Assembly (NCBI RefSeq): GCF_988242995.1
Contig: NZ_OZ547043.1
Direction: 5' to 3' (one strand)
DNA: 64,000 bases
In this document: piece after piece, positions 1 to 64,000 of the stretch
Layout of the letters: the number at the start of each line of letters is the position of its first letter
Position numbering within the stretch: the stretch's first letter is position 1
Made by a program: the position numbers and the translations under genes
The notes under the pieces: generated by a model
Database searches by the model: none
What the model was told of the DNA's origin: nothing
Seen by the model: only the letters and a program-made list of their open reading frames with translations

Positions 1-648
1 CATGACGGGCGTGCTAAATACCATTTCTGGTTGTGGCGTGAGAAAATAGTAAACCCACAGACTTGCTCCCGTTAGTAGGACAAAAACGGTAATTCCGTTA
101 AATCCGCGTGCGTATTTATTCGTTACTGTGCAATAGGCTGCCCAGATAAACGCACCAATAAACGCCAGGAAATAACTCAATGGGCTGGTGGTGATATTAT
201 TGATGATTTCATCATAATGTAACCCATTGTCACCACCTAACACCCAGCAGACGCCAACCAGGGCTAATAATAATCCTGGTACAATCAGCCAGTTGGTTTT
301 CTGACCATTAAACAGAATGGCAAAGAGAATTGTCAGGCTGGGCCACAGATAGTTCACCATACCCACTTCAATCGCCTGATGACGGGTCGCCGCATATCCT
401 AAGGAAAGCGCCAGACAGATTTCATAGCTGACGAATAACAGACACCCGGCGAGTAAATAGCCTTTCGGGATCTGCCGAATACGCGGAAATCCAACCGTGA
501 AGATTAACAGCAGCCCGCTTAATGAATAGATAGCAGCTGCACCGCCGACCGGGCCGAGCCCCTCACTGACACCGCGAATCAATCCTACCATCGTGCTCCA
601 CAGGACGATCGCTATTAGCCCTATGAGCGTTGCTTTTTGTCGTGTCAT
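1..648 (-). CDS. yddG: Aromatic amino acid exporter YddG (DMT/EamA family), N-terminal part; gene runs off the window start
   Basis: Minus-strand ATG at 646-648; manual translation gives MTRQKATLIGLIAIVLWSTMVGL..., a hydrophobic multi-helix protein matching YddG as recalled. Not in the ORF track because no stop lies inside the window. Confidence 0.8.
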   Translation of the reverse strand, partial: MTRQKATLIGLIAIVLWSTMVGLIRGVSEGLGPVGGAAAIYSLSGLLLIFTVGFPRIRQIPKGYLLAGCLLFVSYEICLALSLGYAATRHQAIEVGMVNYLWPSLTILFAILFNGQKTNWLIVPGLLLALVGVCWVLGGDNGLHYDEIINNITTSPLSYFLAFIGAFIWAAYCTVTNKYARGFNGITVFVLLTGASLWVYYFLTPQPEMVFSTPVM

Positions 649-879
649 GCTCGCTGTTTTGTCTCTCTTGCCGTTAAAAATTAAGCTGAATTTTATAGCA
701 TTTTTTTAACTGGCCTGTCAGGCAGTGGTGCGTTTTTCTACCGCTATTGAGGTAGGTCAATTTGCGCAGGCGGATTATTTTGTGGCAAACACGTGTTCTT
801 TTTGATTTCGCGCAAAAAGATTCAGAATTTTACTGTTAGTTTCCTCGCGCAGTAATACCCCTGAAAAAAGAGGAAAGCA

Positions 880-3800
880 ATGGACGTCAGTCGCAGACAA
901 TTTTTTAAAATCTGCGCGGGCGGTATGGCTGGAACAACGGTAGCGGCATTGGGCTTTGCCCCGAAGCAAGCACTGGCTCAGGCGCGAAACTATAAATTAT
1001 TACGCGCGAAAGAGATCCGTAACACCTGCACATACTGTTCCGTAGGTTGCGGGCTATTGATGTATAGCCTGGGTGATGGCGCGAAAAACGCCAGAGAAGC
1101 GATTTATCACATTGAAGGTGACCCGGATCATCCGGTAAGCCGTGGTGCGCTGTGCCCGAAAGGGGCCGGTTTGCTGGATTACGTCAACAGCGAAAACCGT
1201 CTGCGCTACCCGGAATATCGTGCGCCAGGTTCTGACAAATGGCAGCGCATTAGCTGGGATGAAGCATTCTCCCGTATTGCGAAGCTGATGAAAGCTGACC
1301 GTGACGCTAACTTTATTGAAAAGAACGAGCAGGGCGTAACGGTAAACCGTTGGCTTTCTACCGGTATGCTGTGTGCCTCCGGTGCCAGCAACGAAACCGG
1401 GATGCTGACTCAAAAATTTGCCCGCTCCCTCGGGATGCTGGCGGTAGACAACCAGGCGCGCGTCTGACACGGACCAACGGTAGCAAGTCTTGCTCCAACA
1501 TTTGGTCGCGGTGCGATGACCAACCACTGGGTGGATATCAAAAACGCTAACGTCGTAATGGTAATGGGCGGTAACGCTGCTGAAGCGCATCCCGTCGGTT
1601 TCCGCTGGGCGATGGAAGCGAAAAACAACAACGATGCAACCTTGATCGTTGTCGATCCCCGTTTTACGCGTACCGCTTCTGTAGCGGATATTTACGCACC
1701 TATTCGTTCCGGTACGGACATTACGTTCCTGTCTGGCGTTTTGCGCTACCTGATCGAAAACAACAAAATCAATGCCGAATACGTTAAGCATTACACCAAT
1801 GCCAGCCTGCTGGTGCGTGATGATTTTGCTTTCGAAGACGGTCTGTTCAGCGGCTACGACGCTGAAAAACGCCAGTACGATAAATCGTCCTGGAACTATC
1901 AGTTCGATGAAAACGGCTATGCGAAACGCGATGAAACACTGACTCATCCGCGCTGTGTGTGGAACTTGCTGAAAGAGCACGTTTCCCGCTACACGCCGGA
2001 CGTCGTTGAAAACATCTGCGGTACGCCAAAAGCAGACTTCCTGAAAGTGTGTGAAGTGCTGGCCTCCACCAGCGCGCCGGATCGCACAACCACCTTCCTG
2101 TACGCGCTGGGCTGGACGCAGCACACCGTGGGTGCGCAGAACATCCGCACCATGGCGATGATCCAATTGCTGCTCGGTAACATGGGTATGGCTGGTGGCG
2201 GCGTGAACGCATTGCGTGGTCACTCCAACATTCAGGGCCTGACCGACTTAGGTCTGCTCTCAACCAGCCTGCCGGGTTATCTGACGCTGCCGTCAGAAAA
2301 ACAGGTTGATTTGCAGTCGTATCTGGAAGCGAATACGCCGAAAGCGACGCTGGCTGATCAGGTGAACTACTGGAGCAACTATCCGAAGTTCTTCGTTAGC
2401 CTGATGAAATCTTTCTACGGTGATGCTGCACAGAAAGAGAACAACTGGGGCTATGACTGGCTGCCGAAGTGGGACCAGACCTACGACGTCATCAAGTATT
2501 TCAACATGATGGATGAAGGCAAAGTCACCGGTTATTTCTGCCAGGGCTTTAACCCGGTTGCGTCCTTCCCGGACAAAAACAAAGTGGTGAGCTGCCTGAG
2601 CAAGCTGAAGTACATGGTGGTTATCGATCCGCTGGTGACTGAAACCTCTACCTTCTGGCAGAACCACGGCGAGTCGAACGATGTCGATCCGGCGTCCATT
2701 CAGACTGAAGTATTCCGTCTGCCTTCGACCTGCTTTGCTGAAGAAGATGGTTCTATTGCTAACTCCGGTCGCTGGTTGCAGTGGCACTGGAAAGGTCAGG
2801 ACGCGCCGGGCGAAGCGCGTAACGACGGCGAAATTCTGGCGGGTATCTACCATCATCTGCGCGAGCTGTACCAGGCCGAAGGTGGTAAAGGCGTAGAACC
2901 GCTGATGAAGATGAGCTGGAACTACAAGCAGCCGCACGAACCGCAATCTGACGAAGTAGCTAAAGAGAACAACGGCTACGCGCTGGAAGATCTCTATGAT
3001 GCCAATGGCGTGCTGATTGCGAAGAAAGGTCAGTTGCTGAGTAGCTTTGCGCATCTGCGTGATGACGGTACAACCGCATCTTCTTGCTGGATCTACACCG
3101 GTAGCTGGACAGAGCAGGGCAACCAGATGGCTAACCGCGATAACTCCGACCCGTCCGGTCTGGGGAATACGCTGGGATGGGCCTGGGCGTGGCCGCTCAA
3201 CCGTCGCGTACTCTACAACCGTGCTTCGGCGGATATCAACGGTAAACCGTGGGATCCGAAACGGATGCTGATCCAGTGGAACGGCAGCAAGTGGACGGGT
3301 AACGATATTCCGGACTTCGGCAATGCCGCGCCAGGTACACCAACCGGACCGTTTATCATGCAGCCGGAAGGGATGGGACGCCTGTTTGCCATCAACAAAA
3401 TGGCGGAAGGTCCGTTCCCGGAACACTACGAGCCAATCGAAACGCCGCTGGGCACTAACCCGCTGCATCCGAACGTGGTGTCTAACCCGGTTGTTCGTCT
3501 GTATGAACAAGACGCGCTGCGGATGGGTAAAAAAGAGCAGTTCCCGTATGTGGGTACGACCTATCGTCTGACCGAGCACTTCCACACCTGGACCAAGCAC
3601 GCGTTGCTCAACGCAATTGCTCAGCCGGAACAGTTTGTGGAAATCAGCGAAACGCTGGCGGCGGCGAAAGGCATTAATAATGGCGATCGTGTCACTGTCT
3701 CAAGCAAGCGTGGCTTTATCCGCGCGGTGGCGGTGGTAACGCGCCGTCTGAAACCGCTGAATGTAAACGGTCAGCAGGTTGAAACGGTGGGTATTCCAAT

Positions 3801-3927
3801 CCACTGGGGCTTTGAGGGTGTCGCGCGTAAAGGTTATATCGCTAACACTCTGACGCCGAATGTCGGTGATGCAAACTCGCAAACGCCGGAATATAAAGCG
3901 TTCTTAGTCAACATCGAGAAGGCGTAA
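880..3927 (+). CDS. fdnG: Formate dehydrogenase-N alpha subunit (selenocysteine-containing molybdoenzyme); in-frame UGA at 1465-1467 read as Sec
   Basis: Track ORFs 880-1467 and 1516-3927 are in the same frame, separated only by TGA at 1465-1467. N-terminus has a twin-arginine motif (SRRQFFK). Total length 3048 nt equals 1015 codons plus stop, matching FdnG. Confidence 0.93.
1465..1510 (+). promoter_or_regulatory. Selenocysteine UGA codon plus putative downstream SECIS hairpin
   Basis: TGA at 1465-1467 followed by sequence with hairpin potential (agcaag-tc-cttgct core; ggacc/ggtc outer arms). Bacterial SECIS elements sit directly 3' of the UGA. Confidence 0.7.
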
Positions 3928-3939
3928 GGGGGCGAACAG

Positions 3940-4824
3940 ATGGCTATGGAAACGCAGGACATTATCAAAAGGTCCGCAACTAACTCCATCACGCCGCCTT
4001 CTCAGGTGCGTGATTACAAAGCAGAAGTCGCGAAACTTATCGACGTTTCCACCTGTATCGGCTGTAAAGCCTGTCAGGTGGCGTGTTCAGAGTGGAACGA
4101 CATCCGTGATGAAGTGGGGCACTGCGTCGGGGTTTACGATAACCCCGCCGATCTGAGCGCCAAGTCCTGGACGGTGATGCGCTTTAGCGAAACCGAACAG
4201 AACGGCAAGCTGGAGTGGCTGATCCGTAAAGACGGCTGTATGCACTGTGAAGATCCGGGCTGCCTGAAGGCGTGCCCGTCTGCTGGTGCAATCATTCAGT
4301 ACGCTAACGGGATTGTCGATTTCCAGTCGGAAAACTGCATCGGCTGTGGTTACTGCATTGCCGGGTGTCCGTTTAATATTCCGCGCCTCAACAAAGAGGA
4401 TAACCGGGTATATAAATGCACGCTCTGCGTCGATCGCGTCAGCGTCGGCCAGGAACCGGCTTGTGTGAAAACCTGTCCGACCGGGGCTATCCACTTCGGC
4501 ACCAAGAAGGAGATGCTGGAGCTGGCGGAACAGCGCGTGGCGAAACTGAAAGCGCGTGGTTACGAACATGCTGGCGTCTACAACCCGGAAGGGGTCGGTG
4601 GTACGCACGTTATGTACGTGCTGCATCACGCCGATCAGCCGGAGCTGTATCACGGTCTGCCGAAAGATCCGAAGATCGATACCTCGGTAAGCCTGTGGAA
4701 AGGCGCGTTGAAACCGCTGGCAGCGGCTGGCTTTATTGCCACTTTTGCCGGGTTGATTTTCCATTACATCGGTATTGGCCCGAATAAGGAAGTGGACGAT
4801 GACGAGGAGGATCATCATGAGTAA
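3940..4824 (+). CDS. fdnH: Formate dehydrogenase-N beta subunit (4Fe-4S ferredoxin-type, C-terminal membrane anchor)
   Basis: 294-aa ORF with several CxxCxxCxxxCP ferredoxin motifs; lies 12 nt after fdnG. Confidence 0.93.
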
Positions 4825-5470
4825 GTCGAAAATGATTGTGCGCACCAAATTTATTGATCGCGCCTGTCACTGGACCGTGGTGATTTGCTTCTTTCTGGTG
4901 GCGCTGTCCGGGATTTCGTTCTTCTTCCCGACGCTGCAATGGCTGACGCAAACCTTCGGTACGCCGCAGATGGGGCGCATTTTGCACCCGTTCTTCGGCA
5001 TTGCGATTTTCGTCGCGCTGATGTTTATGTTTGTGCGTTTTGTGCATCACAACATCCCGGATAAGAAAGATATTCCGTGGCTGTTGAACATTGTCGAAGT
5101 ATTAAAAGGCAATGAGCACAAAGTGGCGGATGTTGGTAAGTACAACGCCGGGCAAAAGATGATGTTCTGGTCGATCATGAGCATGATTTTCGTGCTGCTG
5201 GTGACCGGGGTGATTATCTGGCGTCCGTACTTTGCGCAGTACTTCCCGATGCAGGTTGTTCGCTACAGCCTGCTGATTCACGCGGCTGCGGGTATCATCC
5301 TGATCCACGCCATCCTGATCCATATGTATATGGCATTCTGGGTGAAAGGATCGATTAAAGGGATGATCGAAGGGAAGGTGAGCCGTCGCTGGGCGAAGAA
5401 ACACCATCCACGCTGGTATCGTGAAATCGAGAAGGCAGAAGCGAAAAAAGAGAGTGAAGAAGGGATATAA
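4817..5470 (+). CDS. fdnI: Formate dehydrogenase-N gamma subunit (cytochrome b556)
   Basis: Internal ATG of track ORF 4775-5470 ([12 protein letters not shown]...) gives 217 aa; start overlaps the fdnH stop by 8 nt; polytopic membrane protein with conserved His residues. Confidence 0.9.
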
Positions 5471-5490
5471 TCTCTTTTGAACTTTAAGCT

Positions 5491-5524
5491 GAAAATGGCG
5501 CTTTAAGAAGCGCCATTTTTTTTA
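5491..5524. terminator. Rho-independent, probably bidirectional terminator between fdnI and yddM
   Basis: Inverted repeat aaaatggcgc...gcgccatttt flanked by A-run and T-run (aaaatggcgctttaagaagcgccattttttttatt). Confidence 0.75.
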
Positions 5525-5806
5525 TTGCGTAACCAGACGGCGCAGTCGCGACACATCCACCGTTTTTTCTGCCTCTGCCAGACTCCAGGCGTTTTGCAGA
5601 TTCAGCCACATTTGCGGCGAACTGCCGATCACCACGGAAAGTTTAATCGCCATTTCTGGTGTCAAAGCTGCTTTTCCGGTCAGCAATCGGCTTGCCGTTG
5701 AGGGCGCAATTTCCATTGCTCTGGCAAACTCGCGCAGGCTGACATTAAGTTCGTCCAGTGATTCCTGAATAATGTCCCCCGGGCGGGGATGATTGGCCAT
5801 TTTCAT
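5522..5806 (-). CDS. yddM: HigA-like XRE-family helix-turn-helix protein (putative antitoxin or regulator)
   Basis: Track ORF 5522-5884; start placed at the internal Met ([20 protein letters not shown]...) to give 94 aa as recalled for YddM. Position between fdnI and adhP matches K-12 order. Confidence 0.75.
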
Positions 5807-5951
5807 TAGTGTCTTTACTCTCAGTAGCGTTCCTTCTCTGGGAACACTATCATTATTGTTCCTTCCTACGCAACAATAATCCATTTAGCCATTTCGTGTT
5901 GGAGAGTGTGCGATGCTGCGACCCGAACATGGCAGTCGCAGCAAAGGATTC

Positions 5952-6962
5952 TTAGCGGCGGAAATCAATCACCATACGGCCACGGATTTTGCCTTCTTCC
6001 ATCTCAGTAAAGATGGTGTTGATGTCCGCTAACGGACGCAGGGCGACTTTCGGCACCACTTTGCCTTCGGCGGCAAACTGGAAGGCTTCGGTGAGATCCT
6101 GGCGCGTGCCGACCAGCGAACCGACCACTTCAATACCATCCAGCACAAGGCGTGGGATGTCCAGGCTCATAGACTCCGGCGGCAGACCGACAGCCACAAC
6201 ACGACCGCCTGCTCGTACAGCATCAACCGCCGAGTTAAACGCAGCTTTAGCTACCGCTGTCACCACCGCAGCGTGAGCGCCACCGGTTTTTTCCTGCACA
6301 ATTTTGGCGGCGTCTTCAGTGCGTGAGTTAATCGCTAAAACAGCGCCCATTTCGGTTGCCAGTTTTAACTGCTCATCATTGACATCAATGGCGATCACTT
6401 TCGCGTTAAAGACATTCTTCGCGTATTGCAGGGCGAGGTTACCCAGACCGCCAAGACCGTAGATAGCAATCCACTGCCCTGGACGAATTTTTGACAGCTT
6501 AACGGCTTTGTAGGTGGTGACCCCCGCACAGGTAATGCTGCTGGCCGCCGCCGAGTCCAGAGCATCTGGCACTTTTACCGCGTAATCGGCGACCACGATG
6601 CACTCTTCCGCCATCCCGCCATCAACGCTGTATCCGGCATTTTTAACAGAACGGCAGAGGGTTTCGTTACCACTATTACAGTATTCGCAATGACCGCATC
6701 CTTCGTAAAACCACGCCACGCTGGCACGATCGCCTGGTTTTAATGAGGTGACACCTGGGCCAACTTCTGCCACCACACCAATACCTTCATGGCCCAGAAT
6801 TACGCCGGTTTTGTCACCAAAATCGCCATTCTTAACATGAAGATCGGTATGACATACACCACAACACTCCATTTTTAGCAGGGCTTCGCCATGTTTCAGT
6901 GAGCGCAGTGTTTTATCCGTAACGTCAACATGATGATCCTTCGTAACAACTGCAGCCTTCAT
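5952..6962 (-). CDS. adhP: Zinc-dependent alcohol dehydrogenase (propanol-preferring)
   Basis: Track ORF 5952-6992 with internal start [11 protein letters not shown] giving 336 aa; GHEGIGVV zinc-ADH motif and GLGGLG Rossmann motif. Confidence 0.9.
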
Positions 6963-7095
6963 AGTTCCTCCTTTTCGGATGATGTTCTGCATAGCAGGTG
7001 AGGCAAATGAGATTTATTCGCCACTACCCAGTATGGATGAGATCTGAAAAAGAGAGAGGAAAATTGCCCGGCAGCTTTCACCACCGGGCGCAGGC

Positions 7096-8793
7096 TTAGA
7101 TGGAGGTACGGCGGTAGTCGCGGTATTCGGCGTGCCAGAAATTATCATCAATGGCCTGTTGCAGAGCTTCGGCGGAGGTTTTCACCGCCACGCCTTGCTG
7201 CTGCGCCATTTTGCCAACCGCAAAGGCAATTGCGCGGGAGACTTTCTGAATATCTTTCAGTTCCGGTAGTACCAGACCTTCGCCGTTCAGGACCAGCGGC
7301 GAATACTGAGCAAGCGTTTCACTCGCCGACATCAGCATCTCATCGGTGATACGTGACGCGCCGGAAGCAATAACGCCCAGCCCGATGCCCGGGAAAATAA
7401 AGGCGTTGTTACACTGGGCGATAGGGTAGATTTTATCTTTCCATACCACTGGGTTAAACGGACTGCCAGTGGCGACCAGCGCGTTACCTTCGGTCCAGGC
7501 GATAATGTCCTGCGGTGTGGCTTCCACGCGTGACGTCGGGTTAGACAGCGGCATCACGATCGGACGCGGACAGTGTTTATGCATCTCACGGATGATCTCT
7601 TCCGTAAACAGCCCGGTCTGTCCTGAGACGCCAATCAGAATATCTGGTTTTACATTACGCACCACATCCAGCAGTGACAGCACATCGCTGTCGGTATCCC
7701 AGTCACTGAGGTTTTCGCGCTTCTGCACCAGTTTGGTCTGGAAAGGCAGCAGGTTCGGCATCTTGTCGGTCAGCAGGCCAAAGCGATCAACCATAAAGAC
7801 TTTCTGCCGCGCCGCTTCCTCGCTTAATCCTTCACGCTGAGTCTGGGCGATGATCATTTCGGCAATCCCGCACCCCGCAGAGCCTGCGCCGAGGAAGACA
7901 ATCTTTTTCTCGCTCAGTTGACCACCCGCCGCGCGGCTGGCTGCGATCAGTGTGCCGACCGTTACCGCCGCGGTGCCCTGAATGTCATCGTTAAAAGAAC
8001 AAATTTCATTGCGATAGCGGTTAAGTAACGGCATCGCATTTTTTTGTGCGAAGTCTTCAAACTGCAACAGTACGTCCGGCCAGCGTTGTTTCACAGCCTG
8101 GATAAATTCATCAACGAATTCATAGTATTCGTCGTCAGTGATACGCGGATTACGCCAGCCCATATACAGCGGATCGTTAAGCAGCTGTTGGTTGTTCGTC
8201 CCGACATCCAGCACCACCGGAAGGGTATACGCTGGGCTGATGCCGCCACAGGCAGTATAGAGTGACAGTTTACCGATAGGAATGCCCATCCCGCCGATGC
8301 CCTGGTCACCAAGCCCCAGAATACGTTCACCGTCAGTCACCACAATCACTTTAATATTATGGTTCGGCACGTTTTGCAGAATATCGTCCATATTGTGGCG
8401 GTTCTGGTAAGAGATAAACACGCCGCGTGAACGGCGGTAGATCTCAGAAAAACGCTCACAGGCTGCGCCGACGGTTGGGGTATAAATAACAGGCATCATC
8501 TCATCAAGATGATTGTTTACCAGACGGTAGAAGAGGGTTTCGTTAGTGTCCTGGATGTTACGCAGGTAAATGTGTTTGTCGATTTCGGTTTTGAATCCCT
8601 GATACTGGATCCATGCTCGTTCCGCTTGTTCTTCGATGGTTTCGACCACTTCCGGCAGTAACCCCAGCAGGTTGAAGTTACGGCGTTCTTCCATGCTGAA
8701 GGCACTGCCTTTATTCAACAACGGAAATTCCAGCAGTACAGGGCCAGCGTAAGGAATATAAAGCGAACGCTGTTTTTTTGTTTTTGGTTCCAT
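7096..8793 (-). CDS. maeA: NAD-dependent malic enzyme
   Basis: Track ORF 7096-8829; start placed at [23 protein letters not shown] (565 aa); malic enzyme signature regions; follows adhP as in E. coli. Confidence 0.9.
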
Positions 8794-8889
8794 GTCACTC
8801 ACTCTTTTTTGAATATCCATCCCTGGCACGCTTTTATCGTCTTTGCTTTACCGCCAGGGCGTCGGCCCCAAGTATAAAGCAGATAAAAA

Positions 8890-9600
8890 TAAATATCCTC
8901 CGGCATAGCCGGAGGTTTTTCAAATGCGCCTGTAAGGCTCTGTTACCAGCCGCGCCCTAACAGGCGCACACGATCTGACATTTGCATCCAACTTCGTTAC
9001 TTACGGCCCGTAAACGGGCTGCCCGGATAGGGAATCGATAACTGCTCTCCCATTTTATCCTCTTCAAGCTGGTGCTTTATGTAGTCCTGTATCTTCGCCG
9101 TGTTCTTACCCACCGTATCGACATAGTACCCTCGGCACCAGAACTCCCTGTTTCTGTATTTGAATTTCAAATCCCCAAACTGCTCGTAAAGCATCAGACT
9201 GCTTTTCCCTTTCAGATATCCCATAAAGCCGGATACGCTCATTTTGGGTGGGATTTCCACAAGCATATGGATATGATCTGCGCAGCACTCTGCTTCCAGA
9301 ATCCGTACGCTTTTCCACTCACACAGCTTTCTCAAAATACTGCCTATCGCCCTACGCTTCTCTCCGTAAAACGCCAGTCTTCGGTATTTCGGCGCAAAAA
9401 CTATGTGATATTTACAGTTCCAGCGGGTGTGCGCTAAGCTCTTTTCGTCCCCCATTGGGACCCCCTTTTGATTTCTTGTTTGACACTTGCAGTTGCCAGA
9501 CCGCAAGGTGTTTTAACAAATCAAAAGGGGTTTTAATAACTGGCTCAAAGCTGAAAGCTTTCCGGAACCCCCAGCCTAGCTGGGGGTTTTCTGTGCACAA
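8890..9600 (-). mobile_element. IS200-type insertion sequence (IS200/IS605 family), about 0.7 kb; boundaries approximate
   Basis: Contains a 152-aa Y1 transposase gene flanked by subterminal hairpins at both ends (8897-8915 and 9566-9588), plus a long inverted repeat at about 9461-9529 over the tnpA start region (assumed to occlude the RBS). Not present at this position in K-12 as I recall. Confidence 0.7.
8997..9455 (-). CDS. tnpA: IS200 transposase TnpA (HUH / Y1 single-strand transposase)
   Basis: Track ORF 8997-9506; internal start MGDEKSLAHTRWNCKYHIVFAPKYRR...HIHMLVEIPP (HuH motif)...Y, 152 aa, typical IS200 TnpA. Confidence 0.85.
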   Translation of the reverse strand: MGDEKSLAHTRWNCKYHIVFAPKYRRLAFYGEKRRAIGSILRKLCEWKSVRILEAECCADHIHMLVEIPPKMSVSGFMGYLKGKSSLMLYEQFGDLKFKYRNREFWCRGYYVDTVGKNTAKIQDYIKHQLEEDKMGEQLSIPYPGSPFTGRK

Positions 9601-9604
9601 CAAA

Positions 9605-9630
9605 AACACCATTGCGCAGGCAATGGTGTT
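9605..9630 (-). terminator. Rho-independent terminator of sra
   Basis: Inverted repeat aacaccattgc / gcaatggtgtt; on the minus strand it is followed by tttttgttg, immediately 3' of the sra stop. Confidence 0.65.
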
Positions 9631-9659
9631 TAATCGTCATTGAGGACTGATGGTTATGA

Positions 9660-9797
9660 ATTACTTTTCAGAGGGGCGTTTTCTGCCGGTTGGGTTATTT
9701 ACCACGCTGGATTTGTCACCTTCGGTAACTATTTTGCGCTGGTTAGAAATTTTATGGTCCAGTCCAAGAATATGACGTGCCTGACGGTTCGATTTCA
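9660..9797 (-). CDS. sra: Stationary-phase-induced ribosome-associated protein (30S subunit protein S22), 45 aa
   Basis: Manual translation of the minus strand gives [45 protein letters not shown]; absent from the track (under the size cutoff). Confidence 0.85.
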
Positions 9798-9899
9798 TTT
9801 TAACTCCTCAATCCTGTTGCTAGTTTTAAGGACAACATCGCCGTAGCGAAGAAACACGTGCTAAACCCCTAAATTAGGTTGCCGATCAAGCATAGCACC

Positions 9900-10115
9900 T
9901 TAAAGCGTAGGGTGCTGGCCACTGACCACATAATTGATCGTTTGCTGGTAGATATCACTGAGGATGTCGTTATCAGAAGCTTCCACCCATTTGGTCAGCT
10001 CCATGAGAATGTCATCTTCAGTGACAACACCGTGCTCTGCCCGAAGGCCTTGCTCAATGGCATTAACCAGAGCGGGTTCTGCTGTTGAATTTTCTGCCTG
10101 ATAATAAGTAAACAT
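9900..10115 (-). CDS. bdm: Biofilm-dependent modulation protein, 71 aa
   Basis: Track ORF 9900-10178 with internal start MFTYYQAENSTAEPALVNAIEQGL...; located between sra and osmC as in E. coli. Confidence 0.85.
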   Translation of the reverse strand: MFTYYQAENSTAEPALVNAIEQGLRAEHGVVTEDDILMELTKWVEASDNDILSDIYQQTINYVVSGQHPTL

Positions 10116-10459
10116 AGCGATTCTCCGTGTCTGTGTATTTTTGGTGTCTGCTACGGATCGCAGATTTATAAAGCACATTCAGCATGGCAAATATTTGCCG
10201 CTTCGTTGTTAAGATTAGTCCTGGTTGATAATTTTTATATTATAACACCATGATATTCATAGGGATTGTAATTTGGGCGATCCGATTAATATTGATACAA
10301 TATCTTTTGGATTATATATTCCCCGTTATCTATTGTGGGAATTTAATTTAAGTACAGAGATAATGTTTTCGCCGGATTTTATTCGGAATATCCTGCTTAT
10401 CCTCGTGCGGTTTCTCACGTAGTCTATAATTTCCTTTTTAAGCCCACAGGAGAGCAACA

Positions 10460-10891
10460 ATGACAATCCATAAGAAAGGTCAGGCACACTGGGAAGGCGA
10501 TATCAAACGCGGGAAGGGAACTGTATCCACCGAGAGCGGCGTGCTGAACCAACAGCCGTATGGATTTAACACGCGTTTTGAAGGCGAAAAAGGAACCAAC
10601 CCTGAAGAACTGATTGGCGCAGCGCATGCCGCATGTTTCTCAATGGCGCTTTCATTAATGCTGGGGGAAGCGGGATTCACGCCAACATCGATTGATACCA
10701 CCGCAGATGTGTCGCTGGATAAAGTGGATGCCGGTTTTGCGATTACTAAAATCGCACTGAAGAGCGAAGTTGCGGTGCCGGGTATTGATGCCTCTACTTT
10801 TGACGGCATTATCCAGAAAGCAAAAGCAGGATGCCCGGTTTCTCAGGTACTGAAAGCTGAAATTACGCTTGATTACCAGTTGAAATCGTAA
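10460..10891 (+). CDS. osmC: Osmotically inducible peroxiredoxin OsmC (organic hydroperoxide reductase family)
   Basis: 143-aa ORF MTIHKKGQAHWEGDIKRGKG... with the two conserved Cys; AT-rich promoter region 10180-10459 upstream. Confidence 0.93.
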   Translation: MTIHKKGQAHWEGDIKRGKGTVSTESGVLNQQPYGFNTRFEGEKGTNPEELIGAAHAACFSMALSLMLGEAGFTPTSIDTTADVSLDKVDAGFAITKIALKSEVAVPGIDASTFDGIIQKAKAGCPVSQVLKAEITLDYQLKS

Positions 10892-10946
10892 AGCGTTGCC
10901 GTATGACGCGTCAGGCGCGTGATTGCCTGATGCGTTGTTAGCATCT

Positions 10947-11873
10947 CTACAGCGCCCGCCAGCACCGGATCTCACGTCCGTCCTCCCTTATTGTTAATGA
11001 TTGCCGGACTTCACATCCGTCGGTTGCCAGAGGGCAGCGTTCGCGGAAAAAACAGCCTTGTGGCAACGTGCGGTTTCCTGGTAGATCCGTTTTACGTAAT
11101 GCCCATTCTTCCTCCAGCGGTTTATCAATGGCGGGGAGGGAATCCAGCAATAATCGGGTGTATGGATGTGCCGGAGCTGTCAGCACCTGTTGCGCGTCTC
11201 CTAGTTCCACAATCTGCCCGAGATACATCACCGCCACCCGATCGCTCATATGACGTATCACCGAGACATTGTGTGAAATCAGCACATAAGTCAGCTCGCG
11301 ATTTTCCTGTAGCGTTACCAGTAAATTGAGGATCTGCGCCTGCACGGAGATATCCAGCGCCGAGGTTGGTTCATCAAGCACAATCACGTCAGGCTGCGAA
11401 GAGAGTGCTCTGGCAATGGCGATACGTTGCCGCTGCCCGCCTGAGAACGCATAAGGCAAGCGGTCGAGATACTCCGGACGAATACCCACCTGCACAGCCA
11501 GCTCCTCTGCCAACGCTCGCCGCTGTTGTTCACTACTACGCTTAGCAATCCAGAGCGGTTCCGTGATGATGCGCCACACCGGTAAGCGCGGATTAAGCGA
11601 AGAGAGCGGGTCCTGAAACACCATCTGCATAATGCGTTGTGATCCTGAACGGATGTACTGCCCGTGGCTCGGTTGCAGCATACCCATTAAAAGCTGTGCG
11701 AGGGTGCTTTTGCCGCAGCCTGACTCACCGACGATCCCTAAGGTTTCGCCACGACGGATCTGTAAATCAATACCATTGATGGCATGAACATGTTCCGTAG
11801 TTTTACCAAGCCAGTTTTTTCGGCCCGGGAAATTGATATGGACGTCGCGTAACGTTAATAACGTGTCAGACAC
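10947..11873 (-). CDS. ddpF: D,D-dipeptide ABC transporter ATP-binding protein
   Basis: Walker A GESGCGKST and ABC signature SGGQRQR; start placed at an internal GTG to give 308 aa, overlapping the ddpD stop by 8 nt. Confidence 0.85.
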   Translation of the reverse strand: MSDTLLTLRDVHINFPGRKNWLGKTTEHVHAINGIDLQIRRGETLGIVGESGCGKSTLAQLLMGMLQPSHGQYIRSGSQRIMQMVFQDPLSSLNPRLPVWRIITEPLWIAKRSSEQQRRALAEELAVQVGIRPEYLDRLPYAFSGGQRQRIAIARALSSQPDVIVLDEPTSALDISVQAQILNLLVTLQENRELTYVLISHNVSVIRHMSDRVAVMYLGQIVELGDAQQVLTAPAHPYTRLLLDSLPAIDKPLEEEWALRKTDLPGNRTLPQGCFFRERCPLATDGCEVRQSLTIREDGREIRCWRAL

Positions 11874-12852
11874 TAATGACCTCCTGCTGAGGATACCAAC
11901 AGGCGCAGCGGTGGTTGTTGTCACTACACGCTGTCAGCGCCGGGACGTTTTCACACTGTGCACCTGCCGCATAGCAACGATCGCGAAAAGCGCAGCCGTC
12001 AGGCAAATGGGTGAGGTTTGGTACCGTCCCCGGAATAGCGGGTAATGGCTGGCGCGGTATTCCATGTTCCGGTGCGCATTGCAGCAAACCAATGGTATAC
12101 GGATGCCGGGGATGATGGATAACGTCTGCCGTCACGCCGCTCTCAATCACGCTTCCGGCATACATCACGTAAACGCTATCGCACAGTTGCGACACCACGG
12201 CCATATCATGGCTGATGAACAGTACCGCAGTTCCACTGGCGCGGGCTTTATGTTTAAGCAGACGCAGTACCTGCAACTGTACCGTGACGTCCAGCGCCGT
12301 AGTCGGTTCGTCGGCAATAATCAATTGCGGCTCGCAGGAGAATGCCAGCGCAATCATTACCCGTTGGCGCATACCACCTGAAAGCTCAAACGGATAGCGC
12401 GACATAACTTCCACGGCATCCGGGATTTGCATCTCTTCCAGCAGGGCAATCGCTTTAGCTCTGGCTTCCCGACGACTTATTGGTTGATGATGGCGGATCA
12501 CGTCCATCATCTGAAGACCTATTCGACGTGTCGGATTAAGGGCGGTCATCGGTTCCTGAAAGATCATCGCCACTCGTGCGCCGCGCCACTGACGAAGCTG
12601 CTTTTCCCGAGCGTTAAGAGCATCTTCTCCCAGCAGTGAAATATGTCCCCGATCTACGCAATAACTGCCCGTCGGTAGCAGACGCATAATCAACATTGCA
12701 GTGACTGATTTACCTGAGCCGGATTCTCCCACCAGACCGACAATTTCACCGCGGTTAATCTGCAAGGACACATTGTTGAGCGCGTGAACATCACCGTTAA
12801 AACCGGGGAAACTCAAATGCAGCTGTTGAATGTCCAGAACGGGTTGGGTCAT
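11866..12852 (-). CDS. ddpD: D,D-dipeptide ABC transporter ATP-binding protein
   Basis: 328 aa; Walker A GESGSGKS and signature SGGMRQR; start overlaps the ddpC stop by 4 nt. Confidence 0.9.
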   Translation of the reverse strand: MTQPVLDIQQLHLSFPGFNGDVHALNNVSLQINRGEIVGLVGESGSGKSVTAMLIMRLLPTGSYCVDRGHISLLGEDALNAREKQLRQWRGARVAMIFQEPMTALNPTRRIGLQMMDVIRHHQPISRREARAKAIALLEEMQIPDAVEVMSRYPFELSGGMRQRVMIALAFSCEPQLIIADEPTTALDVTVQLQVLRLLKHKARASGTAVLFISHDMAVVSQLCDSVYVMYAGSVIESGVTADVIHHPRHPYTIGLLQCAPEHGIPRQPLPAIPGTVPNLTHLPDGCAFRDRCYAAGAQCENVPALTACSDNNHRCACWYPQQEVISV

Positions 12853-13745
12853 GACTGCTTTCCTCCTGCTTTCGGGTCAAGCAGATCGCGAATACCATCA
12901 CCAAAGAGATTAAACCCGACGGCGGTAAGCAAAATCGCTGCCCCCGGAAATGCGCAATACCACCATTGATCGAGCACATAGTTGCGACCATTCGCCACCA
13001 TCGCTCCCCATTCAGCACTCGGTTGTTGAGCACCCAGGCCAATAAATCCCAACGTGGCGGCCATTAAAATCGCGCTACCAATATCCAGCGATGCCTGCAC
13101 AATCAGCGGCGGCAGCGAGTTACGTAAAATATGCCAGTTGATCAGATGCCAGCGTGACGCACCAAAGGTTTTCGCCGCCTGAACGTAAGTGTACTGGCGG
13201 ACAACTAATGTTTGCCCCCGCGCCAGGCGCACATAAAAGGGAATTCGCACAATAGCAATCGCCAGCATGGCGTTAAACAAACTCGGCCCGAGAGCGGCTG
13301 CCAGTGCCATTGTCAGCACCAGCGAAGGAATCGACAGCATAATGTCCATGATGCGCATGATAATCGCGTCTGCGCGTCCGCCAAGCACACCGGATAGACA
13401 CCCGAGTAGCGACCCCATCATACCTGCAATGGCGACCACCACTAATCCGGCGAGAATTGATTGCTGACTGCCGACCAGTACGCGGCTAAACAGATCGCGT
13501 CCCACTTCATCGGTGCCAAACCAGTGCGCCGCAGAAGGCGGCAAAAGGCGGGCGGTTAAATCAATGGCGTTGGGATCATGCGTCGCCAGCCACGGTGAAA
13601 AAATCATCATCAGTAGCATTAATACAATGATGACTGCGCCGGTCACGGTAAGCGGGCTGCCTTTCAGCATCCATACCAGTTTTGCACCGTTAAATCGCGT
13701 TTGTTTTTGTGGGCGTACGGCGGACGTTTCCTCGCTTAGCATCAT
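12849..13745 (-). CDS. ddpC: D,D-dipeptide ABC transporter permease
   Basis: 298 aa, multi-TM, Opp/Dpp-type permease; 4-nt overlap with ddpB. Confidence 0.9.
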   Translation of the reverse strand: MMLSEETSAVRPQKQTRFNGAKLVWMLKGSPLTVTGAVIIVLMLLMMIFSPWLATHDPNAIDLTARLLPPSAAHWFGTDEVGRDLFSRVLVGSQQSILAGLVVVAIAGMMGSLLGCLSGVLGGRADAIIMRIMDIMLSIPSLVLTMALAAALGPSLFNAMLAIAIVRIPFYVRLARGQTLVVRQYTYVQAAKTFGASRWHLINWHILRNSLPPLIVQASLDIGSAILMAATLGFIGLGAQQPSAEWGAMVANGRNYVLDQWWYCAFPGAAILLTAVGFNLFGDGIRDLLDPKAGGKQS

Positions 13746-14764
13746 TCACCACCTCCACGTCCGATACGCGGATCAATCCACAAATAGAGCAAATCCACCA
13801 CCAGGTTCACCAGCACATAAGCAAACGAAACCACGACGGCAAATCCCATCACCGCAGGGAAGTCGAGCGCCTGTATTGATGTCACTACCCATGCCCCCAT
13901 TCCGGGCCAGGCAAAAACGGTTTCGGTGAGCACTGCGCCATACAACAAATCGCCCAGCGCCAGCCCCAATACGGTAATCGAGGGGATCAACGCATTCGGT
14001 AGCGCATAACATAAAACGATATACCAGCCGGGCAAGCCGCTGGCCCGGGCGGTACGAATGTAATCTTCACTCAATTGTTCCAGCATCGCTGAACGGATCT
14101 GGCGAGCGACAATTCCCAGGTGAACGAACGCCAGCGTTAATGCCGGTAAGATGAGATGTTGCAGCGCATTGAAGAAGACTTCACCGTTGCCTTCAAGCAG
14201 CGCATCGAGCAGATAAAAGCCGGTAACGTGCGTTGGTGGATCCAGCCAGTCATCAAGCCTTCCGCCGCCGGGAAGAATTTGCAGATGACCATAAAACAGC
14301 ACAATGACACCCAGCCCAAGCCAGAACGCAGGTGTGGAGATTCCGGTAATGGCCATTATTCGCACCAGATGATCCAGCCAGCGATTTCGCCAGACTGCAG
14401 AGAGTATGCCCAGCGGGATGCCAATCAGGAGTGCCAGCAGCAGGGCACAAAAAGCCAGTTCCAGCGTCGCCGGGAAAAATATGCGCAACTCTTCCAGCAC
14501 CGGACGCCCGGTACGAATGGATGTTCCCAGGTCACCCTGAAACAGGTCGCTGACGTAGCGGTAAAACTGTACATACAGTGGCTGGTCCAGTCCCAGTTGC
14601 TGGCGAATATTATCCACGATAGCATCGCTGGCGCGGTCACCCGCCAGTAACCGCGCCGGATCGCCGGGGATCAGGTGCGAGATAATAAACGTAATCACAC
14701 AGACGCCCGCCACCACGAGCACCAGCCCCCAGCAGCGTTGGCGTAAAATACTCCAGAAGGTCAC
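13742..14764 (-). CDS. ddpB: D,D-dipeptide ABC transporter permease
   Basis: 340 aa, multi-TM, Opp/Dpp-type permease. Confidence 0.9.
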   Translation of the reverse strand: MTFWSILRQRCWGLVLVVAGVCVITFIISHLIPGDPARLLAGDRASDAIVDNIRQQLGLDQPLYVQFYRYVSDLFQGDLGTSIRTGRPVLEELRIFFPATLELAFCALLLALLIGIPLGILSAVWRNRWLDHLVRIMAITGISTPAFWLGLGVIVLFYGHLQILPGGGRLDDWLDPPTHVTGFYLLDALLEGNGEVFFNALQHLILPALTLAFVHLGIVARQIRSAMLEQLSEDYIRTARASGLPGWYIVLCYALPNALIPSITVLGLALGDLLYGAVLTETVFAWPGMGAWVVTSIQALDFPAVMGFAVVVSFAYVLVNLVVDLLYLWIDPRIGRGGGE

Positions 14765-14765
14765 G

Positions 14766-16316
14766 TTATTTACTCATGGTATTGATATTGAAGACCTGTT
14801 CCAGCATGGGATTGAACACAAAGCCTTTCACCTCTTTGTTCATCGCCAGTTGGTAGTTTTTCTGGAACAGGTACACATAAGCAGCGTCATCAATGACGAT
14901 TTTCTGTGCCTGCTGGTAGTCCCGGGTACGCTGCGTCTGGTCGGTGGTCGCTAGCGCATTGCGCAGTAACTTATCGACCTCACTGTTTTCATAGAACGAG
15001 CGGTTACCCGGCAGACCTTTTTTGTCTGACTCAAACCAGTAATTCATAAACATATACGGGTCGGCAAAATCCGGACTCCAGTTGCCAATCGCAATGTCGT
15101 AATCACCTTTACCCACTCTGTCGCGCATGGTGGCGTTCGCCAGTTTTTCCAGCTTCACATTGATGCCCAGCTTGTTGAGACTGGATTGTGTCGCCAGAGC
15201 GATCGGTTCCCAGTTCGGGTCGTTATCGGAGTAGAGAAACGTCAGGCTGGTGGGTTTGCTCGTCACTTTATCCCATTCGGCTTTGGCTTTCGTTTCGTCA
15301 TGGTTGTATTGCATTGCCGTCGCATCGTATCCCCACATGCCTTCCGGAATCGGGCCGCGCATTTGTTTTCCGTTACCACTCAGAATGCCGTTAACCATAC
15401 CCTGATAATCGGTAGACCAGGAAATGGCCCGACGCAGATCCGCCTGATTAAGCGGCGCTTTGCTGTTATTCAGATACAGATAGGTGACGCGTAGTGACGG
15501 ATACTCTGCCACGTTGACTTTGTTTTCCTGCTTCAGTGCGTTGAGTTGATCCACCGGCAGCGCATCGGCAATGTCAATGTCGCCACGGGAGAGTTGCAGG
15601 CGACGGGAGGCACTTTCACCGATAATTTTTACCGATACCCGTTTAAAGTTCGGTTTATTGCCAGGGTAATGCGGATTTGGCACCAGAACTAATTGCTGAC
15701 CTTTTTGCCAGCTTTTCAGCATAAACGGTCCGGAGCCAGCGGTATTTTGCGCGAGGAAACCACGGGCATCATCGGCCGCATGTTCCTTTAAGACCGCCGG
15801 ATTGATAATGGATGCACCGTCATTCGCCAGCGTATAGAGGAACGGTGCGAATGGCTGGCTAAGGGTAAACCTCACTGTATGTTCGTCGGGAGCATCAATC
15901 TTTAAATCTTTGGGAAATGCTTCTGCTGGCCCCTGGCCGATTTTTAGTAACCGCTCAAAAGAGAGTTTTACTGCTTCGGCAGTGACAGGTGTGCCATCGG
16001 CAAATTTAGCATTGTCCTTCAGGGTGAACGTCCACTCTTTTTGATCGTCAGACGCTTTCCAGCTACTCGCCAGATCGCCTTCAACGTCGGTTGAGCCTTT
16101 ATCACCGTCCGTTTTGTACTGAACCAGTCGCTGATAAGACGGGTAGGTCACTGTCCAGTCGTTATTATCAATTGTCACCGCTGGGTCGAGGGTTTGTGGG
16201 TCGGCAGCTTTACCGATCACCAGCATATCTTTCGGTACGGCGGCGTGCGCAACCGGCATTGTTGTGGCAAGGACGATCGCGAGCAATGTAGGACGAAACG
16301 AAATCGATCTCTTCAT
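14766..16316 (-). CDS. ddpA: D,D-dipeptide periplasmic substrate-binding protein
   Basis: Track ORF 14766-16451; start placed at MKRSISFRPTLLAIVLATTMPVAHA (signal peptide) giving 516 aa; family 5 solute-binding protein. Confidence 0.88.
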   Translation of the reverse strand: MKRSISFRPTLLAIVLATTMPVAHAAVPKDMLVIGKAADPQTLDPAVTIDNNDWTVTYPSYQRLVQYKTDGDKGSTDVEGDLASSWKASDDQKEWTFTLKDNAKFADGTPVTAEAVKLSFERLLKIGQGPAEAFPKDLKIDAPDEHTVRFTLSQPFAPFLYTLANDGASIINPAVLKEHAADDARGFLAQNTAGSGPFMLKSWQKGQQLVLVPNPHYPGNKPNFKRVSVKIIGESASRRLQLSRGDIDIADALPVDQLNALKQENKVNVAEYPSLRVTYLYLNNSKAPLNQADLRRAISWSTDYQGMVNGILSGNGKQMRGPIPEGMWGYDATAMQYNHDETKAKAEWDKVTSKPTSLTFLYSDNDPNWEPIALATQSSLNKLGINVKLEKLANATMRDRVGKGDYDIAIGNWSPDFADPYMFMNYWFESDKKGLPGNRSFYENSEVDKLLRNALATTDQTQRTRDYQQAQKIVIDDAAYVYLFQKNYQLAMNKEVKGFVFNPMLEQVFNINTMSK

Positions 16317-16329
16317 GACAGTTTCCTGA

Positions 16330-16911
16330 TTAACTGGCGTGCTGTGTGCCAGGGGATATAAAACAGGTGAATTGATCAGCGAGTAGTGGGTAACTCGCTG
16401 CCTGGGGTAATTCGAAGTGCCACCATTCGCTCGGGATACCGACAAAGCCACCGCCAGTCATAATCGCATTCAGCAACAGCCGATTGCGCTGAGCGGCGGG
16501 CGGGACGGAAGGGTGATAAGCATGGGAACGTTCGTGCATTTCATCGAACTCTGCACCCATATCCAGTATGTTCCCGTGCTCATCACGAAGCGTCAGGTCG
16601 ATCGCCGTGCCACGGCTGTGATTAGAACCGACCGTCACATCAACAACATATTGCGGGTCTGGGCAGGCTTGCCACAACATCGCCTGTGCTTGTTGTGGGC
16701 GATACGCATCGTAAATCACCAGTTGTAAGCCTGACAGCTGGGCGATACTGATACTTTTCGCCAGCGCGGTAATCGCATCCTTGTGTAACAGACAACGCGC
16801 TTGCTGATAAATAGCTTTACCTGTGATGTTATCAGCGCAGGCGTATTTCAATTCGATCTCCAGATCAGGGAAGATCACGGCTAAATCAACCAGTTCGGTG
16901 GTATCCGACAT
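16330..16911 (-). CDS. ddpX: D-alanyl-D-alanine dipeptidase (VanX homologue)
   Basis: 193 aa with zinc-peptidase-like SNHSRGTAIDL and EWWHFE segments; first gene of the ddp operon. Confidence 0.9.
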   Translation of the reverse strand: MSDTTELVDLAVIFPDLEIELKYACADNITGKAIYQQARCLLHKDAITALAKSISIAQLSGLQLVIYDAYRPQQAQAMLWQACPDPQYVVDVTVGSNHSRGTAIDLTLRDEHGNILDMGAEFDEMHERSHAYHPSVPPAAQRNRLLLNAIMTGGGFVGIPSEWWHFELPQAASYPLLADQFTCFISPGTQHAS

Positions 16912-16955
16912 AAACGGTTCCTGTATAAGACAAAAATTGCTGCGCTTTCCGCTTA

Positions 16956-16971
16956 TGCAGATCTCATGCCA
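16956..16971 (-). promoter_or_regulatory. Putative sigma54 (-24/-12) promoter for ddpX
   Basis: Minus-strand sequence TGGCATGAGATCTGCA has GG and GC at the canonical spacing (consensus TGGCAC-N5-TTGCA), about 45 nt upstream of the ddpX ATG. Confidence 0.5.
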
Positions 16972-17168
16972 TGCCGGGATAAGCGCCAGAATGCTGGCTT
17001 AAAGTTATATTTTTTAACTTTTGATCAACATTTGTGCAGCGTAGTGCAGTTTTGGTGCAAGAGGGGAAGTTAAGGAAGGAATCTCCCGGAATCGTAGCTG
17101 AAATCACAGTATTTAAGTGACAGTGTCACGTTAAAGGAAAACCCGCGAGTGCGGGCGAGAGGAATTTG

Positions 17169-19568
17169 TCAGATTTTCAGCGGTAACACGCTGCTCATCC
17201 AGCCTGGAATTTCTTCGGCGGGTAGGGGGCGGGAAAAGAAATATCCCTGAATAACGCGACAGTGGATCTTGCGTAGCATCTCAAATTGCTCTTTGGTTTC
17301 GACGCCTTCCGCCACGACGGTTAAATTAAGGCTTTGCCCAATGCTGGTAATGGCTTCAAGTAAGGCAAGGATGCGTTTTTCGGTCAGACAACGATCGACA
17401 AAACTTTTGTCAATTTTGATTTCCGTCACCGGAAGACTGACTAAGCGGGATAATCCGGAAAAGCCCGTGCCAAAATCATCTACCGATAAACCCACGCCCA
17501 TATCGCGCAGGATCTGAATGCGCTTAAAGATTTCGGTATCGTGTTCCATCATCATGCTTTCCGTGATTTCCACCGTCAGCTGGTGGCCGTCAATACCCCA
17601 GGCGTGCATTGCATCAGACACCTGATTAGGCAGTTGATTACTGCGAAAGTGCAGCGCCGACAAGTTAACGGATAACGCCGGGATATGAATATTCTGGCTA
17701 CGCCATTCTGCTAACTGACGACAAGCTTCCGCGATGACCCAGCGTCCAATATTTTCGATTTCACCGATCTCTTCTGCGAGAGGAATAAACCGTGAAGGGG
17801 GCACATGACCATGCAGGGGATCGTGCCAGCGAGCAAGGGCTTCGATGCCGTAGAGTTCACCCGTTTCTGCGAAGATTTGCGGCTGGTAAACCAGTTTTAG
17901 TTGGTTATTGCTAATCGCTTCTTTCAGCGCCGCGCCTAAAACCAAACGCTCTTTTACCATTTCGTTCATCGCCGGGCTGAAGAACTGCCAGCCGTTACCG
18001 CCATTCTTGCGAATATAATCCATTGCATTGTGAGCAGTGGAGAGCAGGTAATCGCGGTTTTTACCCACGTCGTAGCTGATGCCAATGCTCAAGGTGAGCG
18101 GGAATGGTTTATCGTCAATCATTATCGGCTTGCTGACCACATTCCGTAGCTCATCGGCGATTTGGGTTATGTTACTGACGTCGTTTTCCAGGCTCACGAG
18201 GACAAACTGCGTACCTTCGATACGACAGAGATACTGATCCGGTTTGAGTTTTTCACGAAAGCGATTGACCACTTCCAGCAATGCCTGATCGGCCCACGCA
18301 TAGCCAAGGCTATCAATCACATCCTGAATATGGTCAACACCGATGAGATACACCACCGGAGAGACGGCTTTGTCGACCAGGTCATCGAGGTAATTGTGCA
18401 GGTTATTGCGATTTGGCAGACCGGTCATCGGATCAAATTGGATGAGTTGTTCAATATGCTGACGGCTTTTTTCCTGTTCCAGCGCCAGCGCGGCCATATG
18501 CTGGCTGATATCTGCCACGCGTTCGATAAAGGCGCTGGTTTCTGCTCCTGACGAGGTTTTAATTTGCAGGATCCCCGCCGGCGCGCCATCACGCTGACGA
18601 ATGGTCGCTGACCAGCTTTGCGCATTTTGAACTTCTGTACCGTGCGAAGATGACGCCCAGTGTATCGGCATCCCGTTGCGCAGCGCGAACAGCGAAACAT
18701 GCGATTCGTTGAGTACAGATTCGATGTTACGACAAATGATTTCCCCCATTTCATGAAATGGCGGGCTGCTGCACATGGCGGCGAGAATATTGCCTTCAAG
18801 CTGGCGGATTTGCCGTTCTTCGGTGATATCCGAGAAAGTCATTACCAGGTTCTGCAGATGCGCGAGCACGTCATAAACCGGGCTGATAGAGGCTTTAATC
18901 CAGATTTTTTCACCGGTGCGCGTCAACAGCAGAAATTCATCCTGATCGCGGGCGGTTTTCCATAGCAACTGTTGTAAACGAATGCGGTTATCGGCAGGGA
19001 ATTCAGGAATGTTCAGGAGTGAATCGGGCTGCATACCGCTGGCTTCGCTAATGCAGTAACCAAACATTTCGGTAAATGCGCGATTGCACTGCACAATATG
19101 GCGTTCCGGATCGAGGACAATCACCGGTCGGTCGAGATGGTCAACGGCAATAATCAATTGTCGGGTCTGTTCTTTTTGCGCCATTTCTACGCTGGCATCC
19201 CGTACCAGCGCCAGGTAATAAACTTTCCCCTCGGCGCTCACTTTCGATAGCGCAAAACGGGTCCAGATTTTACTGCCGTCTTTTTTCTCCAGCTGCAGCT
19301 CCCGACTCATCCCCTCGACGCGCGCTTTACCGCCTTCACGGTTGTGACGGATGTATTCAGGATGCGCAGGACGCAAATCCCGCGGAATCAGCATATCAAT
19401 GTTATTGCCAATGACTTCTTCACGTTTGTACCCCCAGAGCTTCTCTGCGGCTGGGTTGAAAAACATCACTTCATCATTTTCGTTAATTAACACCGCGCCC
19501 ATCATATTTTGCTCAAGGGCGGGGAAAAAAATGCCATCGGCGGCATTATCCGCATCGGTTAGCTTCAT
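17169..19568 (-). CDS. dosP: Heme-regulated c-di-GMP phosphodiesterase (PAS-PAS-GGDEF-EAL), direct oxygen sensor
   Basis: Track ORF 17169-19592 with start at MKLTDADNAADGIFFPALEQNMMGAVLIN (799 aa); EAL-domain motifs in the C-terminal part. Confidence 0.9.
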   Translation of the reverse strand: MKLTDADNAADGIFFPALEQNMMGAVLINENDEVMFFNPAAEKLWGYKREEVIGNNIDMLIPRDLRPAHPEYIRHNREGGKARVEGMSRELQLEKKDGSKIWTRFALSKVSAEGKVYYLALVRDASVEMAQKEQTRQLIIAVDHLDRPVIVLDPERHIVQCNRAFTEMFGYCISEASGMQPDSLLNIPEFPADNRIRLQQLLWKTARDQDEFLLLTRTGEKIWIKASISPVYDVLAHLQNLVMTFSDITEERQIRQLEGNILAAMCSSPPFHEMGEIICRNIESVLNESHVSLFALRNGMPIHWASSSHGTEVQNAQSWSATIRQRDGAPAGILQIKTSSGAETSAFIERVADISQHMAALALEQEKSRQHIEQLIQFDPMTGLPNRNNLHNYLDDLVDKAVSPVVYLIGVDHIQDVIDSLGYAWADQALLEVVNRFREKLKPDQYLCRIEGTQFVLVSLENDVSNITQIADELRNVVSKPIMIDDKPFPLTLSIGISYDVGKNRDYLLSTAHNAMDYIRKNGGNGWQFFSPAMNEMVKERLVLGAALKEAISNNQLKLVYQPQIFAETGELYGIEALARWHDPLHGHVPPSRFIPLAEEIGEIENIGRWVIAEACRQLAEWRSQNIHIPALSVNLSALHFRSNQLPNQVSDAMHAWGIDGHQLTVEITESMMMEHDTEIFKRIQILRDMGVGLSVDDFGTGFSGLSRLVSLPVTEIKIDKSFVDRCLTEKRILALLEAITSIGQSLNLTVVAEGVETKEQFEMLRKIHCRVIQGYFFSRPLPAEEIPGWMSSVLPLKI

Positions 19569-19592
19569 GATTACCTCTGCATCCTGGCGCAT

Positions 19593-20975
19593 CTAAAGAC
19601 TGGCTTTCCAGAGTTCAACACGGTTTCTACCTCGTCTTTTGGCGATATACAGAGCTTCATCGGCTATTTGAATGAGGCGCTCATAGTCAGGATGACCATT
19701 AAACATGGCGGCACCGATGGAAAGTGAGAGGGCAATATCTTCGCCGTTTGCGGCTTTCAGTTTGGTTTTCTCCACCCGACTGCGAATACGTTCTGCGGTA
19801 CGTAACGTTTCGTTTTCAGAAGCTTCAGTCAAAACAATGATAAATTCATCGCCCCCGTAGCGGAAAACATAATCACTACTGCGGACGTTGTCATAAAAGG
19901 CCTGAGAGACTTTACGCAGAATTTCATCGCCAGTGTTATGGCCCCACGTATCGTTGATCTCTTTGAATTTATCAACGTCAATAATCAGCACTGACAGCGG
20001 TGTACCGGTCCGGTTGGCATGGGCAATTTCGCGTTTGAAGATCGTCGGCAGGAAACGGCGGTTAAGTAATTTCGTCAGTACATCCATACCGACTTCGTGG
20101 CGCGATACTTCTTCAAACAATTCACGCAGCAAGGTAATAATTTGCGATACGGTATTTCTTATCTGTAATAAAAATTTCACCCGTAAACTTCTGTTATTCA
20201 AATTCCTGGTGTTACGCATGGTTTGATTGAAAATACCGTCAAAATCCTGAATCAGACGGGAGATATGGCCCACTTCGGCTATGCCGCTAAAATAATGTCG
20301 ACCTTTATGGTTAAACCACAGGCCAAAATCAGCCTGGCTTAAAGGCAAACTACTGCCTAAATCAGAATCCAGCAGGACTTTATAGATAATATCTATTTCC
20401 CATGAAAGTAATGAGGCTATTTGCCGCTCTTTTTCTTCTTCGGCATTTTCCAGTAACGAGAAGATACGATAGTTTTCATCTTCTTTTGAGGCACTACTGT
20501 CACTAAAGGTAAACGCGCGGGTCATCACTTCCATAGCGATATCAATACTGTTAATAGAGAAATGGTAGACCTGAAGTTTTTCTGCGGCGGAATAATCCGA
20601 AGAGAAGATGACCGGATAGAGGATTTTTTTCAGCACCCGAAACCCCATCTCGACAATTTCTACCGGAATTCCTATGCGGGCATGCACTTCCGCAACGGTA
20701 TGCTGGATTTGTATTAGCCTTTCGACATCGTCAACCTGGGCAGAAAGCACGTTAATAATCCAGCGTTCCATCGCACTTTTCAACTGCCGCTCAACTTGTT
20801 CATTACTCAAGAATTCTTCGGCATGCGGGTCGATACGGACAATTCGGTAAAACTCAATACTCAGATAATGGGCATGCGCAACGGCAATTTCCGCGGCTTT
20901 AGCACGAATGAGCGGATCTGCTTGTTCGACAAGCCCGGTCCACTCATCTTTCATTCTTTTAAAATACATCTCCAT
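19593..20975 (-). CDS. dosC: Globin-coupled diguanylate cyclase
   Basis: 460 aa; N-terminal globin sensor region and C-terminal GGDEF (RYGGDEFIIVL). Confidence 0.9.
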   Translation of the reverse strand: MEMYFKRMKDEWTGLVEQADPLIRAKAAEIAVAHAHYLSIEFYRIVRIDPHAEEFLSNEQVERQLKSAMERWIINVLSAQVDDVERLIQIQHTVAEVHARIGIPVEIVEMGFRVLKKILYPVIFSSDYSAAEKLQVYHFSINSIDIAMEVMTRAFTFSDSSASKEDENYRIFSLLENAEEEKERQIASLLSWEIDIIYKVLLDSDLGSSLPLSQADFGLWFNHKGRHYFSGIAEVGHISRLIQDFDGIFNQTMRNTRNLNNRSLRVKFLLQIRNTVSQIITLLRELFEEVSRHEVGMDVLTKLLNRRFLPTIFKREIAHANRTGTPLSVLIIDVDKFKEINDTWGHNTGDEILRKVSQAFYDNVRSSDYVFRYGGDEFIIVLTEASENETLRTAERIRSRVEKTKLKAANGEDIALSLSIGAAMFNGHPDYERLIQIADEALYIAKRRGRNRVELWKASL

Positions 20976-21350
20976 AATTCACACCCTTATAAGGCTGGGA
21001 AAGCAGACGGAATCAAAACGAAACGCAACGTGCGAGATCGACTAACTGCACCATATTCTCCTGAAATATGAAGATATACTGAAAAGAAATAAGCGACTTA
21101 GGACAGTTTCAATCTACGCTACTGTTCTTCAGAAGAGTATAGCCCATCGTAATTATTTTTCGGTGACAGCGAATATCGTATGTTTTTTCATATTCATACA
21201 TTTTTATTAGGGGATTTATGACTGTTTAACTAAGTGTGGTTAATTGCGTAGTTAATTTGACTTAAGTAAGCATGATTACTAGTGGGATATTTCAAGAGGG
21301 TAACAAGCCGGGGGGAAAGCACCGGCTTGTTACAAAGTAAGAATGGGAGT

Positions 21351-22670
21351 TTAACTGCCCCAACGACTTTGCAGATAGCTGACCGCTTGTTGAGTCTGTG
21401 GCTTATTCAGATAGTCCTCACGGAACAAGATTGTGCCGCTAATTTCTGGCACGGCATCGTTAAGATCGAGCTGCTTTTTCAGTTCCGGTACGCCGCCGTT
21501 AATCATCCAGTCTGGCTCTATCTTTGAAGGTTCACCCACTTTATAGAAGGCGATACCGATATACAGGCGGGTCCTGGTCGGTTTAACGACATCTGCCCAC
21601 CATTTTGCCAAAACGTCATAACGTGCGGCACTCCGTGAGAACGGCCAGTAAATTTGGGGAGCAATGTAATCCAGCAATCCTTGTTCCACCCATCGACGGG
21701 TGTCAGCGTAGGATTCGTCATAGGCTGCCGCGCCTCGGGTATCGGAACCGAGCGGATCGTGTGATCGGTTACGCCACACGCCTGCCGGGCTAACGCCAAA
21801 TTCGACTTCCGGCTTAATGCTTTTAATGGTGTGCGATACCTTCGCAATTAACTGCTGAGTATTGTTGCGCCGCCAGTCTGCTTTTGACGCAAATGCGCCT
21901 CCGTATTTGCGGTACGTTTCGTTATCATTTAGCCGTGAACCCGGTGACTCAGTATAGAAATAGTCGTCAAACTGCACGCCATCTACCGGATAGCGGGAAA
22001 CCACTTCCGCGACTATTGATGTGATCCAGTCCTGAACTTCAGGGATGCCCGGGTCGAGGACAAAGCGATCGCCGGACGTTCTGATCCAGTCGCGGTGTTG
22101 CACATAGACGCTCGCTGGTTGTTGAGCCAGAGTGCTATTCAGTTCCCTGATAGTACCGGGCTTCGTATTAACCGATACGCGATAGGGGTTAAACCAGGCG
22201 TGTACTTTCATCCCACGCTTGTGGGCTTCGTCGAGCATAAATTGCAGCGGATCGTAACCTGGATTTTCACCAATCTTTCCGGTCATAAGATCGGACCACG
22301 GCAAAATTTTTGATGGCCACAGGGCGGTACCGTCCGGCTTGACCTGGAAAAAGACCGTGTTGATGCCGAGACGTTGCAGATGATCCAGTTTGTCGACCAT
22401 CGCCTGTTGTTGTACACGGGCCCGGCTGGTGGGGTTACTAATGTTAACCGAGGAAACCGGTGGCCAGTCGAGGCGAGACACTGTGGCCAGCCAGATGCCA
22501 CGCATCGGTTGTGACGATTGTTGCGTCGTAGCTGGTGGCTTCGAACCTGTTGGTGGTGTCACCATTGACTCTGGAGGCGTGCTTTTGCAACTACACAGTA
22601 AAAGTGCCAGTGCAACCAGTACCGCTGGTCTTCTAATCGCTAATTTCTCGTTTCGGGAGCAGATATCCAT
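21351..22670 (-). CDS. yddW: Predicted outer-membrane lipoprotein, glycoside hydrolase-like
   Basis: 439-aa ORF with N-terminal signal and a Cys-containing lipobox-like segment (LLLCSCKS); position between dosC and gadC. Confidence 0.8.
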   Translation of the reverse strand: MDICSRNEKLAIRRPAVLVALALLLCSCKSTPPESMVTPPTGSKPPATTQQSSQPMRGIWLATVSRLDWPPVSSVNISNPTSRARVQQQAMVDKLDHLQRLGINTVFFQVKPDGTALWPSKILPWSDLMTGKIGENPGYDPLQFMLDEAHKRGMKVHAWFNPYRVSVNTKPGTIRELNSTLAQQPASVYVQHRDWIRTSGDRFVLDPGIPEVQDWITSIVAEVVSRYPVDGVQFDDYFYTESPGSRLNDNETYRKYGGAFASKADWRRNNTQQLIAKVSHTIKSIKPEVEFGVSPAGVWRNRSHDPLGSDTRGAAAYDESYADTRRWVEQGLLDYIAPQIYWPFSRSAARYDVLAKWWADVVKPTRTRLYIGIAFYKVGEPSKIEPDWMINGGVPELKKQLDLNDAVPEISGTILFREDYLNKPQTQQAVSYLQSRWGS

Positions 22671-22751
22671 ATATGCTGGTTTCCGGTAAACAGATGTGCG
22701 CTCATTCTCGTACTTATCCCGGTTAAGTCAATACGACAGCGAGCACGAAAA

Positions 22752-22785
22752 AGGGAGCGATGAATTATCGCTCCCTTATCTTATA
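22752..22785 (-). terminator. Rho-independent terminator downstream of gadC
   Basis: Perfect inverted repeat agggagcgat / atcgctccct; on the minus strand it is followed by a T-run. Confidence 0.7.
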
Positions 22786-22800
22786 ACCATTCATACATGG

Positions 22801-24336
22801 TTAGTGTTTCTTGTCATTCATCACAATATAGTGTGGTGAACGTGCACGCGGGTGCAGGAAGAAGTGACCTTTTGGTGCGTTCTGACTGTTGATTGGCTCC
22901 AGAGTGACGCCGGTATTCCCTTTGCCTTTACGATCATGAACAGCATAGAGAATAAAGGGCAGGGCAAGTACCACCAGGAAACTCACGACCAGTAATTCAA
23001 CATACATATCGGTAGAGTCACCCTGGATGTTATCCGGCGGCAGGAAGGAAACAATAAACGCCATAATTGAAGTCAGCAGACCGACAACAGCCACGACCAG
23101 TTTCACCCCTTTACCACCAGGGATATTAAATGTGCGTTTTAAGTCAGGATGTTTAAGAACCAACACAATGTAGCCAATAAACAGCATGAAATAAGCACAC
23201 AGATAAATCACCACCGTCAGCGCCAGTGCGATCAGGAAGGACATGTTGTTACCGCCACCGGTATTGGTGAGGATGATCAACGCGATAGAAGTAATCACCA
23301 ACTGCGAAATGACCAGCGTTACCGGTACGCCATTTTTGTTCATTTTAGCGAATGCTGCTGGCAGCAGGTTTTTCTGCGCTGTGACATACATCCCGCGAGA
23401 AGGACCAACAATCCAGGAGGCGATTTCCGCCAGAACACCCAGCAACAGCAGTGCGGAGATCACGCGAACCGTCCACTCAATTTCCGGTGCCACATGGGAC
23501 ATCAGAACGGTAAAGGTTTGCATTACCCCTGCGGAGAGGTTGATTTCATTACCCGGAATGACCATCGCAATAGACAAACCGCCAACAGAGCTTAAGCAGA
23601 TTGCCGCCACCATCAGCAGTAACATAGCCAGTGGATAGTCGCGCCCTGGATTGCTCATTTCATTGACGTGGGTTGCGGAAGCTTCAACGCCCATATAACT
23701 CAAAATGAAGGCAACAAATACAACCAGGGTGCCCACTTTAGAGAAGTCAGGGAAGAAGGTCTTCGAATCCATTTCGATAGCAACGGGGGCACCGGAGTGC
23801 AGATAAATAGCCGCTAATGCGATCAAAATAAATGCAGGTAACAGGATACCGGCGAAGAAGCCAACTTTAGCAATTCGCGCCGTGTATTTCGTGCCACCAA
23901 ACTGCGTTAATGCCAGCGCCCAAAGAATGATGAGTGCTGCAATAGTTTTGGTAATAGGGTCTTCATTCAGCGCTGGCCATTTCAGGATGTAGGAGAGTGC
24001 CCCTAACACGAAATAGAGCATCGGAATAAAACCAATGGCGATTTGCAGATAGCCAAATGAGATCGCTGCAAATCCCCATCTCGGCCCCAGAGTATTTGAT
24101 ACCCAGGCGAAGACACCACCTTCTTCCCAGCCGTCGACGGTAGCCATTTCCGCAGCACAAAGTCCCACGGGAATAAACCATAAAATCCCGCCTAATAGCA
24201 GGAAGAAGACTAATGAAAAGCCCGATGTTGCGAAGGTAGGGTATTCATAAACAGCCATTACCATCGATGCCGTTATGGCAAAAAATCCGAGTAATGTGAG
24301 CTGCTTAGCTTTACCTGTCTGTACTGATGTAGCCAT
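22801..24336 (-). CDS. gadC: Glutamate:GABA antiporter
   Basis: 511 aa, APC-family transporter with about 12 TM segments, directly downstream of gadB. Confidence 0.92.
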
Positions 24337-24491
24337 ATTATCCCCCTAAAACGGTATTCCTGTCGGAACCGCACCTGTTTTGTTCTGTAGCGTATTCAGA
24401 ACAATATTTTCCGTTGCTAATGCCAGTGAACAGACTTTAGAAATTGTCCCGAAACGGGTGCGTTTCGGGACACCGTTACCGTTAAACGTTA

Positions 24492-25892
24492 TCAGGTATG
24501 TTTAAAGCTGTTCTGCTGGGCAATACCCTGCAGTTTCGGGTGATCGCTGAGATATTTCAGGGAGGCTTTGTAGTCTTCCAGCAACAGTTCAGCAAAGTCC
24601 ATTTCGAAGCCGCGACGACACATAATGCGCATCACCACGATGTCGGTGGCTTCACCGCCGAGAGTGAAGGCCGGAACCTGCCAGCCGCGCAGACGCAGAC
24701 GTTCAGAGAGGTCGTAGAGGGTGTATCCCGGGTCTTCACCATCTTTCAGTTTGAAGCAAACCGCCGGGATGCCTTCGTCCGGGCGACCGGTACAGATGAA
24801 CTCATACGGCCCCAGTTTGGCGATTTCATCCGCCAGATAAGCGGCAACCTGGTAAGAGGCGTTCTGTACTTTGGTATAGCCTTCACGACCGAGGCGCAGG
24901 AATTCATAGTACTGTGCAATTACCTGACCCGCCGGGCGGGAGAAGTTGATGGCGAAAGTACCAATCTGACCACCGAGATAGTCAACGTTGAACACCAGTT
25001 CCTGCGGCAGCGCTTCTTCATCACGCCAGATAACCCAGCCGCAGCCCAGCGGAGCCAGACCGAATTTATGGCCTGAAGCACTGATCGATTTCACACGCGG
25101 CAGGCGGAAGTCCCAGACGATATCCGGGGCGACGAACGGTGCCAGGAAGCCACCGCTGGCGGCGTCGATGTGCATGTCGATGTCGATACCGGTGTCGGCC
25201 TGGAATTTATCCAGCGCATCGTGCAGCGGTTGCGGGAACTCATAGTTACCGGTGTAGGTCACGCCGAAAGTCGGCACCACGCCGATGGTGTTTTCGTCGC
25301 AGGCTTCAATCATGCGTTTCGGGTCCATAAACAACTGACCGGGGCGCATAGGGATCTCACGCAGCTCCACATCCCAGTAGCGGGCGAATTTATGCCAGCA
25401 GATTTGCACCGGACCGCACACCAGGTTTGGTTTATCCGTTGGTTTGCCTGCAGCTTCCATACGCTTGCGCCAACGCCATTTCATCGCCATCCCGCCGAGC
25501 ATACAGGCCTCGGAAGAACCAATGGTGTTGGTGCCAACGGCCTGACCATTTTTCGGCGCAGGCGCATGCCACAGATCGGCAACCATGTTTACGCAACGCA
25601 GGTCGATTGCTGCAGATTGCGGATATTCTTCTTTGTCGATCCAGTTTTTGTTAATGGATAAATCCATCAACTTATGGACATTTTCGTCGTCCCAGGTCTG
25701 GCAGAAAGTGGCCAGGTTCTGACGAGCGTTGCCATCAAGATATAATTCGTCATTGATAATCTGGAATGCGACATCATCGCGCATTTCGTGCAGCGGAAAT
25801 CGTTTTGATTCTGCGATAGTGGAAATAGACTTCGCACCAAAACGTGAATCGAGTAGTTCCGACCTTAAATCCGTTACTTGCTTCTTATCCAT
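24492..25892 (-). CDS. gadB: Glutamate decarboxylase beta (PLP-dependent)
   Basis: Track ORF 24492-25961 with start at [21 protein letters not shown] (466 aa); PLP-lysine motif [10 protein letters not shown]; adjacent gadC marks it as gadB rather than gadA. Confidence 0.92.
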
Positions 25893-25972
25893 TTTAAACT
25901 CCTTAAAATGATTGGATCGCATTAAAAAAGTAGGATTTATCGATAAAGTAAGCAAGTGCAAAGGACTCTGGT

Positions 25973-25992
25973 TTAAATAACAAAATCCTAAT
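25973..25992 (-). promoter_or_regulatory. GAD box (GadE-binding site) in the gadB promoter
   Basis: Minus-strand sequence TTAGGATTTTGTTATTTAAA, about 80 nt upstream of the gadB ATG, matches the 20-bp GAD box as recalled. Confidence 0.7.
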
Positions 25993-26253
25993 GTTATTTA
26001 TCGTGAAATATTACGAGAATAATGTTTTTTCATTAAAAAACAATACAATAGAGAATTGCTTGGTGGTAGTAAGGTGTTTTATGTTGTTATTTTTATGCGC
26101 TTTCTATGTCTCCTGAATTATCGCGTAAAAATCAGACATTAAAATATCATTATTAGCACTCGACTATTATTTTGAACGCATTTATAAAATTATTACATAA
26201 AAATGTCGAATATTGCTAAAATCCCCGCCAACGAGGTGTTGACGGGGCTGTTA

Positions 26254-29049
26254 TTATTTTGGCAATAATACTCCGGTATAGGTATTCACCGGATGAGAAA
26301 GATATTGTTTAACGGCAGTGTTAACATTCTCTACCGTCATTTGTTTCAATAATTGCTCCTGCTCAGTCCATGCTGCAGGATCGTCATATTGAATAAGACT
26401 ATTTACAATGGTGTTCGCTAATTGTTGAACGCTACGCTGTTGGATATCGAGGCTGCGCTGAACGTTTTGCTGGTATTCGTTCAGTTCTTGCTCACTGATC
26501 CCTTTAGCCAGACGCTTAACCATCACTTCATTCGCTAACGTTAACAGTTCATCATGTCGTTCTGGTTGACAAGTAAAAGCCAGCAAATGACTGATATCTT
26601 TGGCCTGAGGATCAACCGAGAGGCGAGAAGAAACGCTGTATGCCCCAGAGGCCTGTTCACGAATATTAACGCGTAGATCTTTTGCCAGTGCGACGTTAAA
26701 AGCATCGAGCGCCATACGCGTCTCCAGATTTACAGGTGTCCGGGAATCATAACGCTTCCACTGTGAAACCTGTGCCACAGGTTCATTTTGTTCTTTTACA
26801 GTAACCGATGCGTTGTCCGTCGCGCGAGTTAATGGTTTACCTGCGGCTAATGGCGAATCAGAGTGTTTGATTGATCCTAAGTAACGCGTAATTAACGGCA
26901 GGAGTTTGTCTTCTGCGACATTACCGACAATGACAAACGTGATATCCGCTGGAGATGAAAACAACTGGCGATCGGCAGCCAGCGCATCTGCGGCAGTAAA
27001 CTGTGCAATCTGATTTTCTTGCAGTAATTTCGTGCGGTCATCAGCATAGCGCGTCTCATACATCTGCTGGGCGAATTTCTCCGCTGGACGCTGGTCGAGC
27101 GTTTTCAACGCCTGAATTTGAGCATTTTGTAGCGATGCCCAAATATTATCATTAATCGTGCTGTGAGTGATTCGCTGGTTAATCAACTGGAAACCAGGTT
27201 CAGGGTTATTAGTCCGCGCGCTAACAGAGAGCAATGTATTCATGCCACTGACTTTACTGCTCATGGTTACCGAGTTTTCCGCACTCCAGCGTTTCAGGCT
27301 GGAAGAGGAGAGTTCACCAACGCCGCTTCCGCTTACTGCTTTATTTGCCAGCGCGATAAGTGATTTTTGCTGCGCAGGGAAACTTAAATCGCCTTTATTA
27401 GATACGGCAGTAATTTGTAGCTTTTGCTCTTCACCCGCGGATTTTGCCAGAATAACCCTGGCACCATTGGAAAGTGTTAATGATGTCAGATTCTCAGCCA
27501 GCGTTTCTTTGCTGCTAATTTCCGCCTGTGGGTCAACGTCTACTGTTAACGATAAATTTCTGCCTGGGAAGATGTAAGCCGCCAGCTTTTTGTTGGCGTA
27601 CTCTTTTTCCAGCGCCAGGATAGCCGCAGGAGACAATGCTTTTTTGGCGGCAACCTCATTGTTTACCATTTGCTCCCAAAATGCGTCCTGGTTCTTTCTT
27701 AACTGCTGCCATTTTTCCGCCAGACTTTGCACGGTAATTTGCTGCCACAGACGTTTCGAAAGTTGATATGTCTCTTCCGGCGACAAGAACGGCGTATTAT
27801 TTAATGAGCTGGATGCCAGGCGACTGGTCAGCATACGTAAATCACGTTCAGCTTGCTGATCAACCGCATTTTTCAGCCAGGTGAGACGGGTAGATTTGAC
27901 ATCATCGAGTTCTTCAGCAGAAAAACCATGCTGATCAATAGTTGCCAACTCTGCCATTAATGCATTCGCAGCATCCTGCATATTATCGTCTCGTGCATTT
28001 ACACGGAAAAACAGCGATTGATAATCGGGTGCAATTCTAACGCTGCGCGCAGTGCCGCCAGAAATAGTCTTCAACTCGCCCGACTGTATACGTTCCTGCA
28101 GACGTTGATTGAACAGCTGAACTAACATGCTCCATTCAGCTTGTTCGATAAAGCTTTGCTCATCGCTCACTTGCACCATTGGCAGGCGATAATAGAGTGC
28201 GATGCCGTTCACCCGGTTTTCTTTATCATTAATGATATTAAAGCGCAGGTGGTTTTCGGCTTTTGTCGGCCAGACGCGATTTTCAGCTGCTTTGTTAGCC
28301 GGAAGCTTACTTAAATTGTCCTTTATCAGCGCCAGCGCTTCTTTACTGTCGATATCGCCGACCACGATAAAGGTCATATTATTTGGTTGATACCAGCGTT
28401 GATAAAATTGGCGCAATTGTGCCGGTGTGACCGTGGCGACAGTATCCATCAGGCCGATAGGTTCACGGTCTAAATTACGGGTATTTGCCAGCAGGAAAGG
28501 GCGGCGCGCCTGAGAGGTGCGCCATTTCACATCCTGATGGGCACGCCATTCCTCAGTAATTACGCCGCGTTCAGCGTCTACTTCGAGTTTATCAAAGGTC
28601 GCGGCATTACCCCATTCACTGAATATTGCCATCACTTGTTGCAGATTTTGTTTCTGCGTAGTCGGCAAACTTACCTGATACACCGTTTCGTCATAGCTGG
28701 TATAGGCATTAACATCGCGACCAAAGCGCAGACCCATCGACTCAAATGTTTCGATGACTTTATTACCCGGCCATGTTTTTGTGCCGTTAAACATCATATG
28801 TTCTACAAAATGAGCCACGCCGCGCTCATTGTCCTCTTCCTGCAATGAACCGGTATGAATTTGCAGCCATAAATTTACCTGATCCTTTGGTTGAGCATGC
28901 GGATAAATCATATATCGCAAGCCATTGTCCAGTTGCCCGGTAATTAACTTTTCATCCTGCGGTAAGGCGGCGGCAATCAGTCGCCCGGGGAGCAACAGAG
29001 TTACCACTAACGTCAGTAAGAAACAGAGGTTTCTCATAATTATCTCCAT
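26254..29049 (-). CDS. pqqL: Periplasmic M16-family zinc metallopeptidase
   Basis: Roughly 930 aa with signal peptide and inverzincin motif HFVEHMMFNGT; start approximate (track ORF extends to 29064). Confidence 0.88.
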   Translation of the reverse strand: MEIIMRNLCFLLTLVVTLLLPGRLIAAALPQDEKLITGQLDNGLRYMIYPHAQPKDQVNLWLQIHTGSLQEEDNERGVAHFVEHMMFNGTKTWPGNKVIETFESMGLRFGRDVNAYTSYDETVYQVSLPTTQKQNLQQVMAIFSEWGNAATFDKLEVDAERGVITEEWRAHQDVKWRTSQARRPFLLANTRNLDREPIGLMDTVATVTPAQLRQFYQRWYQPNNMTFIVVGDIDSKEALALIKDNLSKLPANKAAENRVWPTKAENHLRFNIINDKENRVNGIALYYRLPMVQVSDEQSFIEQAEWSMLVQLFNQRLQERIQSGELKTISGGTARSVRIAPDYQSLFFRVNARDDNMQDAANALMAELATIDQHGFSAEELDDVKSTRLTWLKNAVDQQAERDLRMLTSRLASSSLNNTPFLSPEETYQLSKRLWQQITVQSLAEKWQQLRKNQDAFWEQMVNNEVAAKKALSPAAILALEKEYANKKLAAYIFPGRNLSLTVDVDPQAEISSKETLAENLTSLTLSNGARVILAKSAGEEQKLQITAVSNKGDLSFPAQQKSLIALANKAVSGSGVGELSSSSLKRWSAENSVTMSSKVSGMNTLLSVSARTNNPEPGFQLINQRITHSTINDNIWASLQNAQIQALKTLDQRPAEKFAQQMYETRYADDRTKLLQENQIAQFTAADALAADRQLFSSPADITFVIVGNVAEDKLLPLITRYLGSIKHSDSPLAAGKPLTRATDNASVTVKEQNEPVAQVSQWKRYDSRTPVNLETRMALDAFNVALAKDLRVNIREQASGAYSVSSRLSVDPQAKDISHLLAFTCQPERHDELLTLANEVMVKRLAKGISEQELNEYQQNVQRSLDIQQRSVQQLANTIVNSLIQYDDPAAWTEQEQLLKQMTVENVNTAVKQYLSHPVNTYTGVLLPK

Positions 29050-29093
29050 GCGAAAACCGGGCAAATTTACCCGGTTAAGTAAAATCCGAACTA

Positions 29094-31466
29094 TTAAAAT
29101 TTCATGCTGACATCAAGCCAGAAAGTACGGCCACTGGCGTAGGTCGCCACACCGGTATTCGTTGTATCAACCGCGGTTTTGCTATCCAGTACATTGAGAA
29201 TATCGGCACTGATCGTCAGGTTTTGTTGTTTCAGAAATTGTGGCGTCCAGGACAAGCGGGTGTCCCAGGTCAGGCTGCTATCCAGTTTTTCGTCAACATA
29301 CTGCTTGTAATCTGAATATTCGCTGATGTATTGCGCATTCGTCTTACCCAGGATAATGCGAGCTTTACGCGCTTCTTGCCAGGCTAGCGTATTCGCCCAC
29401 ACCAACCCGCTCGGTTGATGCGTGAAATCCATGTTTAAGGAGATCTTTAATGGGTTATTAAAATCTGCCACTGGAACGCTATCGTAAGAGACCAGATTAC
29501 GGTTATAAACCACCTGGTTATCACCGGTATTGCTTTCCTCATAACCATTGTTTAACGACAAGTTGCCCTTGCTCTTGATATAGCTAAAGACAATTTGCGG
29601 GTTAATATCTACCTGGCTGATATGCAGGGGTTCGGCCAGTTCAAAACTGAGGTTGAACGAATGCGTTTTAGTTTTGCCGTCGTTGTTATATTCAGTAATG
29701 GTGGTTTTAGTCGCGCTGTCGGTACGACTGCTTTTACTGATTTGATCATGCGCTTCACGATAAACATAGTTTGCACGCGCAATAACGTTCTTACCGATTT
29801 TCTGCTGCAACCCCATTGCCAGTTCATCGTTATAAGGCGTTTTCAAATCCTGATAACGCGTCAGGGTTTTATTGCCTGATACCGATTCCGTCCAGCTATT
29901 GCGGATATCACGTAATCCCATATCAAGAATATTACCGCCATAGTAACGGTTATAACCTGCGGTAATCATTGAGGTTTGATCAGCAAAAATATCCCATTCC
30001 GTCATAAAGCGCGGGGAGATATTGTGGTTTGACAGATAGTTGTCATAGTCATACCGCACGCCGGGCATTAATGACACATTACGCCAGCTAATGCGATCCG
30101 CCATATACAGCGTGTAGTTGTCAATTCCCAGGCTGCCTTTACCTTTATGGTAAATGGTATGGTTAGTTTTCTTTCCGGCAGCATTAATCACATAGGATTC
30201 TGACTGGTTATGGCGTTCAGTCCATGCATCGGAATAGATGTATTCCGCGCCGAAGTAGGGTTGATGAGAAACATTACCCACGGTGAATTTTTGCCAGTCC
30301 AGGCGTGTTTTGAAGGTGTAATTATCTACAGCCTGGGAAATGTGTCCTAATCCGCCACGGGTGCAACGCCCTATAATATCACCATATGTACATGAAAGTT
30401 CGGTGTACCAGATGTCATGATCGTGACGGGTATAATCACTAATATGATCCCAACCAACGGTGGTACGTAGTTTGGCCCATGCGAGCTGCGTATCCATATC
30501 CCATGCCAGACCGTAGGATTTATTACCCATTTCACGATCAGACTGCGGGAAGGTGCTGGTATTATAATCACGACTGGAGCCGGTATATTTTAATGTTAAA
30601 TCGTGGGTAAAGCGGTCGCTGGCAAACCAGGTAAATTTGCTCACTGCGGTATCGATAACGTTTTTATACTGTGCCCGACCGGCGACAATGCCGTCATTCG
30701 AAACATAATCCGCGCGGGTGATATCAGACTGGCGGCGCGATAAACCGGCGGTAACGCCGAAGTTATCAGCGAGTTCCTGATTCAACGCCAAAGTATAAAA
30801 GTTCTTTTTAAAATCTGGAGAGTAATAAGTACTTCCTGAAGAACCTTGATTAAATGCGCTCTTGTTATTCTCATCGATATGCGATGTTAACCAGTCCGAA
30901 CGCGTAGTGCGATAACCCAGTTTCACGCTGCTATCATCAGCATTGAAGCGTTTGATCTTTGCATCAATTACCCCGCCATTGAAGCGACCAAATTCAACCG
31001 GCACAAAACTGTCATAAAGCGTCACATTGTCAAGTAAGCTGACATCTAGATAATACCCCTGTGACATCCCGCTAATATTGGTTGCACTACTGGCATCGGA
31101 CTCATTCGCTGGGTTCAGGTTATTAGTTGCACTAATACCATCAATCAAATAGGCATTCTGGTAGGGCGACGCACCGTGAATAGAGATTTTCTCCGGGCGA
31201 ATATCTCCCTGGTTCAACGAGGTACTTTGCGTTGAATCCATGCGCACAGCAGGGTTGGTTCTCAGCAGATCGCTGATATTGCCATTCCCGGTCGGTAAAC
31301 GCTCGATGCTTTCACTGGTGTAATGCGTGTTGCCGTTTACGGGTACAGGGACAGGAGCATAGACCGTCATCTCTTCAAAAACATGCATGTACATATTTTT
31401 GTCATCGACGGCCTGCGCCACATCAGCGCCACATAAAATGACGCCAGGAATAAGAACTCGCTTCAT
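29094..31466 (-). CDS. yddB: TonB-dependent outer-membrane receptor
   Basis: 790 aa; signal peptide, plug and barrel, C-terminal ...WLDVSMKF ending in Phe. Confidence 0.88.
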   Translation of the reverse strand: MKRVLIPGVILCGADVAQAVDDKNMYMHVFEEMTVYAPVPVPVNGNTHYTSESIERLPTGNGNISDLLRTNPAVRMDSTQSTSLNQGDIRPEKISIHGASPYQNAYLIDGISATNNLNPANESDASSATNISGMSQGYYLDVSLLDNVTLYDSFVPVEFGRFNGGVIDAKIKRFNADDSSVKLGYRTTRSDWLTSHIDENNKSAFNQGSSGSTYYSPDFKKNFYTLALNQELADNFGVTAGLSRRQSDITRADYVSNDGIVAGRAQYKNVIDTAVSKFTWFASDRFTHDLTLKYTGSSRDYNTSTFPQSDREMGNKSYGLAWDMDTQLAWAKLRTTVGWDHISDYTRHDHDIWYTELSCTYGDIIGRCTRGGLGHISQAVDNYTFKTRLDWQKFTVGNVSHQPYFGAEYIYSDAWTERHNQSESYVINAAGKKTNHTIYHKGKGSLGIDNYTLYMADRISWRNVSLMPGVRYDYDNYLSNHNISPRFMTEWDIFADQTSMITAGYNRYYGGNILDMGLRDIRNSWTESVSGNKTLTRYQDLKTPYNDELAMGLQQKIGKNVIARANYVYREAHDQISKSSRTDSATKTTITEYNNDGKTKTHSFNLSFELAEPLHISQVDINPQIVFSYIKSKGNLSLNNGYEESNTGDNQVVYNRNLVSYDSVPVADFNNPLKISLNMDFTHQPSGLVWANTLAWQEARKARIILGKTNAQYISEYSDYKQYVDEKLDSSLTWDTRLSWTPQFLKQQNLTISADILNVLDSKTAVDTTNTGVATYASGRTFWLDVSMKF

Positions 31467-31503
31467 TTATTTTTATCTCCGTACAGCAGGGCTTTTATTG
31501 TTT

Positions 31504-33189
31504 TTATAAAACCGCGCTAATGTCACAAATATCATCGGCCAGGTTCCAGACACCGGGTTGATGTGTAACCATAATGACGCCGCTTGTGGGTAGTTTTTCA
31601 CGCACTAAACGCAGTAAGCGGATAGCCTCTTGTTCCTCAAGATGAGAGGTAGTTTCGTCAAGAAATATCCATTTCGGACGTCGTAAAATTAATCGTGCCA
31701 GGGCGATACGTTGTTTTTCGCCGCTGGAAAGAATATCTCCCCAGCGATCGTGGTCATGAATACGCGCAGCCAATTTCCCCAGACCAACCTGATGCAGTAT
31801 TTCGCTCAACGATTTATCGTCTACGGGCAGGGGAAGTGCTTTACAAATAATCTCTTTCAGTAAGCCGGTTTTGATTAACGGTGTTTGTGACACATACCAA
31901 CTGTCAGCAGGAGAAGAAATATCACCTTTGAACCACGGCCAGCAGTGGGATAATGTTTTAAGCAGTGTGGTTTTTCCCGCACCAGAGTAACCTTTCAGTA
32001 ATAGCCATTTGCCTGGCGAAACATGAAAGTTCAGGTTCTCTAATATGATCTTATTATCAGGAGTACGAATACTCGCGTCAGCCACTTGTACCGCATGTTG
32101 GCAATTTTTAGGCTTATTCGTAGGGCGCTGTTCGGTGAGTTGATGGAACTCATACAAACGATCGATAACCGCAGCCAGTTCAGCAAGTTCGTCATATTTA
32201 TAAATAAACCAGCTTAAATTGTTCGATACCAGCATAAATGCCTGGCGCGATTTCATCAGTCCGCCCAGATTGATCTGTCCGCTAATAAACTGTGGCAATA
32301 ACAGAAAGTAGGGAAGAACGCTAAGCGAGCGCGAATAAATATTCTGCCAGTAATCAAGCCAGCGCTGACGATTCATTAAACGATGCCAGTTCTCTTTAAT
32401 GGTATGAAAATTGTCGCTCAACTCCTGGCGTTGTAGAGACTCAGCATTGCTTAGCGCAATCAGTTCAGCCTGCTTATTATGCTGCACAAGATTAGTTCGA
32501 AATGTCGCTTCGCTACGTTGTTTTTCCACATTAAGCGGACGAATACGTTTACCCACCTTATGAGTAAATAAAGTTCCACCGATCACAATGAGCACGACGG
32601 TATAGACCATATACCCCTGGATATTCCATTCTGTTCCACCAACAGTGAATGAGAGCGTACCCGCGCTTTGCCAAAGAATAACGGTAAAGGTGATCAGCAT
32701 GCTAAGCGACTGGATGAAGCCAAATGAAAGGCTGAGCGTTTTACTGATCAGCAAGAGAATGTCCTCAGCGATACGTTGGTCAGGGTTATCTGTATTTTTA
32801 TGCTCGCCGTAGATTTGCGTGAAGTAGTAGTTTTTATCTGCAAACCAGCGATTAAGGTAGTAATCTGTTAACCATTCGCGCCAGCGAATAGTCAGTAGTT
32901 TAATTAACCATGTTTTGTTTACGGATATTAATACAAAGATCCCCAGCAGGGCAGGGAACCAAAGAACAAGCTGCCAAAGCTTATCGGTTTCTTTCTGGCT
33001 TAGCGCATTGAAAAAATCATTATTCCAGTCGTTTAACCAGACCTGAATTTTAACAACGCCAAGGATCATGGCGAGGATAATAATGATTAACAGCACTGAA
33101 GTTTTATTATTCTTACGCAGCCAAAAGGGCTTCAGCAGACAGAGATACTTTGCTATCAACATACAAAACGTAATGGGAATGGTTATCAT
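31504..33189 (-). CDS. yddA: ABC transporter, fused permease/ATPase
   Basis: 561 aa; N-terminal TM domain, C-terminal Walker A GYSGAGKTT and signature SSGEKQR. Confidence 0.88.
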   Translation of the reverse strand: MITIPITFCMLIAKYLCLLKPFWLRKNNKTSVLLIIIILAMILGVVKIQVWLNDWNNDFFNALSQKETDKLWQLVLWFPALLGIFVLISVNKTWLIKLLTIRWREWLTDYYLNRWFADKNYYFTQIYGEHKNTDNPDQRIAEDILLLISKTLSLSFGFIQSLSMLITFTVILWQSAGTLSFTVGGTEWNIQGYMVYTVVLIVIGGTLFTHKVGKRIRPLNVEKQRSEATFRTNLVQHNKQAELIALSNAESLQRQELSDNFHTIKENWHRLMNRQRWLDYWQNIYSRSLSVLPYFLLLPQFISGQINLGGLMKSRQAFMLVSNNLSWFIYKYDELAELAAVIDRLYEFHQLTEQRPTNKPKNCQHAVQVADASIRTPDNKIILENLNFHVSPGKWLLLKGYSGAGKTTLLKTLSHCWPWFKGDISSPADSWYVSQTPLIKTGLLKEIICKALPLPVDDKSLSEILHQVGLGKLAARIHDHDRWGDILSSGEKQRIALARLILRRPKWIFLDETTSHLEEQEAIRLLRLVREKLPTSGVIMVTHQPGVWNLADDICDISAVL

Positions 33190-33213
33190 TAGCGAAAATT
33201 GATTGTGCCATCC

Positions 33214-33237
33214 AATGATTATCTATGGCAATGATTT
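33214..33237 (-). promoter_or_regulatory. Putative Fur box upstream of yddA
   Basis: Plus-strand sequence aatgattatctatggcaatgattt; the minus strand contains GATAATCATT, matching the Fur consensus core, about 30-50 nt upstream of the yddA start. Confidence 0.45.
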
Positions 33238-33479
33238 ACTGATGAAATTTATTTAAGTATCATTTAACAATATGAAATATAAAGGAATATTTCATTTTCA
33301 GTGGTTATGGTTATGCTATTGATAATCAAGGATATTGCTAATGCCCTGACGCATACCACGTAAGCCAGGATTTTCGCAAGGGAAGATGATGATGACGAAA
33401 CACCCGACAGGAATATGTGTCAGGTGCATTGTTAAGGTCATAAGAAGGAGGCTAAGACTGGAGCTAAGAGGGAGCGTTA

Positions 33480-34637
33480 TTAATTATTCTCCATTTGTCT
33501 TGCAACATCCATGATGTGGTAAAGCGGTACTCTGTTCTTAGCTAACTCCACCATGGCGTTCATATAAGGCACCATGGTTGAAAAAAGGATTTTATAACCT
33601 TCACAAAAATAGGAAACAGTCTCATTGTTTACTTTAGTAATACGATGCTTAGGACAACCGCCATTGCAGATAGGTTTATATGCACATTGCTGACATTTCG
33701 CTGAAATCCGTTTTTTTTGCGCTGTCAGTTGTACACTGTTCATCGTTTTGAGTTCAGATTTATTAATGTTTCCAATTTTGTACTGTGGATAGACAAAATG
33801 GTCGCATTCGTAAATGTCTCCATTACTTTCAACAACCAGATTATCCTTGCAGGACTCCTGGAAAATACAACTGGTATGCCCATTCCCTAAAAAACGGCTG
33901 ACAAAGCTTTCAAACTGACGGATGAAAATTTCACCCACATCGTTTTTAACCCATTGCATAAAAATGGTTGACATAAACTTGCCATAAGCCGTGGGAGGCA
34001 CAGAAAAATCAATGATACGGAATGTGTTCTCACTATGACCACTGAAATCAATATTCGGCGTCCCGGTTTCTAGCAATTCGATAAATTGCATATGTTTACT
34101 GCCGATAGATTTTAAAAAATGATAAACCTCAAGAGGGTAATGGACATTAACGTTATTAATGACGGTTAACGTATTAAACTCAACTTGATATGATTTCAGA
34201 CGCTCGATGGCTGCTATCACTTTTGCAAAAGTACCGTTACCTGAATTACTGCGTCTGTAACGGTCATGTAGCTCCTGGGGGCCATCGATCGAGATACCAA
34301 CCAGAAACTCATGTTCTTTGATAAAAGCACACCATTCATTATTCAATAAAATGCCATTCGTTTGTAATGCATTAAAAATACGTTTTTGGCCTGCATAGCG
34401 TTGTTGATAGTGAATAACTTTACGGAAAAAATCCAGGCCAGCCAGAGTGGGTTCACCGCCTTGCCAGGTAAAATAGACCTGATTGCCAGACGCTGCGATA
34501 TATTGTTTGATGAACTCTTTCAGAGTACTGTCATCCATCCATTTTTCATGAGTAAACTGCGACTCTTTTTCAAGGTAAAAACAGTAATCACATTTGAGAT
34601 TACATTGAAAACTGGAGGGCTTGGCTGTAACGTGCAT
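33480..34637 (-). CDS. ydeM: Radical-SAM anaerobic sulfatase-maturating enzyme homologue
   Basis: CNLKCDYC (Cx3Cx2C) radical-SAM motif near the N-terminus plus extra Cys clusters (SPASM-like) near the C-terminus; start approximate. Confidence 0.85.
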
Positions 34638-34688
34638 CGCTATCTCGCTCAATAAGGCGGCGGAAAATTCCGCCGCATGAAGGTTTAG

Positions 34689-36371
34689 TTATTTCGCTTC
34701 GCTTAGTGCTTTCTTGATATTGTTAAACTTCTCCTGATTTACCTCGCTAAGCGGTGGCTGGCTGCTGTCGATAAACTCTCTTACCACGCCTTGCATCTCT
34801 TTAACGACCTGCGGATTGGCGGCGGCAAGGTTATCTTTTTGCTGTAGATCCGTCAGTTTGTAGAGACCTAACTGATTGTTTTCTACTGTATAGACAAGCG
34901 AATAATCGTTATTTCTCACCGTATAAGAGAATTGGCTTAAGTCCTCAGTGTTGGGGTTATGCGGGTAATCGTCTGACTGATGGCGAACAAATTTGTGGTA
35001 ATTATCCCAGAATGGAATATTTTCCTCGTCAAACCAGTGAGAATAAGAGGTTATCCAGGTCAGATTTTTATGTGGCTCGCCTTGTTTCTTATCTTGCAAC
35101 CAGGGCAGCAAGGAAACGCCATCCAGCTTAAGGTCTTTTGGAATGCTGATATCGGCTGCATCAAGAGCTGTCGGGTAGAAATCCATTGCGGAAATCAGCT
35201 TGTCATAATTACCGGGTTGAAGTTTTCCTTTCCACCACATAAACATTGGGGTGTGAGTACCGCCAGGATAGGTCTGACTCTTATAGCCTTTTTGCGCCCC
35301 GTTCAGCGGCAGAGGACCATCGATAACCGCACCATTATCGGAGGTAAAGAGAATAATTGTATTGTCATACTGTCCGTTTTTCTTCAGTTGTTCGAGAATG
35401 CGTTTTACACCCTGATCAACAGAATAAACGGAAGCGTAGTAGTTATCTGCTGTTTGACTACCGGTATTAAATTGCTTCTGATATTGCTCCGGTGCAGGAT
35501 TATCATTTGGCAGGTGCGGAGCATTATAAGCCAGGTAAAGCATAAAAGGCTGGTCAAGTGTTTTGGCACGATCAACAACGCCAATTGCCTCATCGGTTAA
35601 CTGATCGCTGATATAACCTTTTGCGGGGACGCGTTCACGGTTTTTGAACAGTGAAGGGGAGTTGTAATATGCCGTTCCTGCAGCGTGGAATCCCATAAAG
35701 TAATCAAAGCCACGGTTTTGAGGTTGCCATTCTTCCGCAGAAAATGTGGTGAAGTTGTCATGATAGTCACGCGTTTGTTTATCTTCCGGTACCGGCACAT
35801 TACTGATTTTTGACAAGTGCCATTTACCTACTGCTGCAGTGTAATAACCATGATTCTGGAATAATTCAGGCAAGAAAGTTTCTGTTAGCGGAATACCATC
35901 CTGAGCATCGGTATTGGAATAGACACCAAAGCGGGCGGGCGCTCGACCGGTCATTATTGCGGCGCGGGAGGGGCCGGAAACACCGTGCGCCACATAGCCG
36001 TTAGTAAAACGTACGCCTTCATCCATTAATGAAAGGAGCGTCGGCGTTGATTTTTGCGCAGCTTCAATGGCTTTATCTATCCCTATTTTGTAGGTATCGA
36101 CAACTTCACGATTTTCCATTGTTTTTGGGTCAAAAGATCCCTTATCAAAAGGAAGTTGTCCATAACCAAGATCATCCATGGTCAGTACGATAATATTTGG
36201 CTTTCCTTTGGTACTGTATTCAGTCGGCGTAAAGTCTGAGAAAGCAACGTTTGTTTTGGTTGCTTTCAGCTTTACATCATCTGCCGCATGAGCAGCAAAT
36301 GCAGCCATACCAGATGCCAGTATCAAAGATATCGAGGTACTTACGACACTTTTCTTTAATGCAGACTTCAT
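34689..36371 (-). CDS. ydeN: Periplasmic sulfatase (type I sulfatase family)
   Basis: Track ORF 34689-36551 with start at MKSALKKSVVSTSISLILASGMAAFAAHA (signal peptide), 560 aa; sulfatase active-site region and DDLGYGQ metal-binding region. Confidence 0.85.
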   Translation of the reverse strand: MKSALKKSVVSTSISLILASGMAAFAAHAADDVKLKATKTNVAFSDFTPTEYSTKGKPNIIVLTMDDLGYGQLPFDKGSFDPKTMENREVVDTYKIGIDKAIEAAQKSTPTLLSLMDEGVRFTNGYVAHGVSGPSRAAIMTGRAPARFGVYSNTDAQDGIPLTETFLPELFQNHGYYTAAVGKWHLSKISNVPVPEDKQTRDYHDNFTTFSAEEWQPQNRGFDYFMGFHAAGTAYYNSPSLFKNRERVPAKGYISDQLTDEAIGVVDRAKTLDQPFMLYLAYNAPHLPNDNPAPEQYQKQFNTGSQTADNYYASVYSVDQGVKRILEQLKKNGQYDNTIILFTSDNGAVIDGPLPLNGAQKGYKSQTYPGGTHTPMFMWWKGKLQPGNYDKLISAMDFYPTALDAADISIPKDLKLDGVSLLPWLQDKKQGEPHKNLTWITSYSHWFDEENIPFWDNYHKFVRHQSDDYPHNPNTEDLSQFSYTVRNNDYSLVYTVENNQLGLYKLTDLQQKDNLAAANPQVVKEMQGVVREFIDSSQPPLSEVNQEKFNNIKKALSEAK

Positions 36372-36772
36372 AAATGTTCCTCTTCTTATTGTACTTAATT
36401 CCAAAGTAATTTTACGAAGAGAAATAAGTGGATGTAAGTGAAGTGAGTCACATAAAGAGATAGCAGATTTAGCTAAAAAAAGGGAAATAACAGTCCATAA
36501 AGCGTTGACATTACTTTCTGTTCTACTAAGTAATTTCTCGCCGATAAACAACTAATCTATTGATATTTAATAAATTATTGCATTTTAATGACAAAATGCC
36601 GAATTGAGATCATAAATAATCATGCAACAGGTTATGCAAATGCATAAATATGTGATGAATGTCACTTATTTATTTCAAGAAATATATCGCCTAAAAACAA
36701 CGCGGGGCAGGAAATGGCTGCCCCATTTAATTCTTACGTAGCGTGTGTGGTTGACTACTCGTTAGCAAATAA

Positions 36773-37534
36773 TCAAATAGCTAAAGCACTCATCGTGTTG
36801 TCCGTGTTCATACCGGTGTGCCTTTGACAACGGTACTCCTTCGAAACTCTCTTCGGACTGTTGCCGAAATGTTTGCGGAACGCATAAATAAAATATGATG
36901 TACTCGCATAACCACATTGTTCGGCAATTTTATTGACTGAACCTTCTACGCGTATCAAATTTTTTGCGTGCTGCATTCTGGCATCTAAAAGAATCTGTGA
37001 GAATGTCGTTTGCTCTTGCTTTAGTTTTTTCTTCAACAGGCTTTCACTGATGTACAGGCAGTCACAAATATCTTTCAGCTTCCATGGGTGCGCCAGCTTC
37101 ATGTTGACAATATTTCTCACTTTCCCGGAAACGGATAGCACACCGTTAGTTAATAGTGTAATGAAACCTTTGCATGCGGCAAAAATAGACAGGCAAGAAA
37201 AAAGCAAAAGTTCTGAAAAGTTATGATGATTGCGTTCTTCCGAGTTGAGATAAGCAATCATTTCATTAAGCAATCCCGTCGGTACATTTGAAGCACGTAA
37301 AAACTTCGCAGGAACAGGCACCGTCACTGTCTGGATGTTAGTGCATTGTAGATATTTTTTAATGGTGTTTTCATTAAATCCGATTTCTTTGAAATGCCGC
37401 TCATAAGGTTCAAAATGCGTACGAACAGCGTTATCTACCATCAGGATCTCGCCGTCAGAGAAGGCGTAATCTTTATCTAAAATGTTAGCGTTGAAGGCAT
37501 GATGAATAAATATAACAGAACAAACGAGCGACAT
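36773..37534 (-). CDS. ydeO: AraC-family transcriptional activator of acid resistance
   Basis: 253 aa with C-terminal AraC HTH; downstream of safA in the same orientation. Confidence 0.88.
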   Translation of the reverse strand: MSLVCSVIFIHHAFNANILDKDYAFSDGEILMVDNAVRTHFEPYERHFKEIGFNENTIKKYLQCTNIQTVTVPVPAKFLRASNVPTGLLNEMIAYLNSEERNHHNFSELLLFSCLSIFAACKGFITLLTNGVLSVSGKVRNIVNMKLAHPWKLKDICDCLYISESLLKKKLKQEQTTFSQILLDARMQHAKNLIRVEGSVNKIAEQCGYASTSYFIYAFRKHFGNSPKRVSKEYRCQRHTGMNTDNTMSALAI

Positions 37535-37602
37535 TTTATCTCCTTAAAACAATAAAGTTTTTATCGATACTTTTTTAACATTTCACATTTATAATTTGCT
37601 GT

Positions 37603-37806
37603 TTATTTCCAGTCTTGCAAACTATTGATAATGAAATGTGTAAGATCTCTTGCCATGCGACCCATTTCTGAAATGCCCTGCTGATCAATTGCCGAAAAAA
37701 TGGCTATCAACGTAAGTGTCAGCAACAAGACAACCACAATTACAGACATGATTTCTTTATAGTTGTCTCTTTGCATGATTTTGTTTTTCACTGTGGTCGC
37801 ATGCAT
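37603..37806 (-). CDS. safA: Small membrane protein connecting the EvgS/EvgA and PhoQ/PhoP systems
   Basis: About 65 aa with a single TM segment (IVVVLLLTLTLIAIFSAI); immediately upstream of ydeO. Confidence 0.8.
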   Translation of the reverse strand: MHATTVKNKIMQRDNYKEIMSVIVVVLLLTLTLIAIFSAIDQQGISEMGRMARDLTHFIINSLQDWK

Positions 37807-37917
37807 TTCAAATGTGTTTATTTAGCGGATAACGTTAAAAATCGTTAATCAGTATGATTAATATAACAGGCTGGATAAAAGAGGAAATAGGACTGGCACT
37901 TCAGTACTGAGCGGAGT

Positions 37918-37935
37918 TTCTTACAACTGTAGGCA
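37918..37935 (-). promoter_or_regulatory. EvgA-box-like inverted repeat upstream of safA
   Basis: TTCTTACAACTGTAGGCA resembles the EvgA consensus TTCYTACA-N2-TGTARGAA; about 110 nt upstream of the safA ATG. Confidence 0.55.
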
Positions 37936-38053
37936 GAGGTTTATATCTTATAGTGTGTATTTTAATTTAATCCATGTGAGCAAATTGCGCGATAATAGTC
38001 AATGAGGAATTCTTCTGCTGTGCGGATGACAGCAGAAGAAATGAGGAGGCGAA

Positions 38054-40333
38054 TTAATTTGATGGCTCTAATTCAACAGGAATACTTTTATAGCCAGGAA
38101 TGCCACTTAATGGATCGTGGTTATCAAGTGTTAGCATGTGATTCGATTCTGGAAAATAGGTCACCAGTGAGCGGTCAGCCATAGGGTAAATGACCACTTT
38201 TAATCTATCCATGCGGCGTGAGCTTCGCTTACCGTCTGGCGTAAGCGCAATAAGATTAACTCTTTCGCCGTTTTTTACACGGCAAATTTTAGCTTGTTTA
38301 GCACTCATAAAGACCACATCTCGTTGACCGAATACCCCTCGATAGCGATCATCCATACCATAAATCGTCGTGTTGTACTGATCGTGACTGCGTACTGTCG
38401 CCATGACTAGCTTACTGTTAAACGCTGAAGAGGGATCTTCTAACAGCCCTTTACTGGTAATGAAATTAGCCTTACCTGACGGCGTCATCCAGCGCCTTTC
38501 AGCAGCTGCGTTTATCAGGTGAAAACCTCCAGTATGTCGGATGCGCTGGTTATAGTCGGCGAACTCTGGCAGCACAGCTTCAATGTCATTGCGAATGCGA
38601 TCATAATCTTCCACCAGATACTCCCAGGCTACCACGCTCTGGGGTAGTGCCGCCTGCGCGATACCCGCGACCACTGCACACTCTGATTTCAGCATTACAC
38701 CGGCGGGTTTTAACACGCCACGCGAGGCATGAATCATCGACATTGAATCCTCAACGGTTACCGCCTGCGCACCGCTTTTTTGCATGTCAATCTCGCTACG
38801 TCCCAGAACCGGCAGAATATAGCTATGCCGTGCGGTCAGCAGATGAGAGCGGTTAAGCTTAGTGGCTACGTGTACCGTCAGATCTAATTGTGTTAACGGT
38901 ACAGCGCTCGCTTCCCGATCTGGCATTGCCAGTGCAAAGTTGCCCCCCATGCAGATCAATGCTCGAGCCTGCCCCGTACATATTGCTTGCATGCTGGCAA
39001 TTGCAGCATGTCCAGGTGCATGAGGTGGGGTGAAACCATAGCGCTCACCCAGGCGAGCCAGAAACTCTGCAGACGGTTTCTCGGTGATACCGACGGTTCG
39101 GTCGCCCTGTACATTAGAGTGACCTCGTAGTGGGCAGATACCCGCACCAGGCTTGCCAATGTTACCTTTCATCAACAGCAGATTGACCAGTTGCTGTACA
39201 TTCTGGGTACCATGTTCGTGCTGAGTGATCCCCATTCCGTAACAGATAATGGTGCGTTCGGCAGCGGCATATGCATCAGCCAGTTCGGCGATTTGAGTCT
39301 GACTTAGTCCAGAAATACGTTCGATATCTTTCCACTCGGAATTGAGCACGTCACGGCGTAGCTCGTCAAAGCCGACGGTATGCGTTTGAATAAATTCGTC
39401 ATCCAGCAATGAGGGCCGACCTGCGGCGCTTGCAGCATCATCGCGCTCAATTAACAGGCGCATCATCCCCTTGAGCAATGCCATATCGCCACCAATGCGC
39501 ACGTTATAGTAGGCACTGGCCAACTGAGTCTCAGAGTTCGTCAGCATTTCAAACGGGTTTTGCGGTGCGGTAAATCGCTCCAGGCCACGTTCCTGTAGAG
39601 GGTTGATAGCGATCATTTTCGCTCCCCGTTTCACTAAAGCGCGCAACGAAGTCAGCATGCGAGGGTGGTTTGTACCAGGGTTATGCCCAATGCAAATGAC
39701 TAAATCGCATTTCTCAAAGTCTTCCAGCAACACGGTCCCTTTACCCACACCGATACTCGCTGCCAATCCCACACTGGTCGGTTCATGGCACATGTTGGAG
39801 CAGTCGGGAAAGTTATTGCTCCCGTATTCACGGGCAAAAAGCTGATAAAGAAAGGCAGCTTCATTGGAAGTGCGCCCCGAAGTATAGAATTCAACCTGAT
39901 TGGGATCACTATAGCTTTGAAGGCGAGCGCCAATTTCGTCGAAAGCTTGTTGCCAGCTTAATGGCTTGTAACAGTCGCTGACGTCATCATATTTCAAAGG
40001 CTGAGTGAGACGTCCCGCAGCCTCAAGCTCGTGATCTCCCCAGGTAAGTAATGATTGAACCGTATTCTCAGCAAAGAAAGAGGCATTTACCTGCTTATCC
40101 GTGACTTCCCAGGCGATTGCTTTTGCGCCGTTTTCACAAATGTCGAATGACGCACTGTGCTTAGGATCTGGCCATGCACATCCCGGACAGTCAAAGCCCT
40201 CTGGCTTATTCATGTCAAACATGGCAATAACATCCTGGCGTATATCCATCTGCTTACGTACTGCATTCGCTACGGATTTAACAGCACCCCAACCACCGGC
40301 AGCTCCCTGGTAGGATTCAATTTTTTTCTTCAT
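38054..40333 (-). CDS. ydeP: Molybdopterin-dependent oxidoreductase (formate dehydrogenase-like, acid resistance)
   Basis: 759 aa; N-terminal Cys cluster (CPGCAWPDP), molybdopterin oxidoreductase fold. Confidence 0.88.
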
Positions 40334-40581
40334 CTGCTTATCCTGTGTGGAAATGAATTATTAGGATTTGTAATAGCGATGATGCAAAGTATATACAAAG
40401 GGTTTATCGTCAACATGAATATATAAGAGTAGGGGACTACTCTCTTACTATTTTTACTCTATTATCGTTAAATAATAGAGTAGTATAAATACGATAAGTT
40501 AAGCATCATCTCTCATAGGGTTTAAATTAACATAATTCTCAATATAAAAAATAAGACTCTGGCTTCAATTGTGCGCGGATT

Positions 40582-40599
40582 TTCTTACAAGTGTAGGAT
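40582..40599 (-). promoter_or_regulatory. EvgA-box-like inverted repeat upstream of ydeP
   Basis: TTCTTACAAGTGTAGGAT matches the EvgA box pattern; about 250 nt upstream of the ydeP ATG. Confidence 0.55.
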
Positions 40600-40671
40600 A
40601 ATAGCCTTCACAAAATAATTATCCGCGCAATTTTCATGAATGGAGCGCATAGACTAATGTCAAAATCACAA

Positions 40672-41586
40672 TTATTCATAGATAAAAGTGACACCAATGA
40701 CTGACTGGACGGCTCCGGCTGCAACCTTGTTTCCTGTTTGTCCATAGGTTGCGCTTAAACCCAGAGGTACTTTGCTTTTATTTACTGTCCCCAGGGAGAC
40801 ATTTTCTCCTGTTGCCAGTGTTTTTCCATTACGCATCAGAGAGACACCCACGCCCGATGCTTTTGTTGCATCTGGTGCTGTGTTAGCAAACACTTGTCGG
40901 GCACTGTCAGTGGTGGCACCCGAAAGATAAAATGAGAGCTTTTGTTCGCTAGAGCAATATACACCAAGGGGTATTTCTGCGCTTCCAGGAAAGTCCGGGA
41001 GATTCACGGTGACATTACGACTATCAACGGTGCAACCGCCTGTTGGCATAACAACACTGTTATTTGAAATAATATTCCACGTAAAATTACGCGGATTTCC
41101 GCTTCCTAACGTGGCAATTTTATACATATGAATACGGGCAATAACTTCCCCTGCTTTTATGACAACTCCACCAGCCGCTCCGACTGGGGTAATATAGAGT
41201 TTTAACGGTAATGGCATCGGTGTCTTATCACCAATATCCAATACGTTGGTATTTGTCGTCAACGGGAAAGGGTAGGTCACATTATTCCAGTACAGTGATC
41301 CTTTATATGACTGTAGGGAGCCTGCGAAAGCTGATCCTTGTACCAGGTTTATATGATCAGTGTCGTACCAGCCGCCGTAATCATTCCAGCAACTTATATG
41401 CTGAGACAAGTCTACAACCAGATTCTGGCCCGGTTGTATTACAGGATCGAGATTAACATAAACAGAGGTTGTACCTGCTCCAATACTTGACCCGCCATCG
41501 ACATTACAACTGAAGGCAAAAACTTTGCCTGCCATTAATAGAAGATAAATACCGAACAGGACCTTTATACTGAATGTTTTACCCAT
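40672..41586 (-). CDS. ydeQ: Fimbrial tip adhesin, FimH-like two-domain
   Basis: 304 aa with signal peptide; last gene of the chaperone-usher operon; C-terminal pilin domain motif. Confidence 0.8.
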
Positions 41587-41645
41587 GATATATCCTAAGG
41601 TTAAAAAATTGATTTAAAAAGGAGGAAAATAAAATCAAATTGATG

Positions 41646-42149
41646 TTATTGCCAGGTATAGATCACATTGATTAGCGCCTCGATCGTACCCTGGCTTGCG
41701 TTTCCATTCACCGTGATAGCTCTTGCCTTAAGTGGAAACTGTGCATTACGAGTGATCTCATCAACAATAACCGTTTTGCTATCGCCATTTTTTAACGTCG
41801 CATCCTGGTCATCCCTTAGCTCTATCTGAATATTTTCGGCAGTACCTTCATTTTTGTAATAACCCGTATTGTCAGTTGAACCTGTCACGATTGCCGTCAC
41901 TGCACTTGTTTCAACCGGACAATCGGTTAATGACAAAGTAATATTGTGCCAGCCTGATGCAGAACCAGGTTGTTGCAGATTGCGCGTATAAAGATCCCCG
42001 AGATTAACGTTAGCTTCTTTGGTTTGAATAGTGCAGGGTTTAGCGACTACCCGACCATTAACAGTGATAGTGACATCGGCGGCCTGGAGAGTTACTGTGA
42101 ATAACGCGCAAAACGTAGCTAACAGGAACCTCTTGTGAAGTCTTTTCAT
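41646..42149 (-). CDS. ydeR: Fimbrial minor subunit (FimG-like)
   Basis: 167 aa, signal peptide, pilin fold with C-terminal aromatic residues. Confidence 0.8.
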   Translation of the reverse strand: MKRLHKRFLLATFCALFTVTLQAADVTITVNGRVVAKPCTIQTKEANVNLGDLYTRNLQQPGSASGWHNITLSLTDCPVETSAVTAIVTGSTDNTGYYKNEGTAENIQIELRDDQDATLKNGDSKTVIVDEITRNAQFPLKARAITVNGNASQGTIEALINVIYTWQ

Positions 42150-42161
42150 ATCTGACTCTGA

Positions 42162-42692
42162 TTATTGAAATTCAAGGGTAAAGGTTGCCGAAGCCCTCAC
42201 CAGTCCCGGATTGACGGACTTCTGAGTTGACTTCAGACGAGCGGAGTAAGGCAAAATATTGTTCTGTTCTGGTATCAGTGGGATCCACTGCATCCCGGCA
42301 TGAAGGTCATTCAATTTCACCGGACGCATATTTCCGTCCAGTATTTCTATACCCAAACCGGAGGCCGTATTGCTTCCTTCATCCAGTTTCAACAGAGTAT
42401 TATTTTCTGCATCCTCAATACCGTTAAATGCAACCCGAACCCCCGTTGTCTCTTTACTGCATTCACTTAACGTAATCTGAAAAGGGACGGCTGGACTTGT
42501 GCTACCGGTCGTTGGAAATTGTCTGGCACTGTTTTTTTGGAGATCTACGGTAAAATTAAGCGAATCCGATGAGACTGTGCAGCCATAATCGAGGACGCGC
42601 CCGCTAATTTTAATAACGCTATCTGCGGATAAAGCAGAATAGGTGGTTAACCCCAGACATAAACCGAGGAAAATAATGTTATTGTATTTCAT
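42162..42692 (-). CDS. ydeS: Fimbrial minor subunit (FimF-like)
   Basis: 176 aa, signal peptide, pilin-like. Confidence 0.8.
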   Translation of the reverse strand: MKYNNIIFLGLCLGLTTYSALSADSVIKISGRVLDYGCTVSSDSLNFTVDLQKNSARQFPTTGSTSPAVPFQITLSECSKETTGVRVAFNGIEDAENNTLLKLDEGSNTASGLGIEILDGNMRPVKLNDLHAGMQWIPLIPEQNNILPYSARLKSTQKSVNPGLVRASATFTLEFQ

Positions 42693-42705
42693 AATCTATT
42701 GTTCC

Positions 42706-45357
42706 TTAGCGACAGATTGCTGTCTGCTGGTTCAGTAAGGTACCAGGAGAAACTTCAGGAAGCTTGTACTCGACAATACAGTTTGAGTTTTTATCTTTGC
42801 CCCATGAAACCTGTAATTTCCCTGACTGTGGAAGTCCAGTCAGATAAACCTGACCGTTTTCCGCGACAATGCTGCCATTTTTATTCTCACCATGTATGAC
42901 AATTGCACCGAATGGAACGCTCTTATTACCGTACTTCAACGTCATTAATACTTTCCCGCCGATTTGTGCATTAAATGTTGCTCTGGCAATAGCACCGTGA
43001 GTTGGGATGACAGTGACAACGGTTTCATCCAGTTCAACATTATCTGCAAGGGAATTCGCGTTAAGAGCGACACGATTTTCTCTATATTCTGTCGCAAATG
43101 GTAATATGGCATAGCCACGCCAGTCGGTATGAATTCCGGTCTGGTTCTCTATTTTGACATTATCAGCGCCAGGAGCCTTAACCAGAACCATTGTGTCGCC
43201 CAGCGGCTGACCAAAGGTGATGCCATCAGCATGAGCAATAATCCCACCACTCATTCCGTAATAAATCTGGCTGCTGTCACCACTCCGACTGTAACCGACA
43301 TTAGTATTACCGTAAGCTCCACGATAATTAAGAGAACTGTAACCACTGGTGGCAGACGATGTATTACCCCCGTGGGTGTTACCGACCTGAACGCTATAAT
43401 TCAGGTTATTATCCGGCAGCAGAGTGCCATAAACCCCCGATAGATTGGTCATACCGCCTTTCAAATCGTTTGACATACTGTAACTGGCGTTTGAATTACG
43501 AAATGCCGACTGACTGTCTGTACGCATCCAATGACTGAAGGGAACATTAAGCGTAAAAGCAAGTAAATGATCCCGATCGTTTTGCCATATATTATTGGAA
43601 TAGCTGTAATTCAGCGAAGTCGTAATATCACCAAACGGCACATTTAATCCAAATGATATTTGCTGGTCGCTGCGTGACGTGTTCCAGTAACTTTGGCGAC
43701 TGGCACTGAAAAATGTCGTACCGTAATTTCCAAGCTGCTGAGAGATGCTTATTTGTTCCTGACCACGCTTACTGTAGAACAGATTAAAATAATCAATAAA
43801 TTGTGTCTGCTCATTGCTGTCTCCGGTAGGAGGCTTGACGGTGTAACCACTCATTCGACTGTAGGCACTGTCGGATAAGTTATAAAAACCTTGCGTAGAA
43901 TAGCGATATCCTGCGACCTGGATATTGGTTCCCGTCTGGTAGAAGGATTTGCTGTAGACGGATTTAATCGATTGCCCGCTGTGACGGGTGCCATCTGCAA
44001 GTGTCGTATTGGCCTGCGTGATATCGAAAGAAAAGGCACCAAAAAGTCCTAAATCTTTACCAATACCAAGGTTGAAGGCTTGATAATCTTCTGCAATTTG
44101 CATTCCGCCATAAGGTGTCCAGTTTCCTTCCAGTCCATGCATCAAGCTACCTTGTATGAACTTGGGGGAGCTTTGCAGGTTATTTCCACTACGATATTCC
44201 CCCATGGCAAGCGCATAACGCGTATATCCAGCACGTTGGAGAACCGGAACAGACGAATAAGGAACATATAATGTCTGAATACTGCCGTCTGCCTCTTTTA
44301 TGGTTACTTGCAGATCACCACCATTGGCCGCAGAGTTGATATCATCAATAGTAAAAGGGCCGGGTGGGACAGTAGTCTGATAAACATCGTATCCATTCTG
44401 TTTTACACTCACTTGTGCGGTGCCGCGGGCAATACCATGAATCACCGGAGCGAAACCATGTTGGCTATCGGGCAACATCGCTTCTGTTGAATTTATTTTG
44501 AGGCCACGAAAGTTCACACTATCAAAAATATCGCCATCGGTATAACTATCACCTACCGTTAAGCGTGAGCGTAAGGGAATAATGTCACGTTCAGCCGACG
44601 TATTGATGTGCTGCCATTTATTGCTGTCAGATGAATTGCTACTCCCACTGTTATAACTCCACGTTGAGTTATCGCGCAGTCGCCAACTACCAATGTTGAT
44701 GCCACTCTGTAAATTCAAATATGCATAGTTGGATTTTCCTGCATTATGGTTACTACGATTATTAATAGAATTACCATTAAAACTATAGTTTAGAAGCCCA
44801 GCATTTATTCCTTCTTCCCACAGATCAGGAGAAACATAGCCGCGAGCCATTCTGCCAACATAAATTTGCGGAACGGAGAGTGACAAATGTTGCTGACCAA
44901 CATCAAACTCAGTTGATGCGTCGGCCAAACGATCCTGAAGTGGTGTGCATGCGCTGTTGTCCGGCACATGTTTTTCTGCCAAATGTTCTTTATTGTCTAA
45001 TAACGCTGATTTTTTTATGCCAAGACTGACAAGAAGATCTGTACTCAGGCATGGGATGAGATCTGCGTTATTATCATCTGCAATAAAAGTAATATCCCGA
45101 CTAGTCATAAATTCGTCGTTCAAATAAATGTCGACCCGATATGTACCAGGTGGTGCCTCGCGTCCCTTAGTAAAGGCGGATAAATCGACAGATTCAGCAA
45201 GATCATTGCTTAAAAACCGTGGATTAAAATAATACTCTGCGTCAACGGGAAATACCGCAGTTGCTAAGCCAAGGGCAATGGTAAGCCGTGCAAAGCGAGG
45301 CAGTAGTAACACCTGATGCATACGATATGCCTTAAATGCGGCACGAAAGGCTGTCAT
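42706..45357 (-). CDS. ydeT: Fimbrial outer-membrane usher, full length (FimD/PapC family)
   Basis: 883-aa uninterrupted ORF; as I recall ydeT is a truncated pseudogene in K-12, so here the usher appears intact. Confidence 0.8.
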   Translation of the reverse strand: MTAFRAAFKAYRMHQVLLLPRFARLTIALGLATAVFPVDAEYYFNPRFLSNDLAESVDLSAFTKGREAPPGTYRVDIYLNDEFMTSRDITFIADDNNADLIPCLSTDLLVSLGIKKSALLDNKEHLAEKHVPDNSACTPLQDRLADASTEFDVGQQHLSLSVPQIYVGRMARGYVSPDLWEEGINAGLLNYSFNGNSINNRSNHNAGKSNYAYLNLQSGINIGSWRLRDNSTWSYNSGSSNSSDSNKWQHINTSAERDIIPLRSRLTVGDSYTDGDIFDSVNFRGLKINSTEAMLPDSQHGFAPVIHGIARGTAQVSVKQNGYDVYQTTVPPGPFTIDDINSAANGGDLQVTIKEADGSIQTLYVPYSSVPVLQRAGYTRYALAMGEYRSGNNLQSSPKFIQGSLMHGLEGNWTPYGGMQIAEDYQAFNLGIGKDLGLFGAFSFDITQANTTLADGTRHSGQSIKSVYSKSFYQTGTNIQVAGYRYSTQGFYNLSDSAYSRMSGYTVKPPTGDSNEQTQFIDYFNLFYSKRGQEQISISQQLGNYGTTFFSASRQSYWNTSRSDQQISFGLNVPFGDITTSLNYSYSNNIWQNDRDHLLAFTLNVPFSHWMRTDSQSAFRNSNASYSMSNDLKGGMTNLSGVYGTLLPDNNLNYSVQVGNTHGGNTSSATSGYSSLNYRGAYGNTNVGYSRSGDSSQIYYGMSGGIIAHADGITFGQPLGDTMVLVKAPGADNVKIENQTGIHTDWRGYAILPFATEYRENRVALNANSLADNVELDETVVTVIPTHGAIARATFNAQIGGKVLMTLKYGNKSVPFGAIVIHGENKNGSIVAENGQVYLTGLPQSGKLQVSWGKDKNSNCIVEYKLPEVSPGTLLNQQTAICR

Positions 45358-45398
45358 TTTTAATTCCGATTGAGTTTATTATTAATTAGGTCACTGGC

Positions 45399-46118
45399 TT
45401 ATTGCATGGTTGCCTTAATACGCGGAGTTAATGCACCGTAATCATTGATCGTCTGAAAACTGATATCCCCGGTTGCAGCATGCGGGATATCCACCGATAC
45501 TTCACCTTTTGGCGGCACCATGGTGTTTGGGAGATTGCTATTTCCTGCTTTCATATTTGTTACGGTAATGAAGTAGGGCGTTGGATTAATAAGAGTGAGT
45601 TTGCTGCCGCTGCGACGAAACCGAAGCATTGCAGGCGCTTCTTCAGGTGCCATTGCCAGGTTCGTGGGGCGATAAAACATTTTTATGCGGCTAATAATTG
45701 CCAGCTGTAATGTATTCTCATTCTTCTGATCTTTTTCCATAGCAGGAATAGCTTTAACATTAACCCAGAACAGGCTTTCACGGTCGCCTGGTAACTGATG
45801 ATTAGTGGCGTTGATTATCCGCAGCGTATTCTCTTTTTTACCTTGCATGGAAAAAAGCGGTGGCGTAATGACAAACTGGGTGTCTTTTTGGTCACCCTCA
45901 TTTTCTATCCATGACTGAATGAGATAGACACTGGCAGGATCATTATTCGTGACAGGCAATAAAACCTGTTTCTGGTTTGCCGGATAAATTACCCGCGTCG
46001 CACCCAGTGCGACAGCTGCGTTGGCAACGGTGCTATGGCAAGCAAAGAGCAATAAAAGTAACACTGTCGCCATAAAGGAAATAGAGTAGGGGGTACGCCT
46101 AGTTTGCATCTGATGCAT
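45399..46118 (-). CDS. Periplasmic fimbrial chaperone (PapD/FimC family)
   Basis: 239 aa; signal peptide; chaperone-like N-terminal region and C-terminal domain. Confidence 0.8.
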   Translation of the reverse strand: MHQMQTRRTPYSISFMATVLLLLLFACHSTVANAAVALGATRVIYPANQKQVLLPVTNNDPASVYLIQSWIENEGDQKDTQFVITPPLFSMQGKKENTLRIINATNHQLPGDRESLFWVNVKAIPAMEKDQKNENTLQLAIISRIKMFYRPTNLAMAPEEAPAMLRFRRSGSKLTLINPTPYFITVTNMKAGNSNLPNTMVPPKGEVSVDIPHAATGDISFQTINDYGALTPRIKATMQ

Positions 46119-46471
46119 TCTCCATGTGTTAAGAGGATAAGCGGGGAAACCGTTACATCAGACAATCGGTAAATGTTGCTAATACATTGGCGACTCGCCG
46201 GGTTTCCAGACTTAATGCGTTTGTAATAAATGTTGGTTCTCTTTTAATAGGAAAACATTGCTACAAAGTAAATATTTTAAATAACAGTAAGTTTAACTAC
46301 TGTTGTTTATTGATCGTTTAGATATTATGTGATTTTTTCATGCCGCTCCAAAACACAAACTATTCCTCATTAATAATGAGATGAACATTGGTGAATTGCT
46401 CGGGTGTGCGTAGCCATGCCACACACACCCTGTTTCAATTTCAGATGACGTATAGCCACCTTAAGATTGAA

Positions 46472-47035
46472 TTATAGATATTGAACTTTGAAGGTCGCAT
46501 CAGCGTTTGCAGTACCAGCTACTGACTGCCCGAGAGCAATATAACGAGCCTGGAACGGCAGTATATTCGTGCCATCAATCAAGTCAGTTTTAGCGCTAAA
46601 AGTGGCACCATCAAGTATTAATACCTCACCCGTACGGTCCAAAATTTGAATACCGACATTTTGGGCAGAGCCTGCCGCTGAACTCTGCAGCGCTAACGTA
46701 TCGTCATTACTGGTGACAGTAGTACCCAGGAATGCAACAGCTGCATTACTGGAAACATTGGTATCACAATCATTCAGCTTGATATTGAAGCCAACGGCGG
46801 AGCTGAGGTCACCCGCTTTAGCCAGACGAGAAGAACGGACCTGACCCAGCTCAACCGTTTGGTTCATTGATTCTGAATCAATCGCACAAGCGGCATTTAC
46901 CACTTCACCTTTAAAATGAATAACACCGCCATTAACAGTGGTCGTTACTGATTCATCACCCTCGGCTGCGCTTACCGCAGCAGACGACATCGCCAACACA
47001 GAAACGACAATCATACCGACATGTTTGAGTTTCAT
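46472..47035 (-). CDS. Major fimbrial subunit (type 1 / F9-like pilin)
   Basis: Track ORF 46472-47083 with internal start [23 protein letters not shown]; Cys pair and C-terminal ...TFKVQYL typical of FimA-like pilins. Confidence 0.8.
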
Positions 47036-47468
47036 AATTCTCCAGAATTTATATTTAAGTAGCTGAATAAAGAAAGTTAACAATTAAGTCATTCTGTTAT
47101 TGCTTATAAAACAAGAATCATTCTTGATGGGATATTGCCCTGAGAATATAGTTTCCAGGGTTATTACATTTCACGAAGAACGATAATATCTTTAAATTAC
47201 AAGGACACCTAATCACAACAAGTTTATTGCAGCACTTGTTGTAGAGGGTATTTGCAAAGACATTTTATGTCGCTAAATAACATTACGATTTCATTATGCA
47301 TGTTATTTATAAACAGCGACTAAACAGAATATTATTGCGAACAAGGGAAGTGTCAGGAAAGGTCAAGAGCGGCCAATGGTTTATATGGCTATAAAACATT
47401 AGCTATGGTTAATGTTTGACTGGTGTAACTAACACGGAATTGCTCTAAACAGATAAGTGCAGGGTTTA

Positions 47469-47723
47469 TTAAAGCTGACCGACAGACTTTCTTAACCCGG
47501 TAATATCTCTCTTAGGTGACTCTCCAAACATCCGCGAATATTCCCGACTGAAATGGGATAAGCTTTCGTAACCGACAGCATAGGCTGCAGTGGTGACATC
47601 GTAATGTTCATTCAGCATCAGTCGCCTGGCTTCATTGAGGCGTAGCCATTTCTGATACCGGAGTGGACTCATTCCCGCAAGCTGTCTGAAGTGTTGATGG
47701 AAAGTGGGGGTGTTCATTTGCAC
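47469..47723 (-). pseudogene. yneL: Remnant of an AraC-family regulator (C-terminal HTH only)
   Basis: 84-aa ORF is only the AraC C-terminal HTH domain (LRYQKWLRLNEARRLM...GYESLSHFSREYSRMFGESP); no N-terminal domain ORF upstream. Confidence 0.65.
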
Positions 47724-48003
47724 GCGGTTTGCCAGCCTGACTCTTCAACGCAGGGAAGATGCGGCAAACGGCAAACCTGCATACCAGCCAGCCTATATCC
47801 GGTATGCACAGGCCAATCATGAAAGAGGAGAGGCTTTATGTTCTGGAACCCTGAAGTAATAACGACGACTGGAAAATCGCTTCGCATCACTCAAATTCCA
47901 TTTAACTATTCTGGGTTTGAGGGATATACATAATTGACTTCAGCACCAGAAACAGCATAACAAACTGTTTTAAATGGATATTAATCAAATGGCGATTCAA
48001 ACT

Positions 48004-48038
48004 CACAGTTATGAACTCAGTTTTGGTTCATAACTGTG
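48004..48038. repeat. Perfect 13-bp inverted repeat with 9-bp spacer
   Basis: cacagttatgaac-tcagttttg-gttcataactgtg; a related palindromic 10-mer gttcatgaac lies about 40 nt further on. Confidence 0.8.
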
Positions 48039-48137
48039 TTAAACGCTGTCCATAAATCACTCGATGTTACGCTTATTGGTTCATGAACTGTTCGTTCTAA
48101 TGTTGTGATGTGCGTCAGGTTTTAGTGTTCGGTAATG

Positions 48138-48941
48138 TTACCTTTTACTCGATGATCGATTGTTTAGCACCTCTCCCACAACCGGAGCAGCGGTAAATGC
48201 GTTTGGCCAGCCAGCATAGAAGGCGGCCTGGGTAACGATCTCACCAGCTTCCTCAACAGAAAGTCCATTATCCATTGCTCTGTTAAGGTGATAGCCAATC
48301 TGCGCGCTCTGTCCGGATGCGATTAAGGCGCTGACCGTAATCAGGCTTCTGTCGCGGGGTTTCAGCGCGGGTCTTTGCCAGAGATCCAGGAAGAGTGGAT
48401 CAGCAGTGAATTTAACCAGGCCTGGAGATATTGGGCCAACATTTTTTTCCACTGTTTCTGAACGCTGCTTTTCTGCTTCCTGATTGAGAGGAAGCAGGTC
48501 CGGAGAAGCGTCAGGAAGTGCATCTGCCGTGACGCCACGAGTTTCAAATACTGCTTTGGTCACGCTGACGGCTGACATTGCATTTGGCCAACCTGAGTAG
48601 AACGCCAGATGGGTAATGATTTCTGATAATTCCGCTGGCGTCACGCCGCTATCGAGAGCGACGTCAATATAGTGCTTAAGCTGGGCAGGCTGGTTGCGGG
48701 CAATCAGCATGGCGACGGTCACCACACTACGATCCCTCGGTGAGAGGGCGTCGCGTGTCCACAGATCTTCAGTAATAGCTTCGCGACCAAAGCGCGCGAG
48801 AGCCGGTGAGACGGAACGAATATCAGCTTCCGAAATCGCTGACGGTTCTATTTTCATCATAGCTTTACCTCTTGTTTCCTCAGCATTGGCAAAATCAGAA
48901 ATAACAAGCGACATAGCCGCTGCTGCAAGTACGCTTTTCAT
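48138..48941 (-). CDS. Tandem carboxymuconolactone decarboxylase-like (AhpD-like) protein with predicted signal peptide
   Basis: 267 aa; two repeated modules each with a ...ITHLAFYSGWPNA... type segment (CMD/AhpD fold); N-terminus MKSVLAAAAMSLVISDFANA looks like a Sec signal. Confidence 0.7.
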   Translation of the reverse strand: MKSVLAAAAMSLVISDFANAEETRGKAMMKIEPSAISEADIRSVSPALARFGREAITEDLWTRDALSPRDRSVVTVAMLIARNQPAQLKHYIDVALDSGVTPAELSEIITHLAFYSGWPNAMSAVSVTKAVFETRGVTADALPDASPDLLPLNQEAEKQRSETVEKNVGPISPGLVKFTADPLFLDLWQRPALKPRDRSLITVSALIASGQSAQIGYHLNRAMDNGLSVEEAGEIVTQAAFYAGWPNAFTAAPVVGEVLNNRSSSKR

Positions 48942-48956
48942 GTTAATCCTTACTGG

Positions 48957-49682
48957 TCAACGTTGCTGCTCCTGTTTGATTCCGCCTTTGTTACGAAGAA
49001 ATACCGGTTTTACCGGGATTGCGTCCTTCCTGGCGCTCATATGCGCCGTTTGCCTGAGGTAATCCAGGAAGTGCGGCGTTTGTCGGTGCAGTTGATAATC
49101 CTCCTCACTGGCGTAAATCTCATAGAAATACCAGCGTTTTGGAGTCTCTGAATCTGTACCGGCATACATGGCTAACACGCCTTTCTCTACTTTGAGCGAC
49201 TCGACCATTTCAGGAAGGACGATGTTTCTAAATTCGCTCTGAAATTCAGGCTTTACTTCGACGATCACCAGATTATTGATAGTTCGTTCATTCGGTATGA
49301 TGTGTTTGTCGCCCAGAAACTGTGGCTCCAGGGTAATTTTCTTCTTCCTGTCAATAATGTCAGGTGCACGAGCAGCGAATGCTTTGTATGGGGCGGCATT
49401 GAGATGTTTGCGATAAGCACGCTCATTTTCATAGAGTTCGAACATGAATGCCTTATGTGGATTGTCGCTGTGGTGCAGGGCGTACATCGCCAGCGTACCT
49501 ACTTCATGATCAACCGAAGCGGAAATCGTCTGTCTGGCTACGTCTGCAAAGTCGTTGTCCCGATCGGGTCTGATGCCGAGCTCGAAGATATTCATCTCCG
49601 GCTTATTCGGCGCGTCCGGTTTTGTTGCAAAGACAGGGCTGCTTATTAGCATGCAAATTAAAAGCATAAAAGTCTTTTTCAC
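48957..49682 (-). CDS. Tandem ABM-type (antibiotic biosynthesis monooxygenase-like) protein with predicted signal peptide
   Basis: 241 aa; two halves each with LAMYA...FYEIY / FELYENE... features of the ferredoxin-like ABM fold; N-terminus MKKTFMLLICMLISSPVFA. Confidence 0.6.
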   Translation of the reverse strand: MKKTFMLLICMLISSPVFATKPDAPNKPEMNIFELGIRPDRDNDFADVARQTISASVDHEVGTLAMYALHHSDNPHKAFMFELYENERAYRKHLNAAPYKAFAARAPDIIDRKKKITLEPQFLGDKHIIPNERTINNLVIVEVKPEFQSEFRNIVLPEMVESLKVEKGVLAMYAGTDSETPKRWYFYEIYASEEDYQLHRQTPHFLDYLRQTAHMSARKDAIPVKPVFLRNKGGIKQEQQR

Positions 49683-49797
49683 GATGATCTTTTTACTGAC
49701 ATTACTGTTTAAGACGTTCGATCAACTGGTGCTGGTAGGAACGTAACCGACCGCTACTGGCGCTCTCAAAGACTAGAGGAGGAAAAGTGAATAAGGG

Positions 49798-50817
49798 CTA
49801 TCGCGTCCATACCTGCTTAACATCTTTCGTTTGCGGCGTATTTTGCGCCATGATCCCCGTCAGAACATGCGGCTGGTAGGTTTCTTCCAGAAACTGAATT
49901 TCCTCCGGACTTAGTTGAAGATTTACTGCGTTTACCGCGCCATCGACATGAGCTTTTTTTGTAGCCCCTACGACAGGTGATGTGACTTTTGTCAGCAGCC
50001 AAGCGAGAGATATTTCCGTCATTGACACCAGATGGCGTTCGGCCAGTTCGGCTACACGCTCAATAATGCTGCGATCCTGTTCAGCCGTGCTGTCATATTT
50101 TCCACGCGCATAGTCATCCTCTGTGGCTCGCCGCGTATAGCCTTCTTTACGAGAGAGGCGGCCGCTGGCCAGCGCGCTATAGGGGGTCATTGCGATATTA
50201 TCCTCAGTGCACAGGCCGAAGAGCTCCCGTTCATCTTCGCGCATAATTAGATTGTAGTGGCTCTGTACGGAAACAAAGGGCGTCAGCCCTTCGCGTTCAG
50301 CAAGGGCGTTCGCCTTCGCCAGCTGCCAGGCATAGCAGTTTGAAATACCAACAGCTCGTACTTTGCCAGCAGTAACAGCGGTATGTAACGCTTCAAGCAC
50401 GTCGATAATGGGCGTGTTGTAATCCCAGATGTGGTAGATGTAGAGGTCGATATAGTCCATCCCCAGATTCTTCAGGCTCTGGTCAAGGGATTGAGCGATT
50501 GCCTCTTTTCCGCTGATCCCTCCGGCAATTTGTGCGGGGGTTCGCGGCAGAAACTTGGTGGCCAGGACGATATCATCGCGTTTCGCCATCTCCCGTAATG
50601 CCCGGCCAACGTATCGCTCACTGGAGCCATTCTGGTAGGCTATAGCGGTATCGTAAAAGTTGATGCCCTTTTCAAGGCCATAGCGAATGATGTCGCGGCT
50701 TGCTGTTTCGTCCAGCGTCCAGCTATGCTGACCCGTCGACGGATCGCCAAACCCCATGCATCCCATGCAGATGCGGGAAACAAGTAAGTCACTTTTACCG
50801 AGCCGGGTATACTGCAT
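49798..50817 (-). CDS. Aldo/keto reductase
   Basis: 339 aa; AKR motifs (GINFYDTAIAY, catalytic Tyr/Lys context). Confidence 0.8.
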   Translation of the reverse strand: MQYTRLGKSDLLVSRICMGCMGFGDPSTGQHSWTLDETASRDIIRYGLEKGINFYDTAIAYQNGSSERYVGRALREMAKRDDIVLATKFLPRTPAQIAGGISGKEAIAQSLDQSLKNLGMDYIDLYIYHIWDYNTPIIDVLEALHTAVTAGKVRAVGISNCYAWQLAKANALAEREGLTPFVSVQSHYNLIMREDERELFGLCTEDNIAMTPYSALASGRLSRKEGYTRRATEDDYARGKYDSTAEQDRSIIERVAELAERHLVSMTEISLAWLLTKVTSPVVGATKKAHVDGAVNAVNLQLSPEEIQFLEETYQPHVLTGIMAQNTPQTKDVKQVWTR

Positions 50818-50819
50818 TG

Positions 50820-51392
50820 TTATTCTCCCTCTGGATTATTCACGACGGAATTGAGCAGTTCGACAAGCCTTGAAGCGTGTTCCCGGGCAAGCGTTTTTTG
50901 CTGCGCGATTTTGTCGGCATCCCGGTCGGCATAGCTGATACCGCAGGTATAAACCGGCGCCAGCAGCTCAAGATTGCACAGCCTTGCCGTGGTTTCGAAC
51001 GGAATAAGATACTCTTCAATGGTATTGCCAAAGAAACTGTCGACGGTATAGAGCTCCTCTGGCGCTCCCGTTGTAAAGGAGAGGATCAGCTTTTTACCGC
51101 CCAGTTTCGCCGTTGAGCCATGCGCGAAGCCGTGAACAAAGACCTCGTCCAGCCATTTTTTCATTAATCCTGGCAGCCCATACCAGGAAAAAGGGAACTG
51201 CCAGACAATCACATCGGCCCTGAGCAGGCTTTTCTGCTCCGCCGCGATGTTGAATTTGCCATCCGGATAGAGCCTGTCCAGACGACGAATCTCAACATCG
51301 GGAAGGGCGGTCTCCACTTCATCAAGAATAGTGGCATTGGCGACGGAATGGGTAAGCTCAGGATGACCTGAAATAACAAGGATATTTTTCAT
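50820..51392 (-). CDS. Flavodoxin-like NAD(P)H:quinone oxidoreductase family protein
   Basis: 190 aa; MKNILVISGHPE... N-terminus and WQFPFSWYGLPGLMKKWLDEV typical of NAD(P)H dehydrogenase (quinone) family; 3-nt gap to the downstream AKR gene. Confidence 0.75.
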   Translation of the reverse strand: MKNILVISGHPELTHSVANATILDEVETALPDVEIRRLDRLYPDGKFNIAAEQKSLLRADVIVWQFPFSWYGLPGLMKKWLDEVFVHGFAHGSTAKLGGKKLILSFTTGAPEELYTVDSFFGNTIEEYLIPFETTARLCNLELLAPVYTCGISYADRDADKIAQQKTLAREHASRLVELLNSVVNNPEGE

Positions 51393-51542
51393 TTCAATCA
51401 GTTAAACATCTTTGGTGAATATTAAATCCAGTATAGAGTGACAACATTATTTTTTTAGAGCAGTAAAGGCTCATTCACTTTTAGGCAAAAACTAATAATT
51501 GTCGGCTGATCACAATGTGCTCAGTCATCATGAAACGGTGAA

Positions 51543-52220
51543 CTAAACCGTGATGCCCAGTAAACGTTCTGCATTGCGAAACGCGATGGCCTCTTTTTCA
51601 GCCTTGTTGACGGGCAGACTGTCTATAAAGGTTTTTACACCGTCCAGGGGTCTGATAGGGATAACCGACGGAGAACAGGATCCTTTCAGCACCCATTAAC
51701 GCGTAGATAAACTGGAAGTGCGGCAGTGTTAGCATATGACGGGGTAACGTAAACGTGTTCCTGGAAGGTTCTCGTTAGCGTGCGTGACAGACCCGTTGCA
51801 GCCAGTGCTAGGCTGTCATCAAGACGCTGGAGCCAGAAGGGTAACATCTCCCCCCAGTGGCCACTGATTACCTGCAGGTTGGGATATTTATCAAATGCGC
51901 CCGATAACATCAGCCGCAACAAATGGATCCCCGCTTCGTGATGCCAGCCCCAGGCAAACATAGAAAGCCTGGCGTTGACCTCTGCGCTGAAGCCCGTGAA
52001 GTAGGCCTGCTGTACGCTTTTAAGCGGTAACCCGGGATGAAGATAGAGTGGCACATTCAGTTTATTAAAGCGGGAAAGCAGGGAGTCGGTCAGGATTATG
52101 ACCATCAGCGACGGTTTTCCCCCTGTCGCCAAGGAAAGGTGCCTGCTCAAGCGCAACAGGCATACACGCGCGCCCTAACTCGCTGTCGAGATAATTTTCT
52201 TCGAGGCAAATGATTTTCAT
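51543..52220 (-). pseudogene. Frameshifted amidohydrolase-2 (TIM-barrel metal-dependent hydrolase) gene
   Basis: Coding potential is split over three frames: MKIICLEENYLDSELG... (from ATG at 52220), a 156-aa middle ORF (51686-52156) containing ISGHWGEMLPFW, and a C-terminal piece ...AEKEAIAFRNAERLLGITV* ending at 51543. Confidence 0.55.
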
Positions 52221-52322
52221 ATTCTCACCATTCATACAAAGCAGTAAAAGTGATACAGATTAGAATCACCCGGAACAGCCCGTTCGTGTGTGTCATTCAT
52301 GACAGTCTGTTCCGGACGGGCT

Positions 52323-53270
52323 TTACACCATCGGTTTTTCCCAGGCGCCTCGTGTATCCACTCTGGTCTCTGCGGCGAGTTGTTCCAGCAGGATGATTTC
52401 CTCATCGCGTAACTGGATGTCTGAAGCGCAGGCGGCGTCCAGAACGTGATGGACTTTAGTCGCACCAACGAGGGGAAGGGTACCTTTCACAATAGCCCAT
52501 GCGATGGATATCTGTGCCACGCTGGCATTCCTTTCGGCTCCCATTTTTTTCATGGCGGCGGTTAGTCTTTCTATCTGCGGCAGTACGGCGTTATAACTTT
52601 CGGCCCGGCCACTCCCGGCAGGCATGGGATGATTTGAATCATAACGACCACTGAGCGCGCCTTGCTCCAGGACCATGTAAGCAAAGAACGTGATGTTATT
52701 TTGTCGGCAATAATCAAGGATCCCGGCCTCTTCAGAAGCGCGATAGAGCAGGCTGTAGTGATTTTGTACTGCACTGAGGGAATAACCGGAAGCGTTAAGG
52801 ATTTCATTGGCGCGTCTGATTTGTGCCAGATTGTGGTTGGAAACACCTACGCGTTTTACCTTACCGCTTTGTAAAAGTGGGATCAGTCCTGGCGTCCATT
52901 TTTCGACGTCGAGGGGATTATGGATCCAGTAGATATCAATCGCGTCCACGCCCAGGCGCCCAAGGCTGGCCTCAAGCATATCGCTGACAGGCTGCGCAGA
53001 CTGCTTGTCCGCAATCTGCGGCGTGAATTTGGTGGATAAAATTATGTTCTCGCGGGGAAACTGACGGACTAATGCTCCCAGCGCAGTCTCGGAACTCCCC
53101 ATACCATATACTGCTGCGGTATCCCAGAGATTGAGGCCCTTACTCATGGCCGCAGTGAACACTTCTGCCATCTGAGTATCAGAAAGATGATTACCAAAGA
53201 CGGTGTCGCCGCCGGCAAAGCCTGTGCCCCAGGACCATGTACCTAGTGCGACTGGAGGTAGTGTTTTCAT
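52323..53270 (-). CDS. Aldo/keto reductase
   Basis: 315 aa; AKR motifs (LWDTAAVYG, IDIYWIHNP). Confidence 0.8.
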   Translation of the reverse strand: MKTLPPVALGTWSWGTGFAGGDTVFGNHLSDTQMAEVFTAAMSKGLNLWDTAAVYGMGSSETALGALVRQFPRENIILSTKFTPQIADKQSAQPVSDMLEASLGRLGVDAIDIYWIHNPLDVEKWTPGLIPLLQSGKVKRVGVSNHNLAQIRRANEILNASGYSLSAVQNHYSLLYRASEEAGILDYCRQNNITFFAYMVLEQGALSGRYDSNHPMPAGSGRAESYNAVLPQIERLTAAMKKMGAERNASVAQISIAWAIVKGTLPLVGATKVHHVLDAACASDIQLRDEEIILLEQLAAETRVDTRGAWEKPMV

Positions 53271-53343
53271 ATTCAGCTCCTGAAAAAAGGCCGGATCGTG
53301 GCTGACTTAAACCGGCCAAGTAAGGTGAGTAACGATGAATTAA

Positions 53344-54033
53344 TTAAGCTGTCCGGCGGAGTGCATTTAACAGCGCCACACCAACCCCATGTGCTGAAGC
53401 GGGATTCTGCCCCGTGATAAGGCGATCGTCGGTAACCACGTTTTCAGACCAGTTTGGAGCTTCATGATAAAGCGCACCATGCTCGCGAAGTGCGGTTTCA
53501 AGCAGGAAGGGAACCACATCTGTTGTGTGAACTTCTTCCTCTTCCTTGTTGGTAAAGGCCGCCACATTTTTCCCTTTTATCAGGTATTCGCCGCTACTGA
53601 GTTTTGCGTCAACCAATGCCGCAGGCCCGTGGCAGACGGCTGAGACAATCCCATCACTTTCATACACTTCGCGGATAATACGCTGGGCATCCTGATTATC
53701 ACGGAAATCCCACATGGTCCCATGACCACCTGCAAAGAAAACTGCGCTGTAATCGGCACCTTTCAGCTCGGATAACGCAGGTGTTGTTGCCAGGCGCTGC
53801 TGAAAATCGGTTTCGTTCCAGTACCAGGCGTTAACAGGGTCGCTGAGGTCAAATCCATCCACCGGTGGCTGCCCCCCGCGAATACTGGCTATTGTTGTTT
53901 TTATTCCGGCATCTTCCAGTACTTTCAGCGGATGAGTCAGCTCGGCCAGGAAAAAACCGGTTGGTACACCGGATGCGCCTTTAATCGGATGGCTGGAAAC
54001 GACACATAGCACTGGTTTATATGCAGGTTTCAT
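53344..54033 (-). CDS. DJ-1/PfpI (class I glutamine amidotransferase-like) family protein
   Basis: Roughly 229 aa; nucleophile-elbow-like AVCHGP; start uncertain (track ORF extends to 54045). Confidence 0.75.
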   Translation of the reverse strand: MKPAYKPVLCVVSSHPIKGASGVPTGFFLAELTHPLKVLEDAGIKTTIASIRGGQPPVDGFDLSDPVNAWYWNETDFQQRLATTPALSELKGADYSAVFFAGGHGTMWDFRDNQDAQRIIREVYESDGIVSAVCHGPAALVDAKLSSGEYLIKGKNVAAFTNKEEEEVHTTDVVPFLLETALREHGALYHEAPNWSENVVTDDRLITGQNPASAHGVGVALLNALRRTA

Positions 54034-54041
54034 ATCGGTCC

Positions 54042-54353
54042 TCACTCTTTATTTTTAAATTCATCGGCGAAGAGATTTTCCCAGTTAATAAAGGAGCCAA
54101 GCGGTATACACTCGAAGCTTAGTAAGCCTGCTTTTGCCAACGGGAATTCGGCCATAACGTTCATCGCTTCATCGACAGAGTCACATTCAAGAAAAATAGC
54201 GACGCCAGGTCTGTCCTGACGGAAGTAGATGTCGCGGATGAAGCCTGATTTATACAATCCCCAGGCGTGCAGCGCTTCAGCGTTGAGGTGCGGAGCATAT
54301 TTCTCCAGCGATGCTCCAGGGGCAGGGATATCCAGACATAAAATTCGCATCAT
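54042..54353 (-). CDS. Small alpha+beta-barrel protein, possibly muconolactone-isomerase-like
   Basis: 103-aa ORF first in the operon; weak pattern similarity to muconolactone isomerase and other dimeric alpha/beta-barrel proteins; assignment tentative. Confidence 0.45.
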   Translation of the reverse strand: MMRILCLDIPAPGASLEKYAPHLNAEALHAWGLYKSGFIRDIYFRQDRPGVAIFLECDSVDEAMNVMAEFPLAKAGLLSFECIPLGSFINWENLFADEFKNKE

Positions 54354-54489
54354 AGTCTCCTGAACTCAGGTCGTTGTAGAAAGAGACTAAAGTATAAGAG
54401 GCGTATTTCAGGAAGATTAGAGGGTCATTGACTTAAGCATTTTTAGACTGTACTTAATAATCAGGCGAGAATTGCTTTAGGAAAACATT

Positions 54490-55389
54490 ATGAATAACGC
54501 TCTTTATAACCAGATTCGCATCTTCCAGAGCATTGCGCGGGAGGGCAATATTTCGGCAGCCGCAAGGAAACTGGAAATTACGCCTCCCTCCGTCAGCAAT
54601 GCACTAAAGCTGCTGGAAGAGTATATCGGCCATCCGCTTTTTGTGCGTACGACCCGCCGTATAGAGCTGACGGAAACCGGTCAATTATTGCTGGAACAGA
54701 CCGCTGCGGCGGTGGAGTCGCTGGAAAACTCACTTGAAAGCATTCGCGACCAGCATCAGGAGCCCTCTGGGATGGTGCGAATTACGCTCTCGCGTTTTGC
54801 CTACCTGTTAATTCTTAAGCCTGCGATGGCAGAATTCTGTCAGCAATATCCGGGTATACAGTTAGAAATTTCGGTCTACGACGGTACCGTGAATATCATC
54901 AAAGAGCGTTTTGATCTGGGGATCCGTTTTGGCGATATTCTTGAGGGAGGGGTGGTGGCCCGACCGTTAATGAAACCGTTTCGTGAAGGATTATATGCAT
55001 CCTCAGCGTATCTCTCCCGACATGGAACGCCTGAAGTGCCGGCAGATCTCTGTCATCACCAGCTGATTGGTTACCGTTTTATCACCAACAACCGCATCCT
55101 TCCGCTGCTCCTGAACGATCGCGGTGAGCAGTTGACCGTTGAGATGCCGGGGCAGTTAATCAGCAACGATATTGACGTTATGGCAGACGGGATCCGTAAC
55201 GGGCTGGGAATTGGGCGCTTGTTTGAGCCTGTCTGGCAGTTACAGCCGGACAGGGAGCGCTTTATTCCGGTGATGGAGAGCTACTGGAAAACCTACCCGC
55301 CAGTGTATCTCTATTACCCCAAAAACGCGGGTAAAACGAAAAGAGTGAAGGCCCTGATTGATTTTCTGATATCCACTACGGGGCGATAA
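54490..55389 (+). CDS. LysR-family transcriptional regulator
   Basis: 299 aa; N-terminal HTH (ISAAARKLEITPPSVSNALKLLEE) and LysR substrate-binding domain; divergent from the redox operon. Confidence 0.85.
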   Translation: MNNALYNQIRIFQSIAREGNISAAARKLEITPPSVSNALKLLEEYIGHPLFVRTTRRIELTETGQLLLEQTAAAVESLENSLESIRDQHQEPSGMVRITLSRFAYLLILKPAMAEFCQQYPGIQLEISVYDGTVNIIKERFDLGIRFGDILEGGVVARPLMKPFREGLYASSAYLSRHGTPEVPADLCHHQLIGYRFITNNRILPLLLNDRGEQLTVEMPGQLISNDIDVMADGIRNGLGIGRLFEPVWQLQPDRERFIPVMESYWKTYPPVYLYYPKNAGKTKRVKALIDFLISTTGR

Positions 55390-55787
55390 AGACGATAACG
55401 CCTCGTTCAGTATGGAGATGCATCGAATGGCATTGTGAGTTTTTTTTCACAGATGGGCGTAATCGTCAGTGGATTTTACATACGAGGATAGCGCCCACAT
55501 ACTGACATCATTAATTAACGTTGGGTGAGGTTTACCGGGGGGGAGGGGAACGCGAACCAGGAGATGGAGGTGGCCAATCTGGTACGAACCGCCGCGTAGC
55601 TTGCACGGCAAGAGCTGCTGACTGATTCATCAGTTAAGCTACTGAAAGAGCGGAACACATGAACTTAAGAACAAACCACCACATTTAACATAATATACAT
55701 TATGCGCACCAGCATAAACCAAGGAAGAATCCAGTCGTTGGCGGCCATAATTGTCCTGCTCATTAACAACGACCAAAACCCCATATC

Positions 55788-57110
55788 TTACTTAATACCG
55801 TATTCTCGGCTTAACCGGCCGTGCAACCTCAACACATTGGTTTCAACTGCCGTCACCACGTTCTCCGGAAAATCTGTCGGTAACGAAGTCTTCACGTTAT
55901 CCAGTGCTGCCGGAATCATTCTGGCAAAGTAATTCAGGATTTCATGCATCTGCACTTCCGGGAATCTCAGCACCTTTGCTGTCGCCAGAAAATGTCGCGG
56001 ATAAATTTTATCGATTGCCGTTTTTTTGCCTTTGGATGCGTTAAGCCCCATTGCCAGTTTGAGATCGCTGATGTGTATTCCTGCGCCACCCAATACCGGA
56101 AATGCTGAAATGATGTCGTAAAATGGCGTGAGTCGATAACTGCCGCCAGCCTGAATAAATACGGAGAAGTTTTTTGCATGGCCATCCGTTGCGCCAATCA
56201 ACCACTGGAACACCTGAAACTTCATAAAATCATAGCGATCTTTCAGCGCCTCGCTGGACCCCATCAAAAAAGCCATGATCCGCGCGATGCCTGGGCCTCC
56301 ATCTGATTCATATTTCACCGATGAAGGTAAACCGAATGTCTGACACATATCCTCCTGTGGCAAGCGAAGTAAAACCGTTCGCTCAGCATTCCAACGCCTG
56401 TCAAAACGTTCGACCGCTAACGCGCGCACATTTCCCGCTTTAATGATTTCTGCGTCCGGCACATTCAACCCAAGTTCTTTCGCCAGCAGCAGACAGTAAT
56501 ACTCATTATCAACGCTTTGGCTGAGATCGAGCGTCGCATTGGGCTGCCTGATTTCGCCAATCGGTAATTTAATGATGTGCGTCGTCGGCGTTATTCCTTT
56601 CGGAATGCACCAGTCATTGCCTATTCTGAGCAGCGCTGTCTTCTCCTGCGCGCCAGCAACCGAGATGCGAAAGTCATTTTCTTCTCTAATCATGCCCAGA
56701 GGGATATCTGCTTTATAAGCCGTTAATACTTCTTCAAGCCTGGCTTCAGTGAGCTGTTCCCATGCCATTATCGGGCGCGTTATGGTTTCATTTTCGGGTA
56801 ATAACGTTACGGCACCAACGCTATCTCGCCCTATTTCTGACAATAAATCAAACGGTTGTCTGGATTTAGCATGATAACGTTTAACGATCCGGTCACGTAC
56901 AATCGGGCTATCGGGTAGCAGGTTATCGAAGAAGTTAAATACAGCATCAGAGGTGATATTCCCCCTCTGCAATGGCAGCGAAAGTGATAACGGTCTGGCA
57001 TAACGGTTGGCTAACCACTCCGGTGCATACTTAAAGGTGTGCGCGCCATTGGCTAACTTCGTTAACTCGCCTACCCGCTGGTTGTTCATCCAAGTGACAA
57101 GTTTAGGCAT
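55788..57110 (-). CDS. hipA: Serine/threonine kinase toxin HipA
   Basis: Track ORF 55788-57167 with start MPKLVTWMNNQRVGELTKLANGAHTFKYAPEWLA (440 aa); start overlaps the hipB stop by 1 nt. Confidence 0.93.
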   Translation of the reverse strand: MPKLVTWMNNQRVGELTKLANGAHTFKYAPEWLANRYARPLSLSLPLQRGNITSDAVFNFFDNLLPDSPIVRDRIVKRYHAKSRQPFDLLSEIGRDSVGAVTLLPENETITRPIMAWEQLTEARLEEVLTAYKADIPLGMIREENDFRISVAGAQEKTALLRIGNDWCIPKGITPTTHIIKLPIGEIRQPNATLDLSQSVDNEYYCLLLAKELGLNVPDAEIIKAGNVRALAVERFDRRWNAERTVLLRLPQEDMCQTFGLPSSVKYESDGGPGIARIMAFLMGSSEALKDRYDFMKFQVFQWLIGATDGHAKNFSVFIQAGGSYRLTPFYDIISAFPVLGGAGIHISDLKLAMGLNASKGKKTAIDKIYPRHFLATAKVLRFPEVQMHEILNYFARMIPAALDNVKTSLPTDFPENVVTAVETNVLRLHGRLSREYGIK

Positions 57111-57376
57111 TACCACTCCAGATCTTGCTGTTCTGTTGATTCTGGCGAGGCATTTTTCGTGTCGCATAGCGTCATTGAGAGTTCAAGCGACTGTAAAATC
57201 TTAAAAAATGTCGTCAGCGTGGTATTGTCAGGGTTGTTTTCGAAATTGGAAATTGTCGCCTGCTTAATGCCGATTTTTTTCGCCAGCTCGCTCTGCGTCC
57301 AGCCATTTTGCTGACGAACCAGTTTCATTGCATTCGCTAATTGCGTTGGGCTATAGATCTTCTGAAAGCTCATCAT
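57110..57376 (-). CDS. hipB: HipB antitoxin (Xre-type HTH repressor)
   Basis: Track ORF 57110-57394 with start MMSFQKIYSPTQLANAMKLVRQQNGWTQSELAKKIG (88 aa). Confidence 0.93.
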   Translation of the reverse strand: MMSFQKIYSPTQLANAMKLVRQQNGWTQSELAKKIGIKQATISNFENNPDNTTLTTFFKILQSLELSMTLCDTKNASPESTEQQDLEW

Positions 57377-57397
57377 GTCATACGTCCACAGCAAATT

Positions 57398-57511
57398 TAT
57401 CCGCTCAAGGGGATATTATCAGTTTTATCCTTTAGTGAGGATAAAGTCAATCTGGAAACACATCTTATCCGCTCTACGGGATAAACGCTGCGATATCCGC
57501 GATCGCGGATA
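57398..57511 (-). promoter_or_regulatory. hipBA promoter/operator region with four HipB operators (TATCC-N8-GGATA)
   Basis: Four copies of TATCC-N8-GGATA at 57398-57415, 57426-57443, 57466-57483 and 57494-57511, all upstream of the hipB ATG. Confidence 0.85.
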
Positions 57512-57586
57512 AAAAGGAGGATTTAAAAGTCGTTTGAAGTCGGCAATATTAAGCCGCATGCATCTTCGACATGCGGCTTATACGGT

Positions 57587-60500
57587 TTACCAGCTATATT
57601 TCACACCCAGCATGCCCTGAGTATCGCTATAGCCTTTATCACCTAGTTGCACACCGACATTCCCCCACAGGCTAAGGTTGTTATTTACTTTCGCCTCAAC
57701 CCCGGTACGTACTTCACCGAGATTACGCGCACCATCACGGCTTACGGTTTGACCATTCATCTTCACGGCGTAGACTTTGCTGTTGTTGATCCAGTTCGCT
57801 TCAATGTAAGGCTGGAACTCACGCTGTTTACCATTGTCACGCTGGTGATGACTGTTCAGGTAGGTTTTCACCCCAAGTCGCGTTTGCACGTTTCCGTCGC
57901 CTTCCGTTTCAATGCGTGTTCCGTCTTTCCGGGTATGGTCAGAATCTTTCACACCCATCCAGGTGATTTGTACCTGTGGCTGGACGTACCAGGTATTCAG
58001 CGTCCCTTCGCTGCCGCTAAAAGTTCCCGCTTCAAAGGTATACCCACCCTCAACAGAGGCCGTCACACCGCGAGAATCATAGTCGTCAGCAGAACGGTTA
58101 TCGGAACTGACGCTGTTATCAAACCAGTTATACAGCGCCCAGCTGTCAACATAAGCGCCGGTCTTATTCGCATCGTTCTGATACCAGGTCGCGTACAGTC
58201 CTGCGCTGTAACCGCTGATGCGCCCATCCGATTTATAACCCACACGATTACTCTGAGTATTACTGTGCTGATTGGCGTAGCCTGCCATCACGCCAAGATG
58301 CCAGCGATCCTGCGCGTTGCTACTCCACTGCGCCAAATCGCCTCCTAGCTGCAATACATAGCGGTTAGCCTGAGTATTTAGCTGCCCGTCACCGGTCCTG
58401 AAACGTTCGTGCCCCCCGACATGACGCATCCACATACTGCTTGCCGAACCCTGAGAATGCAGTGAATCTGTATACTGCGGCTCACCCAGACGGTCGTGTA
58501 AGCGATGGCTAAACAGCGAGTTGGCTGCGGCAATGTTGCTGATATAGCTTCCGGCCTCCGGGCGATAAACTGATGGGCCTTCCGGATCCACAACAGGGGG
58601 ATTATTGATGGGATCGGGTGTATCCGCTGGCGTTACGCCGTCCCATTTACTGGTCAGATACCAGTTTTTCTCGTCATTCCCCTTCCCTTTAGCCAGCGTG
58701 TAGACGTAAGCCCCAGCTTCGACAGTTCCGGTGGTCAGCGCGAAGTTACCTGCAGAATTACCGCCAACCTCAATGAGTTCAATACCGTTGACCGTTTGTG
58801 CACCGACGCCGCCAATGTTATCAACCCGAACGCGAGTGTTCCCTTGGGTATCGCCTTTCACGTTCATTTTATCCGTGGGTGAATTATCGCCGCCCAGCGT
58901 CGCGTTGAACGTCATCAGGCCATTGTTTCCGGTATAGTTGCCGTTAACGGTCAGTACATTCCCCGGTTTTCCTCCTTCACTATTCATTTGAACCGTGCCG
59001 CCATTCTCCAGGTTACCGCCGACAGTGGTTTTAGCGACACGCAGTGTCCCCCCTGGCATAACGTTCACATCACCTGCAGTAGTGACATTTCCCGACATCA
59101 CACCGCTGTTATGGATATTAATGTGCTGACTTGCCATATTAATGGCAGAGTCGGAACCGAAAGCAATTTCACCACCCACGATATCCGTCGTACCCTGATA
59201 CGCCGCGGAATCTTTGTTAAGAGTCAGGATCCCGGTCCCCAGTTTTGTCACATCACCGCTACCGCTGATACTGTGCGTCATCGCCCAGCTACGCTCAGTG
59301 GAGATGGTGAGCAGGCCATTATTGATAACGGAAGCATCACCCAGGTTTTTCTGCTCGTTGACGCTGAGCGCGCTGCCTGTATCAATGTTGAATTGCCCCA
59401 CAAAGCGGCTATTATCGCCATCCAGCTCTACGTCTGTCCTGGCGGTTGCGCTCACGATACCCTTCCCGCTTATGCTATTACGCAGTTCGCCGGTCACATT
59501 TTTTAGCGTTAACAGACCGTCATTGGCAATATTTCCTCTACCTAACCCCTGCGTATTATCGAGGCTGACTTCCGCATTTGGGCTAATGCTGGTTAACGCA
59601 TTGTAGCGTGCATTAAGCCCCTCGATAGCCAGCGTTCCCCCTGTAACATTCAGGTTTCCGCCACCTGTCAGTTCGCCCTGACTGATCCCACCTTTATTCA
59701 CCGTCAGCGACCCCTCTTTAAACAAAACAGTCGAACCCATCAGCCCGGTGAATGTCTCTACCGTCTGGGCCGATCCATTAAGATCGACGATGGCCGCGTT
59801 GCTGATGTTCAGTTCCCGAGTATTGCCCAGCGCGCCATCCGCATCGGTACGTAATGTCCCCATCTGAACGTAGGTTGCCCCCTGATAGTCGTTCTGACCG
59901 TTGGAAAGCGAAACCTGTCGCACCGTATTGATTGCCAGATCCCCTTCACCACCGATTTTTGCCGACATATCGGCCGTTGCGCCATAGGCTCCGCCATGTT
60001 CGGCTAACGTCAGCTTTTGCCCACCATGGATGTTCAGCGCTTTCAGCCCATAGTTAACGTACAAACCATCACCTGGTGCGGTCGTGAGGCGGAATCCATA
60101 ATCACCCTCGGCGACCACTGTCCCGTTTTGTGCAATATGTAACGTTTTGTCCGCTTCCACCTCGTCGCCCTGTAAATCACGTAACGTTAATGAGCCACCC
60201 GACCCAATAACCGTTTGCGCCTTCACCAGTTGAACGCCGACATGACTATCATCGTGTTCCAGCAAATTGAGCGTCGTCAGAGGGTTATTCGCCATGGGAT
60301 CATTCCACGGTTTAGGCACGTCGATAAGCACGTCGCCCGTCCCGTTTACCTGATAGTTACGGCCTTTCCAGGTGTAGTCACCCGCGCCGACAACCAGCGT
60401 ATCGACGCTGATATATCCCTCCGCGAGCGTCGCAGCAGGAATATCCGTATCGAAAATGAGCGTACCGCCATTCATGGCCAGTCCACCAATGGATTGCTCT

Positions 60501-63007
60501 CCCACGTTTACCGATGTGGTATTTTCACTGTCAGACTGCAACATCGCGTGAGTAAGCGCAGCGGTGTTGTCGCGTTCCAGCGTGAAGGTACTATCTTTCA
60601 GTTGGGCAACACCGGCGAATTCAGTCCCTGTTGCATGGGTAAAGCCAAACATCTTGTCGGAGGATGACAGCTGCACTCGCATCAAGCCATCGCCTTTGAG
60701 CGCATTGGTCAGCGTGTAATCTCCTGCACTGTTCGTTGATGCGAGAATGTCGAGCGTACCGGGGTTTGCAATGGTTACTTCACTCGAACCCATGCCCGTT
60801 ACCCCATCTGCCGTATGAGACGCAATGGTCAGGAGGCCGTCATTGACCAGCGTTTTACCGCTATAAGTATTCCCTGCATTGAACACCGTATGGCCTGCAT
60901 CATGGATCACTTTTCCGTCTTTATCGTCACCTGTAATCAGCATATCGACCTGGTAGCCGGCATCACTGTTATTAGTATGATTAAAGACAAAAACACCTTC
61001 GCCAGAGCCAAACTCTATTTTCGTCGCGTTGGTGATAAATCCGGCATCTGCCGCCGCCTCACCGTGAGCTGCACCAATGTTTAGCGTTCCTACAGCAGGT
61101 TCAAAAACACCTAAGTAAACTTCTCCACCTTCGACATTCAGCGTACCGTTATTCGTCAGTGTTAACGTACCTGTGCCAGTCGTCCCTACATTCATATTGA
61201 ATGTTTCAAGAAGAGAGTTCTGCCCATCCACCCGCACGTCGCCCTTACTTTTGTCATTGAGAGCTATCTGTGTATCACGCGCTTTAACTATACCTCCGGT
61301 GGTAATATTCAGTTCACCCGCGCCTAATACACCGACCTGTAGCAATTGGGCGTTAGTAGATGACGTTTTTAAATTCCAGAGACTATCCGTTGAAATATTA
61401 ACTATCCCCTTACCGGAGGCATTTCCTCCGATAAATCCATAGCCCGTTGAATTAAGAGTGGCACCATTACTGACATTTACGATGCCGCTACCAAAATTAC
61501 CGACATTAATACCTACAGTATCGAACAATGATGTCGCATCCATCAGGTTCAGTGTGCCGATACCGCTTGCTTTATCGCCCAAAAAAGTAATATTTTGCGA
61601 TACAAACTTACCGCCATCGCTAATATTGAGGTTTCCGACACCCGCAACACCAATGGTGGTATAGACATTCTTATTGACCTCCCACATCCCCCCCGTGGTG
61701 ATGCTGACATTCCCGACGCCGGTTTCTCCATAACCGAGTGAGCTTCCTCCGTTGCTGACAACAAGCCCCTCATTACTGATATTCATTTCGCCGTGGCCGT
61801 CATAACCAAGATTAGTTCCGAGATTAGTGATAACGGAGTTCTTATCCTTAATAGTAATGTTGCCTGTGCCTGTTTCTTTCATCCCCGCAGTGATAATTCC
61901 CGAATCTACTTTTCCTTCACTCGAGACATTAAGTTCACCGTCGCCAGCATCACCGATATAGATATAGCGGAAAGCTTCGCCCGTTCCGAGGAAATTCCAA
62001 TGCCCTTTATCAGTCACGTTGACGACACCGTGGGAACCGTCCTGAACGCCCACCAATGAATATTCTTTGTTATTAATCAGTCCATTATTGGAAATATTGA
62101 CTTTGCCATTACCGAAATATCCATTATAGAGTCTGCGTACCGTGATGACAGAGTCTTGATCCTGCACATTCAGGGTTCCGATACCGGTGGCATTGCCACC
62201 GATAATCGTATTTTCAGCCGTAATCAGCCCACCCTCGCGAATAGTCGCTTCCCCAGTTCCTTGATTGCCAATTTGAAATTCAATTGAGGAATCATTATTT
62301 TTTATTAGCCACTCGCCACCCTTTTCAACGACAACCTTACCATTACTGTTCGCCTGATATCCTACAATGGCGACGATTGAACTCGTGACGTAACCCTTAT
62401 CCGTAATATTTAATGAGCCTGTACCGTAACTCCCTATTTCGAATAATTCGGTCATCAGAACCGAGTCCTCTCCCTCAACATTGACCGTCCCGACGCCTCC
62501 TGTCGAAGAACCTATCCTTAAATATCCTCCGTCAACGTGCCCCTTCTGTTTAATATTCAGCATCCCCGTTCCGGATTGGCCCACATTTAAAGGCCTTGCA
62601 TTATTTCCGCTATCATACAATCGCCAGGTGCCACCCAAAACATTAACGGTGCCCTTCGAGTTCTCATTACCACCAATGACGCTGGTAGTAATAGTGGTTA
62701 AGGAGGCATTACCGCCAGCCAAAATATTAAGCACTCCAGTGCCATACCACCCAACCAGGTAGGCATCATAAGCAATATCAGTATTAATATTGGTAATCTG
62801 ATCATTATCAACTTCCAGACTCGCACCAGACGCTGAACCGCTTAGTGCCAGCAAAACACCCAGCGACAATCTACTGAATTTCGTTGTCAGTCCAGAGGAT
62901 TTACGCAAATTAACCGTCGATGTTTTACCTACTCTGCGAGTTAATTCCGAGCAGACCTGAAATACCTGTAGGGTGCAATTCCATATCACGCGATAGATTC
63001 TATTCAT
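57587..63007 (-). CDS. yneO: AIDA-I-type autotransporter adhesin, intact, 1806 aa
   Basis: Extended autotransporter signal region (MNRIYRVIWNCTLQVFQVCSELTRR...), long passenger with reiterated G-x-G / NxG beta-helix-like modules, and a C-terminal beta-barrel ending ...GVKYSW; position between hipB and lsrK matches K-12 yneO. Confidence 0.85.
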   Translation of the reverse strand: MNRIYRVIWNCTLQVFQVCSELTRRVGKTSTVNLRKSSGLTTKFSRLSLGVLLALSGSASGASLEVDNDQITNINTDIAYDAYLVGWYGTGVLNILAGGNASLTTITTSVIGGNENSKGTVNVLGGTWRLYDSGNNARPLNVGQSGTGMLNIKQKGHVDGGYLRIGSSTGGVGTVNVEGEDSVLMTELFEIGSYGTGSLNITDKGYVTSSIVAIVGYQANSNGKVVVEKGGEWLIKNNDSSIEFQIGNQGTGEATIREGGLITAENTIIGGNATGIGTLNVQDQDSVITVRRLYNGYFGNGKVNISNNGLINNKEYSLVGVQDGSHGVVNVTDKGHWNFLGTGEAFRYIYIGDAGDGELNVSSEGKVDSGIITAGMKETGTGNITIKDKNSVITNLGTNLGYDGHGEMNISNEGLVVSNGGSSLGYGETGVGNVSITTGGMWEVNKNVYTTIGVAGVGNLNISDGGKFVSQNITFLGDKASGIGTLNLMDATSLFDTVGINVGNFGSGIVNVSNGATLNSTGYGFIGGNASGKGIVNISTDSLWNLKTSSTNAQLLQVGVLGAGELNITTGGIVKARDTQIALNDKSKGDVRVDGQNSLLETFNMNVGTTGTGTLTLTNNGTLNVEGGEVYLGVFEPAVGTLNIGAAHGEAAADAGFITNATKIEFGSGEGVFVFNHTNNSDAGYQVDMLITGDDKDGKVIHDAGHTVFNAGNTYSGKTLVNDGLLTIASHTADGVTGMGSSEVTIANPGTLDILASTNSAGDYTLTNALKGDGLMRVQLSSSDKMFGFTHATGTEFAGVAQLKDSTFTLERDNTAALTHAMLQSDSENTTSVNVGEQSIGGLAMNGGTLIFDTDIPAATLAEGYISVDTLVVGAGDYTWKGRNYQVNGTGDVLIDVPKPWNDPMANNPLTTLNLLEHDDSHVGVQLVKAQTVIGSGGSLTLRDLQGDEVEADKTLHIAQNGTVVAEGDYGFRLTTAPGDGLYVNYGLKALNIHGGQKLTLAEHGGAYGATADMSAKIGGEGDLAINTVRQVSLSNGQNDYQGATYVQMGTLRTDADGALGNTRELNISNAAIVDLNGSAQTVETFTGLMGSTVLFKEGSLTVNKGGISQGELTGGGNLNVTGGTLAIEGLNARYNALTSISPNAEVSLDNTQGLGRGNIANDGLLTLKNVTGELRNSISGKGIVSATARTDVELDGDNSRFVGQFNIDTGSALSVNEQKNLGDASVINNGLLTISTERSWAMTHSISGSGDVTKLGTGILTLNKDSAAYQGTTDIVGGEIAFGSDSAINMASQHINIHNSGVMSGNVTTAGDVNVMPGGTLRVAKTTVGGNLENGGTVQMNSEGGKPGNVLTVNGNYTGNNGLMTFNATLGGDNSPTDKMNVKGDTQGNTRVRVDNIGGVGAQTVNGIELIEVGGNSAGNFALTTGTVEAGAYVYTLAKGKGNDEKNWYLTSKWDGVTPADTPDPINNPPVVDPEGPSVYRPEAGSYISNIAAANSLFSHRLHDRLGEPQYTDSLHSQGSASSMWMRHVGGHERFRTGDGQLNTQANRYVLQLGGDLAQWSSNAQDRWHLGVMAGYANQHSNTQSNRVGYKSDGRISGYSAGLYATWYQNDANKTGAYVDSWALYNWFDNSVSSDNRSADDYDSRGVTASVEGGYTFEAGTFSGSEGTLNTWYVQPQVQITWMGVKDSDHTRKDGTRIETEGDGNVQTRLGVKTYLNSHHQRDNGKQREFQPYIEANWINNSKVYAVKMNGQTVSRDGARNLGEVRTGVEAKVNNNLSLWGNVGVQLGDKGYSDTQGMLGVKYSW

Positions 63008-63530
63008 ATAAACGCTCCATATACAAACAATACAGCCACGAAAGAGATGAGTCGTCAGACATTAAAAATGAAACTTATTAAATTGTCAGAGGTCTGTATT
63101 GAGTGTTGGTTGGAGGTGGGAAGGTGTCAATTTGGCTAATTTGCTAATACTTTCGAATTGATAGATTAAAAATTGCATAGTTCTTATTTTATTTAAAAAT
63201 GAACCATGAGTTATTGTTGCTTAATAAGAAAAATGTTTCTTTTAATAAGAAAATTACCATCATCATATTTAACAAAGAATAGCATTAATTGCTAAAAAAG
63301 AACTCTATTAAAACTCTTTTTCATTCATTTATGCCTTTAGGAATATTCGCTATAAAATAAGGGTTATGCTTAATATTTTAAGAAAAATAGCAATTTCCCC
63401 TTGAATATATTACTGGCGATGGAACGATGAATCTGCAAGCTGGCATTTAACAAACCAGCTCTAAAAGAAGGGAAATAAGAATACTCAAAAACTAACAGCC
63501 ACGGTCATCATGATGTGGCTGTCAATGAAA

Positions 63531-64000
63531 CTATAACCCAGGCGCTTTCCATAACGACGTCGTCAGCCCGTGATCAACCAGCCCCAGCTGATCCTGATAA
63601 ACTGCCTGCCACTTATCGCGTGAATCCTGATAAAGTTCATGTTTTTCCGGGTCTGGTGTGTGCGTCCGTTCCCAGCGAACCAGGCGTTCTCCGGTTTCTG
63701 CCATTGATGAAAAAATTCCGGCACCGACGCCAGCTGCAATGGCACATCCTAATGCGGTGGCTTCTTTGACCACCGGAATATTGACAGGTAATCCCGAGAC
63801 ATCAGCGAGAATTTGACTCCATAATTTCCCTTTTGAACCTCCGCCTGCAAAGACTAACGATGAAGGATGAATATCCGAGAAATCAGCGATTTGCTGCAAG
63901 TTACACGCTGATACAATCGCCGCATTTTCTTCCAGCGCACGGAACAACGTCGCTTTGTTACATTTATCCGGATCAATAGACAAATTAATAAAGGAAGGCG
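63531..64000 (-). CDS. lsrK: Autoinducer-2 kinase (FGGY carbohydrate kinase), C-terminal part; gene runs off the window end
   Basis: Track ORF 63531-63983 contains FGGY-kinase C-terminal motifs ([20 protein letters not shown]...); the reading frame continues past position 64000. Confidence 0.85.

Follow-up and report, generated by a model that had tools for sequence, protein, structure and literature searches.

The chaperone–usher pathway is well established, and among the pili that depend on it are the F9 pili of Escherichia coli, for which the names Fml and Yde are also in use. Earlier publications describe the operon, how it has decayed in phylogroup A and K-12, its control by H-NS and low temperature, and its glycan targets. 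In the UPEC strain CFT073, the operon c1931–c1936 makes surface fimbriae that are repressed by H-NS, are expressed at 20 °C, and bind Gal(β1-3)GlcNAc (PMC3966885). The TF antigen is a ligand of the tip adhesin FmlH, which plays a part in chronic urinary tract infection and has a wide, shallow pocket with specificity for β-galactosides rather than mannose (PMC5866590). The system is relevant to colonization of the urinary tract, the bovine gut, and plants, and is a target of galactoside anti-adhesives. F9-homologous clusters have also been described in EHEC O157:H7.

We analyzed a stretch of 64,000 nucleotides from contig NZ_OZ547043.1 (RefSeq assembly GCF_988242995.1), referred to here as the window. 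Six open reading frames without a single internal stop codon lie on the minus strand at positions 40672–47083. Counted from the annotated start of the first gene, the operon spans 40672–47035 (minus strand) and encodes a major subunit, a chaperone, an usher, two minor subunits, and a two-domain adhesin, separated by intergenic gaps of 362, 41, 13, 12, and 59 nt. The features of the locus are as follows.

47293..47322, minus strand: f9 promoter; −35 element TAGTCG (47322–47317), 18-nt spacer, −10 element CATAAT (47298–47293)
47036..47286, minus strand: 5′ leader of 251 nt; begins at the transcription start (G at 47286) and ends at the base preceding the ATG of the major subunit
46472..47035, minus strand: major subunit gene f9A/fmlA, 187 aa; labeled “fimA” by PGAP; open reading frame with annotated start
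46402..46430, minus strand: G+C-rich hairpin of 13 bp without a T-run, ∼40 nt past the stop codon of the major subunit gene
45399..46109, minus strand: periplasmic chaperone gene, 236 aa when counted from the ATG annotated at 46109; the open reading frame reaches 46118
42706..45357, minus strand: outer-membrane usher gene, 883 aa, full length
42162..42692, minus strand: minor subunit gene ydeS, FimF-like adaptor, 176 aa
41646..42149, minus strand: minor subunit gene ydeR, FimG-like, 167 aa
40672..41586, minus strand: tip adhesin gene ydeQ/fmlH, 304 aa; signal peptide 1–24, lectin domain 25–184, pilin domain ∼185–304

The initial annotation had given the operon as 40672–47083. The adhesin end of this span holds, whereas the upper end does not, because position 47083 is the TTG of a mechanically extended reading frame. 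The ATG at 47035, with a GGAG ribosome-binding site located 5 nt ahead of it, is the most likely start of the major subunit (187 aa), and the annotations of strains Ch1 and CFT073 use the same codon.

All six proteins match a profile or a solved homologue from end to end. In a profile search, usher residues 11–883 aligned with positions 6–877 of a profile of 877. Residues 1–176 of YdeS covered positions 1–175 of 175 of the NCBIfam FimF model, residues 1–166 of YdeR covered 1–166 of 166 of the FimG model, and residues 1–186 of the major subunit covered 1–184 of 185 of the FimA-type major subunit model. The closest NCBIfam model for the chaperone was FimC (residues 18–237 against 9–228 of 230, with a score under the cut-off), and adhesin residues 9–304 aligned with residues 6–300 of the solved structure of full-length FimH. 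At the domain level, Pfam assigns PapC_N (43–195), Usher (213–795), and PapC_C (804–868) to the usher, PapD_N and PapD_C to the chaperone, and FimH_man-bind and Fimbrial to the adhesin. The translations show hydrophobic signal sequences at the N terminus. The cluster thus combines the components that characterize a chaperone–usher pilus: an usher with N-terminal, pore/plug, and C-terminal domains, a two-domain PapD-like chaperone, and pilin-fold subunits with signal peptides. A check for hidden frameshifts and premature stops found none, and the open frames, the full-length family and structure matches, and protein lengths equal to those of CFT073 without gaps support the earlier description of six uninterrupted genes.

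When compared with the F9 operon of CFT073 (c1931–c1936), the locus shows no change in the set of six genes or in their order; the proteins are equal in length and align without gaps at 97.5–99.7% amino acid identity (major subunit 98.4%, chaperone 97.5%, usher 97.8%, YdeS 97.7%, YdeR 98.2%, adhesin 99.7%). This corresponds to 19 differences in the usher and one to six in each of the other proteins; the single substitution in the adhesin falls in the signal peptide. In strain Ch1, all six proteins are 100% identical to those encoded here, and PGAP marks none of the genes as a pseudogene.

The surroundings agree with the published F9 locus, in which ydeO-safA-ydeP lies downstream and hipBA upstream, with a variable segment in between. 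In the window, ydeP (38054–40333) directly follows the 3′ end of the operon, as in CFT073, and hipA-hipB is found upstream at ∼55.8–57.4 kb. The two loci differ in the upstream DNA beyond ∼47448, where CFT073 carries an SDR oxidoreductase gene and a LysR fragment, whereas the window contains an AraC-type pseudogene fragment and a ∼7-kb island of redox genes before hipBA. This LysR-linked redox island and the AraC-type fragment form a strain-specific upstream region.

The F9/Fml type proposed in the initial annotation is borne out by the adjacency to ydeP, the close identity to c1931–c1936, and a lectin domain that equals that of FmlH (PDB code 6AOW). From the sequence, the locus is very probably an intact E. 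coli F9/Fml/Yde chaperone–usher pilus operon at its usual site beside ydeP.

The lectin domain of the adhesin is identical in 160 of 160 residues to that of crystallized FmlH (PDB code 6AOW) and is also 100% identical to that in PDB code 5LNE (FmlH). All residues of the galactoside pocket are therefore present. The contact residues named for FmlH (PMC5866590) were checked one by one, and Phe-1, Asp-45, Tyr-46, Asp-53, Lys-132, Asn-140, and Arg-142 are all retained. The operon of UTI89 carries a 1.9-kb deletion, which seemed to conflict with the description of FmlH as characterized in that strain. The conflict is resolved by the origin of the material: the in vivo work on FmlH was done in CFT073, with UTI89 supplying only the recombinant lectin domain.

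The −35 element, the spacer, and the −10 element upstream of the major subunit gene are identical to those of the promoter mapped by 5′-RACE in CFT073 (PMC3966885). The transcription start is likewise identical, with the G at 47286 located 251 nt upstream of the ATG, exactly the spacing in CFT073. A consensus scan for promoters and terminators gave no excess of sites over shuffled sequence (15 against 19.8 expected and 8 against 6.7 expected, respectively), and it missed the mapped f9 promoter because the −35 element is weak. Nearly identical in sequence to its CFT073 counterpart, the leader has a predicted fold more stable than that of shuffled sequence (z = −3.9). The hairpin behind the major subunit gene (fold energy −26.6 kcal/mol, z = −3.9, none of 200 shuffles as stable) is identical in CFT073 and UTI89; from the analogy to other pilus operons, we infer that it may act as an mRNA stabilizer or a partial attenuator. 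A search for known RNA families at positions 40000–48200 gave a sole match, to OxyS (20.5 bits, E = 0.91; gathering score 75), on the opposite strand inside the adhesin gene, and this sub-threshold match was rejected.

Regulatory input from beyond 47448 could differ from that in CFT073, as the upstream DNA differs. Conceivably, the stable leader and the conserved hairpin provide control at the RNA level, e.g. as a thermosensing or stability element that adds to the effect of H-NS in the known low-temperature expression of F9, and/or the strain-specific upstream region alters F9 expression, but we consider this unlikely.

In the mechanism expected from the established pathway and from the published work on this operon, all six genes would be transcribed from a sigma-70 promoter located 251 nt ahead of the first of them. 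H-NS would repress this promoter, with expression mainly at low temperature, and the conserved hairpin after the major subunit gene probably keeps the mRNA of the major subunit in excess over the downstream genes. After export of the subunits by the Sec pathway, the PapD-like chaperone would fold and cap them in the periplasm, and donor-strand exchange at the usher would polymerize them. Assembly is predicted to begin with the FmlH/YdeQ adhesin, followed by the FimG-like and FimF-like adaptors and finally by the rod of major subunits. The tip lectin would bind terminal β-galactosides, namely Gal(β1-3)GalNAc (TF antigen), GalNAc, and Gal(β1-3)GlcNAc.

With its complete gene set, the strain is genetically fully equipped for F9/Fml pili, and the intact genes together with the conserved mapped promoter make it a reasonable inference that it probably produces functional F9-type pili. 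Because CFT073 represses F9 through H-NS and expresses it at ∼20 °C instead of 37 °C (PMC3966885), display in this strain would be conditional. The operon might, however, be genetically intact and still never make pili, due to permanent silencing or a disabling strain-specific substitution. In this direction point the failure to detect F9 in wild-type CFT073 at 37 °C, where an hns deletion or low temperature is needed, the cryptic state of several K-12 chaperone–usher operons under H-NS (PMC3966885), and the frequent decay of the locus across E. coli, with the K-12-type deletion in 1381 of 5426 genomes in addition to further deletions and IS insertions, which suggests weak selection in some lineages. 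Against such a cryptic state stand six open frames, 97.5–99.7% identity to an operon that is demonstrably functional, and the conservation of promoter and leader. In addition, the complete locus is kept in ∼66% of complete genomes, which argues for purifying selection. On this evidence, we regard a permanently cryptic operon as improbable.

The PGAP names fimA, fimF, and fimG would suggest that the locus is a type 1 (fim) operon or a mannose-binding equivalent. Indeed, three of the proteins score above the cut-offs of the NCBIfam “equivalog” models FimA, FimF, and FimG, the adhesin matches Pfam FimH_man-bind, and the gene order resembles fimA-C-D-F-G-H. However, the lectin domain is only 46% identical to that of FimH but 100% identical to that of FmlH, whose pocket binds galactosides, not mannose, and the usher and the chaperone score under the cut-offs for FimD and FimC. 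Moreover, neither fimI, a fimB/fimE recombinase gene, nor an invertible switch is present in or beside the cluster, which adjoins ydeP and does not lie at the fim site. Lectin identity, FimC/FimD scores, the absence of fimI and fimB/fimE, and position together refute the assignment to type 1 fimbriae, for which we see almost no chance. The automatic labels fimA, fimF, and fimG denote F9 paralogues here, not type 1 fimbriae.

Phase variation of F9 by inversion of a fimS-like element is equally far-fetched: a 15-nt inverted repeat (47279–47293 and 47594–47608, 14 of 15 positions complementary) brackets a 300-nt segment that holds the −35 and −10 elements, but a search of 5426 complete E. coli genomes did not find the junction expected after inversion in any of them. 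Furthermore, the right arm belongs to the AraC-type pseudogene fragment outside the CFT073 homology (which ends near 47448), no recombinase gene is adjacent, and a single repeat of this kind in 1.8 kb of A+T-rich sequence is close to what chance would give, so that the invertible switch was rejected as a chance repeat.

The intact F9 operon of the window contrasts with its counterpart in K-12. Alignment demonstrates that K-12 lacks the DNA corresponding to window positions 43933–47213 (3281 bp). Lost through this deletion are usher residues 1 to ∼475, the chaperone and major subunit genes, and the leader beyond its first ∼73 nt. What remains of the usher is ydeT′, comprising only ∼residues 476–883. 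Promoter and neighbors are kept, and the orthologous ydeQ, ydeR, and ydeS products share 97.0–98.8% amino acid identity with those encoded here. The annotation of the K-12 strain DH5α accordingly lists ydeT as a partial usher without its N terminus and contains neither a chaperone nor a major subunit gene. Both this annotation and the mapped deletion confirm what the initial annotation had stated for K-12, a truncated usher with the chaperone and the major subunit absent.

Among 5426 complete E. coli genomes, 3587 (∼66%) contain at least 80% of the locus, a count that reflects coverage of the locus and not calling of open reading frames. The junction of the K-12 deletion is found in 1381 of the 5426 genomes, and other deletions and IS insertions also occur at the locus. 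The intact operon is the majority state in E. coli (PMC3966885 and this survey), and there is nothing unusual in the contrast between an intact operon here and a degraded one in K-12; the degraded K-12 locus is the exception and not the reference state. The finding is correct but ordinary and already known, and it matters little beyond correct annotation.

The closest paralogous pilus of F9 is the type 1 fimbria (fimAICDFGH), with 50% identity between the mature adhesin and FimH. Both share the chaperone–usher mechanism, the two-domain fold of the adhesin, and the tip order of adhesin, FimG-like subunit, FimF-like subunit, and rod, whereas F9 is encoded at another chromosomal locus and lacks fimI and the fimB/fimE/fimS phase switch. 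With CFT073, in contrast, the locus shares even the promoter, the transcription start, and the hairpin behind the major subunit gene in identical form.

The F9 operon of the window consists of six minus-strand open reading frames arranged head to tail, with gaps of 362, 41, 13, 12, and 59 nt in the order of transcription. No internal stop codon is found in any of the six frames in the window sequence. The locus comprises the following features.

40672–41586, minus strand: adhesin, ORF of 304 aa
41646–42149, minus strand: minor subunit YdeR (FimG-like), ORF of 167 aa
42162–42692, minus strand: minor subunit YdeS (FimF-like), ORF of 176 aa
42706–45357, minus strand: usher, ORF of 883 aa
45399–46118, minus strand: chaperone ORF; annotated ATG at 46109, giving 236 aa
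46402–46430, minus strand: G+C-rich hairpin of 13 bp, ∼40 nt past the major-subunit stop codon
46472–47083, minus strand: major-subunit ORF; ATG at 47035, giving 187 aa
47322–47317 and 47298–47293, minus strand: f9 promoter, TAGTCG and CATAAT with an 18-nt spacer, matching the CFT073 map

The initial annotation had described six uninterrupted genes at 40672–47083. All six frames are indeed open, but the boundary at 47083 is a mechanical TTG, and the major subunit starts at ATG 47035, which is preceded by a GGAG 5 nt upstream. A check for hidden frameshifts did not refute the open frames: each protein can be aligned from one end to the other with its family model (the adhesin with FimH). Residues 11–883 of the usher match model positions 6–877 of 877, residues 18–237 of the chaperone positions 9–228 of 230, and residues 1–186 of the major subunit positions 1–184 of 185. 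The FimF-like subunit (residues 1–176) covers positions 1–175 of 175, the FimG-like subunit (residues 1–166) positions 1–166 of 166, and residues 9–304 of the adhesin align with positions 6–300 of full-length FimH. In Pfam, the usher carries PapC_N, Usher, and PapC_C, and the chaperone carries PapD_N and PapD_C; the adhesin combines a lectin domain of the FimH type with a pilin domain.

The initial annotation had described the K-12 counterpart as possessing a truncated usher and lacking the chaperone and the major subunit, which proved correct. In DH5a (K-12), the gene order is ydeP, ydeQ, ydeR (labeled fimG), ydeS (labeled fimF), ydeT, a helix-turn-helix pseudogene, and hipA–hipB, where ydeT is a 1227-nt partial usher annotated as “missing N-terminus.” In a BLAST comparison with this locus, window segments 40001–43932 and 47214–47678 align to adjoining K-12 positions; K-12 therefore lacks window 43933–47213 (3281 bp). 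This deletion takes out the chaperone and the major subunit together with residues 1 to ∼475 of the usher and the leader except for about its first 73 nt; the alignment shows that the f9 promoter is kept.

In CFT073, f9 transcription starts at a G 251 nt upstream of the major-subunit ATG, the promoter consists of a −10 element CATAAT and a −35 element TAGTCG with an 18-nt spacer, and H-NS binds the promoter region (Wurpel et al., PMC3966885). The G at window position 47286 lies exactly 251 nt from ATG 47035, and the leader aligns near-identically throughout with that of CFT073. This 251-nt leader (within 47020–47286, minus strand) folds markedly more stably than shuffled controls (z = −3.9). 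The hairpin at 46402–46430 (−26.6 kcal/mol, z = −3.9 versus shuffled controls) has the same sequence in CFT073 and UTI89 and is not followed by a T-run. By analogy to other pilus operons, it probably stabilizes or partly attenuates the transcript, which would leave the major subunit in excess.

Just upstream of the f9 promoter lies the helix-turn-helix part of an AraC-family regulator, a C-terminal fragment (47469–47723, minus strand). All related records examined annotate it as a partial pseudogene, and in strain Ch1 it carries an IS100 insertion at about window 47574–47582. Between the F9 operon and hipBA, a ∼7.3-kb block of redox-type genes (48138–55389) is absent from K-12 and CFT073. It encodes a carboxymuconolactone decarboxylase family protein, a putative quinol monooxygenase, two aldo/keto reductases, an NAD(P)H oxidoreductase, an amidohydrolase-family protein, a glutamine-amidotransferase-like protein, and a divergent LysR regulator. 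Only 434 of 5426 genomes cover at least 80% of the layout of 47000–64000. Further along, a single 1806-aa open frame (57587–63007, minus strand) matches the RefSeq “ECSE_1600 family autotransporter”; the counterpart that K-12 has at this position is listed in its annotation as a pseudogene with a frameshift, a second case besides F9 of a locus intact here and decayed in K-12. At 880–3927 (plus strand), tandem ORFs of 195 aa (880–1467) and 803 aa (1516–3927) are followed by ORFs of 294 and 231 aa, which may represent fdnG split by an in-frame selenocysteine UGA, and then fdnH and fdnI.

The window matches the studied F9 system closely. Region 40400–47500 is matched in 5361 of 5426 complete E. 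coli genomes, identifying the window as Escherichia coli. The best match among these is Ch1 (99.9%), where ydeO–safA–ydeP flank six F9 genes annotated as intact coding sequences, with all six products 100% identical to those of the window. Published F9 work was carried out on the c1931–c1936 operon of CFT073 (NC_004431.1, 1772498–1778860). Gene by gene, the six lengths in CFT073 are exactly those found in the window, and the proteins align without gaps at 98.4% (major subunit), 97.5% (chaperone), 97.8% (usher), 97.7% (YdeS), 98.2% (YdeR), and 99.7% (adhesin) identity. The lectin domain of the adhesin (mature residues 1–160) is identical at 160/160 positions to the crystallized lectin domain of FmlH (PDB codes 6AOW, 5LNE, and others). 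Accordingly, the residues that contact galactosides in FmlH structures (Phe-1, Tyr-46, Asp-53, Lys-132, Asn-140, and Arg-142; PMC5866590) are all present, as checked one by one. Thus, the locus has all the parts that F9 requires, each of them intact and essentially identical to its counterpart in the functional reference, which confirms the observation and supports its interpretation as an intact F9/Fml operon. We infer that F9 is expressed and assembled in the window strain; a cryptic operon is unlikely, as conservation speaks against it.

Type 1 fimbriae can be rejected. The adhesin is FmlH and not FimH, with which it shares 50% identity in the mature protein and 46% in the lectin domain; the usher and chaperone score under the FimD and FimC cut-offs; and the locus lacks fimI, fimB, fimE, and fimS. 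The NCBIfam “equivalog” models FimA, FimF, and FimG nevertheless pass their curated cut-offs on the F9 paralogues (41646–42692 and 46472–47035), which accounts for the PGAP labels fimA, fimF, and fimG at F9. RefSeq names these genes fimA/fimF/fimG or ydeS/ydeR, inconsistently from genome to genome. An invertible f9 promoter, bounded by a 15-nt inverted repeat (47279–47293 and 47594–47608, 14/15 complementary) around a 300-nt segment that contains it, was also rejected, because the inverted junction expected from promoter inversion occurs in 0 of 5426 genomes and one repeat arm lies outside the conserved locus.

Based on established chaperone–usher knowledge and the cited F9 papers, transcription would proceed from the H-NS-repressed f9 promoter, with repression relieved at about 20 °C in CFT073. 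The subunits would be exported by Sec and then captured by the chaperone, and the usher would build the pilus by ordered donor-strand exchange, placing FmlH at the tip, followed by the FimG-like and FimF-like adaptors and the major-subunit rod. FmlH binds Gal(β1-3)GalNAc, GalNAc, and Gal(β1-3)GlcNAc (PMC5866590, PMC3966885, PMC12442223), and the F9 fimbriae of O157:H7 are reported to bind plant xyloglucan as well (PMC7766294).

Of the 5426 complete genomes, 3587 (66%) contain 80% or more of the 7.1-kb query in one piece, and 1381 (25%) give a full-length match to a 100-nt probe spanning the junction of the K-12 deletion. A separate 1896-bp deletion (window 41943–43838; 7543/7544 of the UTI89 locus) occurs in the UTI89 and NU14 lineage (nine complete genomes, including NC_007946.1). 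It removes the usher C terminus, ydeS, and the start of ydeR, fusing the truncated usher to the truncated ydeR, so that UTI89 has no intact F9 operon. The crystallized FmlH lectin domain came from UTI89, yet the F9 operon of this strain is not intact; published in vivo F9/FmlH work used CFT073. In the literature, 60% of 42 genomes, 61% of the ECOR collection, and 80% of urosepsis isolates carry the operon in intact form; in phylogroup A, to which K-12 belongs, it is disrupted without exception, and UTI89 is entered as disrupted (Wurpel Table 2; PMC3966885). F9 is counted among the “core-associated” E. coli chaperone–usher fimbriae, which occupy one fixed locus in either intact or disrupted form (PMC3559732). 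Our genome counts agree with these reports, and none of the examined aspects of the F9 operon of the window is new, its intact form being the majority state in E. coli.

Follow-up and report, generated by a model that had tools for sequence, protein, structure and literature searches.

The F9 fimbriae of Escherichia coli are produced by a chaperone-usher operon at the yde locus, which has been named F9 fimbriae in EHEC and UPEC and Fml in UPEC. F9/Fml fimbriae matter in chronic bladder infection, in biofilm formation at low temperature, and in the attachment of O157:H7 to plants and bovine epithelium. The start site of f9 transcription was determined by 5'RACE in strain CFT073 (Wurpel et al. 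2014, PLoS One 9:e93177; PMC3966885) and is a G located 251 nt upstream of the start codon, with a -10 hexamer CATAAT and a -35 hexamer TAGTCG separated by an 18-bp spacer. In the same study, H-NS retarded a 251-bp f9 promoter fragment of the CFT073 allele in gel shift assays as well as it did the bla control, F9 was derepressed in a CFT073 hns mutant and repressed again on complementation, and wild-type CFT073 was found to produce F9 at 20 C.

The stretch of DNA analyzed here (64,000 nucleotides, hereafter the window) carries the same promoter in front of the same pilin gene. The promoter, the long leader, and the silencing by H-NS were already known and published in 2014, and the window adds no new element to them. 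The region upstream of the pilin gene is very probably the F9 operon promoter followed by a long 5' leader and silenced by H-NS, and a palindrome within it is most likely incidental. The start site, the binding of H-NS, the derepression in the hns mutant, and the expression at low temperature were established by experiments on the CFT073 ortholog and not on the strain of the window, whereas the identity of the locus, the positions of the promoter elements, the base composition, and the absence of an inversion were obtained in the present analysis.

The locus was identified as the E. coli F9/Fml/yde chaperone-usher fimbrial operon, encoded on the minus strand. Gene order, RefSeq annotation, and primer matches all placed the spacer directly upstream of f9A in the yde gene order and near hipA; the neighbors followed the order ydeQ, ydeR, ydeS, usher, chaperone, 'fimA', and an AraC-family remnant, with hipA further out. 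The genes bordering the spacer and those downstream in the operon were as follows.

42706-45357, minus strand: usher gene (from the list of open reading frames).
45399-46118, minus strand: chaperone gene (from the list of open reading frames).
46472-47035, minus strand: f9A/fmlA, major subunit gene (from the list of open reading frames), encoding 187 aa with a signal peptide; Pfam Fimbrial, PF00419, E = 5.9e-31.
47040-47043, minus strand: Shine-Dalgarno sequence GGAG, 4 nt from the ATG and invariant in 11 of the 11 full-length copies aligned.
47469-47723, minus strand: C-terminal remnant of an AraC-family regulator (yneL / Z2199 / ECs2114); Pfam HTH_18, E = 1.6e-22; a pseudogene in RefSeq, with the N-terminus missing.

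An identical 564-nt f9A coding sequence is annotated by RefSeq in strain 2012C-4221, the DNA of which is 99.9% identical. Six of the seven CFT073 f9 primers (Wurpel et al. 2014; two RACE and four screening primers) were located on the operon at 0 mismatches, and the seventh, RACE primer 4235, showed 2 mismatches to the window. The screening and RACE primers for CFT073 c1936 mapped to f9A, and the c1936 and c1934 primers had 0 mismatches. Of the 5,426 complete E. coli genomes searched with the spacer and its flanks, 5,157 gave a match at the yde/F9 locus. A copy of f9A with 99% identity, accompanied by the E. coli spacer at 94%, was also detected on contig JARKOR010000214.1, which is labelled as part of a Candidatus Nanosynbacter metagenome-assembled genome; this copy is almost certainly E. 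coli contamination of the bin.

The start codon of f9A was assigned to the ATG with its A at 47035, where a typical signal peptide begins. The first-pass annotation had described about 385 bp of AT-rich non-coding DNA at 47084-47468, with the left border at 47084 because the longest open reading frame, opening at TTG 47083, had been taken. The AT-richness was confirmed, but the borders and the length were not: since the pilin gene begins at ATG 47035 and not at TTG 47083, the true spacer extends from 47036 to 47468 and measures 433 bp. Its upstream end is the stop codon of the AraC-family remnant. The spacer, including the promoter, had a GC content of 0.328, far below the 0.479 of the 64-kb window, within which only 1.1% of the 433-bp windows were equally AT-rich.

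Next, the published promoter elements were located. The -35 hexamer, the 18-bp spacer, the -10 hexamer, and the +1 G of CFT073 were all present in the window, base for base, at the following positions.

47286, minus strand: transcription start site, +1 G, 251 nt counted from the ATG (5'RACE in the CFT073 ortholog).
47293-47298, minus strand: -10 hexamer CATAAT, invariant in 13 E. coli copies.
47317-47322, minus strand: -35 hexamer TAGTCG, exactly 18 bp from the -10 hexamer; TAGTCA in O157:H7 and related lineages.
47324-47367, minus strand: best-conserved block of the spacer (-38 to -81), with a second promoter-like match, CTGACA-16-TAATAT, at 47329-47356.
47036-47286, minus strand: 5' untranslated leader of the f9 operon mRNA, 251 nt, GC 0.30.

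The -35 hexamer was absent from a consensus promoter scan because only three of its six bases agree with TTGACA. As the published start site lies at 47286 in the window, the region from 47036 to 47286 is the transcribed 251-nt leader. A sigma-70 promoter at this position would direct minus-strand transcription from 47286 through the AT-rich leader into f9A and then into the chaperone, usher, and minor subunit genes. A leader peptide was considered and rejected: the open reading frames of at least 20 codons in the leader were all short, and a 1-nt insertion was found inside the 25-codon frame in strain N96.

Conservation was analyzed in an alignment of 13 E. coli copies, 11 of which were full-length through the leader, and in a separate alignment including the divergent N96 (84% identical). 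The leader (47036-47285) showed 11.2% variable columns among the main lineages and 86% identity to N96, while the corresponding values for the third codon positions of f9A were 12.2% and 81%. The promoter core showed 7.9% variable columns, and in the block at 47324-47367 a single column varied among 11 typical lineages, compared with about 11% in the leader. The promoter core and this block are thus the best-conserved parts of the spacer, and the block could act as an activator site or serve as a second promoter. Beyond about 47433-47448, on the upstream side, all similarity between the lineages ends, which marks a synteny breakpoint; in the B2-like strains JA0266 and S103EC, and also in T309.Ta3 and N96, unrelated sequence occupies the place of the AraC-family remnant. 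Because of this breakpoint, the f9 regulatory DNA that the lineages have in common reaches no further than about 150-165 bp upstream of the start site. Of 58 related loci compared, only the E. coli copies could be aligned in the spacer. A FimA-family gene of Citrobacter sp. JGM124, with 76% identity to f9A, is preceded by a 1-kb AT-rich spacer, and the -10 block TGCATAAT, located 222 nt before its ATG and so at much the same distance as in E. coli, was the sole part of the spacer retained, which hints that the long leader may be ancestral.

The first-pass annotation had suggested that regions of this kind are either silenced by H-NS or carry an invertible switch. The former agrees with the published experiments on the orthologous locus, whereas the latter is contradicted by the genome comparisons described below. 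Two matches at 8 of 10 positions to the H-NS motif TCGATAAATT were detected, at +8 and +89, and these correspond to two of the six positions given in PMC3966885; with 2 matches in 433 bp against about 0.75 expected at the window-wide rate, the enrichment was not significant. We infer, by analogy with the CFT073 ortholog, that H-NS behaves alike on the allele of the window. H-NS would spread over the DNA flanking the start site, which in either direction has the AT-rich composition of an H-NS substrate, and so keep the operon silent at 37 C, and the silencing would be eased at about 20 C. A 2025 study of CFT073, however, reported low F9 expression with no thermoregulation, and therefore H-NS together with temperature control is not the whole story.

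The palindrome, caagaat-c-attcttg, had been reported near 47114-47128. The sequence exists as described, but its position was 2 bases off. A second inverted repeat in the leader, unreported in the first-pass annotation, is stronger.

47112-47126, no strand assigned: palindrome CAAGAAT-C-ATTCTTG, a perfect 7+1+7 dyad at +161 to +175 of the transcript, 77-91 nt upstream of the ATG.
47215-47242, no strand assigned: inverted repeat ACAACAAGT-N10-ACTTGTTGT, a perfect 9-bp stem at +45 to +72 of the leader.

Of the dinucleotide-preserving shuffles of the 433 bp, 12.5% contained a perfect dyad with arms of 7 bp or longer and a spacer no longer than 2, and 39.9% contained a 7-bp stem whose loop did not exceed 12; the 64-kb window contained 18 dyads of the same quality. 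A stem of at least 9 bp, as in the repeat at 47215-47242, was found in only 4.4% of the shuffles. The notion that the palindrome is a functional element was therefore not supported, as it falls within chance expectation and is no better conserved than the neighboring leader. Located inside the transcribed leader, it most likely arose incidentally from the AT-richness of the sequence, and it would supply no more than one strand of a local RNA helix. The 251-bp fragment bound by H-NS, for which PMC3966885 gives no EMSA primers, may or may not have included the palindrome.

Two other readings of the leader assign a role to the palindrome. A perfect 7+1+7 dyad has the usual shape of a site for a dimer, and it may be proposed that a dimeric transcription factor of the LuxR/FixJ type, e.g. 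RcsB, binds it as an operator downstream of the start site, either blocking transcription or countering H-NS. The colanic acid capsule is, like F9, expressed at low temperature, which gave a lead for RcsB. The dyad bears a loose likeness to the RcsAB box TaAGaatatTCcta (consensus from PMC4325325), but the ungapped agreement extends to only 9 of 14 positions, with 3 of the 5 conserved positions among them, and the spacing between the half-sites exceeds that of the box by 1 bp; a better match was obtained by removing the central base, which alters the half-site spacing, and the dyad was accordingly rejected as an RcsAB box. The annotation had named a lack of conservation among strains as refuting. 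Of the 11 full-length lineages, 9 carry the dyad in perfect form, but the sequence around it is equally well conserved, and the relative Citrobacter sp. JGM124 does not have it. The changes that break it (C>A in O111:H8; the last G missing in N96, with 14 of 15 bases kept) are not accompanied by compensation, and a search allowing 3 mismatches yielded 3 matches in the window, including the dyad itself, against 3.9 expected, so that no second copy beyond chance was detected. Given also that dyads of such quality are expected by chance, an operator is very unlikely. Since the dyad is perfect in 9 of 11 lineages and retains 14 of its 15 bases in the 84%-identical N96, it may nevertheless be under modest functional constraint. 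The other reading takes the leader as a cis-acting regulatory RNA: AAGAAUGAU, the palindrome's left half, would form a long-range helix with AUCGUUCUU, which lies about 55 nt further upstream, in competition with the local hairpin, and this would set mRNA stability or translation and help to favor expression in the cold. In every predicted fold the left half was indeed paired with AUCGUUCUU and not with its own right half. This helix (columns 105-116 with 162-173 of alignment A3) was predicted for each of the three alleles tested and also for the consensus, with all cells paired, and the left half was about 90% paired in the ensembles of four alleles from 18 to 42 C. The leader of the window folded better than its shuffled versions (z = -3.66), but this score was not reproduced with O157:H7 (-0.33) or N96 (-0.43). 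Compensatory changes numbered 0 among 77 predicted pairs and the covariation score was reached by 401 of 500 shuffles, in a sample with 96% mean column identity, the sequences of which are too alike for a real test. The predicted accessibility of the Shine-Dalgarno sequence and AUG followed no consistent temperature trend across the four alleles, and no Rfam match was found in the spacer, nor any with E below 6 in 46400-48200. Holmes et al. (2020) found that an fmlA translational fusion was expressed at least sixfold more strongly at 18 C and suggested translational control, but they explained the difference between fusions in part by the different GFP variants used. If the proposal were true, the leader helix would account for this 18 C effect reported for O157:H7; with no Rfam match, no covariation, and a z-score confined to one allele, the leader could not be assigned to the known cis-regulatory RNAs or RNA thermometers, and the proposal is regarded as unlikely. 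The promoter with a long, H-NS-silenced leader is the reading that we retain.

The 9-bp hairpin at 47215-47242 was predicted in each of the three alleles folded, and single pair-breaking changes without compensation were present in two lineages. Position 47214, at the base of this hairpin, is the exact endpoint of two independent deletions. The K-12-type ydeT deletion, with the junction 43932|47214 (removing 43933-47213), was found in 1,380 of the 5,426 genomes; f9A and the chaperone gene are lost in it, along with most of the leader and a portion of the usher gene, and the promoter is left fused to the usher remnant ydeT. The second junction, 44787|47214, occurred only in strain T309.Ta3, the upstream arrangement of which differs. 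This coincidence suggests a hairpin-associated deletion hot spot at 47214. It is improbable, though conceivable, either that the leader helix tunes the translation or stability of f9 mRNA in the cold or that the hairpin is a structure-driven deletion hot spot and the cause of the K-12-type loss of the operon.

The remaining alternatives concern phase switching. The invertible fimS element is 314 bp long. The first-pass annotation had stated that no flanking inverted repeats were seen, and this is nearly correct: one weak pair brackets the promoter, in some lineages only. The repeats at 47279-47293 and 47594-47608 are complementary at 14 of 15 positions and enclose, with a fimS-like geometry, a 300-bp segment containing the -10 and -35 hexamers, so that the promoter might be thought to lie on an invertible segment. 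When the pair was checked in 11 lineages, however, it was complementary at only 12-13 of 15 positions in seven others, and the right arm was missing in the B2-like strains and N96, which still have the operon and the promoter. A constructed inverted junction was matched with at least 80% query coverage in none of the 5,426 complete E. coli genomes, while its halves were matched separately in 4,252. At least 80% of the spacer was present at one place in 3,434 genomes, with only 11 extra places in 4,948 records, and among the matches listed each spacer match was a single collinear piece. No recombinase gene was annotated within 6 kb on either side, and no FimB/FimE-like tyrosine recombinase was found among these neighbors or among the open reading frames of 44000-54000. 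A switch of the fimS type, for which conserved repeats, both orientations, and a nearby recombinase were sought and none was found, was rejected and has next to no probability. The same holds for a switch by methylation as in pap, for which the sole support is the general precedent of Dam/Lrp switches in other chaperone-usher operons: this is excluded in practice because GATC sites are absent from 46900-47800 (1.7 expected per 433 bp at the rate of the window), and papI- or papB-like genes were not found nearby.

The AraC-family remnant upstream of the spacer, which has been termed a cryptic CDS (PMC7766294), lies on the same strand as the operon and may be the relic of a lost dedicated activator. 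Between this remnant and hipA, the window contains about 8 kb of extra genes (47724-55682) compared with K-12-type genomes, and their products include a carboxymuconolactone decarboxylase family protein, a quinol monooxygenase, aldo/keto reductases, and an NAD(P)H oxidoreductase. Downstream of the carboxymuconolactone decarboxylase family gene, at 48004-48038, two perfectly complementary 13-bp arms separated by a 9-nt loop (CACAGTTATGAAC...GTTCATAACTGTG) form an inverted repeat that could be a terminator or an operator.

In summary, the analysis corrected the start of the pilin gene, placed the palindrome within the transcript, and removed the idea of an invertible switch across 5,426 genomes. 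Like fimS of type 1 fimbriae, the locus has its promoter in front of a pilin gene of the FimA family, with weak repeats some 300 bp apart around it; unlike fimS, it has neither conserved repeats nor a recombinase gene nearby, and the inverted form was seen in none of those genomes. The H-NS-silenced cryptic chaperone-usher promoters of K-12 (reference 34 of Wurpel et al. 2014) are likewise AT-rich upstream, silent in the laboratory at 37 C, and derepressed without H-NS; in contrast to the K-12-type genomes, 1,380 of the 5,426, in which the operon is partly deleted, the F9 operon of the window is intact. The B2-like strains JA0266 and S103EC encode an F9A protein that differs from that of the window, whereas their leader and promoter are about 94-95% identical to it. 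The closest described system is the F9 promoter of CFT073 (Wurpel et al. 2014), which is the same locus with an identical -35 hexamer, spacer, -10 hexamer, +1 G, and leader length, and which shares the putative H-NS sites at +8 and +89, whereas the window has an EHEC-like upstream arrangement with the yneL/Z2199 remnant directly upstream.

Follow-up and report, generated by a model that had tools for sequence, protein, structure and literature searches.

The 84-codon open reading frame (ORF) that separates the F9 fimbrial operon from a redox gene cluster in Escherichia coli is, judged from its sequence and with a probability of about 0.88, a dead gene fragment: 88 codons left from the gene of a 304-residue AraC-family regulator. 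Neither the original promoter and start nor the ligand/dimerisation domain would be present in the fragment, which would also be short of the first DNA-binding helices, and its codons most likely yield no functional protein and drift. It is the E. coli pseudogene known in K-12 as yneL, already annotated and nothing new in itself. The truncation of the AraC gene is a separate, older event that predates the presence-absence polymorphism of the neighboring redox island, and the redox cluster would have been inserted later, at the outer edge of dif, through the activity of a family of site-specific integrative elements. It would be a mistake to list the remnant among the regulators of the F9 fimbriae or the redox genes. 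Together with the relics of two other genes, it is instead a landmark, which records that E. coli once had the dif-proximal module of Enterobacter and Klebsiella and fixes the exact point at which accessory islands enter beside dif. Positions below refer to the window, by which we mean the whole 64,000-nucleotide stretch that was analyzed. The features on which the argument turns are as follows.

46472 to 47035, minus strand: major-subunit gene of the F9 fimbrial operon, downstream neighbor of the remnant (annotation)
47469 to 47723, minus strand: remnant ORF, 84 codons (ORF list, Pfam, alignment to intact orthologues, RefSeq pseudogene call)
47469 to 47736, minus strand: full extent of AraC homology, residues about 216/217 to 304 plus the stop codon (blastn and tblastn)
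47737 to 47797, plus strand: alpha/beta hydrolase relic, codons 220 to 239 of 359 (blastn, tblastn)
47818 to 47889, plus strand: two-piece relic of a DUF2255 gene, from its 5' end (blastn, global alignment)
47900 to 47906, no strand: ATTTAAC, which bounds the redox island on the left and repeats the outer 7 bp of the dif XerD arm (junctions in 12 E. coli loci)
47900 to 48137, no strand: END module, the conserved terminal part of the island family (alignment of 28 distinct ends)
48138 to 55416, no strand: redox island cargo (gene calls of RefSeq in a 99% identical strain; CMD and ABM assigned by Pfam; identity to L008 from Enterobacter)
55618 to 55682, no strand: START end of the island, directly next to the dif XerD arm (homology to the START of a plasmid element; metagenome contig L040)
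55683 to 55710, minus strand: chromosomal dif, GGTGCGCATAATGTATATTATGTTAAAT, 28 of 28 positions (pattern search and scan; sequence in PMC3025954)

Identity of the remnant and its intact relatives

Profile searches support the assignment to the AraC family that a preliminary description had made from the letters and ORFs. The ORF matches Pfam HTH_18 with an E value of 1.6e-22 over profile positions 6 to 76 of 80 and HTH_AraC with an E value of 4.9e-9, the second HTH_AraC unit being complete; the NCBIfam matches, to many AraC-family regulators, were all partial, confined to the C terminus, and far under the model cut-offs. An initial protein search gave only matches shorter than 150 aa. They proved to be C-terminal pieces of AraC_N-type proteins, originating in split genes or on short contigs, and a natural family of HTH-only proteins of ∼140 aa, which had been considered, was dropped. 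A genome scan recovered intact 304-aa orthologues from Enterobacter mori, E. vonholyi, Enterobacter sp. MGH 24, and Klebsiella michiganensis, and a further intact 304-aa copy lies on metagenome scaffold L025. These proteins carry an AraC_N domain at residues 31 to 181 (E value of 8.6e-45 in the E. mori orthologue), HTH_AraC at 204 to 244, and HTH_18 at 217 to 291.

Alignment to the full-length orthologues, which the preliminary description had proposed as a check, defined the remnant as residues 217 to 304. In a tblastn search these residues of the E. mori protein fell at window positions 47735 to 47472 with 88.6% identity (E value of 6e-48), and the rest of the 64-kb window held no further match at an E value below 1. 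By blastn, the full homology region corresponds to positions 10388 to 10120 of L008 at 87% identity. The ORF itself begins with a GTG codon, covers residues 221 to 304, and is preceded immediately by an in-frame stop. We sought the AraC_N domain (PF06719) in every frame of the window by tblastn, and by Pfam on the upstream ORFs, and it was absent; the two upstream ORFs, of 58 and 62 aa in the two other frames, matched no Pfam family. An alternative start or frame for the N terminus is ruled out by three-frame translation and tblastn, neither of which showed N-terminal AraC sequence, and the full-length AraC ORF that would have overturned the idea of a remnant was thus not found in the 64-kb window.

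The description had also held that the C-terminal HTH domain remains. A C-terminal remnant is indeed present, but the domain is not whole. The first HTH unit occupies residues 204 to 244 of the intact protein, the homology in the window begins at 217 and the ORF at 221, and the initial 13 to 17 residues of this unit, its first helices, are lost; in the alignment, the recognition helix of this unit is conserved, as is the second HTH. The remnant is therefore a derivative of the AraC/XylS family and not a complete example of its ∼100-aa C-terminal DNA-binding domain with two helix-turn-helix units. Of the intact gene, 29% of the coding sequence and none of the control region survive in the window. 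Consistent with this, the RefSeq annotation (PGAP) of a 99.9% identical strain labels the gene as a pseudogene with a missing N terminus, and every strain that we inspected carries the label "incomplete; missing N-terminus," to which "frameshifted" is added in K-12-type strains.

The window region is from Escherichia coli, and the neighbors of the remnant identify it with yneL (b1506) of K-12, which has the F9 operon on one side and dif and hipA on the other. In the K-12 derivative ER2683 the order is ydeT usher fragment, HTH pseudogene, dif, and hipA. According to a 2025 preprint, K-12 has dif within the 114 bp that separate yneL from hipA (bioRxiv 10.1101/2025.09.02.673814), and a 2022 survey lists yneL as a pseudogene (PMC9308461). 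The two copies share the same C-terminal AraC HTH content and 96% nucleotide identity across 210 bp. The window copy is 58 nucleotides longer at its 5' end and is without the 1-bp frameshift of K-12; it also keeps the hydrolase relic, which a different sequence replaces in the K-12 allele. K-12 further differs in having no redox island and in having lost 3.3 kb of the F9 operon.

On the other side, the remnant lies on the same strand as the F9 operon (ydeQRS, usher, chaperone, and major subunit) and 430 bp upstream of its major-subunit gene. Homology to the Enterobacter and Klebsiella AraC loci ends no more than ∼20 bp from the remnant stop codon, the blastn matches terminating at 47450 to 47468. 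The F9 operon is complete in the window (43933 to 47213). K-12 lacks the usher N terminus, the chaperone, and the major subunit, and the usher gene there is the pseudogene ydeT because of this 3.3-kb loss.

In the intact loci, the AraC gene is divergent from a 359-aa alpha/beta hydrolase gene, which is followed by a gene assigned to DUF2255 by Pfam. This three-gene module is intact in Enterobacter and Klebsiella, where it too lies on the XerD-arm side of dif; dif adjoins it in E. vonholyi, Enterobacter sp. MGH 24, K. pneumoniae, and locus L024. The Enterobacter and Klebsiella regulators (PF06719 plus HTH_18) are 88 to 93% identical to the remnant protein over residues 221 to 304 and share its side of dif. 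They differ from it in having their full 304-aa length and an intact divergent promoter region, both missing from the window, and in having as intact neighbors the hydrolase and DUF2255 genes that are relics in the window. We found no intact module at the yneL locus in any E. coli genome of the collection.

Other copies of the AraC gene were seen elsewhere. E. coli M18 (L016, 6733 to 10177) carries an intact, xenologous 304-aa copy (WP_000622442.1) with an alpha/beta hydrolase gene on an argW-intS island; this island copy, present in some E. coli strains, is 89% identical to the remnant at the nucleotide level. In K. pneumoniae ATCC 13883 (L014, 9556 to 9582 and 10010 to 10258), the same AraC gene has been truncated independently to an 82-codon remnant, which lies 425 bp from dif and whose break is displaced by ∼20 bp from the one in E. 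coli; the XerC arm in this strain adjoins an aldo-keto reductase gene that is itself truncated. E. vonholyi (L011, 12757 to 12870) has a second fragment of the AraC 3' end, ∼110 bp long and ∼1.8 kb downstream of its intact gene.

Deletions, decay, and possible function of the remnant

Between the remnant and the next gene, which encodes a protein of the carboxymuconolactone decarboxylase (CMD) family and has its stop codon at 48138, lie 414 bp. The preliminary description had this as about 400 bp of noncoding sequence. The length is right, but the stretch is not featureless: it contains the hydrolase relic, the DUF2255 relic, and the 238-bp terminal END module of the neighboring island. The hydrolase relic was detected by tblastn (47737 to 47796; E value of 3e-5) and by blastn, which matched 47738 to 47797 to L008 8604 to 8547, and also to L010, L011, and L006, at 84 to 93% identity. 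The two pieces of the DUF2255 relic correspond by blastn to L008 8087 to 8045 and 8026 to 8001. From 47900 on, the window matches the region of L008 downstream of the CMD gene.

Comparison with L008 gives three deletions, of about 1,520, 460, and 408 bp, which together account for the apparently noncoding interval. The first created the junction 47736/47737, where AraC codon 217 abuts codon 220 of the divergent hydrolase gene; it took AraC codons 1 to 216 and hydrolase codons 1 to 219 together with the divergent promoter region. The loss of codons 1 to 216 and of the divergent intergenic region is seen likewise against L010 to L013 and L025. We therefore agree that the locus has a deletion junction, one with ∼1,520 bp lost relative to L008, but it is not a junction of cluster insertion. 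The ancestor of the remnant was thus a 304-aa regulator, with AraC_N and two HTH units, divergent from alpha/beta hydrolase and DUF2255 genes; in the E. coli lineage, a 1.5-kb deletion truncated the AraC gene and two more cut the hydrolase and DUF2255 genes to relics of 60 and 70 bp.

The hydrolase relics of different E. coli lineages are complementary. The window keeps L008 8547 to 8604, UTI89 (L017, 7459 to 7559) keeps L008 8447 to 8544, and the two lineages share the hydrolase breakpoint to within ∼2 bp, a point that could mark an insertion since lost.

The remnant has decayed in the manner of a truncated pseudogene: its start and promoter are gone, constraint on it is relaxed, and independent disabling lesions occur in the population. 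Pairwise dN/dS was 0.46 to 0.64 among ten E. coli alleles, against 0.09 to 0.11 for the same codons in seven intact orthologues; nonsynonymous and synonymous changes stood at 18:9 in the E. coli copies and 20:44 in the intact orthologues (Fisher p = 0.0024). The within-E. coli dN/dS is below 1, and its 27 changes fit either neutrality or weak constraint. Position 255 illustrates the difference, being an invariant leucine in the intact proteins and Leu, Pro, Thr, or Gln in E. coli. In the commonest E. coli allele, the K-12 type, a 1-bp deletion is present, the first 58 nucleotides are replaced by other sequence, and the start lies 58 nucleotides later; frameshifted protein variants exist (P0017 and P0018). 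Phylogroup B2 strains such as UTI89 have no remnant, retaining only a 100-bp hydrolase relic, and carry unrelated DNA in its place beside a perfect dif.

One could propose that the 84-aa ORF is a working MarA/SoxS-like mini-regulator of the F9 promoter or of the redox cluster, a proposal that we regard as improbable. It would account for an ORF that is unbroken in the lineage of the window and in many strains, for the preserved second HTH and first recognition helix and the high protein identity to intact orthologues, and for the position of the ORF upstream of the F9 major-subunit gene and in the same direction. A microarray signal for yneL under many conditions in K-12 (PMC9308461) would also suit it; from that signal the DNA is probably transcribed, perhaps by read-through. 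Such a protein would, however, have to bind DNA without residues 204 to 216/220 of its first HTH unit, and it would have to be made from an ORF whose native promoter and start have been deleted. No promoter-like site was found upstream of the ORF start, and no clear ribosome-binding site was read at the GTG codon. Changes fall at columns that are invariant in intact proteins, the frameshift is in the most common allele, and B2 strains with intact F9 operons do without the remnant altogether. A study of F9 described the 5' flank of the operon as variable, with "hypothetical transcriptional regulators," and found no evidence that these putative upstream regulators control f9 (PMC3966885).

Still less probable is that the DNA, rather than a protein, has been kept for a role in cis, as spacing or flank for dif function or as insulation of the F9 promoter. 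Some part of a 1.2-kb query centered on the remnant was matched in 5,156 of 5,426 complete E. coli genomes, and in island-free strains the region lies within 1 kb of dif. Against such a role, the B2 strains have their unrelated DNA beside an intact dif, the 5' part of the region differs in K-12-type strains, and E. coli copies of the remnant diverge by 5 to 7% at the nucleotide level. Moreover, in the only dif-dependent assay that we found, a 525-bp deletion that included yneL had no effect and deletion of dif did (bioRxiv 10.1101/2025.09.02.673814). The reading of the remnant as a dead fragment is the one that we retain.

In some strains, small deletions between short AGGCTGG repeats (about 47730 to 47790 in the window) fuse the remnant to an upstream nonhomologous ORF. 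The predicted fusion proteins are 120 to 139 aa long (P0004, P0001, and P0002); the 120-aa form, P0004, results from a 57-bp deletion and was found on 87 contigs.

The redox island and its entry point at dif

At its right-hand border the island meets ATTTAACATAATATACATTATGCGCACC, the reverse complement of E. coli dif at 28 of 28 positions and the only dif-like site in the window. The window therefore spans the replication terminus; GC skew was uninformative at this scale. The heptamer ATTTAAC is present at both ends of the 7.8-kb cluster and only once, as part of dif, in island-free strains. In a sensitive alignment, K-12 and O157:H7 sequences run to 47906 and resume at 55683, with seven overlapping bases. 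The cargo encodes CMD, an ABM monooxygenase, an aldo-keto reductase, an NAD(P)H oxidoreductase, a disrupted amidohydrolase, a second aldo-keto reductase, a DJ-1/PfpI-type amidotransferase, a hypothetical protein, and a LysR regulator, and it is 92 to 94% identical to L008. That the cluster is accessory, as had been proposed, is borne out by its distribution: at least 80% of the 1.2-kb junction query, including the start of the redox cluster, was covered in 459 of the 5,426 complete genomes.

An obvious explanation for the truncation would be that the redox cluster, by its insertion or by imprecise excision, broke the AraC gene, so that the break is itself the island junction. The remnant adjoins the cluster, the cluster is accessory, and a genuine insertion junction lies 164 bp away. 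Even so, we consider this explanation very unlikely. The preliminary description had placed the break exactly where the cluster begins, but the border is the ATTTAAC at 47900 to 47906 and not position 47736, the other end is at dif (55683 to 55710), and the break is on the far side of the relics of two other genes. When junctions were compared among strains, island-free O157:H7, APEC O78, ApSLC23, and K-12 proved to carry the same AraC break and the relics, making the break common to strains with and without the island. Conversely, Enterobacter loci L024 and L025 have the same island at the same junction beside intact hydrolase and DUF2255 genes, and the AraC frame there is full length, uninterrupted in L025 and with one premature stop in L024 and L008. 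Synonymous divergence from L008 also suggests different histories, at 0.15 to 0.23 for five island genes (the LysR gene left out) and 0.37 ± 0.06 for the remnant. Island-free ApSLC23 falls inside the island-bearing haplotype group, an argument that recombination weakens. The gap in synonymous divergence and the placement of ApSLC23 both fit an island that arrived site-specifically after the adjacent relics had decayed. With the AraC module adjoining dif in Enterobacter, Klebsiella, and Escherichia alike, island and AraC gene would be neighbors in both genera without any causal link.

Several observations were made at the borders of the island and of dif. Relative to the Enterobacter island, the window has a 1.7-kb insertion (49723 to 51431) with genes for an aldo-keto reductase (339 aa) and an NAD(P)H oxidoreductase (190 aa), and a 354-bp deletion at about 52087 that disrupts the amidohydrolase gene. 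The stretch 55620 to 55682 was at one point taken for an ancestral dif flank; blastn-short gave no significance to this, and the stretch was later explained as the conserved START end. A 27-bp sequence at 55683 was considered as the terminal repeat of an insertion sequence, an ISNCY remnant following it in strain MLI106K3, and was ruled out as such, being dif.

On the XerC-arm side of dif the window has hipA and hipB (about 55788 to 57400). In MLI106K3 (L001, 20683 to 23479), where dif matches at 27 of 28 positions, a 2.8-kb segment just past the XerC arm holds an ISNCY transposase remnant and a SIR2-family gene; it is absent from the window. Klebsiella loci L004 to L006 have a gene for a 467-aa transposase-like protein at the position of this segment, which suggests a second kind of element that targets the other (XerC) edge of dif. 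In UTI89 (L017, 9114 to 14448), the XerC-arm side of dif carries genes of a filamentous phage (zonular occludens toxin family, secretin, and DUF2523), probably a dif-integrated prophage, and on the other side an SDR oxidoreductase gene stands in place of the AraC remnant.

A candidate family of integrative elements at Xer sites

The ends of the redox island recur on other elements. Its END (…CCTCAAACCCAGAATA|GTTAAAT) is also present in Enterobacter L024 and L025, with a dif that is perfect or matches at 26 of 28 positions 8.7 to 10.7 kb away. A metagenome scan found this end in 34 contigs, where GTTAAAT was joined directly to at least 17 different flanks, among them K-12-type, B2-type, and E. 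vonholyi-type sequences that all abut dif in island-free genomes; a scan of viral contigs for the same end gave no matches. The redox cargo, at 92 to 94% identity, occurs with several distinct flank types. The terminal 240 to 315 bp (∼73% identity) are all that further contigs, 62 E. coli genomes, and 50 plasmids have in common with the island, and unrelated cargo follows, including TIGR02391/Ymh, Hachiman, and restriction genes. The END module proper, 238 bp long, is 72 to 77% identical on elements with unrelated cargo and on the 50 plasmids. It contains a perfect 13-nucleotide inverted repeat (48004 to 48016 and 48026 to 48038) and a dif-like stretch split by 15 bp, GAAGTCAATTA-TGTATA-T[CCCTCAAACCCAGAA]TA-GTTAAAT, and it matched nothing in Rfam.

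Plasmids supply both states of the target. An element-free Enterobacter MOBF plasmid has the Xer site GGTGCGCTTAA-TGGTAT-TTATGTTAAAT as a clean empty site. On the occupied plasmid, one junction reads …CCGGC|ATTTAAC|TATTCTGGG… and the other consists of the Xer site followed by the conserved START. Empty and occupied sites are thus seen in E. coli chromosomes and in Enterobacter MOBF plasmids, and the family combines site-specific integration and short direct repeats with an identifiable empty site. In the loci with END or START sequences (L024, L040, and L060 to L066), insertion is in every case at the outer GTTAAAT, either that of dif or that of a Xer site on a plasmid. We also considered whether island-free strains arose by microhomology deletion between the two ATTTAAC copies; plausible for E. 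coli alone, this is unlikely given the 17 or more flanks and the clean empty site on the plasmid.

The START of the window island has a homologue on an Enterobacter plasmid, where the corresponding START stands ahead of the integrase genes of a complete element. Next to START, this 22-kb element encodes proteins of 507, 556, 845, and 167 aa. Their integrase signal is weak and consists of the PGAP name of the 507-aa protein, site-specific integrase, and a match of part of the 556-aa protein to the NCBIfam model integrase_1 (NF041502; E value of 2.6e-24); the four proteins had no match in Pfam, and sequence searches of the PDB with the three large ones gave no meaningful match. Complete elements are also known from E. 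coli VTB96935v and plasmid p1_045001. The window island keeps both element ends and no recombinase genes, and it looks like a recombinase-less member of an integrative element family that would insert there in Xer sites. Three contigs have a second four-gene set, or as much of one as the contig holds, at 33 to 40% identity and ∼180 bp after GTTAAAT, showing tandem stacking. The circular junction predicted for the family has the general form ...CAAACCCAGAATA-GTTAAAT-(A/G)TGGTGG..., and in one predicted instance, CAAACCCA-GAATA-GTTAAAT-ATGG-TGGGTTTG, an 8-bp inverted repeat flanks a 16-bp spacer, a layout as would be expected of the core site of a tyrosine recombinase.

Two classes of known elements resemble the family. 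GInts/Tn6571 (PMC5385486) and the strand-biased circularizing elements, or SEs (PMC10214605), share with it site-specific insertion, a short flanking direct repeat, variable cargo, and residence in chromosomes and plasmids. In its layout, the four-gene module next to one end of the complete relatives of the island resembles the module of GInts and SEs, which consists of three tyrosine-recombinase-like proteins and a small protein. The window island differs from them in being without any recombinase genes.

The second class, IMEX (CTX-phi, TLC-phi, the gonococcal island, and EludIMEX/EcloIMEX), has in common with the island integration at Xer sites, unlike ends of which one is a functional dif and the other a degenerate dif-like sequence, and tandem pile-up on one side of dif. 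The far junction of the island, however, matches only 7 of 11 bases of the XerD arm and has no properly spaced XerC arm (4 of 11 bases), leaving a single dif-like site in the window, and the complete relatives of the island, unlike IMEX, encode integrase-like proteins of their own. We therefore rejected the canonical Xer-mediated mechanism of IMEX, which calls for two Xer-binding sites and a central crossover. The window lacks a second Xer site, and the junctions do not fit an exchange in the central region, since the degenerate arm would then stand beside the chromosomal XerC arm, which is not seen; the observed junctions need an exchange within or at GTTAAAT. Identity with EcloIMEX/EludIMEX was set aside on account of the insertion locus, EcloIMEX elements being inserted between setB and yeiP and not at the chromosomal dif (PMC12198106).

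From these comparisons we tentatively outline a wider scheme, with the odds somewhat against it as a whole. The family would target the outer GTTAAAT of the XerD arm in Xer sites, whether the chromosomal dif or a multimer-resolution site on a plasmid; its complete members would carry a GInt/SE-like four-gene recombinase module together with defense or metabolic cargo, and one insertion after another would stack on the XerD side of dif. Members without recombinases, including the redox island of the window, have both ends and may be moved in trans. The AraC-hydrolase-DUF2255 module, and hence yneL, may be eroded cargo of an older layer. We found no description of dif-edge targeting by GInt/SE-type elements in the accessible literature. 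If the targeting of the dif edge is borne out, it would provide a testable attachment site for poorly understood multi-recombinase elements, beside a site needed for chromosome dimer resolution. It would also explain why the hipA-ydeT interval is a defense-island hotspot, listed as number 20 and occupied in 62 of 783 genomes by Hochhauser et al. (PMC10121019).

Follow-up and report, generated by a model that had tools for sequence, protein, structure and literature searches.

A conserved subterminal inverted repeat in the recombinase-distal end of a GInt-like island between yneL and hipA in Escherichia coli

The window, by which we mean the whole 64-kb stretch of E. coli chromosome analyzed here, carries in order ydeP, the ydeQRS fimbrial cluster, a yneL fragment, a set of redox genes, a LysR gene, hipA-hipB, and an autotransporter. 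The redox genes form an operon whose products are a CMD-family protein, a quinol monooxygenase, two aldo/keto reductases, an NAD(P)H oxidoreductase, amidohydrolase fragments, and a glutamine-amidotransferase-like protein. Inside the operon, at 51686-52235, a 139-aa RefSeq "amidohydrolase family protein" and an overlapping 51-aa ORF together look like a disrupted gene. The yneL fragment (AraC-family, 47469-47906) is itself variable, with at least three deletion states among E. coli; homology ends at 47678, as in K-12, or at 47906, and in K-12 ~125 nt of unrelated DNA lies between 47678 and 47804.

Beyond the stop codon of the last gene of the operon (CMD-family, minus strand, 48138..48941) lies a perfect inverted repeat (IR) at 48004-48038, with a 13-9-13 arrangement and arms complementary at 13/13 positions by sequence inspection. 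The distance from the IR to this stop codon is 99 nt. The palindrome GTTCATGAAC lies 53 bp further in and starts 40 nt after the right arm of the IR, with its center 62.5 bp, or ~6 helical turns, from the IR dyad. The IR arm centers are 22 bp apart, G-C pairs make up 5/13 of the AT-rich stem, and the tails flanking the hairpin are AGUUUGAAU and UUAAACGC. These measurements agree with a preliminary description of the sequence, which had reported a perfect 13-bp repeat with a 9-bp spacer, followed ~40 nt later by GTTCATGAAC and placed ~100 nt 3′ of the last operon gene.

The palindrome is not an independent feature but a third, overlapping pair of the IR half-site, and TTGGTTCAT is likewise present twice, at 48023 and 48076. 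Overall, 4 copies of the hexamer ATGAAC/GTTCAT fall within 85 nt, where the window as a whole averages 0.14 per 250 nt; the wider motif consensus, TYATGAACY, was defined after the data were seen. Among perfect inverted repeats of at least 13 nt with a loop of 3–20 nt, this is the only one in the 64-kb window. The chance expectation for such a repeat was 0.017 under a uniform model, and none arose in 40 first-order Markov simulations. No further copy of the IR was detected in the window at ≤2 mismatches beyond chance. Coordinates of all features discussed are given in Table 1.

Table 1. Features of the island and its borders (positions in the window; L numbers denote related loci)
Feature	Position	Strand	Basis or remark
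Left ATTTAAC heptamer, junction/crossover sequence (attL core)	47900..47906	+	Empty-site comparison; homology of nine or more related ends begins at (A/G)TTTAAC
Whole gin-distal end, 231 nt, AT-rich	47907..48137	+	GC 0.364 vs 0.504 in cargo
Terminal block of left end, TATTCTGGGTTTGAGGGATATACATAA, presumed core-type recombinase binding region	47907..47933	+	Invariant in loci with entirely different left flanks
IR left arm, CACAGTTATGAAC	48004..48016	+	Contains half-site TTATGAAC
IR spacer, TCAGTTTTG, 9 nt	48017..48025	+	Length invariant; 5/9 positions invariant across lineages
IR right arm, GTTCATAACTGTG	48026..48038	+	Complementary to left arm
Palindrome, GTTCATGAAC	48079..48088	+	Two overlapping copies of IR half-site
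Cargo: redox operon (-) plus divergent LysR regulator (54490..55389, +)	48138..55389	.	ORFs; RefSeq annotation of identical region in strain 266917_2
CMD-family gene 3′ end, accompanying the element end in relatives otherwise without redox cargo	48138..48234	-	L009, L010, and L018 match window to 48234, then diverge
Right-end remnant, 65 nt	55618..55682	+	86-96% identical to right end of integrase-bearing L009, L010, L012
ATGAAC half-site in right end, CACATGAACTTAAG	55659..55664	+	18 nt from heptamer
Right ATTTAAC copy (attR core)	55683..55689	+	Empty-site comparison
Host-side flank, ATAATATACATTATGCGCAC, probable attB arm	55690..55709	+	Same 20 nt after right junction in E. coli, Tatumella (L025), and Salmonella diarizonae (L023)

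The redox genes and the LysR gene belong to an island for which an empty site is available. In strain VTB97074v (L003), yneL stands directly beside hipA with a single ATTTAAC between the flanks, and aligning the window with this island-free site set the junctions at 47906|47907 and 55682|55683. The island therefore comprises 47907-55682 (7.8 kb) plus one flanking copy of ATTTAAC, with one copy of the heptamer at each edge of the occupied site. Because the left junction maps to 47906|47907, the left edge of the island and the IR within it are 98 nt apart; the preliminary description had likewise supposed the repeat to lie at an island edge. Among complete E. coli genomes, 481 of 5,426 match 47400-48200 in full, and most of the remainder match only to 47906 or, like K-12, to 47678. 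The region corresponds to hipA-ydeT, integration hotspot #20 of the E. coli pan-genome (Hochhauser et al. 2023, PMC10121019, supplementary file 2).

On the far side of the island, ATAATATACATTATGCGCAC follows the right junction and is also found in empty sites, while the DNA beyond these 20 nt is unrelated between E. coli, Tatumella, and S. diarizonae. This stretch probably represents the host-side arm of a favored attachment site, or else a remnant of an older element. It has ATATACAT(A/T)AT in common with the left end at 47924-47934. Strain 266917_2 (NZ_CP026723.1 372025-375190, L005) is identical to the window around the IR; where the window has 55390-55617, an ISNCY transposase fragment and a SIR2-family gene separate the LysR gene of this strain from hipA, and no right end is recognizable, so otherwise identical strains differ on the right side of the island.

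The left end of the island proved to be widespread. A sensitive search with 47907-48137 recovered single copies in 556 E. coli genomes, ~60 of them only 60-80% identical and in other contexts. Across genomes the 231-nt end occupied a median of one place per genome and a maximum of 2, on which basis repetitive elements (REP/BIME, ERIC, MITE) were rejected as an explanation. The preliminary description had foreseen that the motif might turn out to belong to a repetitive extragenic family or to be missing from other island-bearing strains; instead, motif searches over genomes gave a single copy per genome, kept in all island-bearing strains examined, and it is because of this single copy that we do not consider the IR part of a REP-type family.

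Outside E. coli, a plasmid search found the left-end stretch in Klebsiella, Raoultella, Enterobacter, Salmonella, Serratia, and Citrobacter plasmids, with the first 36 nt also found in Pantoea plasmids. A scan for the terminal pattern in one genome per species gave chromosomal copies in Enterobacter cloacae, E. sichuanensis, Pseudocitrobacter vendiensis, Klebsiella grimontii, Tatumella saanichensis, Salmonella diarizonae, and Pantoea ananatis. The end including the IR was found in Escherichia, Enterobacter, Klebsiella, Raoultella, Pseudocitrobacter, and Tatumella, on both chromosomes and plasmids. Identity to the window over the 231 nt was 92-97% in L009, L018, and L021, and 72-76% in L006, L016, L022, L024, and L025.

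In all of these related ends, homology starts at (A/G)TTTAAC, with unrelated DNA to the left and differing cargo to the right, and the ATTTAAC heptamer is present at every junction in other genomes. The cargo beside the end may be a restriction enzyme with Hachiman, tricarballylate-linked genes, nucleotidyltransferase/ThiF genes, or redox genes, and the end is thus conserved across genera independently of what it borders. In Enterobacter sichuanensis (L021), the redox cargo and the left end are paired as in the window but in a different flank, which places the left end with the island and not with the E. coli site. Relatives that diverge from the window after 48234 carry a 93-nt CMD fragment annotated by RefSeq. 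Shorter derivatives were also observed. A mini-element of ~1.3 kb in Enterobacter cloacae DSM 26481 (L018, 4458-5793) has little beyond its two ends, with the IR and the CMD relic kept. Another of ~0.9 kb in S. diarizonae (L023, ~658-1588) consists of ~75 nt of left end and a 68-aa relic of a recombinase gene (E1, below); this element is clearly decayed, and its left end lacks the IR. On the Raoultella plasmid p23141-mcr (L014, 2960-3001), the DNA to the left of ATTTAAC, GGTGTTCGATTCTCGCAGTGGCCT, resembles by eye the 3′ end of a tRNA gene.

We examined how the IR has been conserved by comparing five lineages of the left end that are 25-45% diverged. Invariant columns made up 76% of the terminal 34 nt (47900-47933) and 69-77% of the IR block, against 5-26% of the surrounding stretches. 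Compared with the window, relatives whose ends otherwise differ by 4-7% had 0/35 differences in the 35-nt IR block, and those whose ends otherwise differ by 29-43% had 2–4/35. The IR has therefore been under block-wise purifying selection. Its hexamers stand at the fixed left-end positions +112, +127, +180, and +184, the last two forming the GTTCATGAAC palindrome, which is conserved at the same distance from the terminus in 4/5 lineages. Within the spacer, T118, A120, T122, T123, and T124 are invariant (alignment A4). In the stem, 9 of the 13 pairs are invariant and a single pair is disrupted in two lineages, with no compensatory change at any pair. This pattern indicates that the IR is conserved as sequence and not as pairing; since most pairs never vary, the absence of covariation is in itself compatible with a DNA or RNA hairpin. 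The gene adjoining the IR is transcribed toward it in the window and away from it in L006, L016, L022, L024, and L026, so in these five relatives the IR lies upstream of a gene. Of the three suggestions made in the preliminary description, a recombination scar at the island edge came closest: the edge stands, whereas the scar does not, the repeat being part of a selectively conserved element end that accompanies unrelated cargo in at least six genera.

The opposite end of the island is reduced to 65 nt in the window. About 126 other E. coli genomes match the right end at 80-90% identity, most of them over the 55618-55682 stretch alone. This end contains the same motif as the left end. In every right-end variant examined, a half-site is present at −31 to −35, in one orientation, 18–19 nt from the heptamer, and in the divergent right-end type of L006 and L018 the corresponding sequence, TTATGAACTAA, matches the left arm of the IR in L006-type left ends at 11/11 nt. 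The probability of a chance hexamer match in the 65-nt right end alone is ~3%. In the Tatumella right end (L025, ~2660-2700), a small inversion between short inverted repeats has changed CCTGAAAGAGAGG to CCTCTTTTTCAGG; the ATGAAC half-site is lost there, and the recombinase genes have already decayed.

Complete relatives show what the right end once adjoined. In the undisrupted elements, found on the H15 chromosome and on plasmid pX14-3-NDM, four genes lie by the right end, designated here E1 (507 aa), E2 (556 aa), E3 (845 aa), and E4 (167 aa), and the first recombinase gene begins ~70 nt further in than the 65-nt remnant. The complete H15 element is ~42.5 kb long, occupies the same yneL|hipA attachment site as the island in the window, and reads ATTTAAC, IR-bearing left end, defense and mrk cargo, E4-E3-E2-E1, right end, ATTTAAC, hipA. 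E1 and E2 are present in L009 and L010. At the same site in strains YZ22PE165 and ZF31, two overlapping recombinase-like genes (507 and 535 aa) lie inward of the right end, then IS2 and different cargo; the left end of these elements matches that of the window and contains a 97-nt CMD gene relic. In Tatumella, the IR-bearing left end is accompanied by frameshifted remnants of E1 and E3 beside the right end, and this element represents an intermediate stage in the loss of the recombination operon. No homologue of E1–E4 was found by tblastn anywhere in the window. The island in the window has lost the four-gene operon and kept 65 nt of that end.

Two further observations concern this side of the element. 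In L009 (19925-19945) and L012 (~19070-19090), an extra GTTCAT and the start codon of the first recombinase gene overlap within …CGCTAAGTTCATGGCATAT…. Both E. coli and the Salmonella relic retain this copy, through which the putative protein that would bind the other copies might exert autoregulation. Joints in which a right end meets a left end across a single heptamer (right-end|ATTTAAC|left-end) were seen in L006 (5849-6017), L018 (4380-4480), L013 (2888-3025), and L007 (5782-5918), and may reflect either tandem insertion at the att site of a resident element or a circle-junction-like arrangement. The upstream right end of L006 adjoins a truncated E1 homologue, and because this homologue is only 29% identical to E1, two subfamilies share one heptamer.

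To place the complete relatives, we compared E1–E4 with GinA–D of the E. coli Sakai GInt (ECs_3512-3509), an element that appears among the entries of Additional file 10 of Idola et al. 2023 (PMC10214605). E1 matched GinA at 8e-8, E3 matched GinC at 5e-7, and E2 matched GinB at 4e-3; the matches were colinear but weak, at <30% identity, and E4 gave no significant match to GinD (0.87). Both E2 (2.5e-24) and Sakai GinB (1.7e-95) matched NCBIfam NF041502, which recognized E2 only among the four proteins. In Pfam, Phage_integrase matches were marginal for E1 and E2 (E of 0.1–0.25) and nothing was found for E4, while a PDB sequence search with E1 and E2 gave no match. Box I- and box II-like motifs can be read in the E1 and E2 sequences (in E1, …GLRVGE…, …HVGRHT…, and …RY…). 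Hochhauser et al. operationally define a GInt by one integrase match at <1e-5 together with the same organization, and the weak E1 and E3 matches of the complete relatives fall within that definition. Because the Sakai matches are weak, the proteins much larger, and the Pfam matches marginal, we call the complete elements distant, GInt-like relatives, and because the gin-type operon is absent and 65 nt of that end remain, the island in the window is best described as a derivative and not as a strict GInt.

Taking both ends together, we think the IR probably, though by no means certainly, belongs to a site-specific integrative element as a conserved cis-element of its recombinase-distal end, where it would provide accessory sites for the recombination proteins of that element. 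The IR arms, the GTTCATGAAC palindrome, and the single copy in the right end are all copies of TYATGAACY and would act as accessory ("arm-type" or lox-like 13-9-13) binding sites. The tyrosine-recombinase-like proteins, singly or jointly, are candidate binders, as is the small fourth protein. Once bound, these proteins could bring both ends together for excision, or could shape the joined attachment site of a circular form for integration, the junction of which is predicted to read …CCACCAC-ATTTAAC-TATTCTGGG…. An accessory, arm-type role is the most economical version of this proposal, because the crossover maps to ATTTAAC, ~100 bp from the IR. As the element in the window has no recombinase genes, a recombination function is not currently exercised in cis, and the IR site there either is a relic or depends for its use on recombinases provided in trans.

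Several other explanations were weighed against an accessory recombination site. A hairpin in the transcript, working as a weak or factor-dependent terminator, a 3′-end stabilizer, or an insulator against transcription crossing the element boundary, has in its favor that the minus-strand RNA folds well (181 nt, −37.3 kcal/mol, z = −3.4, with the IR as the dominant stem), that the IR follows 99 nt beyond the last stop codon, and that an insulator at the edge of a mobile element would be useful with any cargo. A stable hairpin is thus predicted at the 3′ end of the transcript, but an intrinsic terminator is not: neither strand has a T/U tract, a consensus scan of 47700-48400 for Rho-independent terminators was negative, and the stem has only 5/13 G-C pairs. 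On this point the preliminary description, which had seen no classic intrinsic terminator, was right. Its suggestion of an RNA processing element fared less well, given that there is no covariation, that Rfam returned no match at E of 1 or below, and that the neighboring gene is transcribed away in several relatives; with 0/13 pairs showing compensatory change, a structured RNA family was likewise rejected. A transcript hairpin in general has also to contend with the pair broken in two lineages, the conserved loop sequence, and the position of the IR upstream of a gene in L006, L016, L022, L024, and L026, and it leaves the motif in the opposite end unexplained, so that we hold it to be unlikely. 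Somewhat less likely again is a hairpin in single-stranded DNA, serving either as an oriT-like site for conjugative plasmids or, were the circular intermediate single-stranded as proposed for SEs (strand-biased circularizing integrative elements), as a priming site for the second strand. Both strands form the hairpin at a dG of ~ −13 kcal/mol (z −5 to −6), the loop bases are conserved, the family is present on many conjugative plasmids and in several genera while encoding no transfer functions, and the intermediates of GInts and SEs have been described as unclear (PMC10214605). Against this, no evidence of a relaxase or nic site was found, the 10-bp palindrome forms no meaningful hairpin (−1.5 kcal/mol), and the motif is also single and unpaired in the other end, which fits protein recognition of duplex DNA better.

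A functionless relic, whether a chance occurrence or decaying sequence at an old recombination junction, would be in keeping with an element devoid of recombinase genes, yet we find it very unlikely given the chance expectation of 0.017, which excludes chance, and an IR block far better conserved than its flanks across lineages 25-45% diverged; conservation of the block beyond the flanks requires selection, at least in the autonomous relatives. The IR as an operator, through which the island LysR protein or the truncated AraC-family yneL product would control the redox operon, draws on dyad symmetry, which is typical of such sites, and on the presence of a LysR gene on the island. However, 6.4 kb separate the IR, at the distal 3′ end of the operon, from the divergent LysR/operon promoter region, and yneL is a fragment outside the island. 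We reject such an operator, which has next to no likelihood, because the IR is conserved with unrelated cargo lacking the operon and the LysR gene. The proposal in the preliminary description of a regulator-binding site for the redox operon falls for the same reason, the IR being kept beside restriction, Hachiman, tricarballylate, or other genes.

A broader idea extends the accessory-site reading to islands that carry no recombinase at all. It is conceivable, although we would not expect it, that the conserved ends suffice as cis-signals, and that recombinase-less islands and the 0.9–1.3-kb Salmonella and Enterobacter minis are non-autonomous "mini-GInts" moved in trans by full elements and stacking in tandem at ATTTAAC. 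In a bolder version, the IR may act as a DNA hairpin in a single-stranded circular intermediate. Were the mini-GInt idea true, the IR would be the first defined recognition feature of the GInt-type distal end, as well as a practical marker for "integrase-free" islands at E. coli hotspots.

Earlier work has already established GInts, their occurrence in E. coli, and the hipA-ydeT hotspot. In the literature searched, we found no description of this divergent enterobacterial subfamily, of the strongly conserved subterminal 13-9-13 IR in the end reported as featureless or the half-site common to both ends, or of the range of derivatives that lack recombinases or are reduced to minis, together with the tandem joints. 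Many E. coli defense and metabolic islands at hotspots have no visible mobility genes, which raises the question of how they move (Hochhauser et al. 2023, PMC10121019). The island in the window is one such hotspot island and is a stripped-down relative of three-integrase elements, with both ends still recognizable. The 35-bp IR and the half-site in the other end offer a concrete cis-element candidate for a distal end with "no identifiable feature", and if these sites are functional, recombinase-less islands and tandem arrays could be annotated by the sequence signature they provide. The IR has no demonstrated meaning for the redox operon itself and is of little consequence to it. The IR is largely explained as part of the end of a mobile element and should be of moderate interest to specialists in such elements.

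ATTTAAC fits the RYYYAAC inverse core of integron attC sites, and its complement fits GTTRRRY; with no integron integrase, a "cassette" of 7.8–42 kb, and GInt-like recombinases, we regard this as coincidence. Ends of the Tn7, Tn3, or IS type were rejected as there is no transposase and no matching terminal repeats. The IR resembles loxP/FRT sites (13-8-13) in its 13-nt arms with centers 22 bp apart, a likeness of mechanism and not of membership, and differs from them in that the crossover is at ATTTAAC ~100 bp away and not in the IR spacer. It also resembles the arm-type sites of lambda attP, where short motifs recur in the two arms at distances of tens to ~200 bp from the crossover.

After GInts, the next closest kinds of element by analogy appear to be Tn554 and SEs. 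Tn554 of staphylococci (tnpA, tnpB, tnpC) encodes two tyrosine recombinases and a small protein, inserts in a site- and orientation-specific manner, and has a 6–7-nt core sequence at both junctions without long terminal inverted repeats; by description it differs from the present family in having three genes, not four, and a host among the Firmicutes. SEs carry intA-tfp-intB-srap (Idola et al. 2023, PMC10214605), and the likeness by description is a four-gene module at one end comprising two recombinases, a recombinase-fold protein, and a small protein. Further points of likeness are that the terminal inverted repeats of SEs, as reported there, are imperfect and enclose a 6-bp spacer, and that SEs favor few target sites and occur in Gammaproteobacteria. 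By description, the clean empty sites present in the population here set the family apart from SEs, which are also rare in Escherichia (0.3% of replicons vs 7.5% for GInts) and were separated from GInts by sequence in the published survey; both GInts and SEs are considered putatively non-mobilizable (PMC10214605).

GInts themselves are defined by a ginABCD operon at one end, encoding three integrase-like proteins and a small protein, with 2.5–70 kb of cargo and flanking imperfect direct repeats that are 10-17-mers (PMC5385486; preprint 10.1101/2024.06.12.598671). GInts leave their site as circles, and all four genes are needed for them to integrate. The 3′ end, which is part of the minimal functional element, is 0.2–0.4 kb long, AT-rich, and poorly conserved, and no recognized feature was reported in it (PMC5385486). 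In E. coli, GInts are known carriers of defense islands (PMC10121019). The family described here departs from this picture in several respects. The island in the window lacks gin genes, a counterpart of the operon being present in relatives with the same ends (H15, pX14-3-NDM, and L009). The proteins of those relatives are 507/556/845/167 aa, compared with 401/437/543/132 aa in Sakai. The flanking repeat is a perfect 7-mer (ATTTAAC), as opposed to imperfect 10-17-mers. The 3′ end, featureless in the GInt papers, here has a conserved 13-9-13 IR whose half-site recurs in the other end. The likeness to GInts lies in the tripartite layout of a four-gene operon at one end of the complete relatives, variable cargo, and a short AT-rich opposite end (231 nt, 36% GC vs 50% in the cargo), and extends to site-specific integration with short flanking direct repeats, an empty attB in relatives, the absence of transfer genes, and cargo of both defense and metabolic kinds.

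Follow-up and report, generated by a model that had tools for sequence, protein, structure and literature searches.

The 7.8-kb island lying between yneL and hipA in Escherichia coli belongs, as judged by comparison of gene neighbourhoods, to a widespread and so far unstudied type of bacterial gene cluster that has a small protein, here called g1, as its signature. The cluster may well be an inducible system that protects the cell from quinones or phenolic electrophiles, a reading to which we assign a probability of roughly 0.5. All positions given below refer to the window, which is the whole 64-kb stretch of DNA that was analysed.

Extent and gene content of the island

The accessory island spans approximately positions 47907–55689. 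An initial annotation had proposed that this segment is accessory DNA, and comparison of the yneL–hipA interval agrees with this proposal. The segment is absent from K-12, where yneL and hipA are 317 bp apart and the empty site carries one single (G)ATTTAAC, while it is present in near-complete form in 428 of 5,426 complete E. coli genomes (~8%; identity at least 98.4%). Partial copies or IS insertions of the island are found in about 92 E. coli genomes. In other strains a 2.77-kb segment made up of an ISNCY remnant and SIR2 is inserted at 55711/55713, just past the right repeat. The island is read as a horizontally acquired segment carrying one LysR-type regulator and a divergent oxidoreductase operon.

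The listing of open reading frames for 48138–55389 bears out the earlier description of eight co-directional genes, all on the minus strand, next to a divergent LysR gene; seven of the eight are intact and one is an amidohydrolase pseudogene. Pfam profile searches return the families originally assigned for all genes except g1, which has no Pfam match. All island products carry generic names in the databases, and a search for gene names and literature on the cluster found none, in keeping with the suggestion that the system is uncharacterised. The features of the island are as follows.

47899..47906, no strand: left copy of the 8-bp direct repeat CATTTAAC; island edge, where K-12 homology resumes or ends
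48004..48039, minus: strong hairpin, possible operon terminator, about 100 nt past the g8 stop
48138..48941, minus: g8, tandem CMD protein, predicted exported (Pfam CMD twice, 2e-16 and 8e-16)
48957..49652/49682, minus: g7, tandem ABM protein, predicted exported (Pfam ABM twice, 2e-12 and 5e-10)
49798..50817, minus: g6, aldo/keto reductase (AKR), 339 aa (Pfam Aldo_ket_red, 1e-68)
50820..51392, minus: g5, Flavodoxin_2 NAD(P)H-dependent (quinone) oxidoreductase, 190 aa (Flavodoxin_2, 4e-38)
~51549..52220, minus: amidohydrolase pseudogene, LigW-like, Amidohydro_2 (tblastn, partial Pfam match)
52323..53270, minus: g3, aldo/keto reductase, 315 aa (Pfam Aldo_ket_red, 5e-55)
53344..54033 or 54045 (GTG), minus: g2, DJ-1/PfpI protein, Hsp31-class, 229 aa from ATG 54033 (DJ-1_PfpI, 7e-14)
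54042..54353, minus: g1, Pfam-less signature protein, 103 aa (AlphaFold fold)
54354..54489, no strand: divergent control region (dyad, -10 hexamer, ribosome-binding site)
54490..55389, plus: LysR-type regulator, 299 aa, divergent from the operon (Pfam HTH_1, 2e-21; LysR_substrate, 1e-25)
55682..55689, no strand: right copy of CATTTAAC; island edge

The genes were initially taken to form one operon on the basis of tight spacing, with gaps of 3 and 12 nt. The measured tight gaps are instead 2 nt (g5–g6), 15 nt (g7–g8) and, between g1 and g2, either 8 nt or an overlap of 4 nt; the remaining gaps measure 73, ~100, ~156 and 115–145 nt. A single operon is plausible from this layout, which has only one conserved promoter and LysR box; no terminator-like site was found between the operon genes, although four gaps exceed 70 nt. 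The 86-nt stretch that bears the hairpin (47975–48060) folds with a free energy of -25 kcal/mol (z-score -4.9), a value that none of 200 shuffled versions equals. The hairpin is possibly the operon terminator, a role put no higher because its stem is AT-rich and its U tract weak.

The g1 cluster type

Gene neighbourhoods were surveyed in 80 species loci of g1, and the inner zone of each locus was compared with its outer flanks. In this cluster type g1 is the first or second gene after a divergent LysR gene; in 78 of the 80 loci the LysR gene lies upstream of g1 at a distance of no more than 3.2 kb. DJ-1 genes near g1 number 54 in the inner zone and 0 in the outer flanks. Amidohydro_2 genes are enriched 31-fold beside g1 and are part of the operon in 39/80 loci, while quinone-reductase-like genes are enriched 7.6-fold and ABM genes 6.8-fold; enrichment is weak or absent for AKR (1.9-fold) and CMD (0.8-fold) genes. 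The quinone-reductase-like genes represent three unrelated NAD(P)H classes (Flavodoxin_2, WrbA-like and PIG3/zeta-crystallin-like), and 70 of the 80 loci possess at least one of them.

Gene content differs widely among species, with g1 and LysR as the constant elements. The variable partners comprise quinone reductases, Hsp31-class DJ-1 proteins, a LigW-like decarboxylase, ABM proteins, AKRs and exported CMD/DUF1330 proteins, and the minimal units consist of LysR, a WrbA-like reductase and g1 only. Dienelactone-hydrolase-type genes are present in 12 of the loci. No dioxygenase, hydroxylase, cycloisomerase, enol-lactonase, CoA-transferase, thiolase or consistent transporter is recurrent in the 80 loci. 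The hosts are mainly soil- and plant-associated bacteria.

The signature protein g1

Searches by sequence in Pfam, NCBIfam and the PDB gave no match to g1. The AlphaFold model (pLDDT 91) is a ferredoxin-like alpha+beta-barrel subunit, and the initial label of g1 as a small alpha+beta-barrel protein is therefore right. Top Foldseek matches of the model are ClcF/MIase, TftG and HI0828 (TM 0.67–0.69); the model thus places g1 in a Pfam-less family whose fold is YCII/muconolactone-isomerase-like. The mechanism of TftG is of the His-Asp type. TftG acts on hydroxyhydroquinone and is among the closest structural neighbours of g1. The g1 family has 20 invariant residues across 48 homologues, and no histidine is invariant in this set; consequently, a TftG-like His-Asp mechanism is unlikely. 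The dN/dS value of g1 relative to Rahnella is 0.03.

Cytoplasmic enzymes

For every enzyme of the island, the nearest named NCBIfam equivalog gives a score under that model's curated cut-off. The closest solved structures to g2 are 4p5p, 1u9c and yeast Hsp31/YDR533c, and the residues E35, C138, H139 and E168/169 show conservation of 95% or more over 53 loci; the NCBIfam match to HchA reaches 67 bits against a cut-off of 365. The aldo/keto reductase g3 is 80% identical to a syntenic Serratia gene, with all NCBIfam equivalogs under cut-off, while the catalytic tetrad of g6 (D56, Y61, K88 and H129) is conserved in 44 homologues. For both AKRs the best NCBIfam match is YdjG, a methylglyoxal reductase (113–124 bits, cut-off 550 bits). 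The flavoprotein g5 resembles KefF (148 bits, below the 210-bit cut-off), and its relatives in the PDB are general stress protein 14, KefF, NQO1/NQO2 and MdaB.

The amidohydrolase had been described as decayed, and alignment to the intact 344-aa Serratia orthologue leads to the same conclusion, as residues 46–163 are missing and two frameshifts are present. With the Serratia protein as tblastn query, residues 1–45, 164–280, 273–310 and 307–343 are recovered in three frames, and comparison with Rahnella gives an exact 354-bp deletion. The remnant retains a partial match to Pfam Amidohydro_2 (1e-7, model positions 128–192 of 289). The intact orthologue has matches (4e-45 to 4e-31) to the decarboxylases of 5-carboxyvanillate, gamma-resorcylate, 2,3-dihydroxybenzoate and salicylate, and by this sequence relationship the remnant is classed as a former LigW-like non-oxidative decarboxylase, now a pseudogene.

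Predicted periplasmic proteins

The ABM protein g7 begins with the signal peptide MKKTFMLLICMLISSPVFA, followed by T, and signal peptides are kept in its orthologues from 9 genera. Among solved structures it is closest to 3mcs and 3f44, two tandem ABM 'putative monooxygenases' that begin after the signal. The signal peptide of g8 ends in VISDFANA, followed by EE, and the protein contains no cysteine. It scores 113 bits with the PcaC model, below the 156-bit cut-off, and is closest to 4g9q, a tandem CMD structure from structural genomics. Homologues of g8 across alpha-, beta- and gamma-proteobacteria have signal peptides or lipoboxes. As signal peptides are conserved across classes in the ABM, CMD and DUF1330 partners, the system has a predicted periplasmic arm. 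The signal peptides of g7 and g8 were not part of the initial description.

Regulator and control region

The best NCBIfam match of the LysR protein is YafC (163 bits, below the 470-bit cut-off). The protein is 85–94% identical to the g1-adjoining LysR of 10 other enterobacterial genera, but g1-adjoining LysR proteins in other bacterial classes are only ~30% identical to it, and a common inducer is therefore not guaranteed. The control region contains a TTA-N9-TAA (T-N11-A) dyad at 54442–54458, a TATACT -10 hexamer on the minus strand at 54391–54396, ~54 nt downstream of the dyad centre, and an AGGAG ribosome-binding site just before g1. The promoter and LysR-box blocks are conserved when the window is aligned with 13 enterobacterial loci of other genera, and the LysR box is found once in the window. 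Regulatory sites of LysR-type regulators (LTTRs) carry T-N11-A near -65. The spacing of the dyad matches this classical arrangement, and it is regarded as a putative LysR site.

Reduction of the E. coli copy

An intact 10-gene form of the cluster is found in Rahnella and on a 214-kb Enterobacter mori plasmid; nucleotide identity of the island is 92% to Rahnella rivi and 91% to the plasmid. By this comparison the E. coli copy derives from the 10-gene form by reduction, and a 952-bp deletion took its DUF1330 gene and a second flavoprotein gene. Values of dN/dS for island genes relative to Rahnella are 0.03–0.28. Non-synonymous and synonymous codon differences between E. coli alleles number 18 vs 10 and 19 vs 13, which are small counts, and in ETEC4075 the LysR and CMD genes are frameshifted. 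Selection on the island looks relaxed within E. coli. The cluster type, the periplasmic arm and the erosion of the E. coli copy were all missed in the initial annotation.

Proposed function and alternatives

Flavin-dependent quinone reductases protect against quinone stress. In E. coli, MdaB and YgiN were reportedly proposed by Adams and Jia in 2005 to form a quinone redox cycle. In the proposed mechanism, the LysR protein would bind the dyad ~66 nt upstream of the start site, sense a quinone, hydroquinone or related phenolic electrophile and activate the operon from the TATACT promoter. The Flavodoxin_2 enzyme g5 would then carry out two-electron reduction of the quinone in the cytoplasm, and g1 may act on the resulting (hydroxy)hydroquinone or a tautomer, as TftG does, or alternatively serve as partner of the reductase, in a pairing like that of MdaB with the alpha+beta-barrel protein YgiN. 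Carbonyl and dicarbonyl by-products would be cleared by DJ-1 and the two AKRs, while the exported tandem-ABM and tandem-CMD proteins would act on the same class of compounds in the periplasm. Quinone or electrophile detoxification was one of two functions suggested initially, and it gains strength from the three quinone-oxidoreductase-like classes beside g1 across species; counted against it are the catalytic promiscuity of all families in the cluster, the weak or absent enrichment of AKR and CMD genes near g1, the sub-cut-off NCBIfam scores, the missing invariant histidine of g1, the divergence of LysR between bacterial classes and the erosion of the E. coli copy. The other suggestion, the tail end of an aromatic ring-cleavage pathway, is disfavoured because the CMD protein carries an export signal and falls short of the PcaC cut-off, and because no dioxygenase, cycloisomerase, enol-lactonase or CoA-transferase recurs in the 80 loci.

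It is unlikely, though worth weighing, that the cluster serves the peripheral catabolism or funnelling of one particular hydroxylated aromatic acid, a module in which the LigW-like decarboxylase yields a di- or trihydroxybenzene that is passed to the reductases, g1, ABM and CMD. Amidohydro_2 is among the most specific partners of g1, the closest characterised relatives of the amidohydrolase are phenolic-acid decarboxylases, and the MIase-like fold of g1, the PcaC-like CMD and the dienelactone-hydrolase-type genes recall the lactone chemistry of aromatic pathways; the predominance of soil- and plant-associated hosts also suits such a role. However, the 80 loci show no recurrent ring-cleavage dioxygenase, hydroxylase, cycloisomerase, CoA-transferase or thiolase and no consistent transporter, CMD and ABM are exported whereas the beta-ketoadipate enzymes are cytoplasmic, variable content around a constant g1/LysR pair is more usual for a stress module than for a fixed pathway, and minimal loci hold just a reductase and g1. 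On this reading the E. coli copy, whose decarboxylase is dead, could no longer run the aromatic-acid pathway.

There is a small chance that the E. coli island is a functionless relic of a cluster transferred from a plant or soil bacterium and kept by drift only. The pseudogene, the 952-bp deletion, the partial or IS-interrupted copies, the ETEC4075 frameshifts and the excess of non-synonymous differences all point this way. Against this, the codon counts are small, the regulator and seven structural genes keep their full length in the window, with alignments to their orthologues that run from end to end, and the island is retained near-complete in the 428 genomes. This explanation bears on fitness value and not on biochemical function, and is compatible with quinone defence.

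The chance is slimmer still that reactive carbonyls (methylglyoxal, glyoxal or other aldehydes) are the target instead of quinones, with DJ-1 in the role of glyoxalase III and the AKRs reducing methylglyoxal or aldehydes. DJ-1 is the tightest partner of g1, the relatives of g2 include glyoxalase III enzymes, its own Glu/Cys/His residues are conserved, and YdjG heads the matches of both AKRs; yet the YdjG and HchA scores fall far under cut-off, and the three quinone-reductase-like classes, the decarboxylase and the exported ABM/CMD/DUF1330 proteins would be left unexplained.

Finally, it is very improbable that g1 is a true superoxide dismutase and the cluster a superoxide-removal oxidative-stress operon: the SOD models (Fe/Mn, Cu/Zn or Ni) of Pfam, NCBIfam and the PDB show no resemblance to g1, the invariant residues of g1 include no conserved His/Cys metal ligands, and a search for a supporting paper found none, so that the name appears to be without support even though NCBI and UniProt give it to hundreds of g1-family members and the link to quinone reductases would suit defence against semiquinone-derived superoxide.

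Gene Content of the Island

The accessory segment between the yneL remnant and hipA carries eight co-directional minus-strand reading frames (48138-54353) and a divergent 299-aa ORF, as first described from the sequence and confirmed by ORF listing. The families originally assigned to these genes also hold in Pfam profile searches, in which the proteins were concatenated with linkers; g1 alone is without a Pfam match. The genes are listed below, with Pfam values in brackets.

54490-55389, plus strand: LysR regulator; HTH_1, PF00126 (2e-21), and LysR_substrate, PF03466 (1e-25)
54042-54353, minus strand: g1, 103 aa
53344-54045, minus strand: g2; DJ-1_PfpI, PF01965 (7e-14)
52323-53270, minus strand: g3, an aldo/keto reductase (AKR); Aldo_ket_red, PF00248 (5e-55)
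51549-52220, minus strand: amidohydrolase pseudogene; its 156-aa fragment at 51686-52156 is a partial Amidohydro_2 match (model positions 128-192 of 289)
50820-51392, minus strand: g5; Flavodoxin_2, PF02525 (4e-38)
49798-50817, minus strand: g6, a second AKR; Aldo_ket_red, PF00248 (1e-68)
48957-49682, minus strand: g7; two ABM domains
48138-48941, minus strand: g8; two CMD domains

Several of these assignments are accompanied by conserved side chains. The Cys-His nucleophile elbow of g2 (C138-H139) is at least 95% conserved, as are E35 and E168/169, and the nearest solved structures are Hsp31-class glyoxalase III proteins; by domain and conserved residues g2 belongs to the Hsp31 class of DJ-1/PfpI proteins. 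The catalytic tetrad of g6 (D56, Y61, K88, H129) is conserved, and the motifs DTAAVY, STKF, and IHNP can be read directly from g3, so that on domain and Asp-Tyr-Lys-His tetrad both belong to the aldo/keto reductases. The relatives of g5 include NQO1/NQO2, MdaB, and KefF, and its domain fits the Flavodoxin_2 family of NAD(P)H:quinone oxidoreductases, an activity that is predicted for it. It falls short of the KefF model (NF002044; 148 bits against a cut-off of 210), and no kefC-like gene was found within the island.

The suspected decay of the amidohydrolase was borne out by tblastn, as the intact 344-aa orthologue from Serratia inhibens matches the window in three different frames (residues 1-45, 164-280, 273-310, and 307-343). 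The missing 118 codons correspond to an exact 354-bp deletion relative to Rahnella rivi.

Boundaries, Origin, and Decay

K-12 does pass straight from yneL to hipA, as first described: in MG1655 yneL (1590334-1590536) and hipA (from 1590854) lie 317 bp apart, identifying the island as accessory DNA. The K-12 alignment to the window stops at 47893 and resumes at 55683, and these limits together with the positions of a repeated octamer give an island of approximately 7.78 kb.

47899-47906: left copy of the octamer CATTTAAC, direct repeat at the island edge
55682-55689: right copy of CATTTAAC, direct repeat at the island edge

The empty site of K-12 has a single (G)ATTTAAC copy of the octamer. This junction fits either an insertion with a short duplication or a deletion between short repeats. 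Inspection of the island ends for an integrase, a tRNA, terminal inverted repeats, direct repeats, or other signs of a mobile element found the 8-bp direct repeat alone.

Comparison of the yneL-hipA interval across 5,426 complete E. coli genomes yielded 520 with some match, of which 428 have near-complete copies (at least 80% of 47900-55600 aligned) at 98.4-99.4% identity, corresponding to carriage by about 8%. The remaining genomes (approximately 92) have partial copies only, some of them broken by IS21/IS100. RefSeq product names are generic and the protein clusters lack gene names; literature searches on the island, its accessions, and its family combinations turned up nothing, in agreement with the initial view of the cluster as uncharacterized.

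Close copies of the island are found in other genera. In nucleotide sequence the segment 48169-55377 shares 92% identity with Rahnella rivi and 91% with a plasmid of 214 kb from a plant-derived Enterobacter mori, and a cluster adjoining smpB in S. inhibens shares 80-87% protein identity. In Rahnella and on the E. mori plasmid the operon comprises 10 genes: g1, DJ-1, AKR, intact Amidohydro_2, Flavodoxin_2, AKR, DUF1330 (exported), a further Flavodoxin_2, tandem ABM, and tandem CMD. The S. inhibens cluster, a variant related to it, also has an intact Amidohydro_2 gene. Relative to Rahnella, E. coli has lost, besides the 354 bp within the amidohydrolase, 952 bp holding the DUF1330 and second flavoprotein genes. 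Because the near-full-length E. coli copies align in one piece and at equal length, identical deletions are implied in all of them. Judged on its empty site, its patchy spread, and the close copies in other genera and on a plasmid, the island is horizontally acquired.

All intact genes are under purifying selection relative to Rahnella, which was chosen because synonymous sites are saturated against Serratia; dN/dS ranges from 0.03 (g1) to 0.28 (ABM). Among E. coli alleles, codon differences are more often non-synonymous than synonymous (18 versus 10 and 19 versus 13, both small numbers). In strain ETEC4075 (locus L091; 1739-2529, 8064-8961, and 9359-9625), frameshifts disrupt the CMD and LysR genes, and an IS66-family element adjoins a truncated hipA. 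The deletions, partial copies, frameshifts, and allele differences give the E. coli island the look of a dispensable element undergoing slow erosion.

The LysR Regulator and Its Control Region

The divergent gene has the domains of a LysR-type regulator and is assigned to that class by them; it falls below the YafC equivalog NF040888 (162.8 bits against a cut-off of 470). The 136-bp divergent region is strongly conserved in 13 enterobacterial loci of other genera, as are two elements within it. These are listed with a hairpin that follows the last gene.

54442-54458: dyad TTAAGTACAGTCTAA, TTA-N9-TAA, containing T-N11-A
54391-54396, minus strand: TATACT hexamer, approximately 54 nt downstream of the dyad center
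48004-48039, minus strand: hairpin with a perfect 13-bp AT-rich stem, approximately 100 nt after the g8 stop

The hexamer precedes the g1 start codon by approximately 38 nt, and the ribosome-binding site of g1 is AGGAG. In the classical LysR layout the regulatory site lies near -65 and the activation site covers a poor -35. The geometry of dyad and hexamer is of this kind, and the dyad is the predicted binding site of the regulator; a search of the 64-kb window for a second LysR box found none. The idea that one orthologous LysR accompanies g1 in all loci was rejected, as the alpha- and beta-proteobacterial regulators share only about 30% identity with those of enterobacteria.

The tight spacing originally cited in favor of one operon is present in places: g1 and g2 are separated by 8 nt (or overlap by 4 nt), g5 and g6 by 2 nt, and g7 and g8 by 15 nt. 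In places the spacing is tighter than first given, and elsewhere it is looser, with 73 nt between g2 and g3, approximately 100 and 156 nt around the pseudogene, and 115-145 nt between g6 and g7. Consensus scans revealed no promoter or terminator in the gaps, such sites being no more frequent than in shuffled sequence. A single LysR-activated transcript would be the simplest reading; four of the gaps are 73 nt or longer. An 86-nt stretch containing the hairpin folds at -25 kcal/mol (z = -4.9), and the hairpin sits in island flank DNA that is absent from Rahnella and Enterobacter. An Rfam scan of 47000-56000 matched no RNA element.

The g1 Family

Pfam and NCBIfam contain no match to g1, a member of a strongly conserved family. 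Homologues with 60-70% identity extend from Enterobacterales through Duganella and Trinickia to Archangium (Myxococcota) and an acidobacterial MAG, and a profile search of 1.84 billion representatives returned 1,387 clusters at E ≤ 0.001 (476 at E ≤ 1e-10). Twenty positions are invariant among 48 family sequences, including D8, P10, G37, R40, Y43, R45, D47, R48, G50, V51, E56, W91, and E92. Some homologues (P0240-P0245, P0254, and P0256) reach 200-310 aa and match over two stretches, representing tandem domain duplications or fusions. Two database entries look like enterobacterial contamination: a protein of the fungus Astraeus odoratus (P0004) that is 98% identical to g1, and a 1,136-bp MAG contig labeled 'Collinsella sp.' (L020, 1-1136) that is 99.6% identical to 54101-55236 of the window.

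The AlphaFold model of g1 (pLDDT 91) is a ferredoxin-like subunit with the order beta-alpha-beta-beta-alpha-beta. Its top Foldseek matches in the PDB are ClcF (5-chloromuconolactone dehalogenase/isomerase), TftG (hydroxyhydroquinone dehydrochlorinase of the YCII family), and the YciI-like HI0828, with TM scores of 0.67-0.69 and 14-20% identity; ABM structures rank lower (TM 0.45-0.5). Weak profile signals run the same way, with 36/48 members matching YCII and 18/48 matching MIase at E ≤ 0.1. Membership in the named families was nevertheless rejected. For YCII (PF03795), the window protein scores E = 0.34, only 2/48 homologues reach E ≤ 0.001, and TftG is reached at E = 0.1 in a profile comparison with the PDB; for muconolactone isomerase (PF02426), 1/48 homologues reaches E ≤ 0.001 and the likeness is structural only (14-16% identity); for ABM (PF03992) there is no profile match. 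Since the YCII and MIase profiles match weakly though the folds are related, g1 forms a family of its own inside the dimeric alpha+beta-barrel superfamily.

Proteins with Predicted Export

The tandem ABM and CMD proteins begin with signal peptides, MKKTFMLLICMLISSPVFA|TKP in g7 and MKSVLAAAAMSLVISDFANA|EET in g8, and the closest solved structures to g7 (3mcs and 3f44) align from residue 28-30 onward. Signal peptides or lipoboxes also start ABM, tandem-CMD, and DUF1330 orthologues and homologues in Serratia, Pantoea, Rhizobium, Caulobacter, Pseudomonas, and Burkholderia, and no signal-type N-termini were found in g1, the DJ-1 protein, the AKRs, or the flavoprotein. We infer that the system spans two compartments, with g7 and g8 exported and the remaining proteins cytoplasmic. 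The RefSeq product name of g7 is 'putative quinol monooxygenase'. The 267-aa g8 is cysteine-free and has no CxxC active-site motif, and because it lacks cysteine, AhpD-type alkylhydroperoxidase chemistry is ruled out.

Recurrence of the Cluster Type

To place the island in context, one genome per GTDB species was scanned, yielding 80 loci with a g1 homologue; ORFs were called and families assigned by phmmer, the window and Pfam-annotated loci supplying the seeds. In 78 of the 80, a LysR gene is found in divergent orientation no more than 3.2 kb upstream of g1. As a within-locus control, matches in an inner zone (-2.5 to +5 kb) were compared with those in the outer flanks.

Gene families near g1: loci with a member within 8 kb; inner versus outer matches
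DJ-1: 53/80 loci; 54 versus 0 matches
Amidohydro_2: 41/80 loci; 31-fold
ABM: 36/80 loci; 6.8-fold
AKR: 39/80 loci; 1.9-fold
CMD: 30/80 loci; 0.8-fold
Flavodoxin-like FMN/quinone reductase: 61/80 loci
MDR-type dehydrogenase: 36/80 loci
Quinone-reductase-like: 7.6-fold
Dienelactone-hydrolase-type: 8.7-fold
LysR: 3.4-fold

Flavoproteins in other bacterial classes are WrbA-like and the MDR proteins resemble the 'quinone oxidoreductases' PIG3 and zeta-crystallin (best NCBIfam matches, below cut-offs), so that three unrelated quinone-reductase-like classes recur near g1, in 70/80 loci. The smallest loci contain nothing beyond LysR, a WrbA-like gene, and g1. SDR genes recur in 30 loci; neither a ring-cleavage dioxygenase nor a consistent transporter is recurrent in the 80. 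In rhizobia, a second module adjoins that of g1, made up of DUF2255, AKR, an exported tandem CMD, and its own LysR (2-5 kb upstream of g1); DUF2255 modules occur in 15 loci, with rhizobial examples in L023, L026, L032-L034, L040, L051, L055, L078, and L087.

Proposed Function and Comparison with Known Systems

The recurrent two-electron quinone reductases, the decarboxylase-like enzyme, the cofactor-free barrels, and the AKR and DJ-1 proteins, which would clear carbonyls, together suggest that the cluster is an inducible system that deals with quinones, hydroquinones, and related phenolic electrophiles, a reading to which we assign a probability of about 0.5. A LysR-controlled operon of detoxifying oxidoreductases on an accessory island is a familiar kind of system. 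Apparently undescribed until now are the signature family of g1, its almost universal linkage to LysR, the DJ-1 and decarboxylase genes that recur beside it, and the arm of exported ABM, CMD, and DUF1330 proteins.

In K-12, the quinone reductase MdaB is paired with YgiN, a small alpha+beta-barrel protein, under the control of MarA/SoxS. The island parallels this arrangement in placing a flavodoxin-like quinone-reductase-type gene (g5) with small dimeric alpha+beta-barrel proteins (g1 and g7). However, g5 is KefF/NQO1-like rather than an MdaB orthologue (MdaB E ~1e-15), g1 is not an ABM protein as is the 'quinol monooxygenase' YgiN, g7 is a tandem ABM protein with a signal peptide, and the island has a dedicated divergent LysR and many more genes. 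Flavin quinone reductases are known to guard against quinone stress (PMC8765430), and mdaB and ygiN are found together, for example, in PMC2653508.

The best structural neighbors of g1, TftG and ClcF/CatC, are likewise small alpha+beta barrels, and are cofactor-free enzymes acting on hydroxyquinol- or lactone-type aromatic intermediates. TftG is a 5-chlorohydroxyhydroquinone dehydrochlorinase. However, g1 shares only 14-20% identity with these neighbors, is below Pfam thresholds, and has its own invariant set, without an invariant His; chloroaromatic and beta-ketoadipate pathway genes are absent from its neighborhood. The regulons of Bacillus subtilis MhqR/YodB/CatR, Pseudomonas aeruginosa MexT (LysR), and E. 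coli YhaJ (LysR) respond to quinones and electrophiles, each placing a dedicated regulator over mixed quinone reductases, other oxidoreductases, and DJ-1- or dioxygenase-type enzymes. The island differs from them in gene set and has no efflux pump, and the best NCBIfam match of its regulator is YafC, far below cut-off; to our knowledge, neither a g1 signature gene nor an exported ABM/CMD/DUF1330 arm has been described for any of them.

The initial annotation had also offered the tail of an aromatic ring-cleavage pathway. The beta-ketoadipate tail (CatC, PcaC, enol-lactonase) does share the MIase-like fold of g1, the PcaC-like CMD domains of g8, and, in some related loci, dienelactone-hydrolase-type genes. 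However, g8 is tandem, exported, and cysteine-free, and although it matches the PcaC model TIGR02425 at E = 1e-32, its 112.6 bits over two domains fall short of the 155.7-bit cut-off; this, its signal peptide, and the lack of pca genes nearby led to rejection of a PcaC identity. No dioxygenase, cycloisomerase, enol-lactonase, CoA-transferase, or thiolase is present in the island or among the recurrent neighbors in the 80 loci, and a ring-cleavage role is consequently disfavored.

A pathway dedicated to funneling hydroxybenzoates is an unlikely alternative. The intact amidohydrolase orthologue matches the non-oxidative Amidohydro_2 decarboxylases (LigW and the gamma-resorcylate, 2,3-dihydroxybenzoate, and salicylate enzymes) at 4e-45 to 4e-31 over nearly its full length, but the window copy is a pseudogene and the closest structure to the orthologue, 3nur (4e-72), is an uncharacterized structural-genomics protein. 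That the island is a functionless relic in E. coli, which would be compatible with the other readings, we regard as distinctly unlikely. Defense against dicarbonyls by the DJ-1 and AKR proteins is quite improbable: g2 scores 66.6 bits against a cut-off of 365 for the HchA glyoxalase III equivalog (NF003168), and g3 and g6 score 113 and 124 bits against 550 for the YdjG methylglyoxal reductase equivalog (NF049922).

Finally, much of the g1 family, hundreds of entries in NCBI and UniProt, bears the name 'superoxide dismutase', yet a true dismutase is very improbable, as g1 matches no Fe/Mn, Cu/Zn, or Ni enzyme in Pfam, NCBIfam, or the PDB and has no invariant His or Cys to serve as metal ligand. 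A literature search found no paper backing the name, which is probably a propagated misannotation; for database hygiene, these hundreds of entries stand without support found.

If the quinone and phenolic-electrophile reading is correct, the island opens a way into a never-studied stress module that soil, plant-associated, and enteric Proteobacteria commonly carry. The module would pair a dedicated LysR sensor with a strongly conserved small protein and divide its labor in an unusual way, with the reductases in the cytoplasm and the cofactor-free alpha+beta-barrel and CMD proteins exported. Tentatively, and with the odds against it, we propose that the g1 family is a new cofactor-free enzyme or obligate quinone-reductase partner acting on quinols, semiquinones, or their superoxide, and that it marks an unrecognized, widespread LysR-controlled quinone-stress regulon with one arm of reductive enzymes in the cytoplasm and another of exported ABM, CMD, and DUF1330 proteins; the E. 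coli island would then be an offshoot of it in decay. Interest attaches more to the entire cluster type than to the reduced E. coli copy; for E. coli the significance of an apparently eroding element is modest, and in carrier lineages it may aid tolerance of plant or dietary quinones and phenolics.

Variation in the Surrounding DNA

The yneL flanks are known to differ between strains (PMC9308461). The yneL remnant in the window (47469-47723) retains only a C-terminal AraC-type HTH (84-aa ORF). K-12 and the window diverge over 47679-47803 and realign at 88% identity over 47804-47893, up to the island boundary; because of this divergence and realignment, the yneL region has been rearranged more than once. 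Some E. coli strains have an extra 2.77 kb between the island and hipA, at window position 55711/55713 (L001, 11312-14079), which is absent from the window and consists of an ISNCY transposase remnant and a 450-aa SIR2 protein matching the PADLOC candidate defense family PDC-S25 (E = 2e-82). Upstream, 3.3 kb of a ydeQRST-type fimbrial operon (43932-47214), holding part of the usher, the chaperone, and a fimA-like major subunit, is absent from K-12, and the operon is complete in the window. Downstream of hipBA, 57587-63007 encodes an intact 1806-aa autotransporter ORF (RefSeq ECSE_1600 family) whose K-12 counterpart, yneO, is a pseudogene.
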